Part shown: positions 1 through 64,000 of the stretch, one piece after another | Layout: each line of letters opens with the position of its first letter | Position numbering within the stretch: position 1 is the stretch's first letter | NCBI GenBank assembly: GCA_964457915.1 | Contig: CAYWFM010000001.1 | Span: 34,623-98,622 of the forward strand | Direction: 5' to 3' | Length of the DNA: 64,000 bases | Source: an uncultured Candidatus Saccharibacteria bacterium | Lineage (GTDB): Bacteria; Patescibacteriota; Minisyncoccia; Phycocordibacterales; SBAW01 | Made by a program: the position numbers and the translations under genes | The notes under the pieces: model-generated | Told to the model about the DNA's origin: nothing | Databases searched by the model: none | What the model saw: only the letters and a program-made list of their open reading frames with translations

Positions 1-100
1 ATGGGGCGCTAAACAATGTGGTGCCGAGGTCATCTGCAGCGCTGCCTCGAAACACCGCATATACGGCAAAAAGCCCGGCAAAGAGCACGAGGTCAGTCAT
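1..100 (-). CDS. cyoC: Cytochrome bo3 ubiquinol oxidase subunit III, N-terminal fragment; the gene continues beyond the window start
   Basis: The reverse complement of 1-100 translates from an ATG (98-100) to MTDLVLFAGLFAVYAVFRGS..., a hydrophobic CyoC-like N-terminus. It lies directly downstream of cyoB in the same orientation. It runs off the window so is absent from the ORF track. Confidence 0.5.
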   Translation of the reverse strand, partial: MTDLVLFAGLFAVYAVFRGSAADDLGTTLFSAP

Positions 101-138
101 GAGGTATACCCAAAACCCAAACTGGCGAGCGTGGTACA

Positions 139-2076
139 TCATGGTGTTACCAGTATGTCATGCTGCGACTCATCACTAAACGTGCGCACTATGATGGTGA
201 TAATAAATACGACCAGACTAAGCACTACCAACCACCACAGGTGCCACACCATAGCAAACCCAAATGCCGTCGCTAGTGCACCAATGCCAATCCCAACAGA
301 TGTCGGCTTGGGCAGAAGTATCTCTTCATTCTTTTCTACAGGAGTGGTACCTTTTTCTTTTTGCATCCAAAACGCGTCGCGTCCATAGACGGTGGGTAGT
401 GTTTTAAAGTTATATGCCGGTGGTGGTGTTGGTAGTGACCACTCGAGTGTGCGGCCACCCCATGGGTCATCATCTACTCGTAACTTCTTTCTATTTTTAA
501 TACTCACCAAAAGCTGCACGACCTGTGCCACAAAGCCCATAACAATAAGCACCGCTCCTATCGCCGCAATAATAAAGAGTGGTTGCCACCCGAGATTACT
601 TGCGTAGTGGTCGAGTCGTCTGGTTGCACCCATAAAGCCCAAAAGGTAGAGCGGGCCGAACGCGAGAAGAAATCCAACGAGCCAGAGCCAAAACGCTCGT
701 CTCCCCCACCGCTCATCGAGCATAAATCCAAACCATTTCGGGAACCAGTACGTAATGCCTGCGAAATAGCCAAACAACACCCCGCTCACTATCATGGTAT
801 GAAAGTGTGCAACCAAAAAGAGACTATTGTGCAGTTGATAATCGGCTGGCGGTTCGGAGAGCATCACACCCGCCACTCCTCCCATGGTGAAGCAGGCAAC
901 AAAACCCATAAACCACAGCATCGGCGCAGGAAATCGGATAGAACCGCGATACATGGTAAAAAGCCAGTTAAAAATCTTAACACCGGTTGGGATAGCGATG
1001 ATCATCGTCATGATGCCAAAAAAAGCATTCACGTTAGCTCCGGCACCCATGGTGAAGAAGTGGTGGAGCCATACAATGAAAGAGAAAAAGGTGATGGCGG
1101 CAATGGAGTAGACCATCGAGGTGTAGCCGGCGAGTTTTTTACCGGAGAAAACAGGCACGATTTCAGAAAAGATACCAAACGCCGGCAGAATAAGAATGTA
1201 TACCTCGGGGTGTCCCCAGGCCCAAATGAGATTCACATACAGCATCATGTTGCCACCCCCATCAATCGTGAAGAAGTGAAATCCGAGCGTGCGGTCCAGC
1301 GACAAAAGCGCGAGGGTAAGGGTGAGAATAGGAAAAGCAAAAATGACGAGCGTCATAGAGCCGAGTACGGTCCATGAAAACATCGGCATCCGCATGAGCG
1401 TCATGCCATGGCAGCGCATCTTAAGAATAGTCACAAAAAAGTTTATACCCGAAAGAAGACTCCCCACCCCACCGACCTGGAGCGCCCACAGCCAATAGTC
1501 AACTCCGGTGCCGGGCGAATATTGCAGCTCAGAGAGCGGTGGGTATGACAGCCACCCTGCGGCAGAAAAATCACCCAGAACGAGCGACACATTAACAAGA
1601 AGCGCTCCTGCGGCAAAGAGCCAGAGACTGATGTTATTAAGGAGCGGAAAAGCTACATCGCGCGCACCAATTTGTAATGGCACCACCAGATTGATGATGC
1701 CAAACATAATCCCCATCGCCACAAAAAAGATCATGATAGAGCCGTGTGCGGTAAAAAGCTCTTGAAAATGGCTTGCACTCACTATCCCCGAAGAGTCGCC
1801 AACCGAGAGCGCTTGCTGTAGGCGCATGAGGAGCATGTCAGCGCCGCCACGAATAAACATAATGAGCGCTATGACGATGTACATCACCCCGATACGCTTG
1901 TGGTCAAGGGAGGTGAGCCACTCACCCCAAAGTCTCTTTGACCACCCAAGCCGAAATACCACATACGCACCCATAACGACAAAGACTATTTCAAATAGCG
2001 CACCACCCATCGCAATGAGATTGTGTGGGAGTACATCAAACGAAAGTCTGCCGAAAAGAAAGGTGTGCCAATGCAT
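139..2076 (-). CDS. cyoB: Cytochrome bo3 ubiquinol oxidase subunit I (heme-copper oxidase subunit I)
   Basis: 645-aa polytopic membrane protein with recognisable heme-copper oxidase subunit I sequence (many His and Trp-rich TM helices, WAHHMF-like motif). Operon with cyoA upstream. Confidence 0.9.
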   Translation of the reverse strand: MHWHTFLFGRLSFDVLPHNLIAMGGALFEIVFVVMGAYVVFRLGWSKRLWGEWLTSLDHKRIGVMYIVIALIMFIRGGADMLLMRLQQALSVGDSSGIVSASHFQELFTAHGSIMIFFVAMGIMFGIINLVVPLQIGARDVAFPLLNNISLWLFAAGALLVNVSLVLGDFSAAGWLSYPPLSELQYSPGTGVDYWLWALQVGGVGSLLSGINFFVTILKMRCHGMTLMRMPMFSWTVLGSMTLVIFAFPILTLTLALLSLDRTLGFHFFTIDGGGNMMLYVNLIWAWGHPEVYILILPAFGIFSEIVPVFSGKKLAGYTSMVYSIAAITFFSFIVWLHHFFTMGAGANVNAFFGIMTMIIAIPTGVKIFNWLFTMYRGSIRFPAPMLWFMGFVACFTMGGVAGVMLSEPPADYQLHNSLFLVAHFHTMIVSGVLFGYFAGITYWFPKWFGFMLDERWGRRAFWLWLVGFLLAFGPLYLLGFMGATRRLDHYASNLGWQPLFIIAAIGAVLIVMGFVAQVVQLLVSIKNRKKLRVDDDPWGGRTLEWSLPTPPPAYNFKTLPTVYGRDAFWMQKEKGTTPVEKNEEILLPKPTSVGIGIGALATAFGFAMVWHLWWLVVLSLVVFIITIIVRTFSDESQHDILVTP

Positions 2077-2080
2077 ATAC

Positions 2081-2920
2081 TTACTGAGACATCATCATAC
2101 TCTTGTTTGCAATAGTAGTATAAAGGTCATCTGCAACCGGTGCCCAGTAGCGTACTGCTTCATTGCTACTGGGGGCAGCGAGTAGTGCGTATGCCGCGTG
2201 CGTGAGTGGCACTGACGAGGGCGTTATACGAGCAATACTCATCCAGGATTCAAACTCTTGTGGTGAAAGTGAACGCACCACAAAGTGCATACCAGCGAAA
2301 CCTTCGCCACTCATGTTTGCAGACGTGCCATAAAAGATACCTGGCTTATCTGCTTGCAGATTGAGCTGGGTGGACATGCCAGGCATAACCATAATTTGTC
2401 CGCCCAGTTGTGGTACCCAAAACGAATTCATAGGGGCGTCTGCGGTAAGCGAAAGGTGTACAGGGACTCCTTGGGGAATAACCAGTTCGTTCACGCTCGC
2501 AATACCAAGCTCTGGATAGATAAAAAGCCACTTCCAGTTGAGCGCCACCACCTCTACCTCGAAGGCTTTGCCGGGTAGTTTTTCATATGGATCTAGTGCG
2601 TGCGAACTCTTCCATGCCACAACCGAAAGACACCCAACGATCAGCGCTGGAACAATCCACCACACCACCTCTGCGACCACGCTGTCATGATCCCAGTTGG
2701 GTGCGTGCTTGCCCTTGGCAGCTGGCCCACCTGCACGATAGCGCCATGCAAAAAGAAATAGCATTACAAACACCGGCACCACCACAATCGCGCACAACAG
2801 GAGTGTTGTATATATGACTGAACGCTCGCCGAGCGCTATGGGCCCTGCTGGGTCAAGTACGGCCATACCTGAAAAAAGGGTGAGCATTAGCACTACTATA
2901 ACCGACAAAAAACACCCCAC
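2081..2920 (-). CDS. cyoA: Cytochrome bo3 ubiquinol oxidase subunit II
   Basis: 279 aa, N-terminal signal/TM helices followed by a cupredoxin-like periplasmic domain typical of quinol oxidase subunit II. 4-bp gap to cyoB. Confidence 0.85.
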   Translation of the reverse strand: MGCFLSVIVVLMLTLFSGMAVLDPAGPIALGERSVIYTTLLLCAIVVVPVFVMLFLFAWRYRAGGPAAKGKHAPNWDHDSVVAEVVWWIVPALIVGCLSVVAWKSSHALDPYEKLPGKAFEVEVVALNWKWLFIYPELGIASVNELVIPQGVPVHLSLTADAPMNSFWVPQLGGQIMVMPGMSTQLNLQADKPGIFYGTSANMSGEGFAGMHFVVRSLSPQEFESWMSIARITPSSVPLTHAAYALLAAPSSNEAVRYWAPVADDLYTTIANKSMMMSQ

Positions 2921-2943
2921 TTTTGGTAGGGTGTTTTTTGTAC

Positions 2944-3028
2944 TGGTGCCCAGGAGAGGACTCGAACCTCCAAGCCTTGCGGCATATGCACCTCAAGCAT
3001 ACGCGTATACCAATTCCGCCACCTGGGC
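2944..3028 (-). tRNA. tRNA-Leu (anticodon GAG)
   Basis: Hand-folded cloverleaf on the minus strand: acceptor GCCCAGG/CCTGGGC, anticodon stem TATGC/GCATA, loop TTGAGGT, long variable arm, T-loop GGTTCGAGTCC, CCA encoded. Confidence 0.8.
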
Positions 3029-3100
3029 ATATAAAAATATGTCGAACAAGGTGCAGTATACCCTAAAACAAAAAAGGCGCTACGGCCTTCCTGTGTCCTA

Positions 3101-3655
3101 CTACTTGGCAGTCACCTCCGGGTTCTCGTTGGTGAGACCCTCTTGTGCAGGAGTCTCTGCGGTGACGGTCTCAACCGTTTCAGCTACGGGGACCACGTCT
3201 TCAACGGATGGTGCAGCCTCTACCTCGGGCTCAAGGGCAAAATCTGCAGTCGAGAGCGATACCTGCAAAGATTTACGCATAGCGCGCTTTTGGTCGCGTG
3301 AGGCCTTCTCGCGAATAAAGTAGAGTTTCGAGCGGCGCACCTTCGCGCGGCGCAATACTTCGATAGAGTCGATCATTGGCGAGTACAACGGGAAGATCTT
3401 CTCTACCCCTACCCCACTAGCAACGCGGCGTACCGTGAAGGTAGCGCCTGGCTCGGTGCCGTGCTTAACCGCAAGGACCAAACCCTCAAACGCTTGCTTG
3501 CGGGTGTTTTTAGTGACGACCTCTTTCTTGTTGGCAGCCTTACCCTGTTTAATTTCAACAATATTTTGCCAAACACGCACAGTGTCGCCGGTGCGTACAC
3601 CGATTTCGGCACGTGCCTTCATGTTGACTGGGCTTGTTTTGACTGCAGATTTCAT
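3101..3655 (-). CDS. rplS: 50S ribosomal protein L19 with ~55-aa acidic C-terminal extension
   Basis: The N-terminal ~120 aa match L19 (RTGDTVRV..., FEGLVLAV, FTVRRV, KLYFIRE). The remainder is a Glu/Val/Thr-rich tail. Confidence 0.9.
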   Translation of the reverse strand: MKSAVKTSPVNMKARAEIGVRTGDTVRVWQNIVEIKQGKAANKKEVVTKNTRKQAFEGLVLAVKHGTEPGATFTVRRVASGVGVEKIFPLYSPMIDSIEVLRRAKVRRSKLYFIREKASRDQKRAMRKSLQVSLSTADFALEPEVEAAPSVEDVVPVAETVETVTAETPAQEGLTNENPEVTAK

Positions 3656-3761
3656 ATCCTAGCGAGTGAGTGAATCAAGGCTTGCTTTTATTCCGAGCGA
3701 GCGACGGATATATGAGGGCCGTAAGGCCGCTCTTATGCCAGCACAATCTAACACAAACAAG

Positions 3762-4430
3762 CTAGGGACGCAATTTTTTCTCTGCCTCCACAAAATCGGG
3801 GGGTAGTGGGGCGGTAAAGGTGTGCTCGGTGCCATCAGGAAGGGTTACGGTTATTGAAAGAGCGTGGAGGGCTAGTCGTTGAAAACCCAGCAGTACGGGG
3901 CGACTGGGCGCATAGAGCTGATCGCAGATAATCGGGCGCTGGAGCGAGGAGAGGTGCACGCGAATCTGATGTGTGCGACCTGTTTTTGGCATCACCTCTA
4001 CATAGGTGGCCTCTGCCCCTCGTTCGATTACACGAAACGTCGTTACCGCTTCACGTACGGTGCCATGCGGTCTGAGTGCTGAGCGCGGCCCTCTCCCCCC
4101 ACGACTACCACCAATGGGTTTGTCGATAATGCCGCGGTCGTCTTTAATCACCCCGTACACAAACGCGCGATACACTTTACGTACTTCACGCTCTTGAAAC
4201 TGCTCTTTAAAAAAGAGTTGTGCTGCTTCTGTTTTAGCAATAATAAGCACGCCAGAGGTTTCTCTATCGATGCGGTGTACTAAAAAATACTTCCCCTCCC
4301 CATACCGGTTGGCGAGCCAATGGGTGAGCGGCGGGTAGTCGTGTACTCCATCGGGGTACACGATCATGCCTGACGGCTTATTGACCACCACCATGTCGTC
4401 ATTTTCAAATAGGATGGTGGGTTCCAACAT
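3762..4430 (-). CDS. RluA-family 23S rRNA/tRNA pseudouridine synthase
   Basis: HRIDRETSGVLIIAKT catalytic motif of the RluA/RsuA superfamily. The start is placed at the internal Met (MLEPTILFEND) because the longer ORF would run through tRNA-Val. Confidence 0.75.
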   Translation of the reverse strand: MLEPTILFENDDMVVVNKPSGMIVYPDGVHDYPPLTHWLANRYGEGKYFLVHRIDRETSGVLIIAKTEAAQLFFKEQFQEREVRKVYRAFVYGVIKDDRGIIDKPIGGSRGGRGPRSALRPHGTVREAVTTFRVIERGAEATYVEVMPKTGRTHQIRVHLSSLQRPIICDQLYAPSRPVLLGFQRLALHALSITVTLPDGTEHTFTAPLPPDFVEAEKKLRP

Positions 4431-4432
4431 AC

Positions 4433-4509
4433 TGGTGCGCGGTGAGGGGCTCGAACCCCCGACCTTCTCAGTGTAAATGAGTTGCTCTACCAACTGAGCT
4501 AACCGCGCG
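4433..4509 (-). tRNA. tRNA-Val (anticodon TAC)
   Basis: Minus-strand cloverleaf: acceptor CGCGCGG/CCGCGCA, D-loop AGTTGGTAG, anticodon loop TTTACAC, T-loop GGTTCGAGCCC, CCA encoded. Confidence 0.8.
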
Positions 4510-4606
4510 CTTTCCCTTCATGGCGTTAGCGACGGAGGGTGCCCACACTGTACCTTTATTTTCCTATTTTCTCAATATAGCTACCAAAGATGCTATTATT
4601 TTAACA

Positions 4607-5281
4607 ATGGACGAACAGATGCTCCAATACATACGTACACGCAGAAGTGTGCGCGTTCCAGACGACATGATTCGCCAAGAACTTATCGGTGTTGGCTGGA
4701 GCGCACCTATGGTTGATGAGGCGTTCGCATCTCTCACACCCGAGCCGCCCAAGCCCGCACCGCCACCCACCACTCCCGCGCAAACACCACCTCCAGCAAA
4801 CCCAGCCCCCTCTGAACCACCTGCTGCTATTCCTCTCTCACCGGCACCCACTACCCCACCCATTCAACCAGCACCAACCACAGAACAACCAACATCCGCC
4901 GCACAACCCGCACCGGGCGCAAAGCGCATCTTACTCGTTGAAGACGAGAAGGCACTCGCAACTGTTTTGAGTTTAAAGTTGAAAAATGCCGGCTACGACG
5001 TCACGGTGGTTTACAATGGAGATGACGCGCTGCGCATGCTCGGGAGTAGTTTTTTCGACCTCATGTTGGTTGATATTATGATGCCTAAGCGTGATGGGTT
5101 TAGCGTGCTAGAAGAATTAAAAAAGCAGAACAACCAAATCCCTGTTTTTGCCATGTCGAATCTCGGACAAGAAGAAGACATCGCGCGCGTCAAAAGTATG
5201 GGAGTAAAAGAGTACATCGTGAAAGCAGACGCCTCCCCCACTGACATACTCGCTCGAGTAAATTCATTTTTGAAACAATAA
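4607..5281 (+). CDS. Atypical response regulator: small N-terminal domain, Pro/Thr/Ala-rich linker, C-terminal CheY-like receiver
   Basis: C-terminal 120 aa = receiver domain (RILLVEDE...DLMLVDIMMPKRDGF...K). Residues ~50-105 are PEPPKPAPPPTTPAQTPPP... low complexity. The start is chosen at MDEQML (ATG 4607), preceded by a plausible -10 (TATTAT). Stop is 5 bp before pilB. Confidence 0.7.
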   Translation: MDEQMLQYIRTRRSVRVPDDMIRQELIGVGWSAPMVDEAFASLTPEPPKPAPPPTTPAQTPPPANPAPSEPPAAIPLSPAPTTPPIQPAPTTEQPTSAAQPAPGAKRILLVEDEKALATVLSLKLKNAGYDVTVVYNGDDALRMLGSSFFDLMLVDIMMPKRDGFSVLEELKKQNNQIPVFAMSNLGQEEDIARVKSMGVKEYIVKADASPTDILARVNSFLKQ

Positions 5282-5285
5282 CTCT

Positions 5286-6989
5286 ATGGCTGACCAACAA
5301 GAACAAAAGACAGAGCTAAAAAAGCCAACAACTAAGCTTGAAGATGCGTTTATTAAAGACGCACTTCTGAAGGGCCAGTATGTGAGCGAGACAGACATGG
5401 ACCATGCACAAGAGTATGCCAAGTCGCACCACTCTCCTATCACCGACTATCTTTTTAATGCAGAACTGCTCAACAAAGGCTTGCTCGGTCACGCTATCGC
5501 TGAGGCGCTTGGCGTAAAGTATGTCGACCTATCTCAAAATCCACCACCAAAAGCAACTATTACTAAATTACCAAAAGCTGTTGCTGAGCAGAGTCGGGTC
5601 ATCCTTATAGATGACACAAACGATATCGTCATAGCCACTGACACCACTGACCCAAAAGCTGCAAGCGACGCAGTCGCCTCTCTATTCCCCGGTAAAAAAA
5701 TCTCTGTCGTGTGGACCTTTGGTGCTGATATGGAGCGGGCTTTTCCTCTCTACAAAGAGGCGCTCGCTGTTCGGTTTACCGAAATTATTAAACGTGAACA
5801 AAAGGTTGCTCCTGAAATTGTCGAACAAATTGTAGAAGACGCCATCTTGCTGCGAGCGTCCGACATCCACCTTGAGCCCCAAGAGACTGAGGTGCTGGTG
5901 CGCTTTCGTATTGACGGCGTCCTTGAAGAAGCGGGGTCACTACCCAAACTGCAATACGAAAATATTCTCAACCGCATCAAGATTGAAGCGCGCCTCCGTA
6001 TCGACGAACACATGCGCAGCCAAGATGGTGCGATTCGCTATCACAAGGGCACCAATGCGGCTGACCTGCGTGTTTCTATTGTCCCCACCGTATCGGGTGA
6101 AAAGGTGGTGATGCGTCTTTTGGGTGAATACCTGCGCACACTCACCCTTGCTGACATTGGTCTCTCCCAAAAACACCAAGCACTTCTTACTGAAATAGCA
6201 AACCGCCCTTACGGCATGATCCTCACCGCGGGGCCAACCGGTTCAGGTAAGACAACAACCCTTTACTCAATTTTGCGTCTACTGAATGATTCGACAGTAA
6301 ACGTTACTACCATCGAAGACCCGGTCGAGTATCGTATCGGCCGTATCAATCAGGTGCAGGTAAATAACGCCACTGGGCTCACCTTTGCGAGCGGCTTGCG
6401 CACTGTTGTGCGTCAAGACCCCGACGTAATACTCGTGGGAGAAATTCGTGATTTTGAGACTGCTGAGATCTCCGTCAACGCAGCTCTCACCGGCCACCTG
6501 CTGCTTTCAACCTTTCACGCCAATGACGCCTCTACCGTGGTGCCTCGCCTCTTAGATATGAAGGTAGAACCATTCCTTCTTGCCTCTACTCTTTCCGTTA
6601 TTATCGCGCAGCGCCTTATTCGTCGCATCTGCGCACACTGCAAAGTATCCGAAACAGTCACCGTCTCCTCTCTTATTGATGAGATGCCCAAACTAAAACC
6701 ATTTCTCAGTGGTACCGAGCTCATTGTGTACAAGGGCAAGGGCTGTGATAAGTGTAACCACACAGGATTTAAAGGACAGTCGGGTATTTTTGAATTTATT
6801 GAAATAACTTCCCGCGTTGAAGATGTTATTCTCAAAGATCCTTCTGCTGAAGCTATAGAGCGTGTGGCACGAGGAGAAGGGACAAAGAGTTTTTTTGAAG
6901 ACGGACTCGACAAAGTGCTCGCCGGCATCACCACCTTTGAAGAACTTCTACGCGTAGCACTCCCACCAAAAATTCTTGAGCAACCATAA
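5286..6989 (+). CDS. pilB: Type IV pilus assembly ATPase PilB (GspE family)
   Basis: 567 aa, Walker A GPTGSGKTTTLY, Asp/His boxes, C-terminal tetracysteine CxxC...CxxC zinc motif, GspE-type N-terminal domain. Confidence 0.9.
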   Translation: MADQQEQKTELKKPTTKLEDAFIKDALLKGQYVSETDMDHAQEYAKSHHSPITDYLFNAELLNKGLLGHAIAEALGVKYVDLSQNPPPKATITKLPKAVAEQSRVILIDDTNDIVIATDTTDPKAASDAVASLFPGKKISVVWTFGADMERAFPLYKEALAVRFTEIIKREQKVAPEIVEQIVEDAILLRASDIHLEPQETEVLVRFRIDGVLEEAGSLPKLQYENILNRIKIEARLRIDEHMRSQDGAIRYHKGTNAADLRVSIVPTVSGEKVVMRLLGEYLRTLTLADIGLSQKHQALLTEIANRPYGMILTAGPTGSGKTTTLYSILRLLNDSTVNVTTIEDPVEYRIGRINQVQVNNATGLTFASGLRTVVRQDPDVILVGEIRDFETAEISVNAALTGHLLLSTFHANDASTVVPRLLDMKVEPFLLASTLSVIIAQRLIRRICAHCKVSETVTVSSLIDEMPKLKPFLSGTELIVYKGKGCDKCNHTGFKGQSGIFEFIEITSRVEDVILKDPSAEAIERVARGEGTKSFFEDGLDKVLAGITTFEELLRVALPPKILEQP

Positions 6990-6991
6990 TC

Positions 6992-8032
6992 ATGGCAAAA
7001 GAGAACGAATTTTTTCTTGAAAATCTCAGCATCTTGATGCGCTCCTCGCTACCCATACGCGAGGCGGTTTCTACGTTGAAAGAAGAAATTCATGGCAAGA
7101 AAATGCGTCACGCTGTCGCCATCATCGAACAAGAGATAGATGCGGGTGGCAAAATTTCTACTGCCTTACAAAAAAGCAAACTCCTCTCGGAACGTTATGT
7201 TGCCCTCTTGCGACTCGGTGAGGAAACGGGCGAGCTCCAAAAACAAATGGCGCTCGTGGTGGATGAACAAAAAAAAGAGCAGGCGCTTCATTCTAAAATT
7301 CGTGGCGCACTCATCTACCCGGCCATCGTTATTTTTATCACGATATGTGTGGGTATTTTTACCATGTGGTATATCTTCCCCCGCCTGACCGCCGTGTTTG
7401 CTCAAAATGGTGGTCAGCTGCCAATCACCACACGCATGATCATCGCGATGGGTAACTTCCTCACCGAGTGGGGCGTCATTGTTGTGCCGGGTGGATTTGC
7501 TCTCGCTGCCATTCTTATCTATTTTGGTTTTATCTATTCAAAAACGCGTAGCGTTGGTGAGCGCCTACTCTTACATACACCGGTGATGCGAGCTCTTATC
7601 CAAGACCTCGAGCTGGCCCGCTTTGGCTATGTGATGGGCTCACTGCTTCACGCGGGCATTTCAGTACCTCAGGCACTTATCTCGATGCAGGACTCGACCA
7701 CGTTTGTGCTCTATAAACGATTTTATGCTGAAATGTACACCAAGGTGACGGAGGGGGCCTCGCTCTACAAAGCAATCACCCTGTATCCTCAGTACCAACA
7801 ATTTATACCCTCCTATTTAGCACGGCTCATTTCTGCGGGAGAAATGTCTGGCTCATTATCTGAAACATTGAGTGACATTGGTGAAATGTTTGAAGTTAAA
7901 ACACAAAACATCACTCAAAATCTAAGTGTGATGCTCGAGCCCATCATTATTGTGGTTGTTGGTCTCGCGGTTGCTTTTTTGGCCGTCGCCATCATCTCAC
8001 CTATTTATGGGCTCACGACCCAAATTAATTAA
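6992..8032 (+). CDS. pilC: Type IV pilus platform protein PilC (GspF family)
   Basis: 346 aa with duplicated GspF-like cytoplasmic domains separated by TM helices. Starts 3 bp after the pilB stop. Confidence 0.85.
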   Translation: MAKENEFFLENLSILMRSSLPIREAVSTLKEEIHGKKMRHAVAIIEQEIDAGGKISTALQKSKLLSERYVALLRLGEETGELQKQMALVVDEQKKEQALHSKIRGALIYPAIVIFITICVGIFTMWYIFPRLTAVFAQNGGQLPITTRMIIAMGNFLTEWGVIVVPGGFALAAILIYFGFIYSKTRSVGERLLLHTPVMRALIQDLELARFGYVMGSLLHAGISVPQALISMQDSTTFVLYKRFYAEMYTKVTEGASLYKAITLYPQYQQFIPSYLARLISAGEMSGSLSETLSDIGEMFEVKTQNITQNLSVMLEPIIIVVVGLAVAFLAVAIISPIYGLTTQIN

Positions 8033-8194
8033 GGCCGCCGACGCCACCAAAGTACCAACACGCAAACAAGTACCCACACTCCTGCAGCACTTACCCACAG
8101 GAGAGGGTGCGATGTTGTGGCCGGCTCTACTCGCCCCTCTAGGGAACCTGCAAAATTTGGATGTGCCTCGCTCGGAAGTGGTTGAAGTTCCATA

Positions 8195-9580
8195 CTAGTT
8201 ACTGCTCCAGCTTATTTGCTGGTACCCACTCGTTGAGAGGGGAAAGCTTGGCGGAGGACTGTACAAAAGATTTTTATCATACGTGTCGATGGTCGTCGCA
8301 TATCCAGAGGTCAGGGTGTTTTGACTATTAACCCATGACCAAGTCCACTGACCGTATGACATGATGGACCCAAAAATAGTGATGCTTGTCTTGGTATTGC
8401 CTGGGTAGTAAAAGAACTGAGTTGAACCATTTTGAGCGATGAGTGCCGCGTCAATTTCAAGCGCTGAGGGTGCGTTATAGGTGATAACAATATTATTTTG
8501 AGCCAACAAGCCGAGCACCGAGGTGCCATCTTTTGCTGCATACACAATATTTTTAGGGATATATATTGTTGGCGCAGCACTTGCCACATAGGGTAACTTT
8601 GCCGCTGCAACCATTACTCGCCCCTTTACCGTACCTTCAACCCATACGTTGTCTTCTATATATATGATTCCATTTGCTGGAATAGCTGGTGTAGATAGTA
8701 ATTGACGATTCTTGTAGTCTGTATACTCATTATGAGCGACACCATACACATCCCAACCGGTTGGATGTGAGGTGAGGTTTGTTACCTTATAGATACTAAC
8801 CGTACCGTTGCTATTAAACACGAGTGAATATCCCTGCGCGCTTGAGGGAGACAGGTAGATACCACCGCCCTGTGCTGTTGCTTTGAGCGAGGAGAGGTTG
8901 GCGGTCAGCGCTGAAAAATCTACCGCGGGCACAGGAAACTGCCAAAAGCTCTGTACTGCTGGTGATGCCCCTCCCCATACGCCGTTTTGCCACGACTCAC
9001 AGGGAGACCCTTGTGATCCTGGACACTTGTAGGTCGACTTTGCAGACATAATGGGTGCATTCCCCACCCCATCGAATCGAATACCATTGTTCGACTGAAG
9101 CTTTCCACTAACTGTTTCGCCAGCACCAATCCAGACAATGTCGTTACTTAAAAATGAAAATTGTGCGAGCGAGGGTATACCATATTGAGCCGTAATGGTG
9201 CGTTTGTTGTTTGGATTTGCACTGGTCCAACCTGTCGACTGTATGGTGACAATGGTCGACCCTACCACCGGTGGCGTGATCGTAAGACTGTACTGCCCTA
9301 CCACCTTTCCTGTGGTGAGATCAGTATACGAGTGCACATATGGTCCTGCGGTGGTGGTACCATCTCGATAATCAACCGGGAAGTGTGCCAGATGCCACTG
9401 GTAGTAGTTAATTCCCGCTTCTGCAATCTGAAAGGCTTGTTCATGATTAATACGCCCCGGCCCCATCTGTACCTCTTTGCGTACCACATCGATAAGCGGC
9501 ACGATCATGAGCGAACAGATAAACAACAGCATGAGCATGCCCACAAGCGCATCTCCCCGTATGTAGCGCGTCTGTTTCAT
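8195..9580 (-). CDS. Large pilus-associated protein with N-terminal membrane anchor, non-canonical prepilin-like N-terminus
   Basis: 461 aa. The N-terminus MKQTRYIRG|DALVGMLMLLF resembles a class-III leader but lacks Glu+5. The rest is Ser/Thr/Gly/Asn-rich beta-type sequence. Last gene of the pilin operon (1-nt overlap with the upstream gene). Confidence 0.5.
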   Translation of the reverse strand: MKQTRYIRGDALVGMLMLLFICSLMIVPLIDVVRKEVQMGPGRINHEQAFQIAEAGINYYQWHLAHFPVDYRDGTTTAGPYVHSYTDLTTGKVVGQYSLTITPPVVGSTIVTIQSTGWTSANPNNKRTITAQYGIPSLAQFSFLSNDIVWIGAGETVSGKLQSNNGIRFDGVGNAPIMSAKSTYKCPGSQGSPCESWQNGVWGGASPAVQSFWQFPVPAVDFSALTANLSSLKATAQGGGIYLSPSSAQGYSLVFNSNGTVSIYKVTNLTSHPTGWDVYGVAHNEYTDYKNRQLLSTPAIPANGIIYIEDNVWVEGTVKGRVMVAAAKLPYVASAAPTIYIPKNIVYAAKDGTSVLGLLAQNNIVITYNAPSALEIDAALIAQNGSTQFFYYPGNTKTSITIFGSIMSYGQWTWSWVNSQNTLTSGYATTIDTYDKNLLYSPPPSFPLSTSGYQQISWSSN

Positions 9581-10191
9581 TAGTTGCCGAGGTTAGTCTT
9601 AAGGTTGCGTAGTGTAGCTCCCGCAGTCATGGTAAACGTACTTGTTCCGGTGCGACTATCTTTCGTGAATACCGTTAGCGCCATTTGCACGTATGTCACC
9701 TGCGCAATCGGTACAGGCTGTGCAAGCGGTATGGATGTTGTGGCGCCGGTATAATTCCCATCATAGTACGTAAAAATAGTCGCCGTGCTCGAAGCAAGTG
9801 GCGTGAGCGATGAGATTTGTTCAGATGCAACAGGATACGTGGGTGGTGTGCCAATTGGTCGGGTTACCCCTTTATACAACACTCCACTTGAGGTGAAGTA
9901 CCTTACTTTTTGTATCGAACCATCATAACTTCCATACGGGGTATAAAAAATAATTGCCGTAGAACTTGCTAGAGTGAGTGGGTACGAACCATCTCCCGCG
10001 GTTGTTGCATCACGAATTTCGTTAAGAAAGGCGTTAGTCACTATACGGGTCTTATCAATAGTACCAATAGCAAGTGGCTGTTGGGCCGTTAGCGAAAAGA
10101 TTTTTGCTATAGTCCCCACTGCCGCAGCCATAATAAGAAGGCCAACCGCCAGAGCAATGAGAAATTCTACTAGAGTGACGCCGCGGTTCAT
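9580..10191 (-). CDS. Type IV (pseudo)pilin, prepilin-peptidase substrate
   Basis: 203 aa. MNRG|VTLVEFLIALAVGLLI = short basic leader, Gly-1, Glu+5, hydrophobic N-terminal helix. Confidence 0.7.
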   Translation of the reverse strand: MNRGVTLVEFLIALAVGLLIMAAAVGTIAKIFSLTAQQPLAIGTIDKTRIVTNAFLNEIRDATTAGDGSYPLTLASSTAIIFYTPYGSYDGSIQKVRYFTSSGVLYKGVTRPIGTPPTYPVASEQISSLTPLASSTATIFTYYDGNYTGATTSIPLAQPVPIAQVTYVQMALTVFTKDSRTGTSTFTMTAGATLRNLKTNLGN

Positions 10192-11957
10192 TGGCTTAAT
10201 TGTACGCGCAACGTTTGCTGCCCCGACAGGGTGATGTTGCTAATGGTCTGCGTTTGGTATCCAGGCATCTGCACCTCGACCTGATAGCCCCCCGTTTGGG
10301 TTATGCCAGCAAACATAGATTGCCCGGGAGTATAACAGCCAGACATGTAGTTAATGGTGACGTTACTCAATACCGGCGTGGTGGTGGTGCTGGTGGTGGT
10401 GAGTAGCGCTTTGTAGCGTAGGTATCGCTTATTGTTGAGCACGCTATGTATGGTGGTTCCGGGGACTGTGTAGTATGTGCTCGCTGTTCCATCAGGGCCT
10501 ACAAAATTCCATGTTGCATTATCAGTATTTGCCGCTAGTTGAAACATGACCGAGGTAGATGCGCTTTGTGATTGTGGGTTCCAGGTAAGTGTCGAGAATG
10601 TTGTTGAAGCGGTACCGGTATCAAACGTCGATGATATGAGTGACCCTGAAGACACGTACGCACCACTCACCTGCGCGAGACGCACTCCATTTGGTTGCGT
10701 TTGTGTATCGATAGTACCGCTGTCGCTTGCGTACTTATTTGCTGCCAAAAAATCTTCTTGCCCAGAGCCTCCGGTCCAGTCTTCCTGGTACAAGATACTC
10801 CCGGCGGTGAGCTTGCTTGCGCTGTATCCGATACCGCTGTTTCGAAGAGTCACCGTGGCACCCTCAACCGAGTTACCCGTCGATGCGTCAGTCACCACAA
10901 CCAGTAAACTATTACTGGTAGCGGGCCCGAGCATAAGCGTTGACTGTTGCGCTGTATTGGGAAGTAAATTTATCTGCTGCAGCGGCGAAGAACCATACAA
11001 CATATAACTCCCCTTTGGTGTTGGGGTGTACGTATCCCATTCGATGGGATTTATGACAATCTTCCCGACACCATCGGTGGTGAAAGTCTGATCAAATTTT
11101 AAAACACCGGGTGTCCCTATAAGTTTCGCACCCTTCAATTGGATATCAGCTCCTGAAACAGGGCGACAGGTCTGGTCAACCGCCTTGAGTGTCAGAGCAC
11201 TTAATTGATCAATAGAGAAGCTAACCGAGGTGCTTTGTCCCACCAAAACAGTAGCGTCAGGTTTTGTAGGATTTGGGTTAGGCCCCGTGCTCGGGTAGGT
11301 TTGGTCGGTGGAGTAACCACTGTTTAAGGCAACGATGTGGTAGCTGTTCGCGCTCGCTTTCACTCCAACCTCGGTCCACTTCCCCTGGGCATCCGTGGTA
11401 CGCACCACATCCAGTGCCGGCACAATGGTTGGGTTTGTAATATGTACCGTTGCGCCAGGGACGGGCTGTCCGATAGCGTTTATAACACTCAAGACTAAAG
11501 CACCGCCAGTCGCCATATTTTCAATACCTTTTGGTACAACCGTGGTTACGAATGATGACTGATGGTTGGTAGTAAGATTTTTTATATATAGTTTGACCTG
11601 CTTGTAGTCCGTATCGGTGGGACCGGTGCCATCAGCGGGGTCATCAACATAGGCAACCGTGTAGTAGATTTGGTATTTTGCGCCATTATAGGCAACCTCC
11701 TGTGGATTTACGAGATCTGGTAATGGCCCTGAAGGATTACCCGTCTTGGTGCCCACTTGGGCGTATGGCAAATTGCGGGCAATTTCAATGTAGGATTGCG
11801 ACAGTGCAGCAACCGCCGCCGTATCTCGATAGGTGCGAAGACCCCGGATCGCAGCGGTACCTAGTGCAATAATAGAAAAAACGAGAAGGGCAAAAATAGC
11901 GAGCGATATGAGTGTTTCAACAAGCGTAAACCCTCGCACCATTCTGCGCGCATGCAT
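10188..11957 (-). CDS. Giant type IV pilin-like protein (589 aa) with class-III signal peptide
   Basis: MHARRMVRG|FTLVETLISLAIFALLVF prepilin motif with Glu+5, followed by ~550 aa of Thr/Ser/Gly-rich, probably Ig/CarboxypepD-like beta domains. 4-bp overlap with the next pilin gene. Confidence 0.65.
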   Translation of the reverse strand: MHARRMVRGFTLVETLISLAIFALLVFSIIALGTAAIRGLRTYRDTAAVAALSQSYIEIARNLPYAQVGTKTGNPSGPLPDLVNPQEVAYNGAKYQIYYTVAYVDDPADGTGPTDTDYKQVKLYIKNLTTNHQSSFVTTVVPKGIENMATGGALVLSVINAIGQPVPGATVHITNPTIVPALDVVRTTDAQGKWTEVGVKASANSYHIVALNSGYSTDQTYPSTGPNPNPTKPDATVLVGQSTSVSFSIDQLSALTLKAVDQTCRPVSGADIQLKGAKLIGTPGVLKFDQTFTTDGVGKIVINPIEWDTYTPTPKGSYMLYGSSPLQQINLLPNTAQQSTLMLGPATSNSLLVVVTDASTGNSVEGATVTLRNSGIGYSASKLTAGSILYQEDWTGGSGQEDFLAANKYASDSGTIDTQTQPNGVRLAQVSGAYVSSGSLISSTFDTGTASTTFSTLTWNPQSQSASTSVMFQLAANTDNATWNFVGPDGTASTYYTVPGTTIHSVLNNKRYLRYKALLTTTSTTTTPVLSNVTINYMSGCYTPGQSMFAGITQTGGYQVEVQMPGYQTQTISNITLSGQQTLRVQLSQ

Positions 11958-11978
11958 AAAAAAATGATAGCACGCGGT

Positions 11979-13622
11979 TTACGAAGCGGTTTGTACCAAA
12001 AGCGGAATATCAACGAAAAACTGCGTCCCCTTCCCCACCCCTTCAGACGCCGCAGTGATAACGCCATGATGTGACTCCACAAACGTTTTCACAATAAAGA
12101 GCCCTAGGCCCGAACCATTGTTGTTTACCTCTTGTGCATTGTCGCCACGGGTAAATTTTGAGAACATACGCTTGAGCGTTTCTTCACTCATCCCGATACC
12201 GGTGTCGCGTATTTCTACGTGAGCCATTGAGGTGCCTGGCATTTTTCGTAACATGATCGAAATATTGCCCTTGGGGGTATATTTTGTTGCGTTGTCGATA
12301 ATGTTGCTGAAAACTTGTTTTAGTTTTCCACCATCGCCCCAAACCATAACCTTCTCTTCAGGGACGGACACTTCAATTTGCAATCCTTTCTTTTCAACAC
12401 CGGGGCGCAACTCGCTACCGACGCTGGTGATAAGCGCCGCCAAATCAACAGGGCCAAACTGGTACTGCATCCTCCCCTGCTCAATGCGAGATACATCAAG
12501 GTAATCGTTGATCATCACTGCCATACCGGAACTTTCATCAATGAGCGTCTTCATGGCGGCTTTCAGGTTGTCCGGTAGCGGCCCATAGGTGCCATCCATA
12601 ATGGAGTCGATACTCCAGCGAATAGCGGTAAGAGGTGTTCGCAGTTGGTGTGACGCAAAAGAAAGGAACTCGCTTTTCTCTTTGTCGATTTCGCGCAACC
12701 GCGCATTGGACACCTCCAGCTCCCGCTCTTGCTTTTCAATAAGCTCGCGCTGCTTCACCTCTCGATTAACGCTACGTACCAGGAAATAGCCAAACATGAG
12801 CATAAAAACTAAGACAAACCCATCCAATATTGCAAAATTTATATCTGGCTCTGCAAATAATTTTCCAAAAAGGACAATATCGATGGTCGCAATCAAAGAT
12901 TGGGTGAGGAGAATTTTTATATCAAATAAATGATATTGCGTAATAGCGTACGCAGTTATTCCTAAGAAACCAAGCACATATAAAGGGGTAAATTGTAAAA
13001 AAAATGTGGTATTGAAAAAGAGCAATGGAATTAAAATGGTCAAAATGATAAGTCCCAAAAGAAAAATAATACCAAGAAGCATGGTGCCCAACTGTCGCCT
13101 CGTTTCACTCTCTGCACGAAAATATGACGTCGTTAAAAAATAAAGAGAGAGGATTGCAAAAATCGTAGAAATAACAACAAATGGCAACAGCCCGACTCCT
13201 GCCTGAGGCTCACTGAGTCCTTCTATTTGTTGGACTCCAACAAAAGCATACGGTGAGAGATTGAGGCCCATCATAAGCAGTGTAGCCGCTATAGAGATAT
13301 ACAAACCTTTTTTCGGAAGGGTTATGGTTTGAGAAGGCATAATATAGCCCAAGAGAAATAGGGAAAAACTCATTGGCGCAGCAAAAAAGATTCCCAAACG
13401 ATGTAGCGAAAGAGACGCGCTATTCAGCTCTGGTATACGCACTAAAAAAGTATCCAGCATCCATAGCGTGGTAAAAAAACTTAGGACACAGAAGATTCTA
13501 TTGGTCGCACTATTGGGATTATTTCTGTACACCAAAAATCCCATAATAGTAGAACCGACCAATGCCAACACAAAAGCAACGAGAGAAAGAGGTGAATCGT
13601 ATGGAAGAGTAATATGAATCAT
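11979..13622 (-). CDS. Membrane-bound sensor histidine kinase (multi-TM N-terminus, HisKA + HATPase_c)
   Basis: H-box SHQLRTPLTAIRWS, N/G1/G2 boxes (DNATKYT, DTGIGM, GSGLGL). ~8 predicted TM helices in the first 300 aa. The start is set at MIHITL, giving an ATGA overlap with the upstream nitroreductase-fold gene. Confidence 0.85.
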   Translation of the reverse strand: MIHITLPYDSPLSLVAFVLALVGSTIMGFLVYRNNPNSATNRIFCVLSFFTTLWMLDTFLVRIPELNSASLSLHRLGIFFAAPMSFSLFLLGYIMPSQTITLPKKGLYISIAATLLMMGLNLSPYAFVGVQQIEGLSEPQAGVGLLPFVVISTIFAILSLYFLTTSYFRAESETRRQLGTMLLGIIFLLGLIILTILIPLLFFNTTFFLQFTPLYVLGFLGITAYAITQYHLFDIKILLTQSLIATIDIVLFGKLFAEPDINFAILDGFVLVFMLMFGYFLVRSVNREVKQRELIEKQERELEVSNARLREIDKEKSEFLSFASHQLRTPLTAIRWSIDSIMDGTYGPLPDNLKAAMKTLIDESSGMAVMINDYLDVSRIEQGRMQYQFGPVDLAALITSVGSELRPGVEKKGLQIEVSVPEEKVMVWGDGGKLKQVFSNIIDNATKYTPKGNISIMLRKMPGTSMAHVEIRDTGIGMSEETLKRMFSKFTRGDNAQEVNNNGSGLGLFIVKTFVESHHGVITAASEGVGKGTQFFVDIPLLVQTAS

Positions 13623-14683
13623 ATGTGGACTTTTCGAACGTGTGGATGCTGTTTGTGTGCATGTGCAGATGGAGCTGGCCCATATCCCACACGACAAATC
13701 ATTGAGATACGGCGATTCGGTGGCACCATTGCCAATCTCTCTAAACGTTCTTCAGTACTCTTTATAAGCAGGGCGTGAGCCTCAGAAAAAGCTTGTGCAT
13801 CACCTCCTCGTACTCTCTGTCCAAGATACGGCATTGCTCCTAATGGGTGCACGGAAAGACCGTGAGTCATCGCGGTAAGCCATACCCTCTCCAGGGCTCG
13901 GCCTGTATTAAAAAATGATACATTGCTTTGTTCGGAAATAGTGAACACCAGTATAGCGGAACAAGCTGCATAGGTTATCTGAGATTGTTTTGAAATGAAA
14001 CGAGAAAACCCAAAACGATTCAAAAACGAAACCACCTTCCAAGAAGGAAGTACGTACCGAAACATAAGCGCAACAGGAGGGGGAAACTCCATTGTTTTAA
14101 TGTATAGACCTGGATCTTGCTGCTCTTCTTTTACATTCCAGCGTATCTTGGTGAACAAAAAATCATGCAGTGTTTTATTTTCCATGAGCAGGCGTTCATT
14201 AACACTTATGCATGCAGCCATCTCTTTAATGATTTTAGGATCTTCAACACACGTCATCAAAACATCTTCTGGAAGAATTGTGAGTTGAGTTATGGCTCGG
14301 AGAGATTCTGGCGTAAGGGGTGTCCTTTTATAGAGCTTGCGATTGGTTGTTCTCTGTTTGATTGCTTGAGTTATTTCATTTGAACTCTTTTCAGCCGGAC
14401 TAAATATAAGATGAGCTACGCAATCCTTTTCTTTTTGAAACGCTAGCACCTCCACCGAGTATCCTTCTTGTTTAGCAAGTAGTGCTATATTTTCAACGAG
14501 TGCGCCGTGCCCAAGATACGATCCTCTCTCTTTATAATTATAAAGGGTGTCATCTGCGCCAGTTTTGTTATAAATCATTAAACCATCCTCAAGAATCTCA
14601 AATTCCCATGGTTGTGCGTTATCACCGGAAGGAGCGTTCACCGCTATCGGTAAAATTTTTTCAATAATTTCTTTTACGATCAC
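13619..14683 (-). CDS. Nitroreductase-superfamily protein, double-length (354 aa; SagB/McbC-like or Acg-like tandem nitroreductase fold)
   Basis: N-terminal APSGDNAQPWEFEI matches the PSxxNxQPW signature of the FMN nitroreductase fold, and an RxxxRK(L/F) motif lies further in. The length is about twice a canonical nitroreductase. Confidence 0.55.
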   Translation of the reverse strand: MIVKEIIEKILPIAVNAPSGDNAQPWEFEILEDGLMIYNKTGADDTLYNYKERGSYLGHGALVENIALLAKQEGYSVEVLAFQKEKDCVAHLIFSPAEKSSNEITQAIKQRTTNRKLYKRTPLTPESLRAITQLTILPEDVLMTCVEDPKIIKEMAACISVNERLLMENKTLHDFLFTKIRWNVKEEQQDPGLYIKTMEFPPPVALMFRYVLPSWKVVSFLNRFGFSRFISKQSQITYAACSAILVFTISEQSNVSFFNTGRALERVWLTAMTHGLSVHPLGAMPYLGQRVRGGDAQAFSEAHALLIKSTEERLERLAMVPPNRRISMICRVGYGPAPSAHAHKQHPHVRKVHI

Positions 14684-14685
14684 GC

Positions 14686-16122
14686 TTGTATTATACTATC
14701 AACAATCCCTCCATGAATCAGTTTTCCCGGGCAGAGCAAGAAGCCATCGAACTTTTTAGACACGCGGCCGCAGGAGTCCCTGCGTACAAAGATTTTTTAC
14801 GCAAACACAAGATAAACCCTGACAAAATACTAACGTTTGAAGACTTTAAAAAAATACCCCCAACAAACAAGCCTGATTACATTAGCGCTTATTCTTTACA
14901 AGAACTAAGCTGGGACGGAACTTTGGCCCACTCACCCTACATATCATCAAGTTCTGGATCTACAGGAATACCCTTTTATTGGCCTCGGGGTAATTATCAA
15001 AATAAAATTGTTGGTAAAATTTTTCAAAACATATTTGAAAAAATATTTTACACCAAAGAAGGTTCGACTCTTTTTGTGAACCTTTTCGCGCTCGGCACTT
15101 GGATTGCCGGGCTCGAATTTTATAATGGGGCAAAATACGTTGCCGACACGGGAAATGCTATAAACATAGTTACGCCTGGTATAGAAAAAAAGGTCGCTCT
15201 TGACGCTATTGTTCGTCTGGGACCCCTTTACGATCGCATCGTCTTAGCTGGCTATCCCCCGTTTGTTAAAGATGTTATCGACTCTGGGTTTACCGTTGGA
15301 ATTGATTGGTCAAAATATAATGTATACCTCCTTACCGGAGGAGAAGCGTTCAGTGAACTCTGGAGAAATCATGTACATAGAAAATTGGGGGCACCAGAAG
15401 CTTCACAAAAAATAATTAATATCTATGGTATGGCAGAAACCGGAGTGGTCGGACACGAAACACCTCTCACCATTTTACTTAGAAAAAATTTACAAACTCT
15501 AGGAACCATATATCAACCATCGACGCCTGGAACTGGCGCACCAGCACTATATGCGTACAACCCTCTGGTGCGTTTTTTTGAAGTAGGAGATGATCAATCT
15601 CTCTTGCTTACGTCTCGAGCAGGTTTGCCTCTTATCAGATACAACACTCGCGATCAGGGAGGTCTCATATCAAGTAAAGAGATCCGTGCAATGGCCACAG
15701 TTGTACCAGCAACACGAGAGTGCCTGTCTGCGTGGCGCACACCTGTTGTGTATTTACATGGGCGCAAAGATTTGTCCCTTTCTTTTTACGCACTCAATGT
15801 ATATATAGAAAACATCAAACACTGCTTTGAGAGCTACGCTGAAGCAAAAAGTTTTTCAGGCCTGTTTACTATGCGAGTAGCAAATTCTAGAAATTTTGAC
15901 CAACAATTTCATATTGTTGCCGAATTAGCACTTGAAACAAAACAGCACGACACAAAACAACTAGTTTTACACATATTAAAAACTCTTCCCACGATAAACA
16001 GCGAGTATGGAAAACTTTTGCAGTCCCTTGGGAAACGCGCACACCCTAAAGTCAGCTTAGTACCATACGGTAAATTAGATACGATACCGGGGAAAAAACA
16101 TCGGTGGGTTCGCAAAGGGTAA
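14686..16122 (+). CDS. PaaK/coenzyme F390 synthetase-like adenylate-forming enzyme
   Basis: 478 aa. SSSGSTGIPFYWPR at ~90 matches the (S/T)SGTTGxP AMP-binding P-loop position of the phenylacetate-CoA ligase family. Overall length and architecture fit PaaK/CapK-like. Confidence 0.6.
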   Translation: MYYTINNPSMNQFSRAEQEAIELFRHAAAGVPAYKDFLRKHKINPDKILTFEDFKKIPPTNKPDYISAYSLQELSWDGTLAHSPYISSSSGSTGIPFYWPRGNYQNKIVGKIFQNIFEKIFYTKEGSTLFVNLFALGTWIAGLEFYNGAKYVADTGNAINIVTPGIEKKVALDAIVRLGPLYDRIVLAGYPPFVKDVIDSGFTVGIDWSKYNVYLLTGGEAFSELWRNHVHRKLGAPEASQKIINIYGMAETGVVGHETPLTILLRKNLQTLGTIYQPSTPGTGAPALYAYNPLVRFFEVGDDQSLLLTSRAGLPLIRYNTRDQGGLISSKEIRAMATVVPATRECLSAWRTPVVYLHGRKDLSLSFYALNVYIENIKHCFESYAEAKSFSGLFTMRVANSRNFDQQFHIVAELALETKQHDTKQLVLHILKTLPTINSEYGKLLQSLGKRAHPKVSLVPYGKLDTIPGKKHRWVRKG

Positions 16123-17157
16123 CTACTTATCGAGTCTCTCTGATGGCTGCAGTGCCAGGTCACAACCCATCACATAACGACCCGAGGGCAGCGATGACCC
16201 CAGAGCAAGCGAACGAACTGCGTACGCCACAGCAACACCAGCGAGTGATGCGGCCGTCCCAAGTTGGGCTATCCCAGAAAGGGTTTTACCCACCTCTTGT
16301 ACTGACTTTTCTTGTCGCTCAGTGAATAAAGAAGGATCTATAATTTGATTTGCAAGAGAAACAAATCGCTCGCGAGACATGTTTTTGAGGTTAGATGGAA
16401 CTCGTTTAATACGACCATGAAAAATAGGTTGTTTTGTATCGCAGTCAAAGCGTTCAACATCAAGAATTACACTATCGCCATTATCGGTAGCCATGAGAAC
16501 AGGAATCCCTGCCTTTTTACAAGCAAATCGTACGGCAAACTTCATCGCAATATCATCCATCTCATCAACCAACACATCGAGATTATTGATGAACTCCGGC
16601 AATGATGCAATTTCAACACCCCTATCCCATGATTCTATTTTTAGGAACGGGTCTATCTCCCAAGCAGCTCGCGCCGCTATAGTAACTTTAGGCAACCCAA
16701 CATCAAGCACTGTCCCGCGAATTCGATTAAGGTTAGTAATTTCCAAAATATCTGGGTCGGCAATTCGTAACATTTTTGGACCACCTGTCGAAACTAACGA
16801 TTGCAGTACTGCAGAACCAACAGAAAGCCCCAATATGCCCACCTTACTTGCACGATATACTAGCTGTTCATCGGGCAAGATGAGGTTTCGATTACGGGCT
16901 GTACGTAAACGAAAATAAATCGACTCCTCAGGTAGACAAACTGCCACATTCCTCCACGGGAAATACACCCACACACAAGGACGCTCTCGTACTTGCTTTC
17001 GAACATACTTCTCCAATACAGCCGCGTCGTGTCTCCCTTTTGCTATATGTGGGTGTTCAACAAAATACAATTCAGTGAAAGCACTTTTCCGCGTATCAAT
17101 TTTTTTACAGGTACGCGGAAGTTTTTGAGAGGCGGTAAAAAAAATTGGTTTTTGCAC
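16123..17157 (-). CDS. E1-like (ThiF/MoeB/MccB family) adenylyltransferase with ~100-aa N-terminal extra domain
   Basis: Rossmann GxGxxG (ILGLSVGSAVLQSL), ITNLNRI (ThiF xxNLNRQ motif) and D-x-x-D (VLVDEMDD) are present. No CxxC zinc motif seen. The N-terminal 100 aa is unrelated to the E1 fold. Confidence 0.75.
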   Translation of the reverse strand: MQKPIFFTASQKLPRTCKKIDTRKSAFTELYFVEHPHIAKGRHDAAVLEKYVRKQVRERPCVWVYFPWRNVAVCLPEESIYFRLRTARNRNLILPDEQLVYRASKVGILGLSVGSAVLQSLVSTGGPKMLRIADPDILEITNLNRIRGTVLDVGLPKVTIAARAAWEIDPFLKIESWDRGVEIASLPEFINNLDVLVDEMDDIAMKFAVRFACKKAGIPVLMATDNGDSVILDVERFDCDTKQPIFHGRIKRVPSNLKNMSRERFVSLANQIIDPSLFTERQEKSVQEVGKTLSGIAQLGTAASLAGVAVAYAVRSLALGSSLPSGRYVMGCDLALQPSERLDK

Positions 17158-17162
17158 GTTAC

Positions 17163-17558
17163 TTATCCCCTTCCAAGTGCTTCGCGGATCTTGTCTACTA
17201 CAATGACCGGCGTCGTGTCTGCCTTAACCAAGTAGAACACCGGTTCGTATACCTCGATCGCTTTAATTATCTGGTTACTGTCGGGGGTAAGGTTGGTGAG
17301 CATGATGACGGGCACCTGCGCACCATAGGGAATGTTTTTGCGCAGCTGCTGTAGCATAGAGAGCCCGTCGGTCCCTGGCATCATGATATCGAGCACAATA
17401 ACTGCCGGGTGTTTGCGCAACGCAAACTCAAGCCCTTCAGCTCCATCGCCTGCTTCGATGACCTCATAGCCGGCATCTCGCATTTTTTGAGTGAGGAGGC
17501 CACGCAATGTTTTTTCGTCTTCGACGATGAGTATGGTTTGTCCCTGTGTCTGTGCCAT
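17163..17558 (-). CDS. Stand-alone CheY-like response regulator receiver (no output domain)
   Basis: 131 aa. ILIVEDE...VLDIMMPGTDG...K conserved receiver residues. 5 bp upstream of the E1-like gene in the same orientation. Confidence 0.85.
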   Translation of the reverse strand: MAQTQGQTILIVEDEKTLRGLLTQKMRDAGYEVIEAGDGAEGLEFALRKHPAVIVLDIMMPGTDGLSMLQQLRKNIPYGAQVPVIMLTNLTPDSNQIIKAIEVYEPVFYLVKADTTPVIVVDKIREALGRG

Positions 17559-17617
17559 ATATAAAGTATACCGTGGTTTTGAAAGTAAAGAAAAAGGTGG
17601 GTATATGAATATGTCTC

Positions 17618-17692
17618 TGGTGCCCCCGCGAGGAATCGAACCTCGATAGCCGGCTTAGAAGTCCGGAGTTCTATCCATTAAACTACAGGGGC
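17618..17692 (-). tRNA. tRNA-Arg (anticodon TCT)
   Basis: Minus-strand cloverleaf: acceptor GCCCCTG/CGGGGGC, anticodon loop CTTCTAA, T-loop GGTTCGATTCC, CCA encoded. Confidence 0.8.
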
Positions 17693-17730
17693 GGTATGAT
17701 GCTCGTGTACAATACCATTGTGCCACAATC

Positions 17731-18255
17731 ATGACTAGACTTCTGAAACAAAAATACTGGCATGAACTTTTTGAGGCCGGCGTCGCACTCAAAGCATTTA
17801 ACAGTGTGTGGGAGACCGCTGGTGGAGTCCTGCTGTTAACCGGGCTCCATTCGTGGATATCTCGAGGGTTTGTGTTTATTACGAGTAGTACCTTTTTTGG
17901 TGACAGGCACGAGTTTATCTTTCGTCTCCTAGATAGCCAGCTCCACCATCTTAACGTCGTATCAACACGCACCTTCGTGGGAGCATATCTCCTCTTTCAT
18001 GGCATCATGAATGCCTTTTTAGCATACAATCTCTACCGCAATCGTCTCTGGGCCTACCCTACCATGATCGCGTTTTCTTCTATCTTTTTTGTCTATCAAG
18101 TATTTCGGCTCTTCCACACCCACTCACTCATGCTCCTTGCGGTGAGTGTGTTTGATATTGTGTTTATTCTTCTCACGTGGCACGAGTGGCGCCATCAAAC
18201 ACGCAAACGTCAGCGCGCAGTAGAGCCCACCGGTGCTGAAGATTCAAACAGATAG
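17731..18255 (+). CDS. Hypothetical integral membrane protein (4 TM)
   Basis: Hydrophobic helices (GGVLLLTGLHSW, FVGAYLLFHGIM, AYPTMIAFSSIFFVY). No recognisable motif. Confidence 0.45.
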   Translation: MTRLLKQKYWHELFEAGVALKAFNSVWETAGGVLLLTGLHSWISRGFVFITSSTFFGDRHEFIFRLLDSQLHHLNVVSTRTFVGAYLLFHGIMNAFLAYNLYRNRLWAYPTMIAFSSIFFVYQVFRLFHTHSLMLLAVSVFDIVFILLTWHEWRHQTRKRQRAVEPTGAEDSNR

Positions 18256-18599
18256 AGGGGGCCGAGTTCTCCCTCGGGTGTCGTGTCCCCGCCGGTTGCT
18301 AAAATCATCGCCTGACTTTCAAGGCCCATCAACTTTCTTGGTTCAAGATTGGTGACAAAGGCGCAGCGCTTCCCAACAAGCTTTGTGAGATCGGGAAAAT
18401 GTTTCGCAATACCGGAGACCACCTGCCTTATTTCTTGCTCAGCAACAACCTCGGCCGAATCTTCTGTAGAAGGTTTTAGGCCAAAATTAACCTGCAACTT
18501 CAACAGCTTCTCTGACCCCTCCACCGGCTCAGCAGAGACTATCTCGCCAATACGGATCTCTACCTTTTTAAATGCATCTATCGAAATGTAATCGCTCAT
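18210..18599 (-). CDS. tRNA-binding domain protein (CsaA/Trbp111/MetRS-C-terminal-like OB fold)
   Basis: 129 aa. VEIRIGEIVSAE...KLLKLQVNFG...VVSGI pattern of the EMAP/tRNA-binding OB domain. Confidence 0.7.
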   Translation of the reverse strand: MSDYISIDAFKKVEIRIGEIVSAEPVEGSEKLLKLQVNFGLKPSTEDSAEVVAEQEIRQVVSGIAKHFPDLTKLVGKRCAFVTNLEPRKLMGLESQAMILATGGDTTPEGELGPLYLFESSAPVGSTAR

Positions 18600-18608
18600 G
18601 GCGGTATA

Positions 18609-19040
18609 TTAGCTGGTTTTTCTTAGTCGGTCGAGATAACTCTGGAGGATGAGTGCTGCGGCAGAAGCGTCATAATTTTCTTGAACTACTTTATTCATCG
18701 GAACCCGTTGTGTAGGGCGCATCAGTTTACCCTGAACCTGTCGAAGGGCCTGCGCACTGGTAAAAAACTCTGGCTCAAATTCGACGACGACTCCGGCCGC
18801 CTGGAGCTGTTCGGCAAACTGCTCGATCTCCCCCATGATTGGGTTTGGCTTACCTGACAGGTCGCGCGACTCGCCCATAACAGCGATCTTCACCTCGTTC
18901 TCTTTCACAATATCGAGCACCTCACTAAGCGCCCCCACCCCACCCTCAACAGTGCCTAGTGGAAACGCCATGACCGCGCCCTCGTCTGAGACGGCGACTC
19001 CGATGCGCTTTTTACCATAATCAATCCCAAGATATTTCAC
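18609..19040 (-). CDS. ruvX: Putative pre-16S rRNA nuclease / Holliday junction resolvase-like protein YqgF
   Basis: MKYLGIDYGKKRIGVAVSD... canonical YqgF/RuvX N-terminus, 143 aa. Confidence 0.85.
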   Translation of the reverse strand: MKYLGIDYGKKRIGVAVSDEGAVMAFPLGTVEGGVGALSEVLDIVKENEVKIAVMGESRDLSGKPNPIMGEIEQFAEQLQAAGVVVEFEPEFFTSAQALRQVQGKLMRPTQRVPMNKVVQENYDASAAALILQSYLDRLRKTS

Positions 19041-19064
19041 TCGCCGATTGTACGTGGTTTTATC

Positions 19065-20561
19065 TCATTGCGCGAGCTCCACCAAGTGCTTCCAAATGGC
19101 ATACATCGCATAGGTGTCGAGCCCGCAGTAGGTCTTGAGATCACGAGCGATCACCTCGCGCTCCATGGGTGGTTGGCTAAGCATAGTCCACCACGCGTCC
19201 GAGGCCTGCGCCCCGCCGTGGATACTTAACTCCTTATATTGGAGTTCAGGCACAATCGCGGGCAGCACATATTTAATAGACACGCTGCCGCGAAACGCCG
19301 GGTGCACGTAGTACTGCTTATGAAACACGTCTTTAAGGTCATAAAACTGCGCGATGGTACGCTCGAGAAACGCGCGATGCTCAGGCAGCCTGGCTGCCAA
19401 CTTTTTGTGCACGTCCATCTCAAACGACTTGTTCCACGCAACAATCGTCCCCTGCTCGCCAATATGCTCTTCAAGCAGCACCACCACCGCCTCGGATGGG
19501 TCGCTCTGCTCCATGTGGAGATATTCAACGTGTTGCAGCTCGCCCGTAGGCTCGCGCAAAATGTGGAGTGAAAACTGAAACGGCACCTTATCAAACGGCC
19601 GAAAACCCGAGAAGAGCGGTACCGCGGGTGAAAAGGTTTCGTAATCTAAAAAGTAGAGCGGGAACTGGAGTGGAGCGAGCTCTTCGCGTATGGCGTCAGT
19701 GTCTATCATGGGCACCCCGCGCTTGTGCGCCAACACTTGGTTGTGCTGCGTGTCAGTTAGCTCAAACTCATCGGGCACATCGGCGATAGCAAAAATCTGA
19801 CTCTCCACGAGCGCGAGCAATTTCTTTTTACTCGAGCCGATGCGCGAAAGGTCATGGACCGAGTACTCAGGCACGTGCGGGTTAGAGTAGCTAAAGGTCG
19901 TGCAATGGTTACTGCGACCCTGAAAGATGCATTCGCAGCCACCCACCGGCTCGAGGCTTTGGGCTAAATATTCGCGCGCAACTTCCATCCGGCTCTCAAC
20001 CTCCGCGAGTCGCGCTAACACTTTCTCGCTCACATCGACCGTCGCAAATAGTTGGTCGACCTCTAACTCGCCCACGCGCACATACTCATTGTTGAGGTGC
20101 ATAACAAAACACTTCCCCACCTTCACTCCTGAGCGGCGCAAGACCGAGTATTGAAATGCGAGGTCGTCAAGGTGGTTGCGGTCCGAGCCGCTCTCGTGCA
20201 CGCCGCTGGTGCCTTTAATTTCAAAGAGGTCCCACGCACCATCCGCGCGCAGCGCGAGCACGTCGCTGCGCGCTAAAAATCCGTCGATGATAAACGTCGC
20301 TTGGAATATTGCCGGCACCTTGCTCGTGAGCAGCTTTGTCGTCTCAATGCACGCCTCCTGCCCATATTGCCGGACTTCCACCCCGCCCACGAATAGCCCA
20401 CGTGCGTGCGCCTCAACCTCGTTCCCCTCGTCGGCCAAATGCTGCTCGTAATCTGAAAGAGCGAACTTCTCTAAGAGCTCTGGCTTATTGCGCTTGAGCC
20501 ACAAATTTTTCGCACAAAACGAAAAATCCAAAAAGTCAGTTTTTGAAATCGGCTTTGGCAT
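19065..20561 (-). CDS. PD-(D/E)xK nuclease-family protein with Cys-cluster and C-terminal domain (DUF2779-like architecture)
   Basis: 498 aa. N-terminal ...D(x)nDLFEIKG motif (RecB/Cas4-like D...ExK), a central GGCECIFQGRSNHC Cys cluster, and a C-terminal conserved-looking domain. Confidence 0.45.
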   Translation of the reverse strand: MPKPISKTDFLDFSFCAKNLWLKRNKPELLEKFALSDYEQHLADEGNEVEAHARGLFVGGVEVRQYGQEACIETTKLLTSKVPAIFQATFIIDGFLARSDVLALRADGAWDLFEIKGTSGVHESGSDRNHLDDLAFQYSVLRRSGVKVGKCFVMHLNNEYVRVGELEVDQLFATVDVSEKVLARLAEVESRMEVAREYLAQSLEPVGGCECIFQGRSNHCTTFSYSNPHVPEYSVHDLSRIGSSKKKLLALVESQIFAIADVPDEFELTDTQHNQVLAHKRGVPMIDTDAIREELAPLQFPLYFLDYETFSPAVPLFSGFRPFDKVPFQFSLHILREPTGELQHVEYLHMEQSDPSEAVVVLLEEHIGEQGTIVAWNKSFEMDVHKKLAARLPEHRAFLERTIAQFYDLKDVFHKQYYVHPAFRGSVSIKYVLPAIVPELQYKELSIHGGAQASDAWWTMLSQPPMEREVIARDLKTYCGLDTYAMYAIWKHLVELAQ

Positions 20562-20632
20562 AGGAGCAACTATACTATGTCAAAACAAAACAGCGAAGAA
20601 CACAAAAAGAACCTGCCGCACAAGGCAGCAGG

Positions 20633-21520
20633 TCACTCCAACATCGCGAGACTCTCCTGAAGCAACTTCAACATACGGGCGATTTCTCGTCGTATCTCTT
20701 CAGGATTTTCAATATCCCTCAAAGACCTGCGTACACGCACCTTGAGGTCTTCCACCTCTGCGGCAAGTTTCAAGGTAAATGCTACCGTCCGCCCAGCATC
20801 TATTTTTCTAGCCCGAATCAGAGCCTCTTCCTGCTCCCGTATTAACACACGCAAGTGCGCGAGCTGCTCGTGCTCGGGCACATACGCAACCTTCAGCAAG
20901 ACGTTAATAGACGGGAGTGTTTGTGCGCATAGAATATACTCGCGCACATCAGCACCAAGGTACCGCAGTGCATAGCGCTGCTGCGACCAGGACTGCCCAG
21001 ACGACGAAACACCAAAGTGACGCTCTACATCCTTGTGGTTCTTACCCTGAGTACGCAGGCTCACTATCTGCCCGACAAGCTCAAACAACCGAGTCGCTTC
21101 GGGGTTATGTTGCGGCGGATCTGGTTGCTCCGGCAACTCAGGCGACACCTCTTCAATAGCCTCGTCAGCAACAGGTTCTGCAACCTCTCGTTTTTTTGTT
21201 TTAGCCGACTCGAGGGCCAGAACAGCACCCGCCTTAGAGTATGTCTTGAGATTTGCTACCGGATTTGCAACATGCTCGACACATAAACCAGTGACGGAGT
21301 TGACGACAAGGCTTTCGACCCCCTGCCCTAGACAAGTGATGCACAGTCGCTGGGGCGACCGACATTGTGATGCCATACATCCTTGGCGATTGTGGACAAT
21401 CCTATTGGTGGTAGCTGCACAGACAGGGCCCGACACACCCCGCGGGTTAAACACGCAGGGGTACAACCCATGCTCACGAGTCTCAACCTCGGGAGCTTCG
21501 GTGGACGCTTTTTTACTCAC
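20633..21520 (-). CDS. Hypothetical protein, N-terminal Cys-rich region and C-terminal coiled coil
   Basis: 295 aa. CVFNPRGVSGPVCAATTN...GCMASQCRSPQRLCITC cluster. C-terminus is heptad-like and charged. A candidate intrinsic terminator follows on the minus strand (~20600-20625). Confidence 0.4.
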   Translation of the reverse strand: MSKKASTEAPEVETREHGLYPCVFNPRGVSGPVCAATTNRIVHNRQGCMASQCRSPQRLCITCLGQGVESLVVNSVTGLCVEHVANPVANLKTYSKAGAVLALESAKTKKREVAEPVADEAIEEVSPELPEQPDPPQHNPEATRLFELVGQIVSLRTQGKNHKDVERHFGVSSSGQSWSQQRYALRYLGADVREYILCAQTLPSINVLLKVAYVPEHEQLAHLRVLIREQEEALIRARKIDAGRTVAFTLKLAAEVEDLKVRVRRSLRDIENPEEIRREIARMLKLLQESLAMLE

Positions 21521-21731
21521 ACGAACCTCCTTTGATTTTGAGAAACAACTAGGCTGCAGCTAGCATATGCTTTTCTCCTCAATACACAAGGCCACGTTCT
21601 AGATGAAACGTGGCCTCTTTGTTTTCTTCCCCACTTCTCCTTTTTATCCTTCTCAAAAAATTCTAAAGCGTGGGTGGACATAACACCCAAAGCCTACCAC
21701 TCCCCGGGCGGATTTTCATCCGGCGGGATAT

Positions 21732-21755
21732 ATAGAGGAAAGGAAATGGGCCGCC
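21732..21755 (+). repeat. 24-bp direct repeat, copy 1 (ATAGAGGAAAGGAAATGGGCCGCC), followed by a GC hairpin
   Basis: Exact 24/24 match to 22596-22619. The two copies bracket the trpF-like gene. Confidence 0.8.
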
Positions 21756-21783
21756 CACATGGGCAGCCCAATGAACCTGAGGT

Positions 21784-22545
21784 TCAAGCTGAAGAAGTGT
21801 ACTGTTTGAAAAGACCAGCTCCGTCTCGGACATATGCGCGCGCTGCGCCAGGTTTAAACAGGTCATTTTTATCGCGCATACGCCCCTCAGCATCGAGGCT
21901 AAAGGGTCCAAATTGAGCAATGAGCGGCCTGAGACGGTACAAGTTTGCGGCCTCCAGCCCACCCGCTACACCAAAACCAATGCCAGAGATACGCTCAAGG
22001 CATTCAAAATATTGTTGCACTTGATCTGGGTCGAAATCTCGTCCTGCACCACCGCTAGGGTCTATCAGTACATAGTCGGCGAGCTCTTGGTAGTTTTGTA
22101 ATCTAGCAACAAGAGCATCCCCCGATTGACCAATTTCTTTAAGCGCTAGCGGGCCACATTGGAGAATGATCTTCTTCCCCCTAGAAACCTCTTTATAGAG
22201 CTCGAGAAGCTGGGGGTCAGGCCACGCAAGATTAAGCTGCACACCATGGCAATAGGGGCCCGCCATAGCATCAGCAAACGCAAGATCATCTACAATCGCT
22301 TGCGTATCCACTTTGTCGCTATAGTAGTGAAGAACATTGAACGCTTTCGGATGTGGAGAGAATATCTGCGAAAACCTTTCAGGGCCGGGGTAGCGCCTGT
22401 TGGTGGTACCCTTGAGAGATTGTCTACTCACCAGCACACCGATCATGAGTTGGTGCGGTGAATCTTCTGGCATTACCTTAAGAATTTGTGTGACATGTCT
22501 CGGTGAATTAACACCCGTCACACCGATGTATGGCACTGGTCGCAT
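21784..22545 (-). CDS. trpF: Phosphoribosylanthranilate isomerase-like protein (TrpF family)
   Basis: IGVTGV at the N-terminus, LIDPSGGAGRDFD (GGSGxxFDW-like), VAGGLEAAN and SLDAEGRMRD motifs in TrpF order. The start is taken at MRPVPY. Confidence 0.55.
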   Translation of the reverse strand: MRPVPYIGVTGVNSPRHVTQILKVMPEDSPHQLMIGVLVSRQSLKGTTNRRYPGPERFSQIFSPHPKAFNVLHYYSDKVDTQAIVDDLAFADAMAGPYCHGVQLNLAWPDPQLLELYKEVSRGKKIILQCGPLALKEIGQSGDALVARLQNYQELADYVLIDPSGGAGRDFDPDQVQQYFECLERISGIGFGVAGGLEAANLYRLRPLIAQFGPFSLDAEGRMRDKNDLFKPGAARAYVRDGAGLFKQYTSSA

Positions 22546-22595
22546 AAGAAGCCCTTTCCTGTTGAACGACTGGTACATACATACCACATTTTGTG

Positions 22596-22619
22596 ATAGA
22601 GGAAAGGAAATGGGCCGCC
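22596..22619 (+). repeat. 24-bp direct repeat, copy 2, followed by perfect hairpin GGGCCGCC-GATAGTT-GGCGGCCC
   Basis: Exact match to copy 1. Lies ~50 bp upstream of the trpF-like start codon. Confidence 0.8.
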
Positions 22620-22914
22620 GATAGTTGGGCGGCCCGAGCTGTGGGGGGGATTAAAGACACGCGGAGAAGACTAGTCCTCCTAGCAATAGCACCGTGCCAA
22701 CAGCACAAACGAAATGCCACGGACGGAATTTGTGTTCGCTTTTTCGAGTCTTCTCAAGCATGAGCATGGGTGCAAGCATTACCTGTCCTCCTTCTAACCG
22801 CAGGTTATAGCACGAAATTAAGAATGTGCCAGCTGAAGGTTTGAGCAGACTTTCATGAGAGGGATACATATAAAAGGAAGAGGAGCGATGATCTGTTGAG
22901 ACAAACAGTATTAA

Positions 22915-23412
22915 GTGCTAGTGTTGCGCAGGAAAGTCACACACACTGCGAGGTTTTCAATGAAACCAGCACAAAGAGTTCTTAGAAGTTCTCCTTACAA
23001 TAAGGCTCTCAAGAAAGCTGTTGGAAGCCAAAGAGTTAAGCCTACTGCAAACAAAAAGCAAAGGACCAGACCACCACATAGACAAGCCCCACCCATAACA
23101 GACCTATTAGAGCTACTGGCAAAGGAGTATGAAAAACTTGGCTTTCTCCACCAGCCACCGACCATGAATGATGCGCGACGGATCGGTATCCCTCAAACAA
23201 GAAAGCGTTCAGTGCTTGGCACACTCTATGAACCCGCGTATCAGTTCCTTATACTGATCGGTCATCCTATCTTGGGTACGACTATTGGGGATCTTATGGT
23301 GGCACTCTACCCACTAGCCCCGAAGAAAATTGCGAGCCTCGCCGTTTTTCCAAATCAGTCTTACGTACGAGGCTCACTCGTCGCGAGCAGATTAAGAAGG
23401 CTCAAACGCTGA
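22915..23412 (+). CDS. Hypothetical basic protein
   Basis: 165 aa, Lys/Arg-rich N-terminal half, no recognisable motif. Followed by a strong intrinsic terminator. Confidence 0.4.
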   Translation: MLVLRRKVTHTARFSMKPAQRVLRSSPYNKALKKAVGSQRVKPTANKKQRTRPPHRQAPPITDLLELLAKEYEKLGFLHQPPTMNDARRIGIPQTRKRSVLGTLYEPAYQFLILIGHPILGTTIGDLMVALYPLAPKKIASLAVFPNQSYVRGSLVASRLRRLKR

Positions 23413-23428
23413 CCACTTTGGTCTCCTA

Positions 23429-23460
23429 GCCGCCGCAACTTCTTTGTGGCGGCTTTTTTA
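23429..23460 (+). terminator. Rho-independent terminator (GCCGCCGCAA-loop-TTGTGGCGGC + T6)
   Basis: 10-bp GC-rich stem, 5-nt loop, TTTTTT run, 17 bp after the stop of the 22915-23412 ORF. Confidence 0.75.
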
Positions 23461-23504
23461 TAAAAAGACAAAAGGGGTCGTGCAGTCTAGCTGCACTGAC
23501 CCCT
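23461..23504 (-). terminator. Minus-strand rho-independent terminator (hairpin GGGGTCAGTGCAG-CTAGA-CTGCACGACCCC followed by TTTTGTCTTTTT on the minus strand)
   Basis: 13-bp stem plus U-rich tract when read on the minus strand. No minus-strand protein gene lies upstream of it, which implies a non-coding transcript. Confidence 0.55.
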
Positions 23505-23990
23505 TTGCGGTCTCCGATGGAAAATCCACGGGAGAAGCGCCGCCTCCCACCGTAGGCCTTTACCCTACGGAGTTGGTTGCTTCTTAGCGCGGGCGCTGGC
23601 CCTGTTCATGTGTTTCGCACCTCGACCAAGGAACTAATGCGCGTGCGCACTATTTTTCCCCAGCTTCAACGATGAAAACACTTGTACTGGTTCCCCAAAA
23701 GAACGTACTGCATTTGCGCTGAAACGCAAAGCCCAGAGCTTCGGTACATGACTTGAGCCTCCGCACTTAGTCACGATTTAGAGACCTTAGCTACTAGTCC
23801 GGGGGCAAAACCCCTGGCGGTTCCGACCAAGGGTCGAAAAAGGCACGCTCTGGTGAGAAAATACCACACAACAACAGACCCCCACAAGCCTTGTATTAAA
23901 ACCACATTCTCATCAAGATGAACATCTACTTAGTGGTAGGCAAAGGCCACCCAAAGGCATGGCTCTATACAAAACACCGTTCCCCTATTA
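23505..23990 (-). ncRNA. Candidate structured non-coding RNA of unknown class (rnpB or ssrA considered but not confirmed)
   Basis: ~490 nt with no ORF of 60 aa or more in any frame, in an otherwise >90% coding window. GC-rich, with many local inverted repeats (e.g. GGGAGGCGGCGCTTCTCCC, CCTACGG...CCGTAGG). Has its own minus-strand terminator. Extent and strand are tentative. Confidence 0.3.
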
Positions 23991-24020
23991 GTATCTGTAG
24001 TGGTCACACCTAAAGCCCAC

Positions 24021-24105
24021 GGAGAGGTGGCTGAGTGGTCTAAAGCACCTGTCTTGAAAACAGGCGTGCCGCAAGGTACCGTGAGTTCGAATCTCACCCT
24101 CTCCG
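24021..24105 (+). tRNA. tRNA-Ser (anticodon TGA)
   Basis: Acceptor GGAGAGG/CCTCTCC, anticodon stem CCTGT/ACAGG with loop CTTGAAA, long variable arm, T-loop GTTCGAATC. CCA not encoded. Confidence 0.85.
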
Positions 24106-24110
24106 CAAAA

Positions 24111-24150
24111 GCAACTCCAGATATCACCCGATATCTGGAGTTGCTGCATT
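24111..24150 (+). terminator. Hairpin terminator after tRNA-Ser (GCAACTCCAGATAT-CACCC-GATATCTGGAGTTGC)
   Basis: 14-bp perfect stem followed by a weak T-tract (CATTTTGA). Confidence 0.5.
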
Positions 24151-24183
24151 TTGATACGACAATCATTGTATACTTATTATTGT

Positions 24184-24690
24184 ATGCACGAAGGGATTCG
24201 CTGGCAGGTGCTCACCCACGAACATAGAGATCGCTCGACCGACTGGTACTGGGGGTTTGGCATCCTCGCTGTTATTGGTATTGGATTGTGCGTCTATTTT
24301 GGCAACGTGCTTTTTGCACTCATCATTGCCATGGCCGCATTCTCGATAGGTATCTTGCTTACACGTGGCCCCCGAGAGCACGAGGTTCATGTGCATCCAC
24401 GCGGTGTGACACTCGATGGCACCCTCTACCCCTACCCCGCACTTCAGTCGTTTTGGGTGCATGTTGAAGATCCTCATGAGCTTGGTATCCCTGAGGAATA
24501 CCACGAGGAGTTCGAGCCGCGCGCCCACCTACTACTCATCACAAACAGTTATATTCACCCAACACTCACCATACCCCTTGATGATTTAGACCACGCCCAA
24601 GAGGTGCGTGACTATTTAGCAACCCACATAGCTGAGGAGAAACAGGAACGTCACTTTAGCGATCACCTCGCTGAGGCGCTTGGTTTATAG
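24184..24690 (+). CDS. Hypothetical membrane protein (2 TM) with acidic C-terminal domain
   Basis: Hydrophobic segment WYWGFGILAVIGIGLCVYFGNVLFALIIAMAAFSIGILL. Start chosen at MHEGIRW. Confidence 0.4.
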   Translation: MHEGIRWQVLTHEHRDRSTDWYWGFGILAVIGIGLCVYFGNVLFALIIAMAAFSIGILLTRGPREHEVHVHPRGVTLDGTLYPYPALQSFWVHVEDPHELGIPEEYHEEFEPRAHLLLITNSYIHPTLTIPLDDLDHAQEVRDYLATHIAEEKQERHFSDHLAEALGL

Positions 24691-24747
24691 GCAATTTTGG
24701 TGTACTTTGAGTATGCTCTGCTCGTCTAGATTCTTCTAGGGGCAGCT

Positions 24748-24822
24748 GCTCCCGTCGTTCAATGGATAGGACGCATCCTTGCGGAGGATGCAATGTGGGT
24801 TCGATTCCTGCCGGGAGCACCA
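24748..24822 (+). tRNA. tRNA-Arg (anticodon reads GCG in the hand fold)
   Basis: Acceptor GCTCCCG/CGGGAGC, anticodon stem CATCC/GGATG, loop TTGCGGA, T-loop GGTTCGATTCC, CCA encoded, 4-nt variable loop. Confidence 0.7.
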
Positions 24823-24826
24823 CAAA

Positions 24827-24860
24827 ACAAAACCACCCCAATTGGGGTGGTTTTGTTTTG
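24827..24860. terminator. Bidirectional terminator between tRNA-Arg (+) and rpsT (-)
   Basis: AAAACCACCCC-AATT-GGGGTGGTTTT palindrome flanked by A-run and T-run. Works on both strands. Confidence 0.7.
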
Positions 24861-24863
24861 TGC

Positions 24864-25106
24864 TTAGGCCTTGAGGAGTTTGGAGACCTTTGCCTTGCGG
24901 CGAGCGGCGGTGTTCTTCTTCATAAGACCGCGCTTGAGTGCCTTGTCGATCGCTTTGTACGCTGCGGCGAGAGCTGCCTTGTCGCCCTTAGGAGCGAGGC
25001 GAGCCTCCTTGTTTGTTTGGCGCACAGCCTGCTTACGCACCTGGTTCATAGCGCGCTTACGAAGTGACTGGCGGTGAGCCTTTTTTGCACCTTTGGTGAT
25101 TGCCAT
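24864..25106 (-). CDS. rpsT: 30S ribosomal protein S20
   Basis: 80 aa, MAITKGAKKAHRQSLRKRA...AARRK, typical S20. Confidence 0.9.
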   Translation of the reverse strand: MAITKGAKKAHRQSLRKRAMNQVRKQAVRQTNKEARLAPKGDKAALAAAYKAIDKALKRGLMKKNTAARRKAKVSKLLKA

Positions 25107-25185
25107 ATGTGCGAGGCACTATAGCAGTATTTTCTCTATCGCGCAATAACTGGCCGCAGGGAGGTAGGCGCGGTAAGCTAGGGGT

Positions 25186-25767
25186 ATGATAGGAAAGCTC
25201 ACCGGGGTGCTCGACTCGCTAGGCGCAGGCCAGGCTCTTGTTGACGTCTCAGGGGTCGGCTATGTCGTTCGTGTGCCTGCGGGTCTTGAGGGCCTGCTCC
25301 CCCCCGGGGGTCGCATCACACTCCTTATATACACCGCCGTGCGAGAAGACGCTATTGATCTGTATGGCTTTGCAAGTGCTGAGGAGCTTGGCTTCTTCAA
25401 ACTCCTCATGGGGGTCTCAGGGGTGGGGCCCAAAACAGCGCTCGGTATTATGAGTGTTGCCGACGTTTTGTCGCTCAAGCGAGCCATTGCAAAAGGCGAC
25501 GCTGCAGCGCTTACCTCAACGTTTGGTATCGGCAAAAAAAGCGCCGAGCGTTTAGTTGTTGAGTTACGCGATAAAATAAAACTGCTCCCCACCGACACGG
25601 CTTCTGACGCACCCTCTGACGCTGACGTTATCGAGGCACTCCAGGGGCTTGGCTATAGTGCGCTTGAGAGTCGCAAAGCGCTGCGCGATATATCCCCCAC
25701 TCTTGTAGGCACCCGCGAGCGCCTTGCTGCCGCCCTGCGCAACCTGGGCACCAACGCCACCGTATGA
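25186..25767 (+). CDS. ruvA: Holliday junction branch-migration complex subunit RuvA
   Basis: MIGKLTGVL...VDVSGVGYVV OB-fold N-terminus, HhH motifs (GVGPKTA). Confidence 0.9.
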   Translation: MIGKLTGVLDSLGAGQALVDVSGVGYVVRVPAGLEGLLPPGGRITLLIYTAVREDAIDLYGFASAEELGFFKLLMGVSGVGPKTALGIMSVADVLSLKRAIAKGDAAALTSTFGIGKKSAERLVVELRDKIKLLPTDTASDAPSDADVIEALQGLGYSALESRKALRDISPTLVGTRERLAAALRNLGTNATV

Positions 25768-27026
25768 GACGCCTCATTCCAAAAAAACTCCTTTCGCTCT
25801 ATCATCTTGCGTTTGCACTTTTGGGCGCCCGCTGGTATGGCAATCCCTCTGCACAATTATTTGTTGTTGGGGTGACTGGCACCAAGGGTAAGTCGAGTGT
25901 TTCAGAGTTGGTACGCACCCTGTTTGCAGGTGCCGGATACAAAACCGCGCTCGCCTCAACTATCCATTTTCGCATCGGCGACGATATAGAGCCTAACCTC
26001 TACAAGATGACGATGCCGGGGCGGGCCCGACTGCAAAAATTTTTACGAAAAGCACTAGATGCCGGCTGTACGCACGCAGTTATCGAAATGACCTCCGAGG
26101 GTGCCGCACAATTTCGCCACAAGGGCATAGAGCTCGATGCGCTCATCTTCACCAACTTACAGCCCGAGCATATCGAATCACATGGCTCTATGGAGGCATA
26201 CGCTGCCGCGAAGTTATCGCTCGCACAGCACCTTGCCGACTCGTCCAAACGACCCCGCATCATCGTGGCAAATGCCGAAGATGCCTATGGGCCCGCGTTC
26301 CTCGCTGTCCCTGTTGAGGTCAAAGTTCCTTTTTCACTCAAAGATGCTGAACCCTACAGTGTGGATGACACGAGCGTGCGGTTTGTCTACCAGCGCGAGG
26401 TGTTTAGTGTGCCACTGCCGGGACTTTTTAATTTACGCAATGTGCTTGCAGCGCTCGGTCTCGGTAGTGCTCTGGGAATAGATATTAAAGTGATGAAAAA
26501 AGCGCTCGAGCGTGTCGGGCCGATCAAGGGTCGTGTGGAGCGTGTCGAAGTCGGCCAAGACTTTGCGGTCATTGTCGACTATGCACACACCCCCGACTCG
26601 CTCAAAGCGCTGTTTGAAACGTTCAGAAGCAGCAACCCTGACCACCGCATCATTGTTGTTATGGGCTCAACCGGTGGCGGGCGCGACCAGTGGAAGCGCC
26701 CCCAAATGGGTCGCATTGCTGACGAATATTGTGATGTGGCAATTTTAGCCAACGAAGACCCGTATGATGAGGACCCGAACAAGATTTTAGGTGACATAGC
26801 AAAAGGTTTTTCTGAGCACCAACCACACATAATATTTGACCGACGCGAGGCAATCCGCGAAGCGCTCAAACAGGCGTGTCCCGGCGACGTTGTACTGCTT
26901 ACCGGCAAAGGTACTGACCCCTACATCATGGGTCCGCATGGTACGAAAGAGCCTTGGAGTGACCGTCGTGTTGCACAAGAGGAGCTGCATATACTACTTG
27001 GAATCCCTGAGGATACGGTAGAATAA
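25764..27026 (+). CDS. murE: Mur ligase family protein, MurE-like, lacking the usual N-terminal domain
   Basis: VVGVTGTKGKSSV P-loop and VIVDYAHTPDSLKALFE (MurE DYAHTPDAL signature). 420 aa versus ~490 typical. ATGA overlap with the ruvA stop. Confidence 0.65.
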   Translation: MRRLIPKKLLSLYHLAFALLGARWYGNPSAQLFVVGVTGTKGKSSVSELVRTLFAGAGYKTALASTIHFRIGDDIEPNLYKMTMPGRARLQKFLRKALDAGCTHAVIEMTSEGAAQFRHKGIELDALIFTNLQPEHIESHGSMEAYAAAKLSLAQHLADSSKRPRIIVANAEDAYGPAFLAVPVEVKVPFSLKDAEPYSVDDTSVRFVYQREVFSVPLPGLFNLRNVLAALGLGSALGIDIKVMKKALERVGPIKGRVERVEVGQDFAVIVDYAHTPDSLKALFETFRSSNPDHRIIVVMGSTGGGRDQWKRPQMGRIADEYCDVAILANEDPYDEDPNKILGDIAKGFSEHQPHIIFDRREAIREALKQACPGDVVLLTGKGTDPYIMGPHGTKEPWSDRRVAQEELHILLGIPEDTVE

Positions 27027-27030
27027 AGGG

Positions 27031-27234
27031 GTGTCAGACGCAGCAAGTGAGGGGTCAAACCCCTGGGAGCCAGTTATCTTTATCATTGCCGTTATCGGTA
27101 TCCTTACCGCGCTCATCTGGGTGCGGGGTGGTCTCGATTCACTCCGAGGTGAGGGGTTTTTTATAAACCCAACCACCCCGTTTATTGAAGGATCCCCAAC
27201 ACCACAAACAGCTACTACTAATCCCACTACCTAA
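27031..27234 (+). CDS. Small hypothetical membrane protein
   Basis: 67 aa with a single TM (VIFIIAVIGILTALIWV). Confidence 0.3.
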   Translation: MSDAASEGSNPWEPVIFIIAVIGILTALIWVRGGLDSLRGEGFFINPTTPFIEGSPTPQTATTNPTT

Positions 27235-27237
27235 CGT

Positions 27238-27639
27238 ATGTTAAATCCATTTCCTAGCCTTCTCACCTATCAATACCTTGAGCCCACCGTAGCACGATGG
27301 ATGCTGGTCGTAGCGTGTATATACATTGCTCAGTTTCTTGTACGAGAGCGATCAAAACTCGTTGGTTTGTCCGTGCCAGTGGTGGGTACCATGCGCTCGT
27401 GGATGGTTTGGACTTCAGTGGCGCTCCCCCTTATGCTCGCAGCCTGTTTTTTAGTGGGATGGAACACCCAGTGGGCAGCAGTCATCTCTGCGCTCGTATT
27501 TTTGAAGCACCTTGTTGGGACTAAAAACTACCAGCAGGTACTCCCCTTGCCGCCCTCAACCTACCTGCTTCTCATACTCATAAGCCTTTCTCTCCTCATA
27601 ACCGGCGCTGGTTTTTATGCGTTTGATATCCGTATATAA
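27238..27639 (+). CDS. Hypothetical membrane protein (4 TM)
   Basis: 133 aa, hydrophobic throughout. 3 bp after the previous small ORF. Confidence 0.4.
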   Translation: MLNPFPSLLTYQYLEPTVARWMLVVACIYIAQFLVRERSKLVGLSVPVVGTMRSWMVWTSVALPLMLAACFLVGWNTQWAAVISALVFLKHLVGTKNYQQVLPLPPSTYLLLILISLSLLITGAGFYAFDIRI

Positions 27640-27661
27640 CTTTTTTGTGTAGTATGGGCTC

Positions 27662-28159
27662 GTGATTCTCATTCTGCACAATATCCGCAGCGTCCATAAC
27701 GTTGGATCTATATTTCGTACCGCTGACGCAGCGGGGGTGTCAAAAATTATTCTCTCGGGCTACTCCCCGACGCCCATAGATCGCTTCGGCCGTGCGCGCA
27801 GCGATTTTACAAAAGTGTCACTGGGGGCTGAAAAGTCGGTCCCCTGGGTGTACGTCAAAGCGCTCGGACCTACACTAAAAAAGTTGCGTGCCGCAGGATG
27901 TTTTGTAGCTGCGGTAGAACAAGACCCCCGCTCGCAGAATCTTTTTGATTTTTCTTTTCCACCCCATCTCTCCTCAGAAAAGATCGCCCTGGTGTTGGGT
28001 AATGAGGTGCGTGGCATCTCTACCTCAGTGCTTGAAAAGTGTGATGCTATTCTCGAAATCCCCATGCATGGTACCAAAGAGTCGCTGAATGTTTCCGTAA
28101 CTGCGGGCATCGCGCTCTTTGTCTTGCGGGAGGCAAATACCACGAGGACTACAAATTAG
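27662..28159 (+). CDS. SpoU/TrmH-family RNA 2'-O-methyltransferase
   Basis: SPOUT motifs: ILHNIRSVHNVGSIFRTADAAG, LVLGNEVRGIS, IPMHGTKESLNVSVTAGIALF. Confidence 0.8.
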   Translation: MILILHNIRSVHNVGSIFRTADAAGVSKIILSGYSPTPIDRFGRARSDFTKVSLGAEKSVPWVYVKALGPTLKKLRAAGCFVAAVEQDPRSQNLFDFSFPPHLSSEKIALVLGNEVRGISTSVLEKCDAILEIPMHGTKESLNVSVTAGIALFVLREANTTRTTN

Positions 28160-28262
28160 TAAGAGTTTTTGCTATAGTGCGGTAGTTCCGGCCTATACAT
28201 TCGTATAGCCGGTCGCTCGGGGCAAAAAGAAAATCCAAGGCTTTTCTTTTCTTCCTCGCTTC

Positions 28263-28335
28263 CCGCCTATAGCTCAGTCGGTAGAGCAGCTCCCTTTTAA
28301 GGAGACGGTCGTAGGTTCGAATCCTACTGGGCGGA
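28263..28335 (+). tRNA. tRNA-Lys (anticodon TTT)
   Basis: Acceptor CCGCCTA/TGGGCGG, D-loop AGTCGGTAG, anticodon loop CTTTTAA, T-loop GGTTCGAATCC. Confidence 0.85.
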
Positions 28336-28713
28336 CAATTTGACACAATTAATTTTTTAATGTATTCTAAACCTAGTTCAACGGGAGATTTTTCAATGGC
28401 ACGATGATCATTCCTCGCACCCTCAGCAGAAAAACTGGGCGCAACTGTCGAGATCTATCAAGGCTTTGAAGGTAAGGAGGCTGAAGAAAAGCGTAGACAG
28501 TTGCTGGAACAGCACGGAGACGCGCTTGTCGTCATGATCGACGGTAAAGAGGTGGACAACAAGCTACCTCTCACATAAGTAGCAGTGGGGCTGGTTGGGT
28601 ATGTTACCTCAGACCAGCCCCTTCGCATTTTAAATCACATCGTTCTAATAAGGCTTCCGGTTTTGTACCAGAGGGCGGACTTGTAACAAAAAATTTAAAG
28701 GCTCAACTTCTGT

Positions 28714-29409
28714 CTACTTCTCAGGAGCAGGGACGGTATACGTGGTTGGGCCAACCAACTCCAGCGGTGTTTTTATAAACCCATTCCCTATCAGTAAGCG
28801 TATCGAGGATCCTGAGGGCAAGGTGAGCACATCTCCCTCATACAGCGACTCATCAATTGAGGGAGATTCGATACTGCTGCCCCGGTTGAGGGTTACCCCA
28901 TCAATAAATGATGCCACCGTTGCAACCACGGGGTCGTTCACCGGATCGAGTTTTTGGAGTTTGATGATGCCCGTACAGTCGACCGAATCCTTCCACGCAA
29001 GCTCACCCACAGCTCCCACAATATGGCCGGTAAAGGTGCCCCTATTTTGCCCCCCGATGGTGAAAGATCCGCTCACTGACCCGTCAGTCATAATAGTTCC
29101 CTGCACCCCGGAGGAGCCCACCGAGCCGATGGTGCCAGTGACGACGCCACCGCGCACCGTGAGTGTCCCCACCGAGTCGGCACATTTAGCCACCTGCGAC
29201 CAGGCTTGCGATGGATTAAAAGAAGCACTCCAGTGTCCTTCAAATTTTTCAAGATACGGAAGAGATGCTTGAGATGATGAGGAGGGAAAAAGTGTGTACA
29301 CAAAATGGTTAGCTGCGGGGGGCAGCAAATTTAGGGTGAACGCCGCCATAAAGCCAATGCCGGCCAACACGAACAAAGTAAAGGCCATGAAAAAGAGCTT
29401 ATGTCCCAT
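28714..29409 (-). CDS. Hypothetical secreted protein, N-terminal membrane anchor
   Basis: Start set at MGHKLFFMAFTLFVLAGIGFMAAF (the longer ORF would overlap the upstream gene). Gly/Ser/Thr-rich beta-type sequence. Confidence 0.45.
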   Translation of the reverse strand: MGHKLFFMAFTLFVLAGIGFMAAFTLNLLPPAANHFVYTLFPSSSSQASLPYLEKFEGHWSASFNPSQAWSQVAKCADSVGTLTVRGGVVTGTIGSVGSSGVQGTIMTDGSVSGSFTIGGQNRGTFTGHIVGAVGELAWKDSVDCTGIIKLQKLDPVNDPVVATVASFIDGVTLNRGSSIESPSIDESLYEGDVLTLPSGSSIRLLIGNGFIKTPLELVGPTTYTVPAPEK

Positions 29410-29416
29410 CCTGAAA

Positions 29417-30037
29417 TTATAGCAGCAAAATGAATCGCTCCATGAGTAGCCCCAACTCACCCGCCCCGCGGTGCGCGTCATGGTAGAGCACCACAAGAGT
29501 GCGTGAGTGTGTGCGCAACTCTTTTTCGGTATACGCTCCGCCGCCCCCCTTAAACTGTCGTTTGCTGTGCAGATCACGAACCTTCCAATGCAAAATACCC
29601 GCAATAGCTTCTGGCACCACCCCTTGGCGCAGCGCTTCGCTAAAGAGCAGCCAGAGTTTCTTTTTATCTTTCGCTGCAAAGGCATAGGTCAGTGCGAACA
29701 CTGAAAAAGGTTCCTTTTCTTCTTTTACTTCTTTTTTAGCAACACCAACTTCTGCACCCGCCTTGGCGAGTAGGTCATTTGGTTTTTTGAGAAGTTTCTC
29801 TTCTACAAAAACAAAGGTGTGGGGCGATTGCACAAACGCTGTCGCGCTCTCTAAAAATTCTTCGCCACGATCTCCCCCGAGCGCTCCGGTCAGTTTGTAT
29901 GCCTGCGCATCTCCCAACAGCGATGCGGTGGTTGCGACTGAAAGAATTTCCTCAATAGACAACTGCTCCCACGAGAGTTCTTGAAGAAGCTTGGGAGGAT
30001 TTTTATGCGTCGCACCTCCAACAAGAATGTACATCAT
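29417..30037 (-). CDS. Hypothetical protein (weakly DNA polymerase III delta-like); 4-bp overlap with polA
   Basis: 206 aa helical protein directly downstream of polA. The assignment is only by position and helical character. Confidence 0.3.
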   Translation of the reverse strand: MMYILVGGATHKNPPKLLQELSWEQLSIEEILSVATTASLLGDAQAYKLTGALGGDRGEEFLESATAFVQSPHTFVFVEEKLLKKPNDLLAKAGAEVGVAKKEVKEEKEPFSVFALTYAFAAKDKKKLWLLFSEALRQGVVPEAIAGILHWKVRDLHSKRQFKGGGGAYTEKELRTHSRTLVVLYHDAHRGAGELGLLMERFILLL

Positions 30038-32487
30038 AGCGGCAACTCCTCCATAGCGCCCCAGTTGGGCCCCCTCTTCCCTTCTGCTTTATAGGGGATG
30101 CCATCCCGCTCCTCTTCAGACACCACACTCTCCATAATTTCTTTAATCTTCAGCGCGTATTTTTTCACGGCATCGTCTTTCATTTCAAAGACGAGTTCGT
30201 CATGCACCTGAAGCAGTGGGTATATATCTTCCTCAAGCTGCTCTTTTTGTAGCCAACTTCCAATTTCAACCATAGCGAGCTTCACGATATCGGCTTGGGT
30301 GCCTTGTATAGGCGCGTTAACAGCCATACGCTCAGCCGCCGCTTTGACGTAAGGAATAGAAGAGGTAATGCCCTCAAAGTAGCGGCGGCGCCCAAAAAAG
30401 GTCTCTGTATAGCCTTGTTTTGCTGCAGCAGCTTTTGTTTCATCGAGATAGCTTGCGAGACGTGGGAACGCGGCAAAGTACTGATCATAAAACTCTTGTG
30501 CTTCTTTGCGATTAGTACCAAGCGCTTGTTGCAGCGAGGTGACCCCCATGCCATAGAGAATGCCAAAGTTAATAACCTTCGCACGGCGGCGCTGCTCGTA
30601 GGAAACTTCTGCATCTTCTACATGAAAGACTCGCGCGGCGACTTCACGGTGAACATCTCGCCCACTGCGAAAGATTTCTCCCAATCCCTCATCACCTGAA
30701 AGGAATGCTGCGATGCGCAATTCTATTTGTGAATAATCGAAGGATACGAGTTGCATACCCTCACTCGGGATAAAGGCGTGGCGAATCGCGCGGCCAAGCT
30801 CGGTCTTAATGGGGATATTTTGGAGGTTTGGATTTTGTGATGCGAGACGGCCCGTCGTTGTGCCTGTTTGTACATACGAGGTGTGTAAGCGGTCCTCACT
30901 ATCAAGCAGCGTTGGGATGGTGTCGATATAGGTTGAAAGGAGTTTTGAAAGTTCGCGAAAGCTTAAGATGTCAGCAATGATAGGGTGCAGCTCGCGCATC
31001 TTCTCAAGTTCAGATTCGCGCGTCGAGCGCGCGCCGGTCGCTGTCTTCTTTTGGTTTTTCATCGAAAGGCCGAGGGTATCGAAAAGAATGTCGCCCAACT
31101 GCTTGGGCGAGTTGATATTAAACTCGCCTCCCGCTGCCTCATAAATGCGCCCCGCAATAGCATCGAGCTCTTTGCGATATTTTTTTGATAAGTCGGCAAG
31201 GAACGCACGGTCAATTTTCACTCCACGCTTCTCCATTTTTCGAAGCACCGGGTAGAGCGGCAGTTCGATTTTTTCATACACAAACGAGAGGCCGCGCTTT
31301 TGTATCTCAGCAAGTATATTTTTCTTAGCCTCCTCAAACGTATCGCTCTTCCCTACTCGATAGATATCGTCGAGTGTGGGCTGTGTCACATTAGAGTCGA
31401 GCACCCACGCTGCTATACCTACTTTTTCTAACTCTTCTTGTGGAATATTTTCACTTTTAAACAAAGCGTACTCCGTGGGATCTTCGTGAACATGGTCTGA
31501 ATCCGAGCCTGCCTGCCGGTAGGCAGGGACCTTTTCTGAAGGAAGACCCTGTGGAGCTCCCAGTACCGTTTTCATTCGTGGAATGAGCGCGCGAAATTCA
31601 AACTCTCCGAGTGTGTGCACAACTTTTCTCACATCCACCCCCTCGCGCCACGGTTTTTCAGGAAGGGTAAAATCTATGGGAGCATCGCGACGAATCTCAG
31701 CCAAGCCTTTTGAAAACAGAGCTCCTTCTTCGTTATCCAAAACAAGCTGCGCATAGCGCTTTTGAATACCTGCTTCTTTAGCAACCACCTCAACACCTTT
31801 TTTCTTTAGTGCCACAAAAATCTTTTCAAGCGGCCCATAGGTTTGGATGAGTTTTATAGCACTCACCTCTCCGACCCCCGGCACGCCGGGGATATTGTCT
31901 GAGGCATCGCCACGTATACCTTTAAAGTCGGTCACCAACTCGGGGCCAAAACCATACTTTGTGTGCACCGCGTCTTGGTCATACAGCACGATATCGGTAA
32001 GCCCTTTGCGCTGGGCAAAGACGCACACCCGCTTCCCATCAACAAGTTGGAGTGTGTCCATATCGCCTGAGGCGATGATGACACTTAACTCTTTATCTCC
32101 CTTCGTCTCTTCAACAATGGTGCCAATAACATCATCGGCCTCAAAGCCCGGTGCTGAGTACAGCGGCACTCCCACTGCCTCGAGCACCTCGGGGATTCGT
32201 TTAATTTGATGGAGCAGCGCCTCATCAATCTCAGCACGAGTCCCCTTATAGCCATCAAATGCCTCGTGGCGAAACGTGCCACCCGGCAGGTCGTTAGCGG
32301 CCACAATATAGTCAGGCTTTAGGTCGGTGATGATGCGTATCAGTATCGAGACCAAGCCATAGAGCCCACCGGTGGGCTCACCTTTACTCGAAGAGAGTTC
32401 GGGCAGCGCATGGTAGGCCCGATGTAAAATCGCATGTGTGTCGAGGATTACTAATCTTTTTGTCTCTCCCTTCCCCATTTCCCGCAT
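30034..32487 (-). CDS. polA: DNA polymerase I
   Basis: 817 aa. N-terminal 5'-3' exonuclease (FEN) domain and C-terminal family-A polymerase motifs (DYSQIELR, RRAAKVINFGILYG, QVHDE). Confidence 0.9.
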   Translation of the reverse strand: MREMGKGETKRLVILDTHAILHRAYHALPELSSSKGEPTGGLYGLVSILIRIITDLKPDYIVAANDLPGGTFRHEAFDGYKGTRAEIDEALLHQIKRIPEVLEAVGVPLYSAPGFEADDVIGTIVEETKGDKELSVIIASGDMDTLQLVDGKRVCVFAQRKGLTDIVLYDQDAVHTKYGFGPELVTDFKGIRGDASDNIPGVPGVGEVSAIKLIQTYGPLEKIFVALKKKGVEVVAKEAGIQKRYAQLVLDNEEGALFSKGLAEIRRDAPIDFTLPEKPWREGVDVRKVVHTLGEFEFRALIPRMKTVLGAPQGLPSEKVPAYRQAGSDSDHVHEDPTEYALFKSENIPQEELEKVGIAAWVLDSNVTQPTLDDIYRVGKSDTFEEAKKNILAEIQKRGLSFVYEKIELPLYPVLRKMEKRGVKIDRAFLADLSKKYRKELDAIAGRIYEAAGGEFNINSPKQLGDILFDTLGLSMKNQKKTATGARSTRESELEKMRELHPIIADILSFRELSKLLSTYIDTIPTLLDSEDRLHTSYVQTGTTTGRLASQNPNLQNIPIKTELGRAIRHAFIPSEGMQLVSFDYSQIELRIAAFLSGDEGLGEIFRSGRDVHREVAARVFHVEDAEVSYEQRRRAKVINFGILYGMGVTSLQQALGTNRKEAQEFYDQYFAAFPRLASYLDETKAAAAKQGYTETFFGRRRYFEGITSSIPYVKAAAERMAVNAPIQGTQADIVKLAMVEIGSWLQKEQLEEDIYPLLQVHDELVFEMKDDAVKKYALKIKEIMESVVSEEERDGIPYKAEGKRGPNWGAMEELPL

Positions 32488-32505
32488 TCTACCACCCTGC
32501 TCTTT

Positions 32506-32973
32506 TTAATGCTTATGAATCTCAATAAACCGCTCATCTTCACCCGCATCGTCTGCTGAAAAATTAAGGAGGAGGTCGGGGGTCGGCAACACACCTTCAA
32601 CACGCTCGGGCCACTCTATGACGACCAATGTCTGCGGGTCATTAAGAAAAGTCTCGGGCTTCAGCGCCGAGAACTCTTCGGGCTTTTCAAAACGATATGC
32701 GTCGATGTGCACGAGCGAGGTAAAACGCCCAAAATTGATATCGTAGCGCTTCATGATGACATAGGTTGGGCTCTGCATAGTAGCTGTGACACCAAGCTCA
32801 GCACCCAGTGCCTGCACAAAGGTAGTTTTCCCTGCACCAAGGTCGCCTTGCAGAGCTAGAATGAAGGCCCGTGCGCCCGACTTCGCCAAGACTTCGGCGG
32901 CCAAGAAGGACCCTATGTTCTCCACCATCATTTTTGCAAACGCCGGCAAATTAGTTTTTGAAACCCTTTCCAT
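32506..32973 (-). CDS. tsaE: tRNA threonylcarbamoyladenosine biosynthesis protein TsaE
   Basis: 155 aa, P-loop LQGDLGAGKTTFVQAL, YjeE family. Confidence 0.85.
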   Translation of the reverse strand: MERVSKTNLPAFAKMMVENIGSFLAAEVLAKSGARAFILALQGDLGAGKTTFVQALGAELGVTATMQSPTYVIMKRYDINFGRFTSLVHIDAYRFEKPEEFSALKPETFLNDPQTLVVIEWPERVEGVLPTPDLLLNFSADDAGEDERFIEIHKH

Positions 32974-33011
32974 ATATAAGAGAGTACCAAACTCGAGGTA
33001 GAATAAAAGTC

Positions 33012-34685
33012 ATGGTTACGTTTGGTGATGCCGAGCAAGAAAAACGCATAGAGTTTCTCAAGAAGCGCGAGGAGGAAGAATTGGCTCAGGTGTTGTCGCG
33101 CAAATATGGGGTTGAGTATGTCGACCTCTCTCTTATCGCCATCAACACCGACGCGCTACGCCTGTTGCCTGAAGCCCGCGCCAAAGAGACGGAGGCGGTC
33201 ATCTTTGGTATGGTCGGCAAAAAGCTCAGTCTCGCGGTGCGTGCGCCTGAGCATCCGGCAGTAAAGGCTCTGGTACAAGAATTAACCGAGCGCGGCTATC
33301 TAATCACTGTGTTCATGTGTTCACAGGAGAGCCTGCGGCGTGGCTGGGCACGGTACGCAGACCTGAGCTATGCAACTGAGAGCAAGGCGGGTGTCTTTGA
33401 AATTTCAAACGAAGAGATAGAGACACTGCTCGCTCAGGTGAAAACGCTCGGGGATATTAGCACGCTCATTCAAGAAGCGGTTGATATGAAAAAAGCCTAT
33501 CGTATCACCCGCATCCTCGAGATCATCCTCGCTGGTGGTCTTTCGATGAGCGCCTCTGATGTCCACTTTGAGCCTGAAGAGGCCGAGGTGAAACTACGCT
33601 ATCGCCTCGACGGTGTGCTGGTTGATGTGCTCTCGCTGGACCACGAGACATATCGTCTCGTCCTCTCCCGTATGAAACTCCTCTCGGGCATGAAGCTCAA
33701 CATCACCGGTGAGGCGCAAGATGGCCGCTTTAGCATCAAGGTGCGTGGTGATGAGATCGAACTGCGCACCTCGGTACTCCCCGGTAACTACGGCGAAACA
33801 GTGGTGCTGCGTATTCTTAATCCAAAATCAATCGCGGTCCCACTCCAAGAGCTTGGATTTGAACCAAAGCTCCTTGAGCGCTTACAAAAAGAGATCTTGC
33901 GTCCCAACGGGATGATTCTTACCACCGGCCCTACCGGTTCAGGTAAAACAACAACACTCTATGCCTTCTTGCGCCAAGTGAATAATCCAGGAACAAAAAT
34001 AATTACCATTGAAGACCCTATCGAGTACCACCTCCCTATCGTCCAAACTCAGGTTGAGAAAAATTACTCCTTTGCCGAAGGTCTTCGCTCTGCATTGCGC
34101 GCCGACCCCGACATCATCATGGTGGGTGAAATTAGAGACAATGAGGTCGCTGCGACAGCGATTAACGCGGCACTTACCGGTCACCTCGTGTTCTCCACGC
34201 TCCACACCAACGACGCTGCGGGTACCTTCCCTCGCCTGATTGATCTTGGGGTGAGTGAAAAGGTGCTCTCCTCGGCAATTAACGTTGCGATGGCACAGCG
34301 CTTGGTGCGCAAACTCTGTCAGCAGTGCAAGGTGAAACGCCCCCCAACTGAAGCCGAACAAAAAATCATAGACGCAACACTCGCTGAAGTGGTCGACAAA
34401 GCACTCGTGCCGCAAGAGGTGCACGAGCTCTATGACGCAAAACCAGAAGGGTGCCCTGCATGCAGCGGTCGTGGTTACAAAGGGCGCGTCGGTATTTTTG
34501 AAGCAATATTCATGGATAGTGCGATTGAGGAGATGCTGCGCAGCAAACCTTCTGAACGAGAGGTTGCGCTAGCTGCAAAACCACAAGGTATCCCTACCAT
34601 GCAGCAAGATGGCATCATAAAAGCATTGCGTGGCGTCACCTCACTTGACGAATTAACACGCGTTATCGATTTGCAAGCTCGTTAA
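33012..34685 (+). CDS. Second PilB/GspE-family secretion ATPase
   Basis: Walker A GPTGSGKTTTLY, tetracysteine CQQC...CPAC, GspE N-terminal domain. The start is set at MVTFGD (ATG 33012) to avoid overlapping the divergent tsaE start. Confidence 0.85.
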   Translation: MVTFGDAEQEKRIEFLKKREEEELAQVLSRKYGVEYVDLSLIAINTDALRLLPEARAKETEAVIFGMVGKKLSLAVRAPEHPAVKALVQELTERGYLITVFMCSQESLRRGWARYADLSYATESKAGVFEISNEEIETLLAQVKTLGDISTLIQEAVDMKKAYRITRILEIILAGGLSMSASDVHFEPEEAEVKLRYRLDGVLVDVLSLDHETYRLVLSRMKLLSGMKLNITGEAQDGRFSIKVRGDEIELRTSVLPGNYGETVVLRILNPKSIAVPLQELGFEPKLLERLQKEILRPNGMILTTGPTGSGKTTTLYAFLRQVNNPGTKIITIEDPIEYHLPIVQTQVEKNYSFAEGLRSALRADPDIIMVGEIRDNEVAATAINAALTGHLVFSTLHTNDAAGTFPRLIDLGVSEKVLSSAINVAMAQRLVRKLCQQCKVKRPPTEAEQKIIDATLAEVVDKALVPQEVHELYDAKPEGCPACSGRGYKGRVGIFEAIFMDSAIEEMLRSKPSEREVALAAKPQGIPTMQQDGIIKALRGVTSLDELTRVIDLQAR

Positions 34686-35031
34686 CACCGGGGAATAAAA
34701 AAAACACGCTGCCAATCTTGCGCGCGCGAAGCGTCAGTGTAGAGTTGATGGAGTTGCAGAGCTCCTTGTGAGAGTATAAGAGTAATCGAGAAGACATATC
34801 TCTAAGCAATAGTATTTTTGACTTGCAAAAATACGGAGTACCGTCGCTGAGGATAATTTTCGCCGTATGCAAAAAAAATGTATAGACCAAAACGTCCTTG
34901 TAAAGGCTCCAAAACCCCGGATGAGGCTTATTGCTTAGAGGTATGTATGCTCGATGCGAAGTGCAAAAAAAGAAACCCTGCCAAATAGAGGCAATGGGCT
35001 ACTAATACGAGGGTAGCATACTATTATATAT

Positions 35032-36033
35032 ATGTCAAGCAACGAACCAGACGCACAGTATCTCGATCAAACGCTGCGTCCTGTTTCGTGGGATGAGTAT
35101 GTTGGTCAGGAAAGCATCAAAAACAACCTTCACATCCTCATTACTGCCGCTCGCGAGCGCGGCCACCCGCCCGAACACATCCTTTTTTATGGGCCTCCAG
35201 GACTCGGCAAGACCACACTCGCCCACCTCATAGCGCGCGAGCTCGGTGGTTCGATGCGTTCAACCTCAGGCCCCGCTATTGAGCGTGTGGGCGACCTTGC
35301 GGCACTCCTCACCAACCTCTCCCCTGGTGATATTCTCTTCATTGATGAGATTCATCGTCTCTCTCGCGCGATAGAGGAGGTCCTCTACCCTGCTATGGAA
35401 AGTGGGGTCTTAAACATCATTATCGGCAAAGGACCTTCTGCTCGCACCATTGAACTGCCGCTGCCTCCCTTCACGCTCATTGCTGCCACAACGCGCGTCG
35501 CGGAGCTTTCAGCACCACTGCGCTCGCGCTTTTCGGGTGGGACATTTCGCCTCGAGTTTTATAGTGAAGCGGATATTGCCAACATCGTGCGCCGCTCCGC
35601 CACAATTCTTGGTGTCGATGTTGAAGAAAGTGGCATCAAAGAAATTGCACGGCGCAGCCGCTCGACCCCTCGCACCGCAAACTACCTCCTCAAGCGGGCG
35701 CGCGATTTCGCACAACTCAAGCGCATGCCGCTCTCCGCACCCATCGTCGCTGAAGCGCTTGGTATGCTCGAGGTGGATGAGCTGGGGCTCACGCCACTGG
35801 ACCGCAAACTCCTCATGACACTCATTGAGCGCTTTAACGGTGGCCCCACCGGCGTGGGTGCACTCGCCGCAGCGCTCGCTGAAGAGCCCAACACCCTCTC
35901 TGAGGTACACGAGCCCTTCCTCCTGCAACTAGGCCTCATAGAACGAACCCCCCGTGGCCGCGTCGCCACCGCTAGGGCCTACTCCCACGTCGGCCTCACC
36001 GCCCCCGAAAACCTCCACGAGCGGCTGTTGTAA
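35032..36033 (+). CDS. ruvB: Holliday junction ATP-dependent DNA helicase RuvB
   Basis: [15 protein letters not shown] Walker A, DEIHRL Walker B, AAA+ and winged-helix regions. Confidence 0.9.
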
Positions 36034-36069
36034 AGGTTTGATATAGTGCTTTTGGAAAAGGAGGTGCTT

Positions 36070-36246
36070 ATGACCGACACCGATAATTTGGATCGCGTTT
36101 TTGCTGGCGCCCACCGTGCACTTTTTGGTGAGGATCCGCCATACAAAAAGTGTCCACATTGTGGTAGGTACGCTCACAATCCTTGTATGAACGAGGTAGA
36201 TGCGGATGAGTGCATGAATCCAAATGGCGAATGTTGGCCTGCCTGA
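36070..36246 (+). CDS. Small Cys-rich (zinc-ribbon-like) protein
   Basis: 58 aa from the ATG preceded by a strong SD (AAGGAGGTGCTT-ATG). CPHCG...C...C...C pattern. Confidence 0.4.
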   Translation: MTDTDNLDRVFAGAHRALFGEDPPYKKCPHCGRYAHNPCMNEVDADECMNPNGECWPA

Positions 36247-36338
36247 AGAACTAGCCTAACCCGACAGAGAAGCGCGGCTTCCTGTTGGGCTTCTCGTTTC
36301 AGATTCACACCCACTTGTTTTTGGGGTATAACAGTCTC

Positions 36339-36869
36339 ATGTCAGGACACAGTAAGTGGAGCAAAATTAAACACAAAAAGGCAGCGACCGATGCCCGCAA
36401 GAGTAAGGTGTTTTCAAAGTTGGTGCGCTTTATCGCTGTTGAGGCTAAAAAAGCCAAAGGAGACCGAAACTCTCCAGGCCTTCGTATGGCAATCGAGAAG
36501 GCTCGCGCCGAGAATATGCCAGCCGACAATATCGACCGCGCGATTGCAAAGGCATCAAGCTCAGCCGAGGAGTTAGAGCAGCTCACCTACGAGGCCTACG
36601 GCCCTGGCGGCAGCGCCCTTATCATCGAGTGCTACACCGACAACCGAAACCGCACCGCTCAAGAAATCAAACACCTCCTTAGTAAAAACGGTGGCACGCT
36701 CGCTAACCCAGGCGCCGCAATGTGGGCATTTCAAAAAAACACAGAGGGTGCGCTCGAGCCACTCTCCCCTATCGACCTTTCAGATAGTGACCTTGAAAGT
36801 CTCGCTTCGCTGGTTGACGAGCTCGAGGAGCACGACGATGTGAATGAGGTCTACACGAACGCCGCCTAG
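36339..36869 (+). CDS. yebC: YebC/PmpR-family probable transcriptional regulator
   Basis: MSGHSKWSKIKHKK N-terminus is diagnostic of the YebC family. Confidence 0.85.
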   Translation: MSGHSKWSKIKHKKAATDARKSKVFSKLVRFIAVEAKKAKGDRNSPGLRMAIEKARAENMPADNIDRAIAKASSSAEELEQLTYEAYGPGGSALIIECYTDNRNRTAQEIKHLLSKNGGTLANPGAAMWAFQKNTEGALEPLSPIDLSDSDLESLASLVDELEEHDDVNEVYTNAA

Positions 36870-36934
36870 CAGCTTAGTTTTTTGGTAAAAACTGGTCCTT
36901 GCTACTTACTACTGCTTACTCGATACTTAGTCTT

Positions 36935-37414
36935 ATGCGTGTTTTAGCATTCGACCCCGGGTTTGAGCGACTTGGCGTTGCGGTTATTGAAAAAAGCGGC
37001 AACACAGAGACTCTTCTCTTTTCAGACTGCATTCGTACTAAGGCGACCTTGTCTTTTGCCGAGCGTTTGAGCGAACTGGGGAGTGCGGTTGAAAAAATCA
37101 TACAAAAGTGGGGGCCAAAAGCGGTCGCGATAGAAAATCTCTATTTTGAAAATAACGCCAAAACCGCTATGAATGTCGCGGCCGTGCGAGGCATGCTTCT
37201 CTACATAGCGGCGAGCCATGGGTTGCCGATCCATGAATACACCCCGCTCCAGGTAAAAGTCGCTATTACTGGGTATGGTAAGAGTGACAAAAGTGCCGTA
37301 GCCCATATGGTTTCTAGACTCATCGTACTCCCCAAAACACCAAATAAACGCCTCGATGATGAGCTTGATGCTATCGCGATCGGTTTAACTTGCCTCGCCT
37401 CAACGAAGTTCTAG
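36935..37414 (+). CDS. ruvC: Crossover junction endodeoxyribonuclease RuvC
   Basis: MRVLAFDPG...GVAV N-terminus, catalytic acidic residues and AIENLYF consistent with RuvC. Starts at MRVL. Confidence 0.85.
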   Translation: MRVLAFDPGFERLGVAVIEKSGNTETLLFSDCIRTKATLSFAERLSELGSAVEKIIQKWGPKAVAIENLYFENNAKTAMNVAAVRGMLLYIAASHGLPIHEYTPLQVKVAITGYGKSDKSAVAHMVSRLIVLPKTPNKRLDDELDAIAIGLTCLASTKF

Positions 37415-37499
37415 CGAAGACGGGCTTGGCCTTTCTCCTCTTTATCCACAGGTTTAGGGTGAGACAGTTGCAAAGTTTTTCAGGTTTGGTACAACACCA

Positions 37500-37682
37500 A
37501 TGTTACGTCTTGATATAAAATTTATTCATAATCTATCAAAACTTATGTACGAAGAGTTTTCACCTGAGGAGTTCGCGCTTGATGAAGAAATAACTGAGGG
37601 AGAGGCAGAACCGACTGACGAGGAGCTCGAGGATGAAGAGACCCCAGAGGTCGAATCAATGGACGACGAGGACGCGCTCTAA
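37500..37682 (+). CDS. Possible small highly acidic protein
   Basis: 60-aa ORF ending EELEDEETPEVESMDDEDAL, immediately followed by a strong bidirectional terminator. Coding status uncertain. Confidence 0.3.
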   Translation: MLRLDIKFIHNLSKLMYEEFSPEEFALDEEITEGEAEPTDEELEDEETPEVESMDDEDAL

Positions 37683-37684
37683 AT

Positions 37685-37716
37685 AAAAAACTCTGGGACT
37701 CCCCAGAGTTTTTTAT
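37685..37716. terminator. Bidirectional rho-independent terminator (AAAAAACTCTGGG-ACTCC-CCAGAGTTTTTT)
   Basis: Perfect palindromic stem flanked by A6 and T6+ runs. Serves the plus-strand small ORF and the minus-strand tyrS. Confidence 0.75.
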
Positions 37717-38915
37717 TTTATTTTTACAAATCGGTGCTTGCCGATTCTGAAAATAGCACCGCTTGGTGCTGGCGCGTCAGCAGAATGTATTGGTATTTCA
37801 CCTGTACTTTTGTCTATACGACGAACCGCCCCAGCCAGCAAGAGACGTGCCCATTCTGAATTTGAAGCAACAATACCATTCTTAACTACAGTATCTCTAA
37901 GTGTTCCTATATTTTCTAACTCCTGGATGTCGTCTGGCACTCCACCCTCACTAAACGTCGACTGCCAGCTATTCTCTGCATTTTGTGCAGCATCAACACT
38001 GTGGTAGAGCGCTACTATTTCACGCGCAAGACGCATTTTTGCTTCTTTTGGATGACCCGCTACGATGGTTTTGATTTCCTGCATAGGAACACGCGTACAG
38101 AGCTCAAAGTAGGTACCCACTTGCACATCGGCCATACTCATCACCTTGCCGTACATGTCAGTAGGCTCAGTGTTGAGTGTTATCGTGTTGCCCCAACTTG
38201 AACTCATTTTGCGCCCATCGAGCCCTTCGATGAGTGGGTTCATGACGATGTTTTGTGGCTCCTGCCCATAGTTACCTTGTAGGGTGCGTCCCGCAAGAAG
38301 ATTAAATTTTTGATCGGTACCCCCAAGCTCTACATCTGCCTCAACAGCGACTGAGTCATAGCCTTGCATGAGCGGATAGAGCACCTCACGCAGCGACACG
38401 CGCTTACCACCATCGAGACGCTTTTTAATATTCTCGCGCGAAATAAAATCCGAAACCGAAAAGAGGTCTGCATGCTCCCCTATCTCGCGGTACGTCAGCG
38501 GCTCGAGCCACTCACTGTTGTATCGAAACTCTGCTGTATCTAAATCAATAAGCTTCCCCACTTGTGCAAAGTATGATTGTTTGTTTTTTTCGATAGTGTC
38601 TTGTGCAAGCATGGGGCGCTCAGCATCTTTGTCCGACGTGTCACCAATAACGGCGGTAAAGTCGCCTGTTATAAAGACTATTTGGTGACCAAGCTCTTGG
38701 AAGTCTCGTAATTTAAGTAGTGCCACTGCACGCCCAATATGCAGATCTGGTGATGTTGGGTCGATACCGAGCTTAATGCGCAATTTCTTGCCCGAAAGGA
38801 GTTTTTTACGCAACTCTTCTTTCACAATCACTTCTACCACCCCCCGTGAGAGTAGTTCGTCTATTTTTTGTTCATCTACTGAGACCCCTCCCTCCTTTTT
38901 AAAAAATGACATGCC
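37713..38915 (-). CDS. tyrS: Tyrosine--tRNA ligase
   Basis: HIGR-type motif (DLHIGRAVAL), KMSSS (KMSKS), C-terminal S4-like domain. The start is set at MSFFKKEGG, because the longer ORF adds 123 aa of non-homologous sequence. Confidence 0.85.
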   Translation of the reverse strand, partial: GMSFFKKEGGVSVDEQKIDELLSRGVVEVIVKEELRKKLLSGKKLRIKLGIDPTSPDLHIGRAVALLKLRDFQELGHQIVFITGDFTAVIGDTSDKDAERPMLAQDTIEKNKQSYFAQVGKLIDLDTAEFRYNSEWLEPLTYREIGEHADLFSVSDFISRENIKKRLDGGKRVSLREVLYPLMQGYDSVAVEADVELGGTDQKFNLLAGRTLQGNYGQEPQNIVMNPLIEGLDGRKMSSSWGNTITLNTEPTDMYGKVMSMADVQVGTYFELCTRVPMQEIKTIVAGHPKEAKMRLAREIVALYHSVDAAQNAENSWQSTFSEGGVPDDIQELENIGTLRDTVVKNGIVASNSEWARLLLAGAVRRIDKSTGEIPIHSADAPAPSGAIFRIGKHRFVKIK

Positions 38916-38954
38916 CACACTGTACCATAGGAGCGGGCGTGTTAGAATGCCCTC

Positions 38955-41132
38955 ATGGCGCACTTTCATACGCCTCCTCCTTACAAAAAAACACGTGCCT
39001 TTGTGCGAGCGCACCTCGTGTCGCTTATCGCCCTTCTGTTTGGTCTGGGGCTTCTGTGTGCTGGTGTTCTTATGGTTTGGGTGGCAACCCTTCAAATTCC
39101 TGATCTTACTTCTATCGCCACAAGAAGAATTGATCAGTCGGTAACGCTCTATGATCGCACCGGTGAGGTCGCGCTCTATAACCTCAATAGCAATGTCTCG
39201 CGCACTATTGTACCACTGAGTGATATTTCTCCGCTCGCGCAAAATGCGACTATTGCCATTGAAGACCCAAACTTTTATGAACACCGTGGTATCGAGCTAA
39301 AAGCGATTATTCGCGCCATTGTTGCCGACGTGGTCCCTGGGGGTCTTACTCAAGGAGGTTCAACTCTTACCCAACAGGTGGTAAAAAACACGCTCCTTAC
39401 CAATAAAAAATCTCTTGTACGCAAGGTAAAGGAGTGGATCTTGGCTATCAAGCTTGAGCGTGTGCTTTCTAAAAACCAAATTCTTGAGCTCTACCTCAAC
39501 CAAGCACCATACGGTGGCAATATTTATGGTGTTGAGAGCGCTGCGCAGACCTTCTTTGGGGTACGCGCAAATAGTCTTACCCTGTCACAAGCAGCATATC
39601 TTGCCGCCGTTCTTCCCGCCCCCACCTATTACTCACCCTACGGTCCCCACAAAGCCGATCTTGATAAGCGTAAAAATCTTGTGCTCGACAAAATGTTTGA
39701 GCATGGCTATATAACCGCTACTGAGCGCGATACCGCAAAAAAAGAGATCATCGATTTTAAGGAGCCGCACGCTTCTTCTATAACAGCGCCGCACTTTGTC
39801 TTTTATGTACAGCAATACCTAGAGGAAAAGTATGGCCAAGATGCCCTCGAGCAAAATGGTTGGAAGGTTATTACCACCCTTGATGCAAAACTACAAACCA
39901 AAGCGGAGGAGGTCGTGCAGGCGCGAGCTGAAAGTAATGAAAAGAATTTTAATGCCACCAACACTGGTGTTATTGCACTTGATCCCACCAATGGAAACAT
40001 TCTCGCTATGGTTGGTTCACGCAACTACTTCGATGAAAAAATTGACGGTAACTACAACGTAACCCTTGCAGATCGCCAACCAGGTTCTGCGTTTAAACCT
40101 TTTGCCTACGCCGAGGCGTTTATAAAAGGCTACACTCCCGACACAGTAGTGTTTGATGTTCCCACCCAATTCTCTACCACATGTAGTCCTGAAGACACCA
40201 CCAACAGCAAAGCGCCTTGCTATGCCCCGGTTAACTACGATAATAAATTTTTAGGACCCATGACGCTGCGTGACGCTATCGCGCAGTCCCGCAACATCCC
40301 CTCAGTAAAAACCTTATATCTTGCTGGTATTACCGACACCTTGCGCCTTGCTAAAGCGATGGGCGTCTCTACACTTGGTGATCCCAATCAATACGGTCTT
40401 ACGTTAGTACTTGGTGGTGGTGAGGTAACGCTTCTGGATATGTCGAGTGCGTATGGTGTATTTGCTCAAAATGGTATGCGCTACCCTCCTATCTCAGTAC
40501 TTAGCATTATTGATAGTAGCGGAAACAAAATTGAAGATAATGCACAACCAATAGGCAACCAGGTACTACCCTCTGCGGCAGCAGAAAAAATAAATGATAT
40601 TCTTTCAGACCCAGTCGCTCGCGCGCCACTGGGTGAGAACGATCTTCTTTCTTTTGCAGGGCATGATGTTGCGGTAAAAACAGGTACCACCAACAATTAC
40701 AAAGATGCGTGGACTATCGGTTACACACCAAATCTTGTACTTGGTATGTGGGTTGGTAATAACGATAACACCTCTATGGTGCACAAAGTCTCTGGCTTTA
40801 TCGTGGGCCCTATGTGGCACGAAATTATGCAATATGCGCTCACCGAAACACCAAACCAATCATTCACTCGCACTGAGTATGACAACTCGTCTCTCAAGCC
40901 CGTTTTGCGCGGTATATGGCAAACACCCGGCGCTGATGGTGTCCCGCACGAAATTCTTTACTGGGTAGATAAAAATGATCCTCTTGGTCCCCAACCAACC
41001 AACCCGCAAAACGATTCTCAATACACATACTGGGAGACTGGTGTTGGGAGGTGGCTGGCACAGCATAGCACTCCCGCGCTCCCGCAAAACAGCACCTCAC
41101 AACAAACCACCAGTGCACCAACCACCAACTAA
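38955..41132 (+). CDS. Class A penicillin-binding protein (bifunctional transglycosylase/transpeptidase)
   Basis: N-terminal TM anchor. GT51 motifs (EDPNFYEHRGIE, QGGSTLTQQ), transpeptidase SxxK/SxN/KTG (VKTGTT). Confidence 0.85.
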   Translation: MAHFHTPPPYKKTRAFVRAHLVSLIALLFGLGLLCAGVLMVWVATLQIPDLTSIATRRIDQSVTLYDRTGEVALYNLNSNVSRTIVPLSDISPLAQNATIAIEDPNFYEHRGIELKAIIRAIVADVVPGGLTQGGSTLTQQVVKNTLLTNKKSLVRKVKEWILAIKLERVLSKNQILELYLNQAPYGGNIYGVESAAQTFFGVRANSLTLSQAAYLAAVLPAPTYYSPYGPHKADLDKRKNLVLDKMFEHGYITATERDTAKKEIIDFKEPHASSITAPHFVFYVQQYLEEKYGQDALEQNGWKVITTLDAKLQTKAEEVVQARAESNEKNFNATNTGVIALDPTNGNILAMVGSRNYFDEKIDGNYNVTLADRQPGSAFKPFAYAEAFIKGYTPDTVVFDVPTQFSTTCSPEDTTNSKAPCYAPVNYDNKFLGPMTLRDAIAQSRNIPSVKTLYLAGITDTLRLAKAMGVSTLGDPNQYGLTLVLGGGEVTLLDMSSAYGVFAQNGMRYPPISVLSIIDSSGNKIEDNAQPIGNQVLPSAAAEKINDILSDPVARAPLGENDLLSFAGHDVAVKTGTTNNYKDAWTIGYTPNLVLGMWVGNNDNTSMVHKVSGFIVGPMWHEIMQYALTETPNQSFTRTEYDNSSLKPVLRGIWQTPGADGVPHEILYWVDKNDPLGPQPTNPQNDSQYTYWETGVGRWLAQHSTPALPQNSTSQQTTSAPTTN

Positions 41133-42229
41133 CGATTCATTGGCATTGCGAGATACAAGAAACTCTGGTCGCTCGCATCTTTAATAAGGATTGCCTTTCC
41201 TGGGCCGTTGGCGTGTATACGAACACTCTCTCCCGTAATTGCCTGCATACTATCAGCCAAGTAGCGACTATTAAACGATATGGTGAGTGGGTCACCTGAA
41301 ATAGTCGCTCGAATGGTTGAAGTTTGTTCACCCACGTCAGGATTACGAGAAGTGAGGAGTACCGCCTTTTTTTCAGGATCTACTGTAAGAATAATTTGTG
41401 AGAATTTATCGCTAAAAATAGCCAGTGATTTGAGCGCAGAACTAAAATCCTCCCGCAACACCACAACCTCGGTTGAGAAGGTTTTTGGTAAAATCTGCTG
41501 GTAATTTGGAAATGAACCATCAATAAGACGGCTTGTGTAGTAGGTATTTTCAATTTGTGTTGAGAGTTGGTTGTCGTTGTAATAGATTTCAACCTCGCTA
41601 CTTCCTGCGGTTTCAAGTATACGCATCAACTCTGCCGCGTTTCGTGCAGGGAGCAGTAAGTGTGCTACAGATCCTCCACTGCGCAGCGGCACTGTTTTTT
41701 CAGCAAGTCTAAAAGAGTCAGTGGCGACCGTAATGATTTTCCCCCCTTCTCCATACAAGAGTACGCTTTGTAGCTCTGGTTTAACGGTTGATGTAGAAGC
41801 GCAGTACACAACTGCACGAAGGGCGCGCGCTAATTCACTCACTTTTTGGGTAAAAGAGTGTTCTGCTGAGACACGCGGCAAAATAGGAAAATCATCATGG
41901 GGAATGGTTTTAATACTCGCAGAGGCACGTTCAGTCTCAAGCTTACAAACCTCACCCACCAAGGTACAGGTAAGTCCTTTACCTTTTGCATTATTCACAA
42001 ATCCTGCGAGTACGGTGCTTGGTATAGCCACCGTCCCTTGGTCACTTACTTTAGCGGGAATGGTTATTTCAACCCCACACTCAAGATTGGTACTGCGTAG
42101 TATCAGCTGTCCATTTTGTGCAACAACCAAAACACTCGCGAGCACTGGGAGATTTGGTCGTTTTTCTGAAAAACGTGTAGCAACTCCAACCGCTGCAGCA
42201 AATTGTTCTATACTGGTTTCAAATTTCAT
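41129..42229 (-). CDS. dnaN: DNA polymerase III beta sliding clamp
   Basis: 366 aa, three-domain clamp, typical N-terminus MKFETSIEQF. Confidence 0.9.
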   Translation of the reverse strand: MKFETSIEQFAAAVGVATRFSEKRPNLPVLASVLVVAQNGQLILRSTNLECGVEITIPAKVSDQGTVAIPSTVLAGFVNNAKGKGLTCTLVGEVCKLETERASASIKTIPHDDFPILPRVSAEHSFTQKVSELARALRAVVYCASTSTVKPELQSVLLYGEGGKIITVATDSFRLAEKTVPLRSGGSVAHLLLPARNAAELMRILETAGSSEVEIYYNDNQLSTQIENTYYTSRLIDGSFPNYQQILPKTFSTEVVVLREDFSSALKSLAIFSDKFSQIILTVDPEKKAVLLTSRNPDVGEQTSTIRATISGDPLTISFNSRYLADSMQAITGESVRIHANGPGKAILIKDASDQSFLYLAMPMNR

Positions 42230-42432
42230 ATATAAAATCTTTTACTACTATTAGGGGTGTGGATACGGGGATAAGTCCAAAAAAACTTTATATGAAGCCC
42301 TTTTATAAAATCGTTCGGTAGCATAATGGTGTGTATATCTTAGCGGTCTTGTGTGAATATGCAATAAGTCTCCACTACCTCTCCCCAGATACTCATGTTT
42401 GTGCAGTGTGTTATACACAACATACACACAGG
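42230..42432. promoter_or_regulatory. Candidate oriC / DnaA-box region between dnaA and dnaN
   Basis: AT-rich 200 bp with DnaA-box-like 9-mers: TGTGGATAC (42258-42266), TTATACACA (42411-42419), TGTGAATAT (~42350). Further boxes TGTGGAGAA (43841-49) and TGTGGATAG (43852-60) lie in the dnaA-rpmH spacer. Confidence 0.45.
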
Positions 42433-43794
42433 TTATTTCAACATGAGGCGAATCTGATGAAGTTCTTGGCTTAAGGTGCTGTCTGAAGAAAGGTCACCTT
42501 TTATTTTTTCACAGGAGTGAATAACAGTGGTGTGATCTCGACCACCCAACTTATCCCCTATGGTGGGGAATGAGATTTTAAAATCCTCACGCAAAAGGAA
42601 CATAATAACCTGACGAGGGCGCACTACTTCTTTGCGGCGTGTTTTTTCATAAATACTAGCCTCATCAACACCATAAAAGCTCGCGATGGTACGCACCACC
42701 TCAGGTATTGATATTGCTTTTTTGGTGGTTGTTGAGGCACCACGTAAAAGTACCTTTGCGTCAGCGATAGTGAGTGGTGTGTCCCGCATTTCTAAATGGA
42801 TAAGCAAAAGGTTGAGCGCCCCCTCAAGCTCGCGCACATTACCCTCAATGGTGGTAGCAAGGTACTCAAGTACATCATCGGGGAAAATAACATTGTGTTG
42901 AGACGCTTTTGTGCGCACAATAGCCAACCGCGACTCATGGTCAGGTGGAGTAACTGAGATAATCATGCCAGCGTTAAAGCGACTACGCAGCCGATCTTCA
43001 AGATTTTGAATAACGTTTGGGTGCTGGTCCGAGGTGAACACCAACTGCTTATTGTTGTTATAGAGATGATTGAAAAGATGGAAAAATTCTTCTTTTATTT
43101 TTTCTCGACCGGCTAAAAACTGTACATCATCCATAATAAGCAGGTCATACTGGCGATATTTTTCTTTAAAACTCTGTACCTTACTTGTTTGAAGTGCTGA
43201 AACATAATCCATAGAAAATTTCTCCGAAGTAACATAGTAGACTTTTCGGTCTGGTGTTTGAACTCGAAAATGGTTACCTATTGCCTGTACAAGGTGTGTC
43301 TTCCCCAAGCCGGTAGGGCCATAAATAAGTAAGGGGTTATAGGCTATCCCCGGCTTACGAATAACCGCTTGGGCGGCGGCGTGTGCGAGCTCATTAAACG
43401 GCCCAACCACAAAGGACTGTAGGGTGAATCGCGGATTAAGGTTTGAGCGGGCGTGCACTGACTCGAGTGGCAGCTCTGCGGGTGACGGTGTCATGGGGCG
43501 GACCTCTTCACTCTGTTTTTTGGGGCCACGAGAGATTATGTATTCAACTGAGCGCACACTGTCAGAAAGTCCACGCAGTGAGCGTAAAATATCCTTATGA
43601 AACTTGGTCGATAGCCAATCGCGCGCAAATTGTGAGGGGACGCCAAGATACACTACCCCATCCTCTACACGCACAATATGTGTATCTTTAAACCACGTGT
43701 TGAAATTTGGTTTAGAAATAGAAAGTTCCAACTCTACGAGTGCGTTTTCCCAAAGCTCTTTCGTAGTAGTCATATGGCAGAATGTTTCAAGCAT
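42433..43794 (-). CDS. dnaA: Chromosomal replication initiator protein DnaA
   Basis: AAA+ Walker A GPTGLGKTHLVQAIGN, sensor motifs, C-terminal HTH DNA-binding domain. Confidence 0.9.
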   Translation of the reverse strand: MLETFCHMTTTKELWENALVELELSISKPNFNTWFKDTHIVRVEDGVVYLGVPSQFARDWLSTKFHKDILRSLRGLSDSVRSVEYIISRGPKKQSEEVRPMTPSPAELPLESVHARSNLNPRFTLQSFVVGPFNELAHAAAQAVIRKPGIAYNPLLIYGPTGLGKTHLVQAIGNHFRVQTPDRKVYYVTSEKFSMDYVSALQTSKVQSFKEKYRQYDLLIMDDVQFLAGREKIKEEFFHLFNHLYNNNKQLVFTSDQHPNVIQNLEDRLRSRFNAGMIISVTPPDHESRLAIVRTKASQHNVIFPDDVLEYLATTIEGNVRELEGALNLLLIHLEMRDTPLTIADAKVLLRGASTTTKKAISIPEVVRTIASFYGVDEASIYEKTRRKEVVRPRQVIMFLLREDFKISFPTIGDKLGGRDHTTVIHSCEKIKGDLSSDSTLSQELHQIRLMLK

Positions 43795-43874
43795 ACGCGC
43801 TTAGTGTGGCCGCGTCAAAAACGAGGTTCTGTTGAGAAGTTGTGGAGAACGTGTGGATAGGCTACAATGTCGCC

Positions 43875-44009
43875 ATGTCAGTTACATACCAGCCAAAGAA
43901 GCGTAAGCGCGCTCAAGCCCACGGCTTTCTAAAGCGCACAGCAACCCCAAATGGTCGCAAGACTATTGCTCGTCGTCGCGCCAAGGGCCGAACCCGCCTA
44001 AGCGCCTAA
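43875..44009 (+). CDS. rpmH: 50S ribosomal protein L34
   Basis: The 44-aa translation [44 protein letters not shown] is unmistakably L34. Below the ORF-track length cutoff. Confidence 0.85.
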
Positions 44010-44010
44010 A

Positions 44011-44319
44011 ATGCTTGCAAAATCTCGACGTCTCAGCGCAAGCGAGGTACGCGATATTCTGAAAAAAGGTGCCCCGCGGCGCGCTGGCCATCTCTCTGCT
44101 CGTGTGGTTTCGGGGCCCTCTCCCCTGCGGGCGGCCGCGGTAGTGTCCAAAAAGGTAGCTAAGGGTGCTGTAGAGCGCAATAGGTTGCGCAGAGCGCTGT
44201 ATCGAGCCCTTCGAGAAGTTGATGGAGGGGGGTGTGCGGTTATTTTCATTCAAAAAGTGCCAACACAGCCACTCACTCCTGCATTTTTAACGGATCTCAA
44301 GGTACTATATAAGGCATAA
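44011..44319 (+). CDS. rnpA: Ribonuclease P protein component
   Basis: 102 aa, basic, RNR-like motif region (ERNRLRRALYRALRE). Canonical position after rpmH. Confidence 0.85.
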   Translation: MLAKSRRLSASEVRDILKKGAPRRAGHLSARVVSGPSPLRAAAVVSKKVAKGAVERNRLRRALYRALREVDGGGCAVIFIQKVPTQPLTPAFLTDLKVLYKA

Positions 44320-44324
44320 ATATT

Positions 44325-45047
44325 ATGTTTCAAACACTCATCGTCCAGCCGATATACAACGCCTTTATTTTTATACTCGGTCTCATGCCGCAAGGAGATG
44401 TGGGGTTAGCCATAATCACCCTCACCCTTCTTATTCGAGCTATTTTTTACCCCGCGTTTGCAGCATCTATTCGTACTCAGCTTGGGATGCAGAAAATCCA
44501 AGTGGAGATGGATGAAATAAACGAAAAGTATAAAGACAATCCAACCAAACGAGCGGAGCACACCATGGCGCTCTTTCGGGAACATAAAATTCGACCATTC
44601 AGTTCTTTTTTGGCTCTTTTGATCCAACTCCCGATACTTTTTGCCCTCTACTTTGCACTTTTTAAAGAAAACTTACCTACTATTGCAACACATCTACTAT
44701 ATACATTCGTACCAGTCCCCGGGGTGGTGCAAATGAATTTTTTCGGGCTTTTGGACCTGAGTCGCCACCACAATATACTACTCACCGCTCTTGTCGCACT
44801 ACTCCAATTTGGTGTTATGTGGCTTTCTATTGCCCGTATGAAGCAGGCTCCAAAAAGTAACGCAAAAAACGCACAGGCGCGGGAGGCAGCACTGCGCACC
44901 CAGCAGCAGCTCATGCTCTATTTTTTCCCCGCACTTATGGCGGTTGCTACCTACTCACTCCCTGCGGCAGTAGGTCTTTATTTTGCTGCAACAAACGCAG
45001 TATCTCTTGGCCAAGAATGGCTTATTAGGAGACAGACCAAAGCGTAA
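44325..45047 (+). CDS. yidC: Membrane protein insertase YidC (short Oxa1-like form)
   Basis: 240 aa, 5 TM, conserved YidC core helices. Synteny rpmH-rnpA-yidC-jag. Confidence 0.85.
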   Translation: MFQTLIVQPIYNAFIFILGLMPQGDVGLAIITLTLLIRAIFYPAFAASIRTQLGMQKIQVEMDEINEKYKDNPTKRAEHTMALFREHKIRPFSSFLALLIQLPILFALYFALFKENLPTIATHLLYTFVPVPGVVQMNFFGLLDLSRHHNILLTALVALLQFGVMWLSIARMKQAPKSNAKNAQAREAALRTQQQLMLYFFPALMAVATYSLPAAVGLYFAATNAVSLGQEWLIRRQTKA

Positions 45048-45090
45048 GGCTAGATTGGCAGAACGGGCGCTTTGGAGTATTGTCTCTAAC

Positions 45091-45540
45091 ATGAGTGCCG
45101 ATCTGCTGAAAAACAAAACAGAGAAACTCCTAACTCTTTTAGGTACCGAGGCACAAGTCAATATTAAAGAAGGTCATCGAACGGTTGTTGTAGTTACAAC
45201 CCAGGATTCAAAAGATCTTGTAGGGCCTCATGGTGAACATCTACGCGCTCTCAATCTCCTTCTTCATAAATTGGTTGAGAAAGAACTCAAAGAGGGGTCG
45301 GTAAGCTTCCTTGTTGATGTAAATGAATACTATGAAAGCAGTATGGAGAAGGTGCGCCAAGACGCCCGTATGCACGCGCAGCGCGCCCGCCTCTTCAAAC
45401 ACGACGTAGAGCTAGAACCTATGAGCGCGTATGAGCGTCTCGTTGTACACGAGCTCTTTGCTGAGGACCCAGAAATAAAAACTGAGTCAGCGGGCGAAGG
45501 AAAATTCCGCCACATAGTGCTTAAGTATGGCGCGAAATAA
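45091..45540 (+). CDS. jag: Jag/KhpB-like RNA-binding protein (KH + R3H)
   Basis: C-terminal R3H motif region (YERLVVHELFAEDPEIKTESAGEG). The start is set at MSADLL to avoid overlapping yidC. Confidence 0.7.
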   Translation: MSADLLKNKTEKLLTLLGTEAQVNIKEGHRTVVVVTTQDSKDLVGPHGEHLRALNLLLHKLVEKELKEGSVSFLVDVNEYYESSMEKVRQDARMHAQRARLFKHDVELEPMSAYERLVVHELFAEDPEIKTESAGEGKFRHIVLKYGAK

Positions 45541-45545
45541 TATAT

Positions 45546-46766
45546 TTATTGGGAGAGTCGCACCCCCCAAAGCGCACGCTCCCCTTTCGTTATAAACAGT
45601 AAATATTTTCCGTCTGGAGAAATGTGTATAGTAGCGATATTTGACGCTACCCCACCCTTTGCGCTTCCTGGTGTCGCGGTGAGGCTTGTTATACCGCTTG
45701 CAATATCAAACTGAAAGATACTATCGGCGGCGTTGTAGAGACCTTGGTGCCACAAGTCGAGATAGTTTGCGGGTGTGGCGGTAAGAGGCGCTGCACAATA
45801 GGCAAGTGTGGGGTTCAGTGGTGACCAGGCACATTTTTCAGGAAACGGATTAAAGGGTAACTCTAAATCTTTGCCAGTAGCAACGTCGTGTGCGTAGGTC
45901 GTGCGTGGTAAGCCTGTTTGGGCGCTTTGGTATAAAATTTTTGAAAATACTTGGTTAGCAGTTGCTGAAAGTCCCTGTGTATATACCAGCTGGGCCATGG
46001 TGCCGTCGAGCGAGGACACTGCAAAAGCGACCCCGGGAGTACCATATGCCTCTTTTGATTGAAGTAGCAAGGTGTTGTTGGTAGGCCAACTCACCAGCAC
46101 CTGTAGAAGAGGAAAGGTAAACAATTTAAGCGGCACAGAGCCGTCTGCTCGTGCTATATACCCCACCGCTCCAGCGCTTGTGGGTAGTAGATACACCACA
46201 CTCTTACCGTCAGGAGAGGGAGCAAGGGTAAGTATCCCGTCTGGTAAAAAGCGAACCTTGTTTGTTGAGGTGGCAAAACCTATGAATAGTGTTTTTCTCA
46301 CTCCTGACTCCCCATACTGCACCAACACACCGGAGCCGTCTCTCAACCACTGCGCGTCCGCAATCCCCGGGATGGTTGTGTTAGAAACAATACGACTTAC
46401 CGCTTCAGAAACATCAACCGGTATATCGAGTACGTGTCCGCTATCTTGCGTCACGTAGCGCGCAAGTGTGGTGGTTGGGTTATATGTTTGGATAAAAAAA
46501 GCATCCACCACAGGCCCGTCCGCAAGCTTGAATATTTTTTGAGCGGTCTGGTTTGAAGTGTCAGTGTTGGTGGGGATTGTTTGGGTTTGGTTTTGATTAC
46601 CACCACCAGTGCTTGAGTTGCCAAAGGTTTGTGTGTTTTGGTTTGTGGTGGCTGATATGTCTGACGGGGCACCTCCCTGTTTAAAGAACATATACCACGC
46701 ACCAAAAAGGAAAAGTGCCACCACTCCCACCACCGCTATTCCCACCCCCACTTTTTTGAGAATCAT
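45546..46766 (-). CDS. Hypothetical membrane-anchored secreted protein, probably beta-propeller-like
   Basis: N-terminal TM, a Gln/Thr/Asn low-complexity linker, then repetitive beta-strand-type sequence (TolB/WD40-like, by composition only). Confidence 0.4.
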   Translation of the reverse strand: MILKKVGVGIAVVGVVALFLFGAWYMFFKQGGAPSDISATTNQNTQTFGNSSTGGGNQNQTQTIPTNTDTSNQTAQKIFKLADGPVVDAFFIQTYNPTTTLARYVTQDSGHVLDIPVDVSEAVSRIVSNTTIPGIADAQWLRDGSGVLVQYGESGVRKTLFIGFATSTNKVRFLPDGILTLAPSPDGKSVVYLLPTSAGAVGYIARADGSVPLKLFTFPLLQVLVSWPTNNTLLLQSKEAYGTPGVAFAVSSLDGTMAQLVYTQGLSATANQVFSKILYQSAQTGLPRTTYAHDVATGKDLELPFNPFPEKCAWSPLNPTLAYCAAPLTATPANYLDLWHQGLYNAADSIFQFDIASGITSLTATPGSAKGGVASNIATIHISPDGKYLLFITKGERALWGVRLSQ

Positions 46767-46769
46767 AAT

Positions 46770-47534
46770 TTATTTTAAACCACAACGAAAACCAGCAAGA
46801 CCCGCGATTGGTGGTACTGAAGTATATCCAGAACCGCGAGGACCACCAGGGTGAGTTGAAAGCCAGCTTGGAGGAAGAATATCTCCGCCCTGATCTGTAC
46901 ATGCTTTAGACTGCTCCTGTTCTATTTTTTTAGCCTCCTGAAAAGAATCAGAGCCTGCAGCAGCTCTATTTGTGGCCACGGTATCAATTACAGCTTGTTC
47001 GTCTGGTGTTAAGCAACCGGTACCGACGCCGTTTGTGCAATTAGGATTATTAATAGGTTGTCGTGTTGTTTGAGGGGATTGAAAAACAGCAACCGGATTT
47101 AATGCCCCACTAAAGGACACAAGCTGAGGATTTATGGTGAATAGAATTATCCAAGATCCTAATAGAATGGCGAGTCCCAAGAAGGATGCTTGAAGTCGCT
47201 TGCTCGCATCAAATTTTACCAGAGGTACGTCAGACACCATATAAGATATTCCTGCATATACGAACGACCCCACCGCTATGAGTGCCGCAAGAATAATAAG
47301 CAACTTAAAGACCATGCTAAGTAATTGGCCAAAATTTGCATTACCGGTTTCATATTGGGCTAAACCGGGCAATGGTTCTAGGGGGGTGTATGGTATGCCT
47401 GTATTCCCTTGCGTTTGTTGGACAACACCCTGGGTGGGGCTTATGGGAGTACCGTTTTGCGTGTACGCTTCTTGGGCATGTGCAAAACCCGTCATAGTGA
47501 GGAATATAAAAATACCAAGAATTATTTTTTTCAT
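46770..47534 (-). CDS. Candidate TrbC/VirB2-like pilin-type membrane protein
   Basis: Cleavable signal peptide (…GFAHA|QEA), then two adjacent hydrophobic helices separated by a short loop, then a Cys-containing C-terminal region. First gene downstream of the VirB4-like operon. Confidence 0.3.
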   Translation of the reverse strand: MKKIILGIFIFLTMTGFAHAQEAYTQNGTPISPTQGVVQQTQGNTGIPYTPLEPLPGLAQYETGNANFGQLLSMVFKLLIILAALIAVGSFVYAGISYMVSDVPLVKFDASKRLQASFLGLAILLGSWIILFTINPQLVSFSGALNPVAVFQSPQTTRQPINNPNCTNGVGTGCLTPDEQAVIDTVATNRAAAGSDSFQEAKKIEQEQSKACTDQGGDILPPSWLSTHPGGPRGSGYTSVPPIAGLAGFRCGLK

Positions 47535-48625
47535 AAGCCAAATAATGATGTAAGGGTTGAGCCGCCGCTTTGGCCAAAAACTATTCCTACCAAGCTTTGT
47601 GCTGCTTGGGTTAGTGTATCAATAGCGGTGTTTTGGAGCGAAATACCAACCTGTGCTGAGCCCGACCCAGATCCTGTTTGCCGTAAAGTAAGTAACCCTT
47701 TTTTCGAGTCAGGACCGCTCGTGTCATTCCCATTCAATGTCCATGAATATAGCAGTGTTCTTTTTGTAAGGCTACTATTTGTAAAATAGTATGGCTCTGC
47801 TTTGAGAGTTATTTCATTAGCGTTGAGATTGAAGTTTGTGGGCAGGGCAACGTCCAGGAGCATCCCGCGCAGGGGGTCTTGTTTATAGAGCACCACGCCA
47901 GGGCTTGTTGCTGGAATAACCACGTCCCCACTTCCCACCTTGGTTCCATTTAAATACACATCAACACGAACAGATTCATTTGTTTGGAGACCGTCACCGT
48001 TAAATATAAAAACGTTTTTCCCAAGACCTGAAGAGGCAGTATTGAGCGAGTCGTTCCTATACCACTGAAAGCTCAGTTTATTCGGAGGCACCAGAGACTT
48101 CCCCGACATAATGGTTGGGAACGCCACCACGCGCAGTGGAGAACCTGCGCTGTATAAGGATTTACCCTTGTAGAAAAGAGGAGTGGTAGTGTCAGCTTCC
48201 CACACAAGGCGCACCACCGAGGGAGCAAAAACAAAGTTTTGAACATACGTACCCTGAGTTGAAGCTATGGTTACCTGTACTGTGGTTGCACTACCTATAC
48301 CACCAGTTGTAAATGAAAAGGTGGTGAGCCCAATACCGCTCTGTGCGGTTTTACCATTTACTTGCCAAGTTATGGTCGCGTTGCCTATGAAGGGGCCAAC
48401 TCCCTGAGCCTCGATATATACCGTTTGGTTTGGCCCCGGCGTTTCGGGAGCCACAATATACTGCACGGGGTCTGGTACCGCAGAAAGTTGTGCTCGTACA
48501 GGACTTGCAACAAACGAGCAAAGCAACACAAGAACAACAAAAATAGATGCAATTTTATACTGCATACGTTGGTCTTTGCTGAATGGGTGTTTGGGCCTCA
48601 TTTGTGTGTTCGGGTAGTTGGTCAA
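47531..48625 (-). CDS. Hypothetical secreted beta-rich protein
   Basis: N-terminal signal/TM, Thr/Ser/Gly/Val-rich. 4-bp overlap with the downstream gene. Confidence 0.4.
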   Translation of the reverse strand: MTNYPNTQMRPKHPFSKDQRMQYKIASIFVVLVLLCSFVASPVRAQLSAVPDPVQYIVAPETPGPNQTVYIEAQGVGPFIGNATITWQVNGKTAQSGIGLTTFSFTTGGIGSATTVQVTIASTQGTYVQNFVFAPSVVRLVWEADTTTPLFYKGKSLYSAGSPLRVVAFPTIMSGKSLVPPNKLSFQWYRNDSLNTASSGLGKNVFIFNGDGLQTNESVRVDVYLNGTKVGSGDVVIPATSPGVVLYKQDPLRGMLLDVALPTNFNLNANEITLKAEPYYFTNSSLTKRTLLYSWTLNGNDTSGPDSKKGLLTLRQTGSGSGSAQVGISLQNTAIDTLTQAAQSLVGIVFGQSGGSTLTSLFGL

Positions 48626-49190
48626 TGGTCTCTAACTGGTTTTTCAAATTTTGACGCGATGAAATACGAAGGTTTTTTGTTCGTGTCTCCAACCCAACGG
48701 CCCTACCAACCCAGGTTTGTTTTGTCTCAGTACTATTTCGGCGCTCAATATCTTTAATACCGCGATATACAGCCCCCACGTTTGTTTTTGGTGACACCGC
48801 CAGAGCAAACGCGGTCGACGCTTTTCCCTCAAGCTGACCCTCCTCTTTCATTTTGCGCAATATGCACAAGATGGTCATCGTTGTCCATCCAGGGAGAATG
48901 TCGACCACAGGGATGATGCCAGAAAAGCCACCACCAAGAGCATACCGTAAGTAAAAGAGACCATTAAACGAAAGAAGAAGTAAAAAGCCAGCGCCAAGGG
49001 TAATGCTTAAACAAATACTTAAAGCCATGCCCAATGCAATACCAAGCGGTATGGTGACCGTGCCCACGACTTGGCCTACGAGCGGGATAGCAGCAATGCC
49101 AGCGCCTAGCGCAAAACACACCCAATAGACAAGCGCCTTAAGGCCGTCGATAAACAGCGCGACGATGATGTACGGCATGTACCTTACCAT
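48555..49190 (-). CDS. Hypothetical polytopic membrane protein (4-5 TM)
   Basis: Gly/Ala/Leu-rich helices. Start chosen at MVRYMPY. Located between the VirB4-like ATPase and secreted proteins. Confidence 0.4.
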   Translation of the reverse strand: MVRYMPYIIVALFIDGLKALVYWVCFALGAGIAAIPLVGQVVGTVTIPLGIALGMALSICLSITLGAGFLLLLSFNGLFYLRYALGGGFSGIIPVVDILPGWTTMTILCILRKMKEEGQLEGKASTAFALAVSPKTNVGAVYRGIKDIERRNSTETKQTWVGRAVGLETRTKNLRISSRQNLKNQLETIDQLPEHTNEAQTPIQQRPTYAV

Positions 49191-49194
49191 GCCT

Positions 49195-51036
49195 CTATTG
49201 TACCGCTTTTGTTTCTGATGAGGCAGAGATACTCCCACCTTCAGTAGCTCGTTGTCTGCGTAGTGCTAAAACTTGCGACGGATCCGAGGTGATAATTTGG
49301 TCCTCAGTATAGGATGCGATAACTTTGATCGCTACATGTTTGAGTCCTGCAAAGAATATCCCCTCCCCCACATCGCTCTCAAGGAGTAGATACTTCTCTT
49401 CATCCGAGAGGTTAAACGTCTTTTGCAGATTATCTATCGTAGTGGGCGACTGTTTGAGAAGTATCTGAATCGATGAGTTGGTAATCATGGGGAGCCCATA
49501 CGGTGATTTCAGGAAGTCATCCACGTCTTGGGTGATGGTGGCGAGCCCAAGGTAATACTTGCGGCCACGCTTTGCCATCCCATAGAGAAACGAAGCCGTG
49601 TCATCACTTTTCATCATCCACCACGCCTCATCTATAACTAAAAGGCGCTTTTTGAGATTTTTTCGCACCGCATTCCATATGTAGTGAGTAATAAGGTACA
49701 TAGCAACCGGCTTAAGGTCGTCCTCCATGTCGCGTACCGAAAACACAACAAATTTTTTGTTTATATCAACGTTGGTGGGACGGTTAATAAAACCAGACCA
49801 CGAACCCTTGGTGTATTTTGAGAGACGTTGCACCAAACTCTCACTCCCCTGCATGCCTGAGAGCACCATTTCGAAATCAGAGAGTAGGGGTGGCTCTGTG
49901 TCAGCAAAATTACTGTCAGGCGTAATATCTTTGAGCGCGTAGGTTTCGGTGATGGCTTTGTCTATGATTGCATCTTCTTCAGGAGACAGACCGCCGAGCA
50001 TAATACGGAAGAGACCTACAAGCGCCACGATGTTTGATCGCAAGATATCAGAAGGACTTTCATCCTCGCGGGGCACCGGCAAATCAAAGGGATTGATATG
50101 GTGCTCAGAGTTAAGGCTGATGTTGAAGTAGCGGCCACCCACCGTCTGAGCTAAAAACTCATACTCACGCTCTGGGTCTATCACAATAACTTCGGTATCG
50201 AACATGAGTGTGCGCAAGATCTCGAGCTTCGTTGCATATGATTTACCGGACCCTGATTTTGCGAAAATAACTGAGTTATAGTTTTCAAGTGAAAAACGGT
50301 CAAACAATACTAAAGAGGCATTGTGACGGTTCACTCCATACAGAATACCTTTGTCTGAGGTGAGATCGAACGAAACAAAAGGAAATATCGAAGAAAGGGG
50401 CGACGAATTGAGTTTTGAGTTAACATTAAGTTCATCAGTACCCAGAGGTAGTGTTGAACGAAACCCCTGCTCTTGTTGAAAGAGCGCTGGTTTAACATAA
50501 ATGAGTCGTGACTCAAGAACCGATTTAATTTCCGACTCAATCTTGTCCAACTCTTCTGAGGTTTTGCCATAAATAGTTATGTACACACCCACATCAAACA
50601 ATTTTTCTTGGGCTTGTTGAAGCTGGTCGCGCAGGGACTCGATATCTTGATAGGCAGTATCGAGCATAGGGTCACGCACTAATCCTTTTTCTTCCCGTGT
50701 CATAATCTGAGACTGGACCTCAGCAACTTTCTTTTGCAACTTTTTGAGTACCTCGCTGGAGTCTATAGGATGTACAAAGATAGAGATGTCGAGAACACGA
50801 TCAAGATTAATGATAGGCGCAAACCACGAGTCAGTCAGCACCCGAGGGTATGACATAACAAAAAAAGTACGCGCTATCTTATCTCCCAAATTAAGTTCTC
50901 GTGGAGTTATTTTAAGCGCTGAAGGCGCAATAACATCTTGTAGCTCTAGTATACCCTGCCGGTAAATTTGCTCAGGAAGGATGGGCGCCATAGGAGCCTG
51001 AGTTGATGTTGACTTGAATATATCGAAGAGTGCCAT
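49195..51036 (-). CDS. VirB4/TrbE/CagE-family type IV secretion ATPase (RecA-like domain portion)
   Basis: Walker A VIFAKSGSGKSYATK and Walker B LLVIDEAWWMM (the DEAW signature of VirB4-class ATPases). Confidence 0.7.
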   Translation of the reverse strand: MALFDIFKSTSTQAPMAPILPEQIYRQGILELQDVIAPSALKITPRELNLGDKIARTFFVMSYPRVLTDSWFAPIINLDRVLDISIFVHPIDSSEVLKKLQKKVAEVQSQIMTREEKGLVRDPMLDTAYQDIESLRDQLQQAQEKLFDVGVYITIYGKTSEELDKIESEIKSVLESRLIYVKPALFQQEQGFRSTLPLGTDELNVNSKLNSSPLSSIFPFVSFDLTSDKGILYGVNRHNASLVLFDRFSLENYNSVIFAKSGSGKSYATKLEILRTLMFDTEVIVIDPEREYEFLAQTVGGRYFNISLNSEHHINPFDLPVPREDESPSDILRSNIVALVGLFRIMLGGLSPEEDAIIDKAITETYALKDITPDSNFADTEPPLLSDFEMVLSGMQGSESLVQRLSKYTKGSWSGFINRPTNVDINKKFVVFSVRDMEDDLKPVAMYLITHYIWNAVRKNLKKRLLVIDEAWWMMKSDDTASFLYGMAKRGRKYYLGLATITQDVDDFLKSPYGLPMITNSSIQILLKQSPTTIDNLQKTFNLSDEEKYLLLESDVGEGIFFAGLKHVAIKVIASYTEDQIITSDPSQVLALRRQRATEGGSISASSETKAVQ

Positions 51037-51037
51037 G

Positions 51038-51694
51038 TTATTTGACTAATTGTAACGGCTTTTCGAGCTCGCCAGGGTTAAAGAGTTTGTAGAAAAGCTC
51101 TATGAGCTCTTCGGTCCCTAAATTCACCACACGTACCCCCGTGCGCACCAGCCCCTGCTCAATAACCGCAAGCCGTTCCTCAAGTTGTACACGATACTGC
51201 TCAAACTGTTCGTCTGTAAGTATGGTGCTTTGTATATTGCCACCAGGGAGGAGGTTGCTGACAGCACCCGCCACTCCCCCGCCGCGCGCTATGAGCGCAG
51301 GGTCATACGGCACAACAATAAAAAAATTTTTCGTCATAATATTTGCACGTTCCGTAAAGTCTCTAATGAAGGCAATGTATTCACGGATTTGAATTTTCAT
51401 AAGTTCATCAAGTGTCGCCGCGTAGCGGTCTTCAAGAAGTGCAATATAGGGCCGAATGTCAAGATCGCGCGATTCAACAAAAAACTGAATGGTAAATTCC
51501 AAAGAATTCAGAAAGTTTTGGAACTGACCAATAATGGCAACTTGTTCATCCTGAGACTTTAGGGCTAAGTTGATGCTCGATGCCATAACCATCGCACGCA
51601 GAGAGCCATCCTTAAGAATAATAATACCGTCTCGTACTTCTTTTATAGGTACAAAGGCTTGGGTTGCTTCAGCTTTTACTTTGGGAGGTGGCAT
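51038..51694 (-). CDS. Hypothetical protein; possibly the detached N-terminal region of VirB4
   Basis: 218 aa ending 1 nt before the ATPase ORF starts. Combined length 831 aa equals a canonical VirB4. Confidence 0.35.
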   Translation of the reverse strand: MPPPKVKAEATQAFVPIKEVRDGIIILKDGSLRAMVMASSINLALKSQDEQVAIIGQFQNFLNSLEFTIQFFVESRDLDIRPYIALLEDRYAATLDELMKIQIREYIAFIRDFTERANIMTKNFFIVVPYDPALIARGGGVAGAVSNLLPGGNIQSTILTDEQFEQYRVQLEERLAVIEQGLVRTGVRVVNLGTEELIELFYKLFNPGELEKPLQLVK

Positions 51695-51696
51695 GG

Positions 51697-52146
51697 CTAA
51701 ATAGTTGGTTGCGGCTGCTGTGGGTCTATAACACCCATCTGCGTCCTATCTTTTATATTAAGCGACCAAGAGAGATCTTTAAGCCTACTTTCACTTAAAC
51801 TGGGTACAGCTACTGTGTTTTTTTCTGCTGGGGAAGTTTTTGCTGGTGTAGCGTTTTGTGCGGTCGGCTGATGTTGTTTCCAGAGGTAGAGTTTGCTACC
51901 AAGATAGTACTTAAAGGCATATTCGAGCGTCATAACAAATGGCCGATCATTAACTTTGTAGAACGCAAGCGCGAGACCAAAAACAACAAATGGGAGCGCA
52001 AACACTGCGGCAACATAAAACGGCAACAACACAAACAAGCCAAGAGAAACTCCAGCAGAGCCAGCTAGGTATAGAAATTGCTTGAGCGTAAGAGGCCCAA
52101 AAATCTTATCTTCTATCTCGATAAATTGGGGAACCTGGTACTGCAT
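51697..52146 (-). CDS. Small two-TM membrane protein, PrgI/VirB3-like by architecture and position
   Basis: 149 aa. N-terminal FIEIEDKIFGPLTLKQFLYL followed by two TM helices. Immediately upstream of the VirB4 components, as in Gram-positive-type T4SS loci. Confidence 0.35.
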   Translation of the reverse strand: MQYQVPQFIEIEDKIFGPLTLKQFLYLAGSAGVSLGLFVLLPFYVAAVFALPFVVFGLALAFYKVNDRPFVMTLEYAFKYYLGSKLYLWKQHQPTAQNATPAKTSPAEKNTVAVPSLSESRLKDLSWSLNIKDRTQMGVIDPQQPQPTI

Positions 52147-52167
52147 CGCTCTCTAGTATACCGCACC

Positions 52168-52644
52168 CTACTCTACCGGTTCGTGGTACGGGTCGGTCGT
52201 ATACTGCTTTGTTTGGGCAGCACTCGGGCTTGATTGCACGGGCGGCATACTAGCCGCCGGAGTGATGGTGGTTTGCTGTAGTGCAGCAGAGGTTGCGGAA
52301 GGTTGAATTGGTGTTCGATTTTGTGTCAGCAAGAACTTTTTCATAGATTCTCGTATAGGCAAAAAAAGTTCTTGCGAAACATCAGTAGCTAATAGATTTG
52401 CTGTTGCTAGAGGCACCCTGATCTCTGAAACCACATTCCCAACAAATTCATCAGGATTAACAAAACCAAGCATAACCAACAACACCTCGTTCTCTAAAGT
52501 ACCCATTTGATCTATGTGGAGCAGGTATTTTTGCCCTATAGTTTGGAGTTTTTTTGAAAAATCGACCGATTGTATGGCTGCTTGTATCTCAGGAGGAAGT
52601 TCGGCCATCCGCTGCTGCAGTGTTTTTTGAAGGTTTTCGTCCAT
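52168..52644 (-). CDS. Hypothetical protein
   Basis: 158 aa, no motif. In the same operon. Confidence 0.35.
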   Translation of the reverse strand: MDENLQKTLQQRMAELPPEIQAAIQSVDFSKKLQTIGQKYLLHIDQMGTLENEVLLVMLGFVNPDEFVGNVVSEIRVPLATANLLATDVSQELFLPIRESMKKFLLTQNRTPIQPSATSAALQQTTITPAASMPPVQSSPSAAQTKQYTTDPYHEPVE

Positions 52645-52645
52645 G

Positions 52646-55489
52646 TTAGTTATGCAGATTATTTTCGGGGGTACCGTTTGGTTGTGTGTCTCCTTGATCT
52701 ATTTTCGGCTGGATATTTTGAGTAAAGGTGTCCTGTGTTGGTGGTGTGGAGTGTGTGCGTGGAATGGCCCGAATCGGTTCTGTTTGAGAGGGTGCCTGAA
52801 TAGCATTTCTTTGTGCCGTCGATAGAGTACTGTTGGGCTGTTCGTGCAGTGAGATGGTGGGTTGTACTAGCGATTCACGTAGTGAAACGGTCCCTTCGGT
52901 GGTGGTTCTTCTGAGCTGGCGCACCTCATCGGCTACATTTCGTACATCAGCTTGTAGTTCACTATTTGCCCGAATCGTCTCTCTCTGTTGTGTTTGAGCG
53001 GTCGAAGTGATGTTTGATTGAAGGTTTTCTATCGCTCCAGTTACTCTTGAGGTTTGCTCATTTATTGAAGTATTCAATGCACGAGTTTGGTCTGTAATTT
53101 CTTGAGAAGTTACCCTATCAGTACCATTTTCGCTCAAAGGTGCGCTTGTTGATGTAGAACCGATTGGCAAAGAACCTCGTTCTCGGACTCCTATTGAATC
53201 ACCTAATGCATTTGGTGTACGCAATTCTCGAAGCGCCCGCTGCTGCCTAAACCCAAGCGGATCATTGAGATTAATAATGGGTCGATATGGTCGTACTCCC
53301 CCACCCCCACCCTGCTGCTGGGGACCTGCCCCCCCGCCAGGTTGGTTTGGCCTCTGGGGTGGCTGTTGTGCAGGAGCTTGTGGTCCTTGTTGAGGAGGCT
53401 GTTGTGGGTTTTGTGGTGCAGGATTTGGGGGAGGCTGGGGAGCTGGGTTTTGGACTGCAGGAAATGCCGCAAGTGCTGCTCGAAGCCGGTCCGCGTCGCC
53501 TTCTTTTTGTCGAATACGAGCAACTGCTTCACGATCGGCAGGAGAAGAACTTTCTTCTAAACTATTCGCAAACAATTGATCATTTCCGGAACCAACTTCT
53601 TTTTTAGCCAATCCAGAAAGTCGGCCCACCTCTCTATTAAAGGCGGCTTGTCTTTGTTTCATTACCTGCTCAGTTATCGAACCAGCTTCAAACTCTGCTC
53701 GTGCTGAACCCGCCTGTTGAGAGAGTGCTAATAAATTCCCCCTGTCAGCTGTACTTAAACTCCCTATCACTTTCTTGTAAGCATCATTCAGTTGAGTTTG
53801 AGTGTACACTGTTAATTTTTTAGCCTCATCAACACGGCGTTTGACCTTAGTTTCTAACTGGCCCCCATAAGTTTTACTTGTTCCAGAGCCTATACCACCA
53901 CCGGGAAGACTCGAACCAATTTTCTTTCCTACTGTTGAGTTACGCATATCATATGTGCCCGCTCCTAATTTATTAGCACCCTTCCAGAGAGCGCGGCCCA
54001 AAACTGGATTTTCAGCAGCAACACGTCTGCCTGTATTGCTTTGGGCATACGTGTAACCCGCTCGACCAGCGGTGTTTCGCCCCGCAAGTGCGGCCGCGCC
54101 CACAACCCAACCACCCACTTTCCCCCCATACTTACTCACAGTTGAATCAAAAGCTTTGTACCCCGTTTTTGCAAACGAATCAGAGACACGCATAGCCATG
54201 TACATCAGCGCAATGATAATACCAAGGCGGATAGAGATGCCTGCGACAACCGAAGCTATAACAAAAGGTGCTCCCCTTCCAGATGCTCCTGAAGCTTCTT
54301 GTAGTGCTGCGGTTAACACCGATCCGCCACTACTGAGACCATTAGCAAAGAAGTTAATGATCCAAAAGAGAAATAAAAATACTGCAGGGTAGAAAGAGTA
54401 TTCAATAAGCGACCCCAACCAACGCTCGCGTACTTTGAAGCGGTCAGCTTTTGATCGATCATATATAGCGCCAAGCACAAACGCTAAGGGTGACGCAATA
54501 ATCGTCAACCACAATACAACTATGCGCACAATAAACTTTACTCCAACAGCGATAAAGGTGAACGCAAGCATGGCAAGGATGGCAGCCACTGCGATGTAGA
54601 CAAAAGTAAGAGTAATGAGCACGGTCCAAAAGCCAACATTTTCTTGCTTCGCAAATTGCGAGAAGGAACCACTACCTACGAGCGATTGCACCCCAATAAC
54701 ATCCATAATGCCGCGAGTAAGATCCTTTACACTACCATTTGAGGTTAAGTGGCTGGCTAGGTTGGTTACACTAGTACCCACAACCCCCGTGCTATTCTGG
54801 GCGCTTTCAGTAAGTGAAGGCGCTTCTATGGCGTTATAAAACTGCAGCGCTAACAAATTTCCGCCATCAATGACGAGGCGAGTAAAGAAAAAACTAAAAT
54901 TAATAAGTAGTGCCGCTATGATAATGCCGGCAAGCATTTTCATAGTCCCCTGTGTTTCAGCTTGTAGAATCACCGTAATTGCAAGGTACACAAGCAGAAA
55001 GATAAAGATCATGTTGGCAAGATCACGCACTGCTGCCCACGACTGGGTGAGGAAGTATTGTGAATAGGTGACGCTCTGGAGAGTGATCTGTATAGCAGTA
55101 TCAAACACAAACGCGCCTATGTAGGCGAAGATGCTCATGAGTCCTACGGTGAAAACATACACAACGTTTGAAAAACAAATGGCCCAACTAGATTTCCAGC
55201 ACGAATCAGAAATTTCACCATTGTTTCCACTGCCGCCGCTACCGCCGGACTGCCCTGCGCTAGGGGTGGTCACCGTGCCCCCTTGTCCTGGTGTCGTCGC
55301 TCCCGTTGCAGTTGGGCTAATGTTTTGGTTATTGGCATCGCTCGTTGCGTTTGCATTTAATACTGATTGCGCCTGTGCCACCGGGATTAACAACCCCGCT
55401 AGTGGCGCAAAAAATACTGTTAACAGTAGTATGCTCAGCAGTGACTTGCTGAAGAATGAGAGAGTTTTTGTTACTCGATTAGAATGCAT
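52646..55489 (-). CDS. Giant polytopic membrane protein, VirB6/TrbL-like core with Pro/Gln-rich and coiled C-terminal extension
   Basis: 947 aa. Signal peptide, ~8 TM helices in residues 100-450, then Gly-rich and PQQPPQQGPQAPAQQPP low-complexity tract and a long polar C-terminus. Confidence 0.45.
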   Translation of the reverse strand: MHSNRVTKTLSFFSKSLLSILLLTVFFAPLAGLLIPVAQAQSVLNANATSDANNQNISPTATGATTPGQGGTVTTPSAGQSGGSGGSGNNGEISDSCWKSSWAICFSNVVYVFTVGLMSIFAYIGAFVFDTAIQITLQSVTYSQYFLTQSWAAVRDLANMIFIFLLVYLAITVILQAETQGTMKMLAGIIIAALLINFSFFFTRLVIDGGNLLALQFYNAIEAPSLTESAQNSTGVVGTSVTNLASHLTSNGSVKDLTRGIMDVIGVQSLVGSGSFSQFAKQENVGFWTVLITLTFVYIAVAAILAMLAFTFIAVGVKFIVRIVVLWLTIIASPLAFVLGAIYDRSKADRFKVRERWLGSLIEYSFYPAVFLFLFWIINFFANGLSSGGSVLTAALQEASGASGRGAPFVIASVVAGISIRLGIIIALMYMAMRVSDSFAKTGYKAFDSTVSKYGGKVGGWVVGAAALAGRNTAGRAGYTYAQSNTGRRVAAENPVLGRALWKGANKLGAGTYDMRNSTVGKKIGSSLPGGGIGSGTSKTYGGQLETKVKRRVDEAKKLTVYTQTQLNDAYKKVIGSLSTADRGNLLALSQQAGSARAEFEAGSITEQVMKQRQAAFNREVGRLSGLAKKEVGSGNDQLFANSLEESSSPADREAVARIRQKEGDADRLRAALAAFPAVQNPAPQPPPNPAPQNPQQPPQQGPQAPAQQPPQRPNQPGGGAGPQQQGGGGGVRPYRPIINLNDPLGFRQQRALRELRTPNALGDSIGVRERGSLPIGSTSTSAPLSENGTDRVTSQEITDQTRALNTSINEQTSRVTGAIENLQSNITSTAQTQQRETIRANSELQADVRNVADEVRQLRRTTTEGTVSLRESLVQPTISLHEQPNSTLSTAQRNAIQAPSQTEPIRAIPRTHSTPPTQDTFTQNIQPKIDQGDTQPNGTPENNLHN

Positions 55490-57878
55490 AGCATTGTTGG
55501 AGCCCCACTGCCGTTTGTTGATTGAGCGTATTGAGTTGTGCTTGGAGACTCGCCCTGTTTTGTTGAGCAGTAGTCACATCGTTTTGAGTATATATTTGCC
55601 CGCTCCCTTTTGCTGATTGGTACTGGCTGGTCACCGTGCCTGTATCATCAGTTGATACCGCTGAGAGTGCCGCGCTTTGAAGTTGTTCAAGGGTAGAGAT
55701 GGAGTTGTTTGCGGAGAGTATATTTTCATTCAGACCTGCTACCCGCTCTTCAAGCGAGACAATTGTGCTTGAAGCTGCTCGCGCGTTAGTAAGTGCGACC
55801 GCTTGTTGGCTAAGTGTACTGGTTGAAATGAGGGCGCTTGAGGCAGATTGATTTGCCGCCGTATTCCAGCAATTATAAAGGTCGTTGAGCTGAGACTGTG
55901 AGGTCTGAATATCAGCAATACTCCCCTGCTGGATGCCAGCATAGTTTTGTGCCATGATGGTACTTTCCTGCATTTGGACAATGAGATTCTGTGATCCTGT
56001 TTGGGCAGCTAGTTGGTCTGCAGTATAAAAGTTACTTGAATATCCGCCCGCACCACTGAGTGTTGAGAGGCCGCTCTGTAGTGTGCGTGTTACGAGCTGG
56101 GTGATGAGTGCGCTAATAATTTCATCGAAACTTTTTGCCATGTCCAGTTCGGTAAAGGTGCTATTTTGAGTAGCCCCCAAACTCTGTGCAATAACGTGGC
56201 CGGGTGTGGTATCTTGCAGATCACATACTTCATACTGTGTAGCGCCGCCGTTCCCGCCCGACAGCTCTCTGACTGATCGATAGGCGTTCTCATCGGTTCG
56301 GGTGCTGCTGGTGGTGCAACGCGTCTTCTTTTTGAAGTCTAAGAATCCGTTACCCTGTAAGAGCTGTCTATTTTGTTCATTAATGTTTGCCGTTATGGCA
56401 GCGCTCACGCCAAGTGAGCCATAGGCATATGCGCCGTATGGGTTGTTGGTGGGCACAGTAGTAAACGCAAGGAATCCTTGCCATCCTCCTGCAGAGAAGT
56501 TGCCGTTCATAAAGCCATTTATGTTTCCTATGACCTGTGAGAGTCTACAGGAGTTAGCATTTCTGTTTGCATAACTTTGTGCTACAGCAATGCGTATTTG
56601 AAGTTGGAAGGGGCTGCAAAGGAACGAAAGTGCGCTTCCGCGGATATAGTTACCAGCCGCTTGGTCGGCAAGGTTTGCAAAAAAAGTATTTGGATTTGTT
56701 ACGAATGAGGGTGATCCATTAAACCCATTATTGATCCAATTCACCACGCTATTCGTTATTTGGTTGAGCACCATCTTGGCGACGTTACGGGTGAGGCAGC
56801 TCATAAAAGTGTTGGTTGAAAAATTTGAGAGATCCCCACCTTTAAGAGCGCCCAAAATACCACCAATAGCTCCCGCCGCGGCACCCTGAGCAACATAATT
56901 ACCTAAGTCGAGGCTCATGACTGAAATAGCTGCGGTGCTGCCAACAACAGGTCCTGCTGTGCCAGCAACTGCCCCCACCGCTGTTGCTGTTCCCGCTGCG
57001 GCGCCCCCCGCCGTAGAGCTTAAGTGAAACAGTTGCGCCGCACCGCACGTCGCAGCACCAACAAGCCCTGCAGCAGCAAGGGCTGTCAGTGCACCCCCTG
57101 CTGCTGAGCCTCCGCCTCCTGAGCCAAGGTTTCCTCCTATGTTTGGCAAAATACCGCCATTCCCTGACGGGTTAGAGCCGTTAATTTGGGTGATAGGAGT
57201 TGGGTTAAATAGGCTGCCGCCGCCCTGGATGAGCCAATCGACTCCCCCCGTATTACTGTCACCTAAGACTGTGCCTGTTGTGGTTGCGGGCGTATATACA
57301 TAGCCTCCGTTAGTGGTGGTGCCAAAACCTCCCCCACCTCCATATGGGTTGCTACTGGTCCCCGTTGAACCATAAGGATTATAGGTGGTTGTTCCTGAAC
57401 CATAGGTTAGTGTGCCATTTCCTCCTGTACCATAAGGCGCCAACTCAATAGTGTATAAGGTTGTGGTGCCAGTACCAACGGGTGCCGCGAGATAGTTACT
57501 CGTGACATTATCTATAGTGATGACATAGTTTCCCGCGCCCAGTATTCCAGCACCATCAAGTGGGTCAACTACATATGTACCACCACCAGTAGGAGTAATA
57601 GTATAATTCCCAACCTGCTGCCCATTTATTCCTTGAATAGCATATTTCCCTGAAGGTATGTTTTTTACCGGTTGTCCGGTACCGATAACTGGCGAGCCGA
57701 TATTCGTTGGGGTTGTTGAACCGGTACCATTGGGGTTTTTATTGGGCGAAGTGCCAAACGAACCGGTGCCTTGAGAAGGGGTGGTTTGAGCCCGATTAAG
57801 GAACCACCACCACCCAAACCCGATAAGCATAGCCACCACAAGGCCGGCGACTATGGTGATGATGATTTGTTTGTTCAT
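55479..57878 (-). CDS. Large Gly/Thr/Ser/Asn-rich surface protein with internal Ala/Gly-rich hydrophobic segment
   Basis: 799 aa. N-terminal TM anchor, repetitive GTG/TTP/YG motifs, central AAGxxAAG hydrophobic stretch. No catalytic motif seen. Confidence 0.45.
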   Translation of the reverse strand: MNKQIIITIVAGLVVAMLIGFGWWWFLNRAQTTPSQGTGSFGTSPNKNPNGTGSTTPTNIGSPVIGTGQPVKNIPSGKYAIQGINGQQVGNYTITPTGGGTYVVDPLDGAGILGAGNYVITIDNVTSNYLAAPVGTGTTTLYTIELAPYGTGGNGTLTYGSGTTTYNPYGSTGTSSNPYGGGGGFGTTTNGGYVYTPATTTGTVLGDSNTGGVDWLIQGGGSLFNPTPITQINGSNPSGNGGILPNIGGNLGSGGGGSAAGGALTALAAAGLVGAATCGAAQLFHLSSTAGGAAAGTATAVGAVAGTAGPVVGSTAAISVMSLDLGNYVAQGAAAGAIGGILGALKGGDLSNFSTNTFMSCLTRNVAKMVLNQITNSVVNWINNGFNGSPSFVTNPNTFFANLADQAAGNYIRGSALSFLCSPFQLQIRIAVAQSYANRNANSCRLSQVIGNINGFMNGNFSAGGWQGFLAFTTVPTNNPYGAYAYGSLGVSAAITANINEQNRQLLQGNGFLDFKKKTRCTTSSTRTDENAYRSVRELSGGNGGATQYEVCDLQDTTPGHVIAQSLGATQNSTFTELDMAKSFDEIISALITQLVTRTLQSGLSTLSGAGGYSSNFYTADQLAAQTGSQNLIVQMQESTIMAQNYAGIQQGSIADIQTSQSQLNDLYNCWNTAANQSASSALISTSTLSQQAVALTNARAASSTIVSLEERVAGLNENILSANNSISTLEQLQSAALSAVSTDDTGTVTSQYQSAKGSGQIYTQNDVTTAQQNRASLQAQLNTLNQQTAVGLQQCYAF

Positions 57879-57879
57879 G

Positions 57880-58779
57880 CTACTGCGCGGACAAAAGCAC
57901 AGCCCATGCTGCGCCTGGCTCGTCCTTCTTAAAAAGTATACCGTTTTTATTGAATGCTTGGGCTATGTTTATGAACACTCTGAAGGTTTCTTGTGTGAGC
58001 GATTGGTACAGCTGGAGTCCGGTAGAGCCACGAACGGTGTCGGTAAGAATGTCGTCCATAAGATCATAAGTGTTGGCGATCTTTTGAAAATTATTTACCA
58101 ACTGGAGATGAAAGGGGGCTAGTGTGCGAGGGACGCGCACCGCCACGAGTTGGGTTGCTATACCCTGGTAGCGGCTTTGTATGGCAGATAGGTTTTTTAA
58201 GGGGCTCTGGTCTTGAGATGCGGAGGCATTATCAAGAGCTACCATGGTTGCTGCGTACTCGTTTTCCTTGTTGCGCATCAGTAATGTTGCTAAGGCGTTA
58301 CCATACTCACGTTGTGAGGAGGCAGAATCCTCGACGATATGGAGATCTGCCTGAGAAAACGACCCCTGCACCTGCTCTTTCTTAATTTGTGCCGTTGCCT
58401 GAGCGACAATTTGGTCTTGGGTGGGAATGTCGTTGCCTAGTCCTTGTGATTTTGCTGCCCCAAGGTTGACAAACAGGGTTCGCGCCACGGTGTCGGTGAG
58501 TGTACTACTCTGTGCTGCAGCAAGCTGCTTTGATAAGGTTTCGCTATCGGGGGGTTGCGGAGCTGTTATTCCTGACTGGTCTTGGATGGTGGCAAGACTC
58601 GTTTGCCAATCTCCCTGCCCGGCCGAGGCTGTAGGATTGTGGGGTATTGTCGCGGAATTAAGAAAGACTTGTTTTGGTGCGGTGAGAGTTTGGGCGCCAT
58701 AAACGAGCCCACAAGCGAGAAATATTGATGAAAATAGCAATATAAATTGGCCGCTGGGTAGGTAGGGGCGAAGACTCAT
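57880..58779 (-). CDS. Hypothetical secreted protein (first gene of the T4SS-like operon)
   Basis: 299 aa, N-terminal TM/signal, Gln/Ala-rich. Confidence 0.4.
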   Translation of the reverse strand: MSLRPYLPSGQFILLFSSIFLACGLVYGAQTLTAPKQVFLNSATIPHNPTASAGQGDWQTSLATIQDQSGITAPQPPDSETLSKQLAAAQSSTLTDTVARTLFVNLGAAKSQGLGNDIPTQDQIVAQATAQIKKEQVQGSFSQADLHIVEDSASSQREYGNALATLLMRNKENEYAATMVALDNASASQDQSPLKNLSAIQSRYQGIATQLVAVRVPRTLAPFHLQLVNNFQKIANTYDLMDDILTDTVRGSTGLQLYQSLTQETFRVFINIAQAFNKNGILFKKDEPGAAWAVLLSAQ

Positions 58780-58818
58780 ACACTACAGTATACCGTTTTT
58801 TACCGGTATACTACGAAT

Positions 58819-60279
58819 ATGATAGCCCTGATACAGATGTTGTGTGCGTATGTATTAGTGATTTGCCAGGTTCTGGCGGCTCCACTCGTTTTCTTGGGCC
58901 ACTCTGCACAATTAGCTGCAGTGTCGTACGCACAAAATACCCAAACAACCGCACTTGAAGGAGGTTCCTACAACCTGTACTCCCCTTCGGAAGATCTCAC
59001 GCTAATGAGTGGTGTGACAGACCCTTCTGGAAATCCGCATTTATACAAACGAAATCTGGAAAATTTTAGAGAATTCAGCCCTATAGTATTAGGAAATACC
59101 GAAACGCACTATAGCGACCCCTCTATAGTCACGCTTCTCGATCAATCTTCTACAAAATATCTTTATTTTACAAGACTTTCTGCTCAGGATGCTGCTTCAA
59201 GCACGCTTGCGAGGCTCAATAATCATATTGGGGTTGCTATTAGTACCGATGGAGGGGTTTCCTGGGAGGATAAAGGTACACTTATTGGTCAGGCAAATGG
59301 AATAGACGCTCGAGGTGCGTGGTCACCAGGTGCAGTACTTACAAAAGATGCTCAACTGTGGGTATATTTCAGTACTAACTATCCGGGAGATATCACGGTG
59401 TATCGTGCGCTTTTGGACCAAAGCGGCACTAATGTGATTGCTACTGAGCGCACATATCTTATCGATGAAAAGACACCCAAAGCGCTTACCGGATTTGATG
59501 TTTCTGTGTCACTCGCTGGTGATGGGTATCAAATGGTTATTAACAAAGATTTTTCTTCCATATACCGGTATATCAGTAACGATGGGATACATTGGTATAC
59601 AGACACCCAAACCAATAATCCTGTTGTCGCCGCACAAAAGGGTTCGGTGGTACGCGGAGCGATACAAAAAAACAACACCATATACTTCTCGGGCGGCTCT
59701 GTTGAAAAGGGCATATTTAACACGCTTAATAGTGTCGATATGGCTACCTTGTCTACACAGGCAAGTTTTTCGTATGTTGATGCGCAGCAGCAGCTTGGAT
59801 TTCAAACAGGACAACCAAGCGGTTCAAGTTCTAATGCTGGGGGCTCCGGTGGCATGGCCGTCATGGTTGGGGTTATGGGAATTGCAGCCATTGCGGGTCT
59901 AACGTACCTAATAACAGGAGCGACTGCGGCTGGAACCACAGCGGCGACCGTGGGTACGGCGGCGGTTAGTTCAAATTTAACAGGTTTTTCTTTTGGTGGG
60001 CGAATAGGCGTGGTGGTTCCTTGTGTTAGTGCCCTCGGACCATCTCTTTGGGTACAGCTTGCGGTGCCTGCAAGTTTGCTCTTGCCACCCTATTCATACA
60101 TATGGACTCCTGCTACCATGGTTGGGATCCCACCAAAGCCACCCTCTATCCCCCCATCGCACCCAGGACAGGAAATAAAAGGACGGTTTGATATACCCTA
60201 TGTGTGTTTTACCTACAGCGTCCCACCTATACCGCTGTACGGGTTACGTATGCAAACAGAACAGGTGAGCGCTATATAG
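58819..60279 (+). CDS. Asp-box (BNR) repeat, sialidase/glycoside-hydrolase-like surface protein with C-terminal membrane anchor
   Basis: STDGGVSWE and SNDGIHWY match the SxDxGxTW Asp-box. N-terminal signal peptide, C-terminal Gly-rich linker plus TM helix. Confidence 0.4.
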   Translation: MIALIQMLCAYVLVICQVLAAPLVFLGHSAQLAAVSYAQNTQTTALEGGSYNLYSPSEDLTLMSGVTDPSGNPHLYKRNLENFREFSPIVLGNTETHYSDPSIVTLLDQSSTKYLYFTRLSAQDAASSTLARLNNHIGVAISTDGGVSWEDKGTLIGQANGIDARGAWSPGAVLTKDAQLWVYFSTNYPGDITVYRALLDQSGTNVIATERTYLIDEKTPKALTGFDVSVSLAGDGYQMVINKDFSSIYRYISNDGIHWYTDTQTNNPVVAAQKGSVVRGAIQKNNTIYFSGGSVEKGIFNTLNSVDMATLSTQASFSYVDAQQQLGFQTGQPSGSSSNAGGSGGMAVMVGVMGIAAIAGLTYLITGATAAGTTAATVGTAAVSSNLTGFSFGGRIGVVVPCVSALGPSLWVQLAVPASLLLPPYSYIWTPATMVGIPPKPPSIPPSHPGQEIKGRFDIPYVCFTYSVPPIPLYGLRMQTEQVSAI

Positions 60280-61045
60280 AAAATAATTGCAACCACTTTT
60301 GGAGCAGCACATCCTCGGCGCGGGCGTTTTCAGGAATTCCTGCTTTTTGAAGTAGCTCGCCAGCTTCTTGCCCCAAAACACTCTCAAGATTGCGGCGCAA
60401 GAGTTTGCGTTTTTGAGCAAATCCAGCATGAAGGATCTCAAAAAAACGTTGTTCTTCCTCACTATTTTTAAAATGGGTGCGAGAAATATTCTGTACCCGC
60501 AATACGGCCGAGTCGACATTAGGGGCTGGAGAGAATGCCCCCCGCGGTACGGTCTTGATATACTGCGGCTCGCCATATGCTTTGACCGAAAGAGAAAGGA
60601 GACTTTCTTTTTTGGAGCGCGCAATGCGCTCGGCGACCTCTTTTTGGATAAGGAAAACAAGGCTTTTTGGCTGATGCTGGGACGAGAGGAAAGAGCGAAG
60701 CAGAGCGCCGGTAATGTAGTACGGAATATTCCCCACTACTTTGTAGGGGGTTTTCTGGAGCTTTTTGGGGAGTTCAAACTCGAGCGCGTCCCCTTCAATT
60801 AGTTGTAACTGCCCATCTGCACATTCCCTCAAAAACGTTTCAGAAAGAATTGGTATAAGACGCGAGTCTTTTTCAACTGCGACAACCTGTGCGCCGCGCG
60901 CAAGCAGCTCGCGCGTGAGCGTCCCCTCCCCTGGTCCAATTTCTACCACCAACTCACCAGGCACGATCTCCACCGCATCTGCGATGGTCCGCAAATACGC
61001 GGGTGAGGTGAGAAAATGCTGACCAAGCGACTTCTTCTTATACAT
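60272..61045 (-). CDS. rsmA: 16S rRNA (adenine1518/1519-N6)-dimethyltransferase
   Basis: LGQHFL, VVEIGPGEGTLT SAM motif, NIPY motif. The start is set at MYKKKSLGQHFL (ATG 61045), because the longer ORF would overlap pcrA. Confidence 0.85.
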   Translation of the reverse strand: MYKKKSLGQHFLTSPAYLRTIADAVEIVPGELVVEIGPGEGTLTRELLARGAQVVAVEKDSRLIPILSETFLRECADGQLQLIEGDALEFELPKKLQKTPYKVVGNIPYYITGALLRSFLSSQHQPKSLVFLIQKEVAERIARSKKESLLSLSVKAYGEPQYIKTVPRGAFSPAPNVDSAVLRVQNISRTHFKNSEEEQRFFEILHAGFAQKRKLLRRNLESVLGQEAGELLQKAGIPENARAEDVLLQKWLQLFSI

Positions 61046-61055
61046 AACGTGAACT

Positions 61056-62990
61056 TTAGTCGAGATAGATGGTTTTTCCAAGGCGCTCGGGCGCTTCAAG
61101 TTCGAGGAGTTCACCCGAAATGTCAGAGAGAAATTGTGAGGGTAGTGTCGCTGTCTTTGCTCCAAAAATGGTTCGGTACGAAGCGTAGCACAGATACACC
61201 TTTTTTTGTGCACGAGTTATTGCTACATACATCAGTCGACGCTCCTCTTCCTTGTCAGCTTCGTCGTCACCCTCGCGTGCGTAGGGGAAGAGACCTTCCT
61301 CGAGTCCGGTAATAAACACATGAGCAAACTCCAACCCCTTAGATGCATGCACTGTCATGAGCCGCACCGAGTTTGCCTCATCCTTCAGTTCGTCTTGGTC
61401 GCTGGCGAGTGCTGCGCTTTCAAGAAAAGCGTCGAGCCCTGCATGTAAAGAGATGTCTGTTACAAGCGGGTACTCGTCGTAGCGCGCTGCGAGCGATACC
61501 AGCTCTTTGAGGTTCTCAAGGCGCTCAGCTCCCTCAAGTTTGTCTTCTTTATGCATCCGCTCCAAACCTGTCTCACTAATAACAAAGCGCACCAGCTCAG
61601 AGGGGGAGAGTTTTTCTGCTGCCTGTGCAATGGTGTGCAGGAGCTTGCGCAGCTCGATTACTTTTTCGCGTACCTTGCCAGTGAGCTCTCCTTCTTTTTC
61701 AGCGAGGATTTTCAGTAGGGTAACTTTGCCAATGCCGCGGGGTGGTACGTTTGCTATGCGCGCCAAGTCTGCCGTGGTACCAAACACTGCGGCGCGGATA
61801 AATGACAGGGCATCTTTGACCTCTCTGCGTTCAAAGAAGCGCGTGCCGAGCACTTGGTAGGGGATGTCGGCGCGCAGCAAGGCCTCCTCGATGGCTCGTG
61901 ACTGAAAATTGGCTCGGTATAGTACGGCAAAATCGCGCGGCTGCTTCCCTTTTTCTATTCCCTCGCGCACTATGCGTGCAATAAAGTTTGCCTCATCGAG
62001 TTCATCAAACGCCTGGTAGAGCGCAAGCTGCTCACCATCGGCATTTTTGGTGAATAGGTTTTTTTCTGGACGATACGTATTCTTCTCTATAATTTCATTT
62101 GCTGCTTGGAGTATTGCCTTCGTTGAACGATAATTCTCCTCGAGTGTTACTATCTTTGCGCCGGGGAAGGTACGTTCAAACGACATAATATTTTTTATCT
62201 CAGCACCGCGCCACCCATAAATCGTTTGGTCGACGTCTCCCACTGCGCAAATATTTTTTTGTGAGCCGACAAGCGATTCAAGAATGCGCGCTTGGACATG
62301 GTTGGTGTCTTGGTATTCATCGACATGTATATATCGCCAACGATTTTGGTAGTGGTGGCGCACGGTGTCGTTGTCACGAAGCAAGAGCATCGAGCGCAGC
62401 AAGAGATCATCAAAATCAACGGCGCCATCTTTGCGTAGCGCTGCGTCATATATCCCCCACACCTTGGCCACCAGATCTTCACGGTAGTTGCGCGCGCTTC
62501 CAGCAAAGTCGGTGAGAGTTGCCCCCTGCCCTTTTGCTTTTGAGATCATGGAAAGTGCCGCTCGCGGCTCGAAACTTTCATCAAATTGTTTGAGTGCAGC
62601 CTTTATCTCGCGCATCGAGTCGGCACGATCATAGATCGTAGGGGTGCGTGTAAAACCGAGGAGTTTCGCGTTCTCTTTAATAATAAGGAGACCTAGCGAG
62701 TGGAAGGTGGATACAAAAGGGGTACCAGAGCGATTTTGGCGCTCTTCGGGTAGTGCGCGATTGTCTCGAAGGATAGCAATAACCCTCTCACGCATCTCGC
62801 CAGCTGATTTATTAGTGAAGGTGATGGCGAGAACCTGTTCGGGTGCGGTGCCCTGTCGTACAATCTCCAAAATTCGATGCGCGATGACGCGCGTCTTCCC
62901 CGCCCCTGCTCCTGCAAGCACAAGAAGGGGTCCTTCGGTGTTAGTGACCGCTTCGCGTTGAGCGGGATTTAATTTTTCAAGATGGGACAC
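61056..62990 (-). CDS. pcrA: UvrD/PcrA/Rep-family ATP-dependent DNA helicase
   Basis: LNPAQREAV...VLAGAGAGKTRV (motif I), DEYQDTN (motif II), and other SF1 motifs. GTG start. Confidence 0.9.
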   Translation of the reverse strand: MSHLEKLNPAQREAVTNTEGPLLVLAGAGAGKTRVIAHRILEIVRQGTAPEQVLAITFTNKSAGEMRERVIAILRDNRALPEERQNRSGTPFVSTFHSLGLLIIKENAKLLGFTRTPTIYDRADSMREIKAALKQFDESFEPRAALSMISKAKGQGATLTDFAGSARNYREDLVAKVWGIYDAALRKDGAVDFDDLLLRSMLLLRDNDTVRHHYQNRWRYIHVDEYQDTNHVQARILESLVGSQKNICAVGDVDQTIYGWRGAEIKNIMSFERTFPGAKIVTLEENYRSTKAILQAANEIIEKNTYRPEKNLFTKNADGEQLALYQAFDELDEANFIARIVREGIEKGKQPRDFAVLYRANFQSRAIEEALLRADIPYQVLGTRFFERREVKDALSFIRAAVFGTTADLARIANVPPRGIGKVTLLKILAEKEGELTGKVREKVIELRKLLHTIAQAAEKLSPSELVRFVISETGLERMHKEDKLEGAERLENLKELVSLAARYDEYPLVTDISLHAGLDAFLESAALASDQDELKDEANSVRLMTVHASKGLEFAHVFITGLEEGLFPYAREGDDEADKEEERRLMYVAITRAQKKVYLCYASYRTIFGAKTATLPSQFLSDISGELLELEAPERLGKTIYLD

Positions 62991-63228
62991 CTCTACACCC
63001 TACCGCATTTTTAGTAAAAACGCTTAAACCACACTATCCACAGCGGCATGTTGGCAAGATTGACGCACCCCAACAGGAGGGTATCATTAGCTGCACGGAT
63101 GAAAGGACGGTGAAAAAGGTTTACTAAAGCCATTTTCAACCAAGACGGTTGCCACTCCCCCACTTACTTTGTCTTCACTGCCCCATAAAGACCCTTCGTC
63201 ACGAAATAGCCGTGGGAAGGTAAAAAAA

Positions 63229-64000
63229 GTGTTGTTTTTAGGACTTGCTACCGGTGGGAGTCTTTTTTTGTCGGCTCCGACCTTTGCCTCTGCTAACTTT
63301 TTTACCTCTCTATTGCAAAAAAGCACACCGACCGCGAGCGCGCCAGAGGTATCGTATAACTCACAAACCATGCCGCTTCTTGCTGCGGCAGCGAGTATAG
63401 ATCCTTCAGCAGTGCCAAGTGAAGTGCCGATAGTAAATGGCGAGGCTCTAGAGTCTCAAGATAACCCACTGCGCCCTGGGGATACCGCCACGCCGCTCAC
63501 AAATCCACAAATTAGCGTGTACAAGGTGCGCTCTGGTGATACGCTCTCCACTATTGCCAAGATGTTTGGTGTTGATACGAATACCATTGTCGGTGCAAAT
63601 AATATTAAAAATGGCACTATCCATCCCGGTGAAGAATTCGTCATTCTCCCTATTACGGGCATTCGGCACACCGTGCTGAAGGGTGAAACGCTCGCAAGTC
63701 TCGAAAAGACGTATCGCTCTGATGCGCATGATATAGCGTTGTATAACAACCTTTCTGACGATGCGACACTGGTGCCGGGCGTTTCTATTATTATTCCAAA
63801 CGCGGAAGTGCCTGCTCCTGCGCCAACAAAGACTGTCGCTAAGTCGAAATCAAGCACCACGAAGGCAAGTAAGACTAAAGGATTTAAGCCAGCTCCACTG
63901 CGCAACGCGGGCGGGCCTGAGTATGACGGCTATTATGACTGGCCGGTTGCCGGTGGCGTCATCACCCAGTCACTGCACGGGTACAACGGTGTCGACATTG
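63229..64000 (+). CDS. LysM-domain M23-family peptidase (partial; continues past window end)
   Basis: GTG start with a GGAAGG RBS. N-terminal signal/TM. Two LysM repeats (YKVRSGDTLSTIAKMFGV, HTVLKGETLASLEKTYRS). The start of an M23 domain (GGVITQSLHGYNGVDI) is at the edge. Absent from the ORF track because no stop lies in the window. Confidence 0.6.
   Translation, partial: MLFLGLATGGSLFLSAPTFASANFFTSLLQKSTPTASAPEVSYNSQTMPLLAAAASIDPSAVPSEVPIVNGEALESQDNPLRPGDTATPLTNPQISVYKVRSGDTLSTIAKMFGVDTNTIVGANNIKNGTIHPGEEFVILPITGIRHTVLKGETLASLEKTYRSDAHDIALYNNLSDDATLVPGVSIIIPNAEVPAPAPTKTVAKSKSSTTKASKTKGFKPAPLRNAGGPEYDGYYDWPVAGGVITQSLHGYNGVDI

What the first reader, a model, noticed from the sequence alone, without database searches (positions are those of the whole stretch)
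4607..8032. Pilus ATPase operon led by an inverted-architecture response regulator (small N-domain, Pro-rich linker, C-terminal receiver)
The receiver domain is at the C-terminus, whereas it is normally N-terminal. It is preceded by a roughly 45-aa domain (MDEQMLQYIRTRRSVRVPDDMIRQELIGVGWSAPMVDEAF) and about 55 aa of PEPPKPAPPPTTPAQTPPPANPAPSEPP low-complexity linker. Its stop is 5 bp from pilB, and pilC follows 3 bp later, so all three are almost certainly co-transcribed. A second receiver-only regulator sits at 17163. The window therefore holds two output-less receivers and one kinase around the pilus genes. That points to a phosphorelay or protein-protein control of pilus dynamics rather than transcriptional control.
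Basis: partly seen in the sequence, partly recalled or inferred. Interest (0 to 1): 0.5.

Follow-up and report, generated by a model that had tools for sequence, protein, structure and literature searches.

The report
Tethered receiver regulator leading pilus-motor operon
In a Saccharibacteria genome, the operon for the type IV pilus extension motor (pilB-pilC) starts with a phospho-receiver protein that has gained a small three-helix module on a long proline-rich tether at its front end, so it is a likely direct, non-transcriptional switch for pilus activity, but a variant of a known theme rather than a new kind of system.

Summary
The ORF at 4607..5281 (+) encodes 224 aa. It has a 45-aa three-helix module, a 60-aa linker (40% Pro) and a complete C-terminal receiver (Pfam REC E 5.5e-23) with E112/D113/D156/S184/Y203/K206 intact. 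pilB follows after 4 nt and pilC after 2 nt.

The start at 4607 is supported:
- Orthologues begin MDEQML.
- The ATG at 4520 is ATA in two relatives and lies 12 nt from a tRNA-Val gene.
- There is no in-frame start between codons 35 and 121, so the linker must be translated.

REC-pilB-pilC is conserved in 14 loci. In most the receiver is a plain 123-aa CheY-like protein. The N-terminal extension is limited to a narrow Saccharibacteria clade (5 loci) and is under purifying selection (dN/dS 0.05-0.12).

Best reading: a 7TM histidine kinase in the convergent pilin operon phosphorylates the receiver, which acts on the PilB/PilC motor by protein contact, and the module serves as a docking or tethering domain. 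The second receiver (17163) belongs to a ThiF operon and is not pilus-linked. This is a new variant of a known kind, of moderate interest.

The parts
4433..4508 (-). tRNA-Val(TAC). It marks the upstream boundary of the operon and leaves only 98 nt before ATG 4607.
   Evidence: ARAGORN. The same tRNA is found upstream of the RR gene in L003, L009 and L001.
4591..4599 (+). TGcTATTAT, a possible extended -10 element ending 7 nt before the ATG. This implies a leaderless or near-leaderless mRNA (inferred, not shown).
   Evidence: Conserved in window, L009 and L001. No Shine-Dalgarno-like sequence precedes 4607, pilB or pilC. The consensus scan found no full -35/-10 promoter on the + strand.
4607..4741 (+). 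RR residues 1-45: an acidic three-helix module (helices 3-14, 19-29, 33-43), RecX-repeat-like, member of a large family absent from Pfam and NCBIfam.
4742..4921 (+). RR residues 46-105: Pro/Thr/Ala/Gln-rich linker (40% Pro), predicted disordered or extended. Length varies from 40 to 114 aa among orthologues.
   Evidence: Sequence. AF2 pLDDT 44-50. Linker statistics. No in-frame start codon inside it.
4922..5281 (+). RR residues 106-224 plus stop: CheY-like receiver with E112, D113, D156 (phospho-acceptor, nt 5072-5074), S184, Y203 and K206. Family signature SNLGQxED after beta4.
   Evidence: Pfam PF00072 E 5.5e-23. Alignment to E. coli CheY. Invariant columns in 33 family members.
5286..6989 (+). 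pilB: type IV pilus extension ATPase (567 aa) with an MshEN-like N-domain.
   Evidence: T2SSE 1e-116, MshEN 3.8e-6. TIGR02538 6.9e-140, below that model's cutoff.
6992..8032 (+). pilC: platform protein (346 aa).
   Evidence: T2SSF 2.7e-46. GspF/PilC NCBIfam matches.
8195..9580 (-). 461-aa protein with no family match and an N-terminal hydrophobic segment. It is the last gene of the convergent pilin operon and may be a non-canonical minor pilin or tip protein.
   Evidence: No Pfam hit. Conserved in synteny in L001, L002, L003, L004, L005 and L009 at 71-94% identity.
9580..10191 (-). Pilin-like protein, 203 aa (prepilin N-methylation motif).
   Evidence: PF07963 N_methyl 6.2e-5. Synteny.
10188..11957 (-). 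Large pilin-like protein, 589 aa (N_methyl motif plus CarboxypepD_reg domains).
   Evidence: Synteny.
11979..13697 (-). Histidine kinase with a 7TM sensor region, first gene of the convergent pilin operon (22 nt before the 589-aa pilin gene). Candidate cognate kinase of the RR.
   Evidence: HisKA_7TM 4.7e-8, HisKA 6.6e-14, HATPase_c 4.7e-25. Same position in L001. HK-REC-pilB-pilC order in the distant locus L142.
17163..17558 (-). Second stand-alone receiver (131 aa). Probably not part of the pilus system; it is co-oriented with and 5 nt upstream of a ThiF-family gene (16123..17157).
   Evidence: REC 2.4e-19, ThiF 7.3e-21. Only 33% identical to the pilB-linked receiver.

Best explanation
The gene encodes a cytoplasmic, phosphorylation-competent CheY-like response regulator dedicated to the type IV pilus extension machinery.

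**Shown**
- It heads a tightly packed RR-pilB-pilC operon. This arrangement is conserved across Saccharibacteria and more distant lineages, normally with a bare receiver.
- In one narrow clade the receiver has gained, at its N-terminus, an acidic three-helix module (RecX-repeat-like fold) on a 40-114 aa proline-rich spacer.
- The module is under purifying selection.
- It belongs to a large family in which it is normally the cytoplasmic N-terminal tail of single-pass membrane proteins.

**Inferred**
- The 7TM histidine kinase that leads the convergent minor-pilin operon phosphorylates D156.
- The phosphorylated receiver changes pilus extension by binding PilB and/or PilC. It probably uses its strongly conserved beta4-alpha4 face (SNLGQxED), as single-domain and PatA-type regulators do in other bacteria.
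- The N-terminal module does not bind DNA. It docks the regulator to a cytoplasmic or membrane-proximal partner.
- The extended Pro-rich tether lets the receiver reach the motor while keeping it local. This is a 'tethered CheY'.
For: **Architecture and intact phospho-switch residues**
-.

**Operon compactness and conserved order**
- Searches show the spacers.
- Conserved order is seen. Five more distant loci show it, one of them as HK-REC-pilB-pilC.

**The receiver works without the module**
- Orthologues whose PilB is 71-74% identical carry a bare 123-134 aa receiver in the same position.
- This rules out DNA binding as the ancestral output.

**The module is a genuine, selected domain**
-.

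**The module is cytoplasmic**
- 130 of 152 top family members carry it at the extreme N-terminus, and 98 of those have a TM segment after it.
- K/R residues are enriched on the module side of the TM in 50 of 70 single-TM proteins, against 8 with the opposite bias.
- When the module is C-terminal, it follows a second TM after a signal or anchor sequence.

**The module is acidic**
- Mean net charge is -2, and helix 3 also averages -2.

**Kinase in conserved synteny**
-.

**Precedents for receivers acting directly on PilB/PilC**
- PatA-type PATAN-REC regulators bind PilB1 and PilC through their N-terminal domain (10.1101/2021.06.11.447907).
- PilG/PilH control PilB localisation (PMC11656802).
Against: - No interaction was or could be tested here, so PilB/PilC as the target rests on gene linkage and analogy.
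- The kinase-regulator pairing is inferred from synteny alone.
- The module's partner is unknown. Its fusion partners in other proteins are heterogeneous (PsbP_2, RDD, PD40, S8 peptidase and others).
- One checked genomic context of a module-bearing protein (P0137) showed no pilus genes.
- Close REC homologues also occur away from pilB (L087, L010).
Confidence: 0.5

Rival explanations
1. Transcription factor with swapped domain order. The N-terminal three-helix module is a helix-turn-helix DNA-binding output, and the phosphorylated regulator auto-regulates the pilB-pilC promoter or the convergent pilin operon.
For: - The receiver is most similar in sequence to OmpR/PhoB/YycF-class receivers, which dimerise on phosphorylation.
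Against: - The module is acidic, and helix 3, the would-be recognition helix, averages net -2.
- The family is mostly made of tails of membrane proteins or tandem arrays on giant surface proteins.
- Orthologous operons work with a bare receiver.
- No Pfam DNA-binding family reaches threshold.
Confidence: 0.12
2. The receiver is a phosphate sink or phosphorelay intermediate that never touches the pilus motor. Operon linkage only ensures co-expression. The N-terminal extension is a localisation tag unrelated to pili, or a nearly neutral addition.
For: - Single-domain receivers often act as sinks. PilH has been proposed as one (PMC11656802).
- A second receiver and only one kinase are visible in the window.
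- Related receivers occur away from pilB.
- The extension is absent from most orthologues.
Against: - REC directly upstream of pilB-pilC persists down to 32-44% receiver identity. This is hard to explain without a functional tie to the motor.
- No DNA-binding regulator or Hpt protein that a sink would compete with is visible near the kinase.
- The extension is under purifying selection, so it is not neutral.
Confidence: 0.2
3. Annotation artefact. The true product is an ordinary stand-alone CheY that starts after the Pro-rich region, and the upstream part is untranslated.
For: - Most orthologues are 123-aa receivers.
- The Pro-rich region is low-complexity.
Against: - No in-frame ATG/GTG/TTG exists between codon 35 and codon 121, which lies inside the receiver.
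- The reading frame is kept through linkers of 40-114 aa in six orthologues.
- The N-module has dN/dS of 0.05-0.12 and a strong family match.
Confidence: 0.02

Closest known systems
PatA-type (PATAN-REC) response regulators of cyanobacteria (PixG, PixE, TaxP1, LsiR)
   Same: - The domain order is inverted, with a non-DNA-binding N-terminal domain and a C-terminal receiver.
- They control type IV pili by protein contact. The N-terminal domain binds PilB1 and the N-terminal part of PilC and is the output (10.1101/2021.06.11.447907).
   Different: - The N-terminal domain here is a 45-aa RecX-repeat-like three-helix module, not a PATAN domain, and Pfam reports no PATAN match.
- It is joined by a long Pro-rich tether.
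- The kinase is a classical 7TM HisKA kinase, not a CheA-type chemosensory kinase.
- The gene sits inside the pilB-pilC operon.
PilG / PilH (Pseudomonas Chp system) and other single-domain CheY-like regulators of twitching
   Same: - They are CheY-like receivers without a DNA-binding output that influence PilB localisation or activity (PMC11656802; PMC10519157).
- Most orthologues of the window gene are exactly such bare receivers.
   Different: - No CheA/CheW/MCP genes are seen near the operon.
- The receiver is closest in sequence to OmpR/PhoB-class receivers.
- This member carries an extra N-terminal module and tether.
RomR of Myxococcus xanthus
   Same: It is a response regulator with no DNA-binding domain, built as receiver plus proline-rich region plus a short acidic part, and it acts in motility-machine polarity by protein contacts. 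The titles and abstracts of PMC3420945, PMC3441718 and PMC12719032 describe RomR as a receiver-domain polarity regulator. The domain layout is from my own knowledge of those papers.
   Different: - The order is mirrored: RomR has the receiver at the N-terminus.
- RomR acts through MglA/RomX, which were not seen here.
- No sequence relationship outside the receiver was tested or expected.
RecX (RecA regulator)
   Different: - There is a single repeat instead of three.
- It is acidic rather than basic.
- No RecX Pfam match appears for the window protein itself.
- The context is a membrane-protein tail or a receiver, not recombination. The similarity is one of fold, not family membership.

Membership tests
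CheY-like receiver (REC, PF00072) superfamily | Match to the receiver profile above the curated threshold. | tested here: met
   81.7 bits against a cutoff of 30.2, E 5.5e-23, covering profile positions 1-109 of 111. AF2 gives an alternating beta/alpha fold.
CheY-like receiver (REC, PF00072) superfamily | Catalytic and switch residues: acidic pair, phospho-acceptor Asp, Thr/Ser, aromatic switch residue, Lys. | tested here: met
   E112/D113, D156, S184, Y203 and K206 align with CheY D12/D13, D57, T87, Y106 and K109. D113, D156 and K206 are invariant in 33 relatives. The usual Pro after the Lys is missing (K206-A207).
OmpR/PhoB-family response regulator transcription factors | C-terminal winged-helix Trans_reg_C (PF00486) output domain and a full-length match above the NCBIfam cutoff. 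| tested here: not met
   NCBIfam matches to PhoB, YycF, OmpR and others cover only the receiver part, at 76 bits against cutoffs of 270-340. No PF00486 match. The protein ends 7 residues after the receiver.
PatA-type (PATAN-REC) response regulators | N-terminal PATAN domain preceding the receiver. | tested here: not met
   Pfam at E<=1 reports only Response_reg and a weak OKR_DC_1_N match. The N-terminal part is 45 aa and has three helices.
PatA-type (PATAN-REC) response regulators | The N-terminal domain binds PilB or PilC. | not testable with these tools
   Needs two-hybrid or pull-down assays, or a multimer structure prediction.
PilG/PilH-type chemosensory response regulators | Partnered with a CheA-type kinase (ChpA) and MCP/CheW genes. 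| tested here: not met
   The only kinase in the window is a HisKA/HATPase_c kinase with a 7TM sensor. No Che-type domains appear among the window ORFs scanned. The rest of the genome was not available.
RecX family | Three tandem three-helix repeats matching RecX_HTH1/2/3 profiles. | tested here: not met
Unannotated 'YI..R..G.s...IRq.L...GW....IdeAF' three-helix module family (defined here) | Significant match to a profile built from family members other than the RR proteins, and conserved Y8, L26, G30, W31. | tested here: met
Type IV pilus assembly ATPase PilB / platform PilC (for the two downstream genes) | T2SSE and T2SSF domain matches. The NCBIfam equivalog cutoffs are a stricter test. 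| tested here: inconclusive
   The Pfam domains are far above threshold. The equivalog models TIGR02538 (467 against 676 bits) and the PilC models fall below their cutoffs, as expected for a divergent phylum. The pilin-like neighbours support a type IV pilus role.

The most novel reading that the evidence does not exclude
The 45-aa three-helix module may be a general cytoplasmic docking tag of ultra-small episymbiotic prokaryotes. It is seen here in Saccharibacteria, and in proteins named by their sources as Parcubacteria and Nanoarchaeia.

On this reading, hundreds of membrane-anchored surface proteins and the pilus-motor regulator use the tag to bind one shared cytoplasmic hub, possibly the type IV pilus base itself. 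Its fusion to the PilB-linked receiver would have happened twice independently: the window clade and the L002 lineage carry modules that are closer to those of membrane proteins than to each other. The module would then be the regulator's true output or localisation domain, functionally equivalent to PATAN.
Probability: 0.15. Interest if true: 0.7.

Novelty: new variant of a known kind. Interest (0 to 1): 0.42.

Why it matters
- Saccharibacteria depend on type IV pili for twitching, host binding and competition (PMC11623550, PMC9894109). Neither of these two pilus papers discusses a regulator of the motor, and a full-text search of the held library found no paper linking Saccharibacteria two-component genes to pili.
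- A receiver gene fused into the pilB-pilC operon, with a 7TM kinase leading the facing minor-pilin operon, is a concrete and testable candidate for how these reduced-genome episymbionts switch pili on and off.
- The finding also exposes a large domain family, absent from Pfam and NCBIfam, that forms cytoplasmic tails on membrane proteins of Patescibacteria and DPANN-type organisms. Its rare fusion to a receiver gives a handle on its function.
- The general principle, a CheY-like or inverted-order regulator acting on PilB, is already established in cyanobacteria, Pseudomonas and Myxococcus. This extends a known theme and does not open a new one.

Tried and rejected
**Searches that gave little or nothing**
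1. The search for homologous proteins with the N-domain alignments A1 and A2 returned nothing and two short proteins respectively, because of the word index. This gave no taxonomy or domain co-occurrence.
2. The genome-contig scan with the single protein returned only three Saccharibacteria or Patescibacteria loci. The rest were unrelated receivers, many of them hybrid kinases matched through the Pro-rich stretch.
Five of the 80 were followed by pilB, and none had the module.
5. Foldseek against afdb50 was unavailable.
6. The genomic context of one module-bearing membrane protein (P0137) showed no pilus genes.
7. A Pfam scan of 119 module-bearing proteins showed no recurrent partner domain.
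8. No second copy of the module exists in the window or in any fetched locus.

**Readings rejected**
- The start at 4520.
- A start after the linker.
- FimV-like, PilZ-like or PATAN identity for the N-domain.
- Membership of the second receiver (17163) in the pilus system.

**Limit on the promoter evidence**
- The consensus promoter scan gave no more hits than shuffled sequence. The proposed extended -10 rests only on conservation.
Full report
**1. What is in the sequence**

The window comes from a Saccharibacteria (Patescibacteria) genome. The closest loci are titled 'uncultured Candidatus Saccharibacteria bacterium' and 'Patescibacteria group bacterium'.

An ORF runs on the + strand from 4520 to 5281. 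Translated from ATG 4607 it gives 224 aa. Pfam places a receiver domain at residues 108-217 (E 5.5e-23) and finds nothing in residues 1-51. NCBIfam agrees: all of its matches (PhoB, YycF, OmpR and others) cover only the receiver part and fall far below their cutoffs.

pilB (5286..6989; T2SSE 1e-116, with an MshEN-like N-domain) follows after 4 nt. pilC (6992..8032; T2SSF 2.7e-46) follows after 2 nt.

**2. Where the gene starts**

The public gene call uses ATG 4520 (P0001, 253 aa). Four observations favour 4607:
- Orthologues P0002-P0004 begin MDEQML.
- The ATG at 4520 reads ATA in L009 and L001, while the region around 4607 is conserved.
- 4520 lies only 12 nt from the 5' end of a divergent tRNA-Val gene (4433..4508). 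A promoter-like site for that tRNA falls inside 4547..4575.
- A conserved TGcTATTAT ends 7 nt before 4607. No Shine-Dalgarno sequence precedes it. This suggests a leaderless transcript, but that is an inference.

That test fails: there is no in-frame ATG, GTG or TTG between codon 35 and codon 121, and codon 121 lies beyond beta1 and the acidic pocket.

**3. The receiver**

Aligned to E. coli CheY, the residues E112/D113, D156, S184, Y203 and K206 occupy the positions of D12/D13, D57, T87, Y106 and K109. The domain therefore looks competent for phosphorylation and switching.

Across 33 relatives at 42-77% identity, the stretch after beta4 (S-N-L-G-Q-x-E-D) is almost invariant. This is the face that receivers commonly use to contact their targets. 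The usual Pro after the conserved Lys is absent.

**4. Conservation of the operon**

The same RR-pilB-pilC order, with the same N-terminal extension, is found in L009, L001, L003 and L002. These also carry the convergent genes p461, pilin203, pilin589 and the kinase, as far as each contig reaches.

Orthologous operons whose PilB is 71-74% identical (L004, L005, L007) carry a bare receiver of 123-134 aa. One of them has a C-terminal Pro-rich tail (P0019).

The linkage persists in more distant loci:
- L088, with 44% receiver identity.
- Five metagenomic loci at 32-42% receiver identity, one of them ordered HK-REC-pilB-pilC.
- L006, where the receiver follows a pilB-pilC-pilin cluster on the same strand.

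Two relatives are not next to pilB (L087, L010).

The ancestral state is therefore a stand-alone CheY-like protein heading pilB-pilC. The extension is a later gain in a narrow clade.

**5. The linker**

Residues 46-105 are 40% Pro and 89% P/T/A/Q/S/E. The orthologous linkers range from 40 to 114 aa and always stay in frame. AlphaFold gives them pLDDT 44-50. This pattern fits a flexible or polyproline-like spacer whose length, rather than sequence, is loosely constrained.

**6. The N-terminal module**

*Family size.* A profile of four RR N-termini, searched against 1.84 billion cluster representatives, found 568 proteins at E<=1e-3. Conversely, a profile built from 56 of these non-RR proteins scores the window module 67.9 bits and the divergent L002 module 62.0 bits.

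*Position and topology.* In 130 of the 152 best proteins the module sits at the extreme N-terminus. In 98 of those a transmembrane segment follows, with a median start at about residue 72 and an S/P/A-rich linker in between. In 50 of 70 single-TM members, Lys/Arg residues are more numerous on the module side of the TM segment; 8 show the opposite. When the module is C-terminal, it usually follows a second TM segment in proteins that start with a signal or anchor sequence. Both patterns place the module in the cytoplasm, as it must be in a response regulator.

*Fusion partners and taxa.* The partners are heterogeneous and mostly unannotated. The only source names recovered were a Nanoarchaeia archaeon and a Parcubacteria S8 peptidase.

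*Charge and selection.* The module is acidic, with a mean net charge of -2, and helix 3 also averages -2. This argues against a DNA-recognition role. Among close orthologues its dN/dS is 0.05-0.12.

**7. An unexplained point**

The window-clade module is only about 30% identical to the L002 module, although the receivers are 71% and the PilB proteins 80% identical. Each module is closer (45-55%) to modules of unrelated membrane proteins. Two independent captures, or a module swap, would explain this. With about 45 positions the evidence is suggestive only.

**8. The rest of the signalling set**

The kinase (11979..13697, minus strand; HisKA_7TM, HisKA, HATPase_c) is the first gene of a minus-strand operon. 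That operon continues with a 589-aa and a 203-aa pilin-like protein and a 461-aa protein with no family match. It converges on pilC and is conserved in synteny. This kinase is the obvious candidate partner for the regulator.

The second receiver (17163..17558, minus strand) is only 33% identical to the first. It lies 5 nt upstream of a ThiF-family gene. A nitroreductase-like ORF, an unknown + strand ORF and the ThiF gene separate it from the kinase. I see no reason to assign it to the pilus system.

**9. Mechanism**

The best-supported reading, with confidence about 0.5, runs as follows:
- The 7TM kinase senses an envelope or contact signal and phosphorylates D156.
- The activated receiver acts directly on the PilB/PilC motor encoded in the same transcript.
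- In this clade the receiver is held by the N-terminal module at a cytoplasmic or membrane-proximal partner through an extended tether.

The steps that are shown are the architecture, the intact switch residues, the conserved operon, the fact that the module is a selected cytoplasmic domain, and the kinase synteny. The steps that are inferred are phosphotransfer from that kinase, binding to PilB or PilC, and the docking role of the module.

Precedents exist. PatA-type regulators have the same inverted order and bind PilB1 and PilC through their N-terminal PATAN domain (10.1101/2021.06.11.447907). PilG and PilH steer PilB localisation (PMC11656802). RomR combines a receiver with a Pro-rich region for polar targeting (and my own knowledge for the domain layout).

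The rivals are:
- an inverted transcription factor (0.12);
- a sink or relay receiver with no contact to the motor (0.2);
- an annotation artefact (0.02).

**10. Novelty and score**

I found no curated family for the module. I found no paper in the held library that links Saccharibacteria two-component genes to pili. However, a CheY-like or inverted-order regulator at a type IV pilus motor is an established theme.

I classify the finding as a new variant of a known kind, with interest 0.42. The most novel reading not excluded is that the module is a general docking tag of CPR/DPANN cells and the real output of this regulator. I give that a probability of 0.15 and an interest of 0.7 if true.

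Noticed in passing
window 32958..34685 (+): A second PilB-type ATPase (575 aa; T2SSE 8e-108, MshEN 1.7e-7), 40% identical to the operon PilB over the ATPase core. It lies between tsaE (32506..32973, minus strand) and ruvB, with no receiver and no pilC beside it. Two PilB paralogues recall the two pilus systems described for TM7x (PMC11623550).
   Followed up: partly
window 41129..45047: dnaN (41129..42229, minus strand), dnaA (42433..43794, minus strand) and a YidC-type insertase (44325..45047, + strand). The cumulative GC-skew minimum falls at about 40-42 kb. This is probably the chromosomal replication origin region.
   Followed up: partly
window 45546..58779 (-): A long minus-strand cluster with a PrgI-family protein (51697..52146), a TraG/VirB4-like P-loop ATPase (49195..51036) and large ORFs of 947 and 799 aa with no family match. 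It looks like a conjugation-type or type IV secretion-like system.
   Followed up: partly
window 139..2920 (-): Haem-copper oxidase subunits I (COX1, E 2e-146) and II (COX2 plus COX_ARM), so an aerobic terminal oxidase in a Saccharibacterium. The syntenic locus L001 also shows COX3, COX4_pro and UbiA.
   Followed up: partly
window 16123..17558 (-): A stand-alone receiver (17163..17558) lies 5 nt upstream of a ThiF-family E1-like gene (16123..17157), downstream of tRNA-Arg. A receiver paired with an adenylating enzyme is an unusual pairing and was not examined further.
   Followed up: no
window 4922..5278 (+) and alignment A3: The pilB-linked receiver family has an almost invariant S-N-L-G-Q-x-E-D after beta4 and V-E-D-E-K after beta1. 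It lacks the usual Pro after the conserved Lys (K206-A207). This may serve as a diagnostic signature and a likely target-binding face.
   Followed up: partly
L002 882..1487 versus window 4607..4741: The N-terminal modules of two orthologous regulators are about 30% identical, while their receivers are 71% and their PilB proteins 80% identical. Each module is closer to modules of unrelated membrane proteins. This may reflect independent capture or a domain swap.
   Followed up: partly
L007 5388..5860: A small antitoxin/toxin-like gene pair (a ribbon-helix-helix-like 68-aa ORF followed by a RelE/ParE-like ORF, judged from reading the sequence only) lies directly upstream of the REC-pilB-pilC operon in a related genome.
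   Followed up: no
window 4591..4606 (+): A conserved TGcTATTAT ends 7 nt before the start codon, and no Shine-Dalgarno sequence precedes the regulator, pilB or pilC. This suggests a leaderless first gene and translational coupling of the two that follow.
   Followed up: partly

What the first reader, a model, noticed from the sequence alone, without database searches (positions are those of the whole stretch)
8195..13622. PilS-like arrangement: multi-TM histidine kinase immediately upstream of an operon of three class-III-signal proteins, two of them giant
The HK stop (11979) is 21 bp from the start of a 589-aa protein with a textbook prepilin leader (MHARRMVRG|FTLVE, Glu+5). That gene overlaps by 4 bp a 203-aa pilin (MNRG|VTLVEF), which overlaps by 1 bp a 461-aa protein whose N-terminus (MKQTRYIRG|DALVG) is prepilin-like but lacks Glu+5. 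Pilins of ~600 aa are far larger than typical major pilins. They resemble minor-pilin/adhesin hybrids, which would be relevant to host-cell attachment in an epibiont.

The operon converges on pilB-pilC, with about 160 bp between the pilC stop (8032) and the stop of the 8195-9580 gene and no obvious terminator. The HK N-terminus (about 8 TM) is reminiscent of PilS, yet the only nearby regulator is a receiver-only protein.
Basis: partly seen in the sequence, partly recalled or inferred. Interest (0 to 1): 0.55.

Follow-up and report, generated by a model that had tools for sequence, protein, structure and literature searches.

The report
Conserved CPR pilus-tip gene module

Summary
On the minus strand, a multi-TM histidine kinase is followed after 21 bp by three overlapping genes of 589, 203 and 461 aa. 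The first two carry class-III (prepilin) signals; the third is prepilin-like but lacks Glu+5.

By fold, profile comparison and gene order, the trio looks like a GspI-GspJ-GspK-type core minor-pilin (tip) set:
- P1: GspI-like head plus transthyretin/Ig-like and jelly-roll domains.
- P2: GspJ-like.
- P3: GspK-like head plus an ice-binding-type beta-solenoid, the same combination as the Thermus competence tip pilin ComZ.

The "empty" 160-bp gap holds a conserved fourth gene, P4 (54 aa).

P1-P4 are syntenic in about 80 genomes of Paceibacteria and related CPR lineages, usually beside pilB/pilC and sometimes pilM/N/O. P3 is more conserved than the PilB ATPase.

RuvB places the organism in Paceibacteria, not Saccharibacteria.

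The kinase belongs to the HisKA_7TM family, and the only partners nearby are receiver-only proteins. "PilS-like" fails as family membership, although a 7TM kinase recurs next to this cluster in two different gene orders.

Function (adhesion or DNA capture) is inferred only. I rate it a new variant of a known kind, of moderate interest.

The parts
10188..11957 (-). P1: 589-aa modular minor pilin. It has a class-III signal (MHARRMVRG|FTLVE, Glu+5), a GspI-like pilin head (about aa 12-140), two to three transthyretin/CarboxypepD_reg/CnaB-like Ig domains and a jelly-roll-like domain.
   Evidence: - Pfam N_methyl and CarboxypepD_reg.
- NCBIfam N-terminal hits to gspI and ComGE.
- AF2 model with pLDDT 77.7.
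- More than 1500 full-length homologues at 50-92% identity.
9580..10191 (-). P2: 203-aa GspJ-like minor pilin (MNRG|VTLVE, Glu+5).
   Evidence: - N_methyl in 43/43 family members and Glu+5 in 43/43.
- hhalign of the family profile against E. coli GspJ: probability 95.8%, E 7e-9, 108 columns reaching into the globular domain. Against GspG, GspH and GspI only the N-terminal helix region aligns (25-52 columns).
- Similar size to GspJ (203 vs 195 aa) and the same middle position in the operon.
- No structure was predicted.
8195..9580 (-). P3: 461-aa GspK/PilX/ComZ-like capping pilin (MKQTRYIRG|DALVG, no Glu+5). It has a long alpha1 helix (aa 8-66), a four-strand pilin sheet (aa 81-133) and an ice-binding-type beta-solenoid (about aa 240-432).
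   Evidence: - AF2 model with pLDDT 67; the solenoid region scores 80-95.
- PilX_N in 19/40 homologues; the window protein scores E 0.073.
- No sequence match to any PDB chain.
- More than 2500 homologues in the 90%-cluster database, and 340 clusters at 50% identity with E<=1e-30.
8029..8193 (-). P4: 54-aa conserved small membrane protein. It carries an N-terminal LQPxP...PN motif, a C-terminal TM helix and a basic tail (RRRP). Its ATG lies 1 nt after the P3 stop, and its stop overlaps the pilC stop by 4 nt.
   Evidence: - ORF and sequence; it was called as a gene in L001.
- An ORF sits in the same position in nearly all of the ~80 loci. Leu-Gln is invariant and the two Pro are >=90% conserved in 42 aligned members.
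- Close relatives (L002, L003, L005) keep the ORF, motif, TM helix and basic tail despite sequence divergence.
- No Pfam family.
11979..13622 (-). Sensor histidine kinase: HisKA_7TM membrane domain + HisKA + HATPase_c, 547 aa from ATG 13622. It is translationally coupled (ATGA) to the upstream nitroreductase-like gene, and its stop lies 21 nt before P1.
   Evidence: - Pfam PF16927 33.6 bits (cutoff 28.6), HisKA and HATPase_c.
- All NCBIfam equivalog hits fall far below their cutoffs, and PilS is not among the 25 families shown.
- Junction sequences.
- The same kinase type abuts the pil cluster in other lineages.
4520..5281 (+). Receiver-only response regulator (RR253) immediately upstream of pilB, with a 4-nt gap. 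It has a small N-terminal domain, a Pro-rich linker and a receiver domain, and no output domain.
   Evidence: - Pfam Response_reg only.
- The RR253-pilB-pilC order is kept in all 7 window-clade loci.
5286..6989 (+). PilB-type assembly ATPase (MshEN + T2SSE).
   Evidence: Pfam T2SSE E 1e-116; TIGR02538 at 467 bits, below the 675.65 equivalog cutoff.
6992..8032 (+). PilC/GspF-type platform protein. At 346 aa it is shorter than the 406-407-aa PilC found next to the trio in other lineages.
   Evidence: Pfam T2SSF in two copies; comparison with the other loci.
17163..17558 (-). Second receiver-only response regulator (RR131), 3.5 kb upstream and on the same strand as the HK. A receiver/DUF2127 pair recurs at the distal end of the pil cluster in Staskawiczbacteria-type loci.
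   Evidence: Pfam Response_reg only; L025 gene order; proximity table.
17731..18255 (+). DUF2127 membrane protein next to RR131.
   Evidence: Pfam PF09900; the same neighbour pair is seen in the L025-type locus.

Best explanation
Genes 8029-11957(-) form a four-gene module, P1-P2-P3-P4. I propose that it encodes the priming and tip complex of a type IV pilus (T4P) in a Paceibacteria (CPR) bacterium.

Proposed mechanism, by analogy with GspI-GspJ-GspK and PilV-W-X (established knowledge: Korotkov & Hol 2008, 3CI0):
- P3 has no Glu5 and carries a bulky beta-solenoid, so it cannot sit inside the fibre and caps it.
- P1 (GspI-like head) and P2 (GspJ-like) pack under P3 through their N-terminal helices.
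- This trimer nucleates polymerisation of a major pilin that is encoded elsewhere, on the PilC platform and driven by PilB.
- The assembled tip displays two ligand-binding modules: the P3 solenoid, and the P1 Ig-stalk with its jelly roll.
- P4 is a small N-out/C-in membrane protein with an invariant LQPxP motif. It is a lineage-specific accessory factor of unknown role.

The HisKA_7TM kinase is in the same transcription unit. Together with the receiver-only regulators (RR253 fused into the pilB operon, and RR131) it probably forms a dedicated phosphorelay. That relay would act on the pilus machine post-translationally, in the style of CheY/PilG, rather than through a PilR-type transcription factor.

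Shown here: the gene anatomy, class-III signals, fold and profile similarities, synteny and conservation. Inferred: complex formation, tip location, prepilin processing, the ligand, and the kinase-to-regulator-to-PilB wiring.
For: 1. Prepilin signals. P1 and P2 pass N_methyl/TIGR02532. These are the only two strict class-III motifs in the window.
2. GspI-J-K assignment.
   - P2 profile against GspJ: hhalign 95.8% over 108 columns, versus helix-region-only matches (25-52 columns) to GspG, GspH and GspI.
   - Gene order and overlapping junctions match E. coli gspI-J-K.
4. Synteny. P1-P2-P3 sit together in every locus whose contig covers all three, among about 80 genome loci. They lie next to pilB-pilC, either colinear or convergent. 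In Staskawiczbacteria-type loci the order is HK-pilB-pilC-P1-P2-P3-P4-pilM-N-O-x-RR-DUF2127.
5. Constraint. Median pairwise identity across 28 loci outside the window clade is P3 63.6%, PilB 57.2%, P1 56.4%, P2 46.3% and PilC 39.1%.
6. Kinase link.
   - A 7TM kinase lies directly upstream of P1 in 4/4 window-clade loci with enough flank.
   - A kinase lies within about 600 bp upstream of pilB in 6/9 colinear loci with at least 2.9 kb of flank.
   - Of those six, three pass PF16927, two have the same multi-TM build, and one (L019) is a GAF-type kinase with a single TM.
   - The kinase stop is 21 nt from P1, and RR253 ends 4 nt before pilB.
Against: - The models rest on shallow, low-diversity alignments (40 sequences at >=50-63% identity). 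P3 has mean pLDDT 67 and pTM 0.56, and residues 134-225 and 433-461 are unreliable.
- No sequence-level similarity links P3 to GspK or ComZ. P1 is not specific for GspI by profile, because GspJ scores higher.
- P2 was never modelled.
- No PilD, major pilin, PilM/N/O or PilT was found in the 64-kb window, so processing and fibre assembly cannot be confirmed for this genome.
- The adjacent PilB/PilC pair is only 34-43% / 25-33% identical to the pair next to the trio in other lineages. It may therefore belong to another system, and a second PilB-like gene lies at 32958-34685.
- The kinase is absent from most loci (about 45 with multi-kb flanks), so it is not an obligate part of the module.
- 10 of 40 P1 homologues lack Glu5.
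Confidence: 0.7

Rival explanations
1. This is a PilS-like autoregulatory arrangement. The multi-TM kinase would sense the membrane pool of pilins and control transcription of the pilin operon, as PilS-PilR does for pilA in Pseudomonas.
For: - The kinase has a purely membrane-embedded sensor region with no sizeable extracytoplasmic domain, and it sits 21 nt upstream of the pilin genes.
- 7TM kinases recur beside this cluster in two different gene orders.
- Intramembrane sensing of pilin helices would be compatible with that architecture (inference).
Against: - The sensor domain belongs to HisKA_7TM (PF16927), not the PilS module.
- PilS is not among the 25 best NCBIfam hits shown, all of which fall far below their cutoffs.
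- No PilR-like sigma54 activator or any DNA-binding response regulator is in the window. Both nearby regulators are receiver-only.
- The adjacent genes are minor pilins, not the major pilin.
- The kinase lies inside the same operon rather than in a separate regulatory unit, and it is missing from most loci that carry the module.
Confidence: 0.12
2. This is a competence-type pilus. The module would be the extracellular DNA receptor of a DNA-uptake pilus, with P3 acting like Thermus ComZ and the P1 head like PilA2, feeding ComEC for nucleotide scavenging. This is a more specific version of the best explanation.
For: - P3 reproduces the ComZ domain pair, a GspK-like head plus an ice-binding-type solenoid.
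- The tip proteins are more conserved than PilB across lineages that probably have different hosts, which fits an invariant ligand such as DNA.
- CPR mostly lack nucleotide synthesis. ComEC is found in 86% of CPR genomes but ComEA in only 31%, which the authors read as suggesting another DNA-binding mechanism (PMC6744442).
Against: - There is no sequence similarity to ComZ, and fold similarity does not transfer DNA binding.
- ComZ's DNA-binding lysines cannot be mapped onto P3.
- No comEC, comEA or dprA lies in the window. In L082, ComEC is about 7 kb away and not in the operon.
- In TM7x, T4P-2 mutants kept wild-type competence (PMC11623550).
- The Ig and jelly-roll domains of P1 look more like glycan or adhesin modules.
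Confidence: 0.22
3. P1 and P3 are not pilins at all. They would be ordinary secreted or membrane-anchored surface proteins or enzymes that merely keep an N-terminal TM helix, and the pilin-like leaders would be fortuitous.
For: - The window P3 fails the Pfam thresholds for N_methyl and PilX_N.
- No PilD lies in the window.
- Beta-solenoids are common in polysaccharide lyases and adhesins, and CarboxypepD_reg domains are common in surface proteins.
Against: - P1 and P2 pass the curated N_methyl cutoffs.
- Both predicted N-terminal domains have a 50-60-residue alpha1 helix followed by a four-strand sheet, and they match GspI and GspK.
- Gly-1 is invariant in P3.
- Co-location with P2 and the pil assembly genes is strict across about 80 genomes.
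- No catalytic family was detected.
Confidence: 0.05

Closest known systems
GspI-GspJ-GspK pseudopilus tip complex of type II secretion (ETEC, PDB 3CI0), and the orthologous T4aP core minor pilins PilV-PilW-PilX
   Same: - Three consecutive, overlapping genes in the same order.
- The presumed role is to nucleate and cap the fibre.
   Different: - No GspH/FimU gene lies in the module.
- The I-like subunit carries about 450 extra residues (Ig-like and jelly-roll domains).
- The extra domain of the K-like subunit is a beta-solenoid, not the alpha-helical insert of GspK.
- A fourth small membrane protein (P4) is part of the module.
- The host is presumed to be a monoderm CPR bacterium without a secretin.
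- There is no detectable sequence similarity for P3.
ComZ-PilA2 competence pilus tip of Thermus thermophilus (PDB 6QVI, 6QVF; PMC6561018)
   Same: - P3 combines a GspK-like pilin domain with an ice-binding-protein-type triangular beta-solenoid, the pair of similarities reported for ComZ.
- ComZ is also not predicted to be a PilD substrate.
- ComZ's partner is a GspI-like pilin.
   Different: - No sequence similarity is detectable.
- The solenoid is shorter (about 190 vs about 380 residues).
- The insertion topology could not be verified on the model.
- DNA binding is untested.
- The organism is a CPR bacterium, and the GspI-like partner is itself a large modular pilin.
Modular minor pilins of Streptococcus sanguinis T4P (PilB with a vWA module, PilC with a lectin module; PMC8179133)
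   Same: A pilin moiety with grafted adhesive or binding modules, in a monoderm T4P. This explains the 'giant pilins'.
   Different: The grafted modules differ: transthyretin/CnaB-like Ig domains, a jelly roll and a beta-solenoid here. There is no homology beyond the N-terminal helix.
Saccharibacteria (TM7x) T4P-1/T4P-2 minor pilins PilV/W/X; PilX1 carries a jelly roll and PilX2 a beta-propeller (PMC11623550)
   Same: - CPR T4P with large tip-candidate minor pilins that lack a predicted PilD signal.
- Pseudopilin-like core minor pilins.
   Different: - That study found CPR pilins poorly conserved, typically 10-25% query coverage across phyla. P1 and P3 here are 50-72% identical over their full length across many lineages.
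- The accessory domains differ.
- The window organism is Paceibacteria, not Saccharibacteria.
PilS-PilR two-component control of pilin expression, and PilG/PilH-type CheY-like control of the pilus motor
   Same: A membrane-embedded kinase is genetically linked to pilus genes. Single-domain receivers lie next to pilB, as with PilG/PilH-type regulators that act on the motor.
   Different: - The sensor is HisKA_7TM, not the PilS module.
- There is no PilR, no evidence of sigma54 involvement, and no CheA/Chp system.
- The wiring is entirely inferred.

Membership tests
Type IV pilin / pseudopilin (class-III signal proteins): P1 and P2 | Short basic leader ending in Gly, followed by a hydrophobic N-terminal helix with Glu at +5 (N_methyl / TIGR02532) | tested here: met
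   P1 scores 25.7 bits and P2 22.8 bits against a cutoff of 21.2; TIGR02532 is also above its cutoff. Glu+5 is present in 43/43 P2 and 30/40 P1 homologues.
Type IV pilin / pseudopilin (class-III signal proteins): P1 and P2 | Cleavage and N-methylation by a prepilin peptidase (PilD), and incorporation into a filament | not testable with these tools
   No Peptidase_A24 gene or GxGDxK motif was found in the window. PilD is reported to be widespread in CPR (PMC6744442). The rest of this genome could not be searched.
GspI / PilV class: P1 head | Small alpha-beta pilin fold that superposes on GspI | tested here: met
GspJ / PilW class: P2 | Homology to GspJ beyond the N-terminal helix; about 200 aa; encoded between the I and K genes | tested here: met
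   hhalign 95.8%, E 7e-9, 108 columns, against 25-52 columns (N-terminal helix region) for GspG, GspH and GspI. Sizes are 203 vs 195 aa. The template was a single sequence and the fold was not modelled.
GspK / PilX class: P3 | Prepilin-like N-terminus that lacks Glu5 | tested here: met
   Gly-1 in 35/35 members; +5 is Tyr/Leu/Gly/Met/Thr, never Glu.
GspK / PilX class: P3 | Pilin fold matching GspK, with an additional domain | tested here: met
GspK / PilX class: P3 | Sequence-family membership (Pfam PilX_N PF14341, or a GspK profile) | tested here: inconclusive
   The window protein scores E 0.073, 13.5 bits against a cutoff of 25.5. 19 of 40 homologues hit, best 1.8e-6. hhalign against E. coli GspK finds nothing.
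ComZ-type tip competence pilin | GspK-like pilin domain combined with an ice-binding-protein-type beta-solenoid | tested here: met
ComZ-type tip competence pilin | Sequence homology to ComZ | tested here: not met
   A profile of 40 P3 homologues finds no PDB chain at E<=10.
ComZ-type tip competence pilin | DNA binding and a requirement for natural transformation | not testable with these tools
   This needs biochemistry or genetics.
PilS sensor kinase (PilS-PilR system) | HisKA + HATPase_c transmitter | tested here: met
   Pfam 52.1 and 88.6 bits. This feature is generic to histidine kinases.
PilS sensor kinase (PilS-PilR system) | PilS-type six-TM sensor module, or a PilS family signature | tested here: not met
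   The N-terminus is HisKA_7TM PF16927 (33.6 bits, cutoff 28.6), with about 8 hydropathy peaks. PilS is not among the 25 best NCBIfam hits shown, all of which are far below their cutoffs.
PilS sensor kinase (PilS-PilR system) | Cognate PilR (receiver + sigma54-activator AAA+ + DNA-binding domains) and control of the major pilin gene | tested here: not met
   Only receiver-only proteins are nearby (RR253, RR131). No Sigma54_activat-domain regulator and no major pilin were found among about 50 ORFs scanned. The rest of the genome was not examined.
PilY1-type tip adhesin | C-terminal beta-propeller and/or vWA domain; non-pilin N-terminus | tested here: not met
   No propeller or vWA domain appears in the models or in Pfam for P1 or P3.

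The most novel reading that the evidence does not exclude
The P1-P2-P3(-P4) module would be the conserved extracellular DNA receptor of Paceibacteria-type CPR bacteria. In this reading, a ComZ-like beta-solenoid cap on a retractile or piston-like pilus captures environmental or host DNA for ComEC-dependent nucleotide scavenging. This would fill the gap left by the frequent absence of ComEA. The 7TM kinase and CheY-like receivers would gate the PilB motor.
Probability: 0.2. Interest if true: 0.8.

Novelty: new variant of a known kind. Interest (0 to 1): 0.55.

Why it matters
Type IV pili are thought to be central to how CPR bacteria attach to hosts and acquire DNA. Their pilins have been described as too divergent to compare across lineages.

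This locus shows the opposite for one module. It is a four-gene tip set that is syntenic and 50-70% identical across Paceibacteria, Doudnabacteria and related groups. Its cap protein is more conserved than the PilB motor ATPase, which points to an invariant partner or ligand rather than a host-specific one.

The module offers three things for organisms that mostly cannot be cultured:
- defined, soluble domains that can be expressed and tested (the P3 solenoid and the P1 jelly roll);
- a small unknown accessory protein, P4;
- a candidate minimal signalling circuit of a 7TM kinase plus receiver-only regulators next to pilB.

If the ComZ analogy holds functionally, it would make the long-standing question of how CPR bacteria capture DNA directly testable.

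Tried and rejected
- **Sequence searches against solved structures.** Profiles of P1, P2 and P3 gave only N-terminal-helix matches, and nothing at all for P3. Assignments of the globular domains therefore rest on predicted folds.
- **Profile comparison for P3 and P1.** hhalign of P3 against E. coli GspK found nothing. P1 against GspI was not specific.
- **Pfam and NCBIfam.** They gave no family for the window P3, and Pfam gave none for P4.
- **Other pilus genes in the window.** I looked for PilD, PilT, PilM/N/O, a major pilin and ComEC, using Pfam on about 50 ORFs plus motif regexes. I found only a second orphan PilB-like ATPase.
- **Is the second PilB the ancestral partner of the trio?** No. 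Both window PilBs are about 35-38% identical to the trio-adjacent PilBs of other lineages.
- **Horizontal transfer as the cause of the high P3 conservation.** Not needed. RuvB is 81-85% identical to the same groups and 98% within the genus, where P3 is 84%.
- **'Candidatus Saccharibacteria' record titles.** These titles, on third-party-assembled (TPA) metagenome genomes, are unreliable. One such genome (L005) has RuvB 98% identical to the window, and the window's nearest named RuvB relatives are Kaiserbacteria/Adlerbacteria.
- **AFDB fold search.** The library was unavailable.
- **Literature.** My searches found no description of this module.

Full report
**1. Observation**

The ORF map reproduces the finding. 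On the minus strand lie a histidine kinase (HK, longest ORF 11979-13697), a 589-aa gene (P1, 10188-11957), a 203-aa gene (P2, 9580-10191) and a 461-aa gene (P3, 8195-9580).

- The P1/P2 and P2/P3 junctions overlap by 4 nt and 1 nt.
- The HK stop TAA is 21 nt from the P1 ATG.
- The HK start used by a gene caller on an identical contig is the ATG at 13622, giving 547 aa. It forms an ATGA overlap with the stop of the upstream nitroreductase-like gene. The kinase is therefore embedded in a longer co-directional unit.
- P1 and P2 pass the curated thresholds of Pfam N_methyl and TIGR02532.
- A strict class-III regex over all six frames of the 64-kb window hits only these two places, so the signal is not chance.
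- P3 begins MKQTRYIRG|DALVG and has no Glu+5.
- On the plus strand, a receiver-only regulator (RR253, 4520-5281), pilB (5286-6989) and pilC (6992-8032) converge on the operon. No terminator-like hairpin lies at the junction.

**2. A missed fourth gene**

The ~160 bp between P3 and pilC is not empty.

- A 54-aa ORF (8029-8193, minus strand) starts 1 nt after the P3 stop and ends 4 nt inside pilC. It was called as a gene on the identical contig.
- An ORF in the same position exists in almost all related loci. Most versions are 90-135 aa.
- The typical build is a signal peptide, an LQPxP...PN(I)SGN(V)N motif, a low-complexity spacer, a C-terminal TM helix and a Lys/Arg tail. Leu-Gln is invariant and both prolines are >=90% conserved.
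- The window's close relatives carry short 53-55-aa versions starting MELQP(L/M)P. These have diverged in sequence but keep the ORF, motif, TM helix and basic tail.
- It matches no Pfam family.

I call it P4 and treat the module as four genes.

**3. Who carries it**

- P3 has more than 2500 homologues and P1 more than 1500 in the 90%-cluster database. They are full length at 50-92% identity. Source names include Paceibacterota, Parcubacteria, Doudnabacteria and Minisyncoccota.
- A profile search of the 50%-identity representatives finds 340 clusters at E<=1e-30, mostly 445-530 aa with end-to-end matches.
- A scan of species-representative genomes returned 200 loci, of which 80 were fetched. 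They come from Adlerbacteria, Staskawiczbacteria, Zambryskibacteria, Doudnabacteria and Paceibacterota MAGs.
- The window's RuvB is 81-85% identical to Kaiserbacteria, Adlerbacteria, Paceibacterota and Parcubacteria proteins. The organism is therefore Paceibacteria (Parcubacteria), not Saccharibacteria.
- The 'uncultured Candidatus Saccharibacteria' titles of third-party-assembled (TPA) genomes are unreliable. One such genome shares 98% RuvB identity with the window.

**4. Synteny**

tblastn of the window proteins against the 80 loci shows P1-P2-P3 together wherever the contig allows. There are four arrangements:

- (a) Window clade: [nitroreductase]-HK-P1-P2-P3-P4, convergent with RR253-pilB-pilC.
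- (b) Trio convergent with pilC-pilB, with no kinase.
- (c) Colinear pilB-pilC-P1-P2-P3-P4.
- (d) Trio alone.

A Staskawiczbacteria locus of type (c) reads HK-pilB-pilC-P1-P2-P3-P4-pilM-(PilN-like)-(PilO-like)-x-receiver-DUF2127-ATP synthase. The module is thus part of a T4P machine cluster.

**5. What the proteins are**

*P1.* The AF2 model (pLDDT 77.7) has an alpha1 helix at residues 12-61 and a four-strand sheet, followed by beta-sandwich domains.
- It gives ~130-residue matches to jelly-roll domains of phage nozzle proteins, PNGase and Eph receptors.

*P2.* The family profile aligns to E. coli GspJ with 95.8% probability over 108 columns. This includes VRYFTSSGVLYKGV against VHWYLRNHTLYRAV. 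GspG, GspH and GspI align only in the N-terminal helix region, over 25-52 columns.

*P3.* The model (pLDDT 67, with the solenoid region at 80-95) shows a 59-residue alpha1 helix, a four-strand sheet and a beta-solenoid.
- The ComZ paper reports this same pair of similarities, GspK for the pilin domain and an ice-binding protein for the solenoid. It argues on steric grounds that ComZ must sit at the tip (PMC6561018).
- Glu+5 is present in 43/43 P2 and 30/40 P1 sequences and is absent from all P3 sequences, while Gly-1 is kept in 35/35 P3 sequences. Absence of Glu5 is the known signature of the capping subunit GspK.
- E. coli gspI-gspJ-gspK have the same order and overlapping junctions.

Taken together, the trio is a GspI-J-K-type core minor-pilin set in which the I-like and K-like members are modular.

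**6. Conservation**

Across 28 loci outside the window clade that hold all five genes, median pairwise identity is as follows:

| Protein | Median pairwise identity |
|---|---|
| P3 | 63.6% |
| PilB | 57.2% |
| P1 | 56.4% |
| P2 | 46.3% |
| PilC | 39.1% |

P3 exceeds PilB in 263 of 378 pairs. A surface-exposed tip pilin that is more conserved than the motor ATPase is unusual. It also contrasts with the report that CPR pilins share only 10-25% coverage across phyla (PMC11623550). Horizontal transfer is not needed to explain it, because RuvB remains more conserved than P3 at every distance. The pattern suggests many fixed protein contacts, an invariant ligand, or both.

**7. The kinase**

- Its sensor region is HisKA_7TM (PF16927), followed by HisKA and HATPase_c. 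PilS is not among the 25 NCBIfam hits shown, and every equivalog hit is far below its cutoff.
- No DNA-binding or sigma54-type regulator was found in the window. RR253, fused into the pilB operon, and RR131 (17163-17558) are receiver-only, with intact phospho-acceptor motifs read from the sequence.
- The kinase is nevertheless not a random neighbour.
  - A 7TM kinase lies within 100 bp upstream of P1 in all four window-clade loci with enough flank.
  - A kinase lies within ~600 bp upstream of pilB in six of nine colinear loci. L026, L036 and L043 pass PF16927, L025 and L030 have the same build, and L019 is a GAF-type kinase. A receiver is sometimes interposed, or lies at the far end next to DUF2127.
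  - The window also has a receiver/DUF2127 pair.
  - About 45 other loci with multi-kb flanks have no kinase.

I conclude that a 7TM-kinase/receiver-only phosphorelay is an optional but recurrent accessory of this pilus cluster. It probably acts on the machine (PilB) rather than on a promoter. This last step is inference.

**8. What could not be settled**

- The window has no PilD, major pilin, PilM/N/O, PilT or ComEC. PilD is reported as widespread in CPR, but this genome could not be searched.
- The adjacent PilB/PilC pair is only 34-43% / 25-33% identical to the pair beside the trio in other lineages. A second PilB-like gene lies at 32958-34685. Which motor serves this tip complex is therefore open.
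- The ligand is unknown. The ComZ-like cap and the extreme conservation favour DNA. The Ig-stalk and jelly roll of P1 favour a glycan or cell surface. The two need not be exclusive.

**9. Verdict**

The 'giant modular minor pilins' and 'PilX-like third protein' readings are supported and sharpened. 'PilS-like', 'Saccharibacteria' and 'PilY1-like' are not supported.

The module is a new variant of a known kind: a GspIJK/ComZ-type pilus tip complex with added modules and a fourth gene. It is widespread in CPR databases under generic annotations, and I found no description of it in the literature I could search.

Noticed in passing
window 8029-8193 (-): A conserved 54-aa gene (P4) fills the supposed intergenic gap between P3 and pilC. 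It has an LQPxP...PN motif, a C-terminal TM helix and a basic tail. It is present after P3 in nearly all related loci and matches no known family.
   Followed up: yes
window 13619-17157 (nitroreductase-like 13619-14683 -, AMP-ligase-like 14686-16122 +, ThiF-like 16123-17157 -): A nitroreductase-family, adenylating-enzyme-like and ThiF/E1-like gene trio sits directly upstream of the kinase, with an ATGA overlap. The trio is conserved in the same place in relatives L005 and L007. It is reminiscent of a peptide- or cofactor-modifying cassette. Its link to the kinase or the pilus genes is unknown.
   Followed up: partly
window 32958-34685 (+): A second, orphan PilB/GspE-type ATPase (575 aa, MshEN + T2SSE) lies between tsaE and ruvB. 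It is 40% identical to the pilB at 5286-6989.
   Followed up: partly
window 45546-58779 (-): A long co-directional operon carries monoderm type IV secretion hallmarks: a PrgI-family protein at 51697-52146, a VirB4/TraG P-loop ATPase at 49195-51036 and a weak TrbC/VirB2-like hit at 46770-47534. It also holds 799-aa and 947-aa proteins with no family. This resembles the reported Patescibacteria T4SS.
   Followed up: no
window 139-2920 (-): Haem-copper oxidase subunits I and II are present. Subunit II carries the COX_ARM motif typical of quinol oxidases. This is a respiratory or oxygen-scavenging enzyme in a CPR genome.
   Followed up: no
window 17163-18255, and L025 14186-14993: A receiver-only regulator and a DUF2127 membrane protein are neighbours both in the window and at the distal end of the Staskawiczbacteria pil cluster. 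This suggests the pair belongs to the same signalling unit.
   Followed up: partly
window 41129-43794 (-), 44011-45540 (+): dnaN and dnaA lie on the minus strand, with rnpA-like, yidC-like and jag-like genes on the plus strand. The chromosomal replication origin region is therefore probably around 43.8-44.3 kb. The sign of the GC skew changes near 42 kb.
   Followed up: no
loci L037, L041, L045, L069, L076: In some Doudnabacteria-like loci the P2 (GspJ-like) gene is expanded to about 390-490 aa. The middle subunit can therefore also become modular.
   Followed up: no
P1 and P3 alignments (A2, A1): There are two invariant cysteines in P1 (C264, C541) and two conserved cysteines in P3 (C186 invariant, C194 >=90%). 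These may form disulfides, which is relevant to the CPR-enriched thiol-disulfide oxidoreductase noted in PMC6744442.
   Followed up: no

Follow-up and report, generated by a model that had tools for sequence, protein, structure and literature searches.

The oxazolone synthetase type has been described as OxzB (2021), TyzB/TyzC (2023) and TrzS (2025). TrzS, which is Rv1355c, fuses a ThiF-type ATP-dependent cyclase to a flavin desaturase and converts N-acyl-tryptophan to an oxazolone (JBC 2025; PMC12856293), the ThiF domain cyclising the N-acyl-tryptophan with ATP and the flavin-dependent oxidase (FDO) domain then desaturating it. The same cyclisation and desaturation are performed by separate proteins in the TyzB/TyzC pair (PMC10404671). 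N-acylation in all characterised oxazolone pathways is the task of a CoA- or ACP-dependent N-acyltransferase (OxzA, TyzA, TrzA), and published oxazolone work has pointed out that N-acyl oxazolones resemble acyl-homoserine lactones. An oxazolone ring is also formed, by ATP-dependent cyclodehydration, by TcdA, which differs in acting on tRNA (ct6A dehydratase).

The 64,000-nucleotide window analysed here is from a Patescibacterium and contains the following block of five genes.

11979-13622, minus strand: 7TM sensor histidine kinase (HK); its ATG overlaps the nitroreductase stop codon (ATGA)
13619-14683, minus strand: double-length nitroreductase (NTR, the FDO), 354 aa
14686-16122, plus strand: PaaK-like ligase, convergent with the ThiF-like gene at zero spacing
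16123-17157, minus strand: ThiF-like enzyme, 344 aa, separated from the RR gene by a 5-bp gap
17163-17558, minus strand: receiver-only response regulator (RR), 131 aa, Pfam Response_reg

We judge it reasonably likely, at a probability of about 0.6, that this block is a conserved Patescibacteria (CPR) module in which a small-molecule pathway of three enzymes is coupled to a two-component system of its own. By sequence comparison the block appears to be a split version of the ThiF-cyclase/flavin-desaturase oxazolone synthetase, accompanied by a PaaK-like ligase and a 7TM kinase. New here is an oxazolone-type pathway that shares an operon with a two-component system and in which a ligase would take the place of the acyltransferase.

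The ORF listing of the window reproduces all five genes and every junction, so that the positions and spacings of the original prediction stand with minor corrections, and profile matches agree with its domain calls (an E1/ThiF-like enzyme that has an N-terminal extension, an adenylate-forming PaaK-like enzyme, a tandem nitroreductase fold, a multi-TM HK and a receiver-only RR). The ligase and NTR genes do lie head-to-head, but the 2-bp gap assigned to them holds only for a TTG start at 14686 (478 aa). An identical protein in the database, P0001 (469 aa), starts at ATG 14713, leaving a 29-bp gap, which agrees with the 29-56 bp seen in relatives. Beyond the HK gene, a 21-bp gap precedes pilin-like genes. 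Of the supposed three prepilins, only those at 10188-11957 and 9580-10191 have an N-methylation motif that scores above the Pfam cut-off; the third, a 461-aa gene, has none.

The cyclase-like and flavoenzyme proteins

The five genes had been said to correspond to no system that could be named, yet the ThiF-like and NTR proteins match, respectively, the N- and C-halves of the NCBIfam model for Rv1355c/TrzS (NF005901, 'Rv1355c family'). The ThiF-like protein scores 282 bits (E 7e-84) against the N-half, and the next-best ThiF models, PRK08223 and PRK14851, which we tentatively take to be the TyzB/OxzB-type families, reach only about 64 bits. With the ThiF part of an Rv1355c-family fusion from a Rhodococcus plasmid it is colinear at 39% identity. 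Among solved structures and sequences, the closest include TcdA (by sequence profile) and AclA (PDB 9egb), the TcdA NCBIfam score being only 25 bits. As the Pfam ThiF match spans residues 88-224 only, the protein has an N-terminal extension, which from about residue 42 (BLAST: from 63) is common to TrzS-type proteins. The adenylation site is intact, with the motifs G107-x2-G110-L-S-x-G114, D134-x-D136...N142-L-N-R145, K157 and D198-E-M-D201 all kept, and conservation of these motifs, the DEMD aspartates among them, extends across 44 homologues. The protein is a predicted ATP-dependent cyclase-type enzyme, the counterpart of the TrzS/Rv1355c N-half.

The NTR protein aligns with NF005901 positions 374-713 (172 bits, E 2e-50) and with the Acg family NF047509 (126 bits). 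Its flavin motifs APSxxNxQPW and RxxxR (A17-P-S19, N22, Q24-P-W26, R111, R115) are invariant or nearly so in 23 sequences, 22 from CPR and the Rhodococcus Rv1355c-family protein. The SagB-type profile TIGR03605 gave no match at E<=0.1. The NF005901 and NF047509 matches identify a putative single-chain tandem nitroreductase-fold FDO of the Acg/TyzC/TrzS-C type, and we propose that it acts as a C-alpha/C-beta desaturase. Two observations count against the main reading: the likeness to the C-half of the Rhodococcus protein is weak (23% identity over 279 aa, colinear), and the scores of the two halves add up to about 454 bits, below the NF005901 cut-off of 476 bits.

The closest profile match is TrzAS (Rv1356c-Rv1355c), an N-acyl tryptazolone pathway present in Mycobacterium tuberculosis, in M. 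smegmatis and in Rhodococcus (Kleetz et al. 2025, PMC12856293). Besides the extension before the Rossmann core, the two systems share aromatic amino-acid chemistry, putatively so for the window, and signalling genes alongside, which are c-di-GMP turnover genes in TrzAS and HK/RR in the window. In contrast to TrzAS, the two domains are encoded in the window by separate same-strand genes with an opposite-strand gene between them, a PaaK-like ANL ligase is present instead of a TrzA-type N-acyltransferase, the 7TM HK is a fixed operon member in the Patescibacteria module, and the host is not a mycolic-acid actinomycete. The N-acyl tyrazolone pathways TyzACB (Rv2336-2338c; PMC10404671) and OxzAB (Pseudoalteromonas rubra; de Rond et al., bioRxiv 10.1101/2020.06.11.147165) follow the same logic of ThiF cyclase and NTR-superfamily desaturase. 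In Tyz these are likewise separate proteins, and TyzC is a monomeric, Acg-like single-chain NTR of about 370 aa, comparable to the 354-aa window protein. Both pathways differ from the window in belonging to another ThiF subcluster than TrzS, in using acyl-CoA-dependent N-acyl amino acid synthases (TyzA, OxzA) and in having no linked HK/RR.

The PaaK-like ligase

The PaaK-like protein has the ANL/PaaK fold with intact motifs. PDB phmmer matches are PaaK and BT_0428, and an AF2 model (pLDDT 88) has BT_0428, PaaK1/2 and then ClxA as top Foldseek matches. The residues S80-S-G82...G85, Y238-G239, R309-Y310...D314 and K462 are invariant in 35 homologues. We propose that this ligase supplies the acyl-amino-acid substrate. 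It occupies the slot of the canonical third partner, the N-acyltransferase; neither an N-acyltransferase nor a YcaO was found in the locus. No acyltransferase family is conserved in the compared neighbourhoods, and a weak search, phmmer with just two single-sequence queries, a putative TrzA-like protein and a GNAT, gave no match in the 64-kb window or the CPR loci. A precedent for such a step, by analogy only, is OlsH, an adenylate-forming enzyme that, needing neither CoA nor ACP, uses ATP to produce N-acyl ornithine from free fatty acid (PMC12493201), thereby standing in for the acyltransferases OlsB/OlsF. OlsH differs in belonging to the ornithine-lipid pathway and to the GH3-like ANL branch (PF03321), to which the PaaK-like protein has no match in a Pfam search.

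Against the main reading, the TIGR02155 PaaK match is remote (E 2e-11, 43 bits against an equivalog cut-off of 646). Homologues outside CPR (Nostocales, actinomycetes, methanotrophs; 35-37% identity) stand alone with no ThiF, NTR or HK gene nearby, indicating that the ligase is not intrinsically an oxazolone-pathway enzyme. Together with the CoA ligases PaaK and BT_0428 as best sequence and fold matches, and with an unrelated 326-aa protein that replaces the ligase in one module (L091), which also counts against the main reading, this would fit an ordinary aryl-acid CoA ligase of aromatic acid salvage or catabolism, placed beside the ThiF and FDO genes for historical or regulatory reasons, with any N-acylation left to an unlinked acyltransferase. 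We consider this unlikely, as adjacency to the ThiF-like gene through so many rearrangements (see below) is hard to explain without a shared function and no acyltransferase was detected near any module. Biosynthesis of CoA and of fatty acids is, moreover, typically lacking from CPR genomes. The exact reaction, whether that of a CoA ligase or of an amide-forming ligase, we can only infer.

Conservation of the module in Patescibacteria

The window was compared with 31 other Patescibacteria loci, counts being taken over loci with enough sequence. The gene set recurs across these loci in many orders, with the NTR or ligase gene missing in a few, and in MAGs of Saccharibacteria, Paceibacterota, Yanofsky-, Terry-, Nealson- and Lloydbacteria. 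In every one of the 28 loci that reach far enough, the PaaK-like gene adjoins the ThiF-like gene; an HK is present in 25 of 26 and an NTR in 22 of 25, the modules without NTR (L007, L019, L087) counting against the main reading. Ligase, ThiF-like enzyme, NTR and 7TM HK remain linked through at least seven gene orders, and reverse look-up from three ThiF homologues recovered NTR and 7TM HK in 3/3 and the PaaK-like gene in 2/3. This clustering is far beyond chance. The genes are co-conserved rather than scattered in the compared Patescibacteria, bearing out the view that they form one functional unit. Some modules contain accessory genes: in five loci one for a class I/II aminotransferase, in L032 one for a prephenate dehydratase and in L017 one for a ScyB-like Trp/Phe dehydrogenase. 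These suggest aromatic amino or keto acids as substrates.

The original prediction had drawn an analogy with RiPP enzymes (McbB/SagC/MccB with SagB/McbC), in which the E1-like enzyme would adenylate the C-terminus of a peptide or protein, the local candidates being pilins, the flavoenzyme would oxidise the product and the PaaK-like ligase would add a group. The N-terminal extension of the ThiF-like protein, the pilin genes next to the HK in the window and a pilM adjoining the module in one other locus (L004) are compatible with this. However, the ThiF-like sequence is far nearer TrzS, which has a small-molecule substrate and shares the extension, than any other ThiF family, and the embedded accessory genes suggest amino or keto acids in free form. 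By our reading of its secondary structure, the extension has the order beta-beta-alpha-alpha-beta-beta-alpha, unlike the canonical RRE beta3-alpha3, and the module proteins match neither PqqD/RRE nor SagB-type profiles at E<=0.1. The locus, as had been observed, has no YcaO and no room for a precursor-peptide gene, and no small ORF is conserved in 29 loci. Lacking YcaO, SagB-type profile, RRE and conserved small ORF, the RiPP reading is unsupported and in our view very improbable. Nor does the block always adjoin pilins across CPR: the supposed fusion with a type IV pilin operon is peculiar to this genome, and a homologue of its 589-aa pilin was found in one other locus only, 6 kb from the module. 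The module probably yields a small molecule that derives from an aromatic amino acid and is tied to signalling, rather than a modified pilin or peptide, and the evidence favours the alternative of a small signalling molecule that had also been raised.

Putative pathway and signalling

In the pathway we propose, the PaaK-like ligase would adenylate a carboxylic acid that is probably of the aryl or acyl type, and either couple it directly to an aromatic amino acid through the amino group or pass on an activated acyl donor, giving an N-acyl amino acid by either route. The ThiF-like enzyme would adenylate the carboxylate of this N-acyl amino acid, the amide oxygen closing a 5(4H)-oxazolone ring, and the tandem-nitroreductase flavoenzyme would desaturate the C-alpha/C-beta bond using O2. 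The identity of this product is putative. Oxazolones are easily opened by water and alcohols (PMC12856293), and a reactive azlactone could, instead of being the end product, be an acyl donor for covalent modification of a target that is a lipid or lies on the cell surface or in the host. Or the pathway could end with a different ThiF-activated product. The HK/RR would then merely regulate expression or activity on host contact. The three modules without a desaturase, expected to yield a more labile saturated ring, favour this, as does the RR, which without a DNA-binding domain must act on a protein target. But the oxazolone accumulates as product in every characterised system and no candidate acceptor or transferase gene is conserved in the compared neighbourhoods, and we regard such a role as quite improbable.

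In the oxazolone signalling pathway that we prefer, the 7TM HK, presumably co-transcribed with the enzymes and, in the window, translationally coupled to the FDO, would together with the receiver-only RR link oxazolone chemistry to signalling. The HK may sense the membrane-soluble product in an autoinducer-type loop, or may respond to an outside cue by switching the pathway or a protein target; both the ligand of the kinase and the target of the regulator are putative. CqsA/CqsS, LuxM/LuxN and AgrBD/AgrC are quorum-sensing pairs of synthase and membrane receptor-kinase. They resemble the module in encoding small hydrophobic-molecule biosynthesis with a multi-helix membrane HK, but their enzymes and sensor domains are not homologous to those of the window, whose RR has no output domain and whose ligand sensing by HisKA_7TM is only putative.

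The RR matches Pfam Response_reg (E 2e-19), and its acidic pocket (E13/D14), D57, T88 and K112 are present by eye. In 13 of 29 Patescibacteria loci a receiver-only RR of about 120-180 aa is encoded, at varying positions, no more than about 4 kb from the module. A two-component pair split by the enzymes is one arrangement only: the HK is fixed at the 3' end of the enzyme genes and the RR is mobile or locally absent. The HK consists of an N-terminal HisKA_7TM multi-helix membrane domain, HisKA and HATPase_c (Pfam). Its gene ends the run wherever it is on the same strand as the neighbouring enzyme gene, often overlapping or abutting it, and in the loci of arrangement B the HK and NTR genes are divergent. 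Positions in the sensor domain are conserved (at least 80%) among 23 module-linked HKs that represent two architectures.

Gene organisation in the window

The module comprises five genes, followed by a run of pilin-like genes, located in the window from a six-frame ORF list as follows.

17163-17558, minus strand: receiver-only response regulator (RR), 131 aa
16123-17157, minus strand: ThiF-like (E1-like) protein, 344 aa
14686-16122, plus strand: PaaK-like ligase, 478 aa
13619-14683, minus strand: double-length nitroreductase (NTR), 354 aa
11979-13622, minus strand: seven-transmembrane (7TM) histidine kinase (HK), 547 aa
10188-11957, 9580-10191 and 8195-9580: pilin-like genes, 21 bp beyond the HK gene

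The genes and their junctions lie where the original prediction had placed them. The RR and ThiF-like genes are 5 bp apart, the ThiF-like and PaaK-like genes converge with zero spacing at their ends, and the NTR stop codon is overlapped by the HK ATG at 13622 (ATGA). The proposed 2-bp spacing between the head-to-head NTR and PaaK-like genes holds if the ligase starts at TTG 14686, but the identical database protein has 469 aa and starts at ATG 14713, so the gap may instead be 29 bp; it is 29-56 bp in relatives with the same gene order. The divergent starts are thus 2-29 bp apart (14683-14713), close enough that either both promoters lie inside coding sequence or NTR and HK are read through from RR and ThiF, antisense to the ligase gene. 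Across 11.8-17.8 kb, a promoter and terminator scan returned as many matches as expected from shuffled sequence.

The domain assignments are borne out by Pfam (Response_reg, ThiF and Nitroreductase, with HisKA_7TM, HisKA and HATPase_c in the kinase), which gives the HK and RR the domains of a two-component system, and their translations contain an H-box (SHQLRTPL) and D57, respectively. Their linkage suggests a cognate pair. At a distance of 7 kb from the module there is another response regulator gene, a longer one (4520-5281, plus strand, about 253 aa). Of the three genes described as prepilins, two encode an N-methylation motif and the third does not. The 589-aa pilin-like protein (10188-11957, minus strand) resembles a minor pilin with an adhesin tip: its N-methylation motif is followed by CarboxypepD_reg-type β-sandwich domains.

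Conservation and genomic setting in Patescibacteria

Relatives were drawn from the contexts of six PaaK-like homologues (40-54% identity), a scan of one genome per species (80 loci), and the contexts of three ThiF-like homologues absent from the ligase match list. The five module proteins were mapped by tblastn and iterative HMM search, and gene counts cover 29 Patescibacteria (CPR) loci, window included.

Occurrence of module genes in the Patescibacteria loci
PaaK-like gene adjoining ThiF-like gene: 28/28 loci extending far enough
7TM HK: 25/26 loci
NTR: 22/25 loci (missing in L007, L019 and L087, and at a distance of 8.5 kb in L021)
Receiver-only RR no more than about 4 kb away: 13 loci

The three look-ups that started from ThiF each contained an NTR and a HisKA_7TM HK, and two of the three a PaaK-like gene. 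Carriers are labelled Saccharibacteria/Saccharimonadales, Paceibacterota, Yanofsky-, Terry-, Nealson- and Lloydbacteria. At least seven gene orders occur, including same-strand NTR-ThiF-PaaK-HK, ThiF-PaaK-NTR-HK and PaaK-ThiF-HK-RR. Wherever the HK gene is on the strand of the neighbouring enzyme gene it closes the run, often overlapping or abutting that gene; in the order that begins with RR and an aminotransferase, it is divergent from the NTR gene. ORF clustering of the 29 loci revealed no other broadly conserved family, whether acyltransferase, transporter, YcaO protein or small peptide. One Saccharibacteria locus (L012:11408-11989, plus strand) has a 193-aa protein with a LigA-type BRCT-like C-terminus encoded between the PaaK-like and ThiF-like genes.

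The G+C fraction of 12700-17200 in the window is about 0.39-0.46, 6-10 points lower than that of its flanks (0.48-0.57). Directly upstream of the RR gene is a tRNA-Arg(TCT) gene (17618-17692, minus strand), beyond which lies a gene for a DUF2127 membrane protein (17731-18255, plus strand). A recent tRNA-linked genomic island was considered and rejected, given the flank synteny with the related locus L004, the dnaJ/aspS site used in other lineages and the absence of an integrase among the ORFs listed around the module. The window and L004 have in common a flank containing RuvX and a tRNA-binding-protein gene, and this synteny argues against recent acquisition despite the low G+C of the module. 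The synteny with L004 and the nearest relatives also suggest that the source organism is a Patescibacterium. In the equivalent position of L004, between the tRNA-binding-protein gene and ThiF, are pilM and three small genes. In five other loci (L010, L012, L091, L092 and L093) the module follows grpE-dnaK-dnaJ and usually precedes an aspartyl/lysyl-tRNA synthetase-type gene, a common syntenic site in several lineages that suggests old, vertical inheritance.

The supposed fusion to a type IV pilin operon does not extend to the relatives. The only homologue of the 589-aa pilin-like protein in the fetched loci (L020:13876-15627) is 6 kb from its module, and pilM adjoins the module in L004 alone; elsewhere the flanks are housekeeping genes (dnaK/dnaJ, aspS, secA, polA).

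A split cyclase-oxidase pair and its PaaK-like ligase

In the 722-position NCBIfam model NF005901, the ThiF-like protein aligns to positions 46-341 with 282 bits (E 7e-84), next-best ThiF models scoring about 64 bits, and the NTR to positions 374-713 with 172 bits (E 2e-50). This model describes Rv1355c (TrzS), a fusion of ThiF cyclase and flavin desaturase; since the two proteins cover its separate halves, they represent a known fusion protein divided between two genes. The equivalog cut-off is 476 bits, above either separate score and above their sum of about 454, and the pair is, at the level of sequence, a close relative of the Rv1355c family in split form and no equivalog. Annotated members of that family were obtained by tblastn of plasmids, and a Rhodococcus protein among them is 39% identical to the ThiF-like protein over residues 63-327 (E 7e-61), while its C-terminal half is 23% identical to the NTR over 279 residues (E 3e-16). 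For the NTR there is a further match to Acg, the family of single-chain tandem nitroreductases (E 2e-36). The NTR gene is one gene away from that of the cyclase in the window, and directly adjoins it in many relatives.

Sequence motifs identify the ThiF-like protein as a cyclase of the TrzS/TyzB/OxzB cluster with a predicted intact adenylation site, its signatures (GxxGLSxG, DxD...NLNR, K157 and the DEMD aspartates) being invariant or nearly so in 44 homologues. The comparison with TrzS was made at motif level, the published residues of the M. smegmatis enzyme being D217, R540 and Q651. The AlphaFold model (pLDDT 94) is a confident ThiF fold, for which AclA (PDB 9egb) is the best structural match; AclA and TcdA, an oxazolone-forming cyclodehydratase, are the nearest solved sequences to the family profile. 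In the NTR the motifs APSxxNxQPW and RxxxR are kept in 22 CPR sequences and in the Rhodococcus protein, and flavin binding is predicted.

These assignments bear on the earlier analogy to the ribosomal peptide-modifying systems McbBCD and SagBCD. The Pfam ThiF match spans residues 88-224 only, which leaves an N-terminal extension, but from about residue 42 (63 by BLAST) this extension aligns with TrzS-type proteins, which are small-molecule enzymes. Searches at E<=0.1 gave no match to the SagB-type TIGR03605 or to a PqqD/RRE profile. YcaO is absent, as had been predicted, both from the locus and from the families conserved over the 29 loci, where there is likewise no conserved small ORF; nor does the locus contain a precursor gene. 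The N-terminal peptide clamp and short precursor ending in Asn that characterise an MccB-type peptide adenylyltransferase were not found. The alternative that the original prediction had offered, a small signalling molecule, is preferable.

In the known pathway, the TrzS ThiF domain uses ATP to convert N-acyl-tryptophan to an oxazolone (Kleetz et al., PMC12856293). Desaturation of this product with O2, for which cyclisation must come first, takes place in the flavin-dependent oxidase (FDO) domain; the N-acyl amino acid itself is made from acyl-CoA by the partner N-acyltransferase TrzA (PMC12856293). Oxazolones do not survive acid or methanol (PMC12856293). TyzACB follows the same logic with ThiF and FDO as separate proteins (PMC10404671), as does OxzAB of Pseudoalteromonas, with a fusion. 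The module has in common with these three systems the ThiF cyclase and NTR-superfamily oxidase, whereas their adjoining N-acyl amino acid synthase is replaced by the PaaK-like ligase. Neither the window nor the fetched CPR loci gave a phmmer match to either of two queries, a putative TrzA-like protein and a GNAT, and the ORF clusters of the 29 loci contain no conserved acyltransferase family.

The fold and motifs of the ligase place it in the PaaK-like branch of the ANL superfamily. The P-loop SSG..G, YG, RY...D and the C-terminal K are invariant in 35 homologues, sequence matches in the PDB are to PaaK and BT_0428, and a Foldseek search with the model (pLDDT 88) ranks BT_0428 and PaaK1/2 first, followed by the aryl-acid adenylating ClxA. 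It is not a member of the PaaK phenylacetate-CoA ligases proper, as the score against TIGR02155 is 43 bits (E 2e-11; equivalog cut-off 646) and there are no paa genes nearby. Nor does its setting fit a capsule CapK orthologue, a possibility raised earlier, as the neighbourhoods of the 31 relatives contain no capsule genes but instead ThiF, NTR and HK. Full-length homologues at 35-37% identity are widespread in Nostocales (L023-L088, e.g. L037:9884-11434) with further examples in some actinomycetes and methanotrophs; they stand alone, with no ThiF, NTR or HK nearby. As a clue to function these proved uninformative, the neighbours at a Calothrix locus being unrelated housekeeping genes (FolB, RsmB).

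A precedent for exchanging an acyltransferase for a ligase, as proposed for the module, is OlsH: this GH3-like enzyme, also adenylate-forming, needs neither CoA nor ACP to produce N-acyl ornithine and takes the place of OlsB/OlsF (PMC12493201). In L091, a locus whose ThiF-like protein is assigned by NCBI to Giovannonibacteria, the usual PaaK-like slot between ThiF and NTR is occupied by an unrelated 326-aa protein (L091:8020-9000, plus strand). Searches of Pfam, NCBIfam and PDB sequences gave no match to it; it is unlike the putative TrzA-like protein and has no copy in the other loci. The acyltransferase TyzA is of similar size (322 aa) and has no Pfam domain, so the 326-aa protein may be a non-orthologous displacement of the ligase.

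Candidate product and signalling role

Several modules embed further enzymes. A class I/II (aspartate/aromatic-type) aminotransferase is present in those of five loci, a prephenate dehydratase lies between RR and ligase in L032, and a ScyB-like tryptophan/phenylalanine dehydrogenase (266 bits) between NTR and ligase in L017. These enzymes interconvert aromatic amino acids and arylpyruvates, which fits both a PaaK-type aryl-acid ligase and the known oxazolones, derived from Tyr, Phe and Trp, and they are indirect evidence that the module product may be an aromatic-amino-acid-derived N-acyl 5(4H)-oxazolone. In the pathway we propose, the PaaK-like ligase would provide the N-acyl amino acid, by direct ATP-dependent amide formation or by supplying an activated acyl group, and so stand in for the acyl-CoA-dependent N-acyltransferase; closure of the oxazolone ring would fall to the ThiF-like enzyme, and the subsequent desaturation to the FDO. 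The module suggests new enzymology as well, with a PaaK-like ligase that would perform N-acylation without CoA. L007, L019 and L087 have PaaK-like, ThiF-like and HK genes without a nitroreductase gene, and their pathways would be expected to stop at the saturated ring or to yield another product.

The ThiF and FDO pair is already known; the Patescibacteria form, with a split pair, a PaaK-like ligase in place of the acyltransferase, a co-operonic 7TM HK and a linked receiver-only regulator, is a new variant. We found it described nowhere in the searchable literature: oxazolone is absent from the top-ranked papers combining that term with CPR names, and the major Patescibacteria papers checked mention none of the module genes. 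The TrzS paper makes no mention of ligases, kinases or Candidatus taxa (PMC12856293). Oxazolone synthetases were discovered in 2021-2025, and the role of their products is called a major unresolved question by the same authors, who speculate on signalling (PMC12856293). A variant genetically hard-wired to a sensor kinase and receiver ties this chemistry to signal transduction in a testable system. Biosynthesis is very limited in Patescibacteria, and a small-molecule pathway that has survived many rearrangements in several classes, often at the dnaK-dnaJ/module/aspS site, likely matters for their episymbiotic lifestyle.

Two features give the module the look of a signalling device: the HK is transcribed together with the enzymes, and the regulator lacks an output domain for DNA binding. 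One possibility is an autoinducer-like loop in which the kinase detects the pathway product; another is that the receiver, once phosphorylated, acts on the enzymes or on some other machine. The fullest form of the autoinducer-like reading, to which we give roughly one chance in five, is that the module works as a complete chemical signalling circuit of its own, old and widely distributed among Patescibacteria. Aromatic acids or amino acids from the host would be turned by the enzyme trio into an oxazolone-type molecule able to cross membranes, the 7TM kinase would be the receptor for that molecule, and the RR would pass the signal to a protein machine, type IV pili and host attachment being candidates. 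Such a circuit would be the first autoinducer-like system in these ultrasmall episymbionts and would give oxazolones a physiological function. A homologue search with the HK 7TM domain alone, an insensitive query, returned six matches, and the sensor domains of 23 module-linked HKs have conserved positions across architectures of about 540 and 730 aa.
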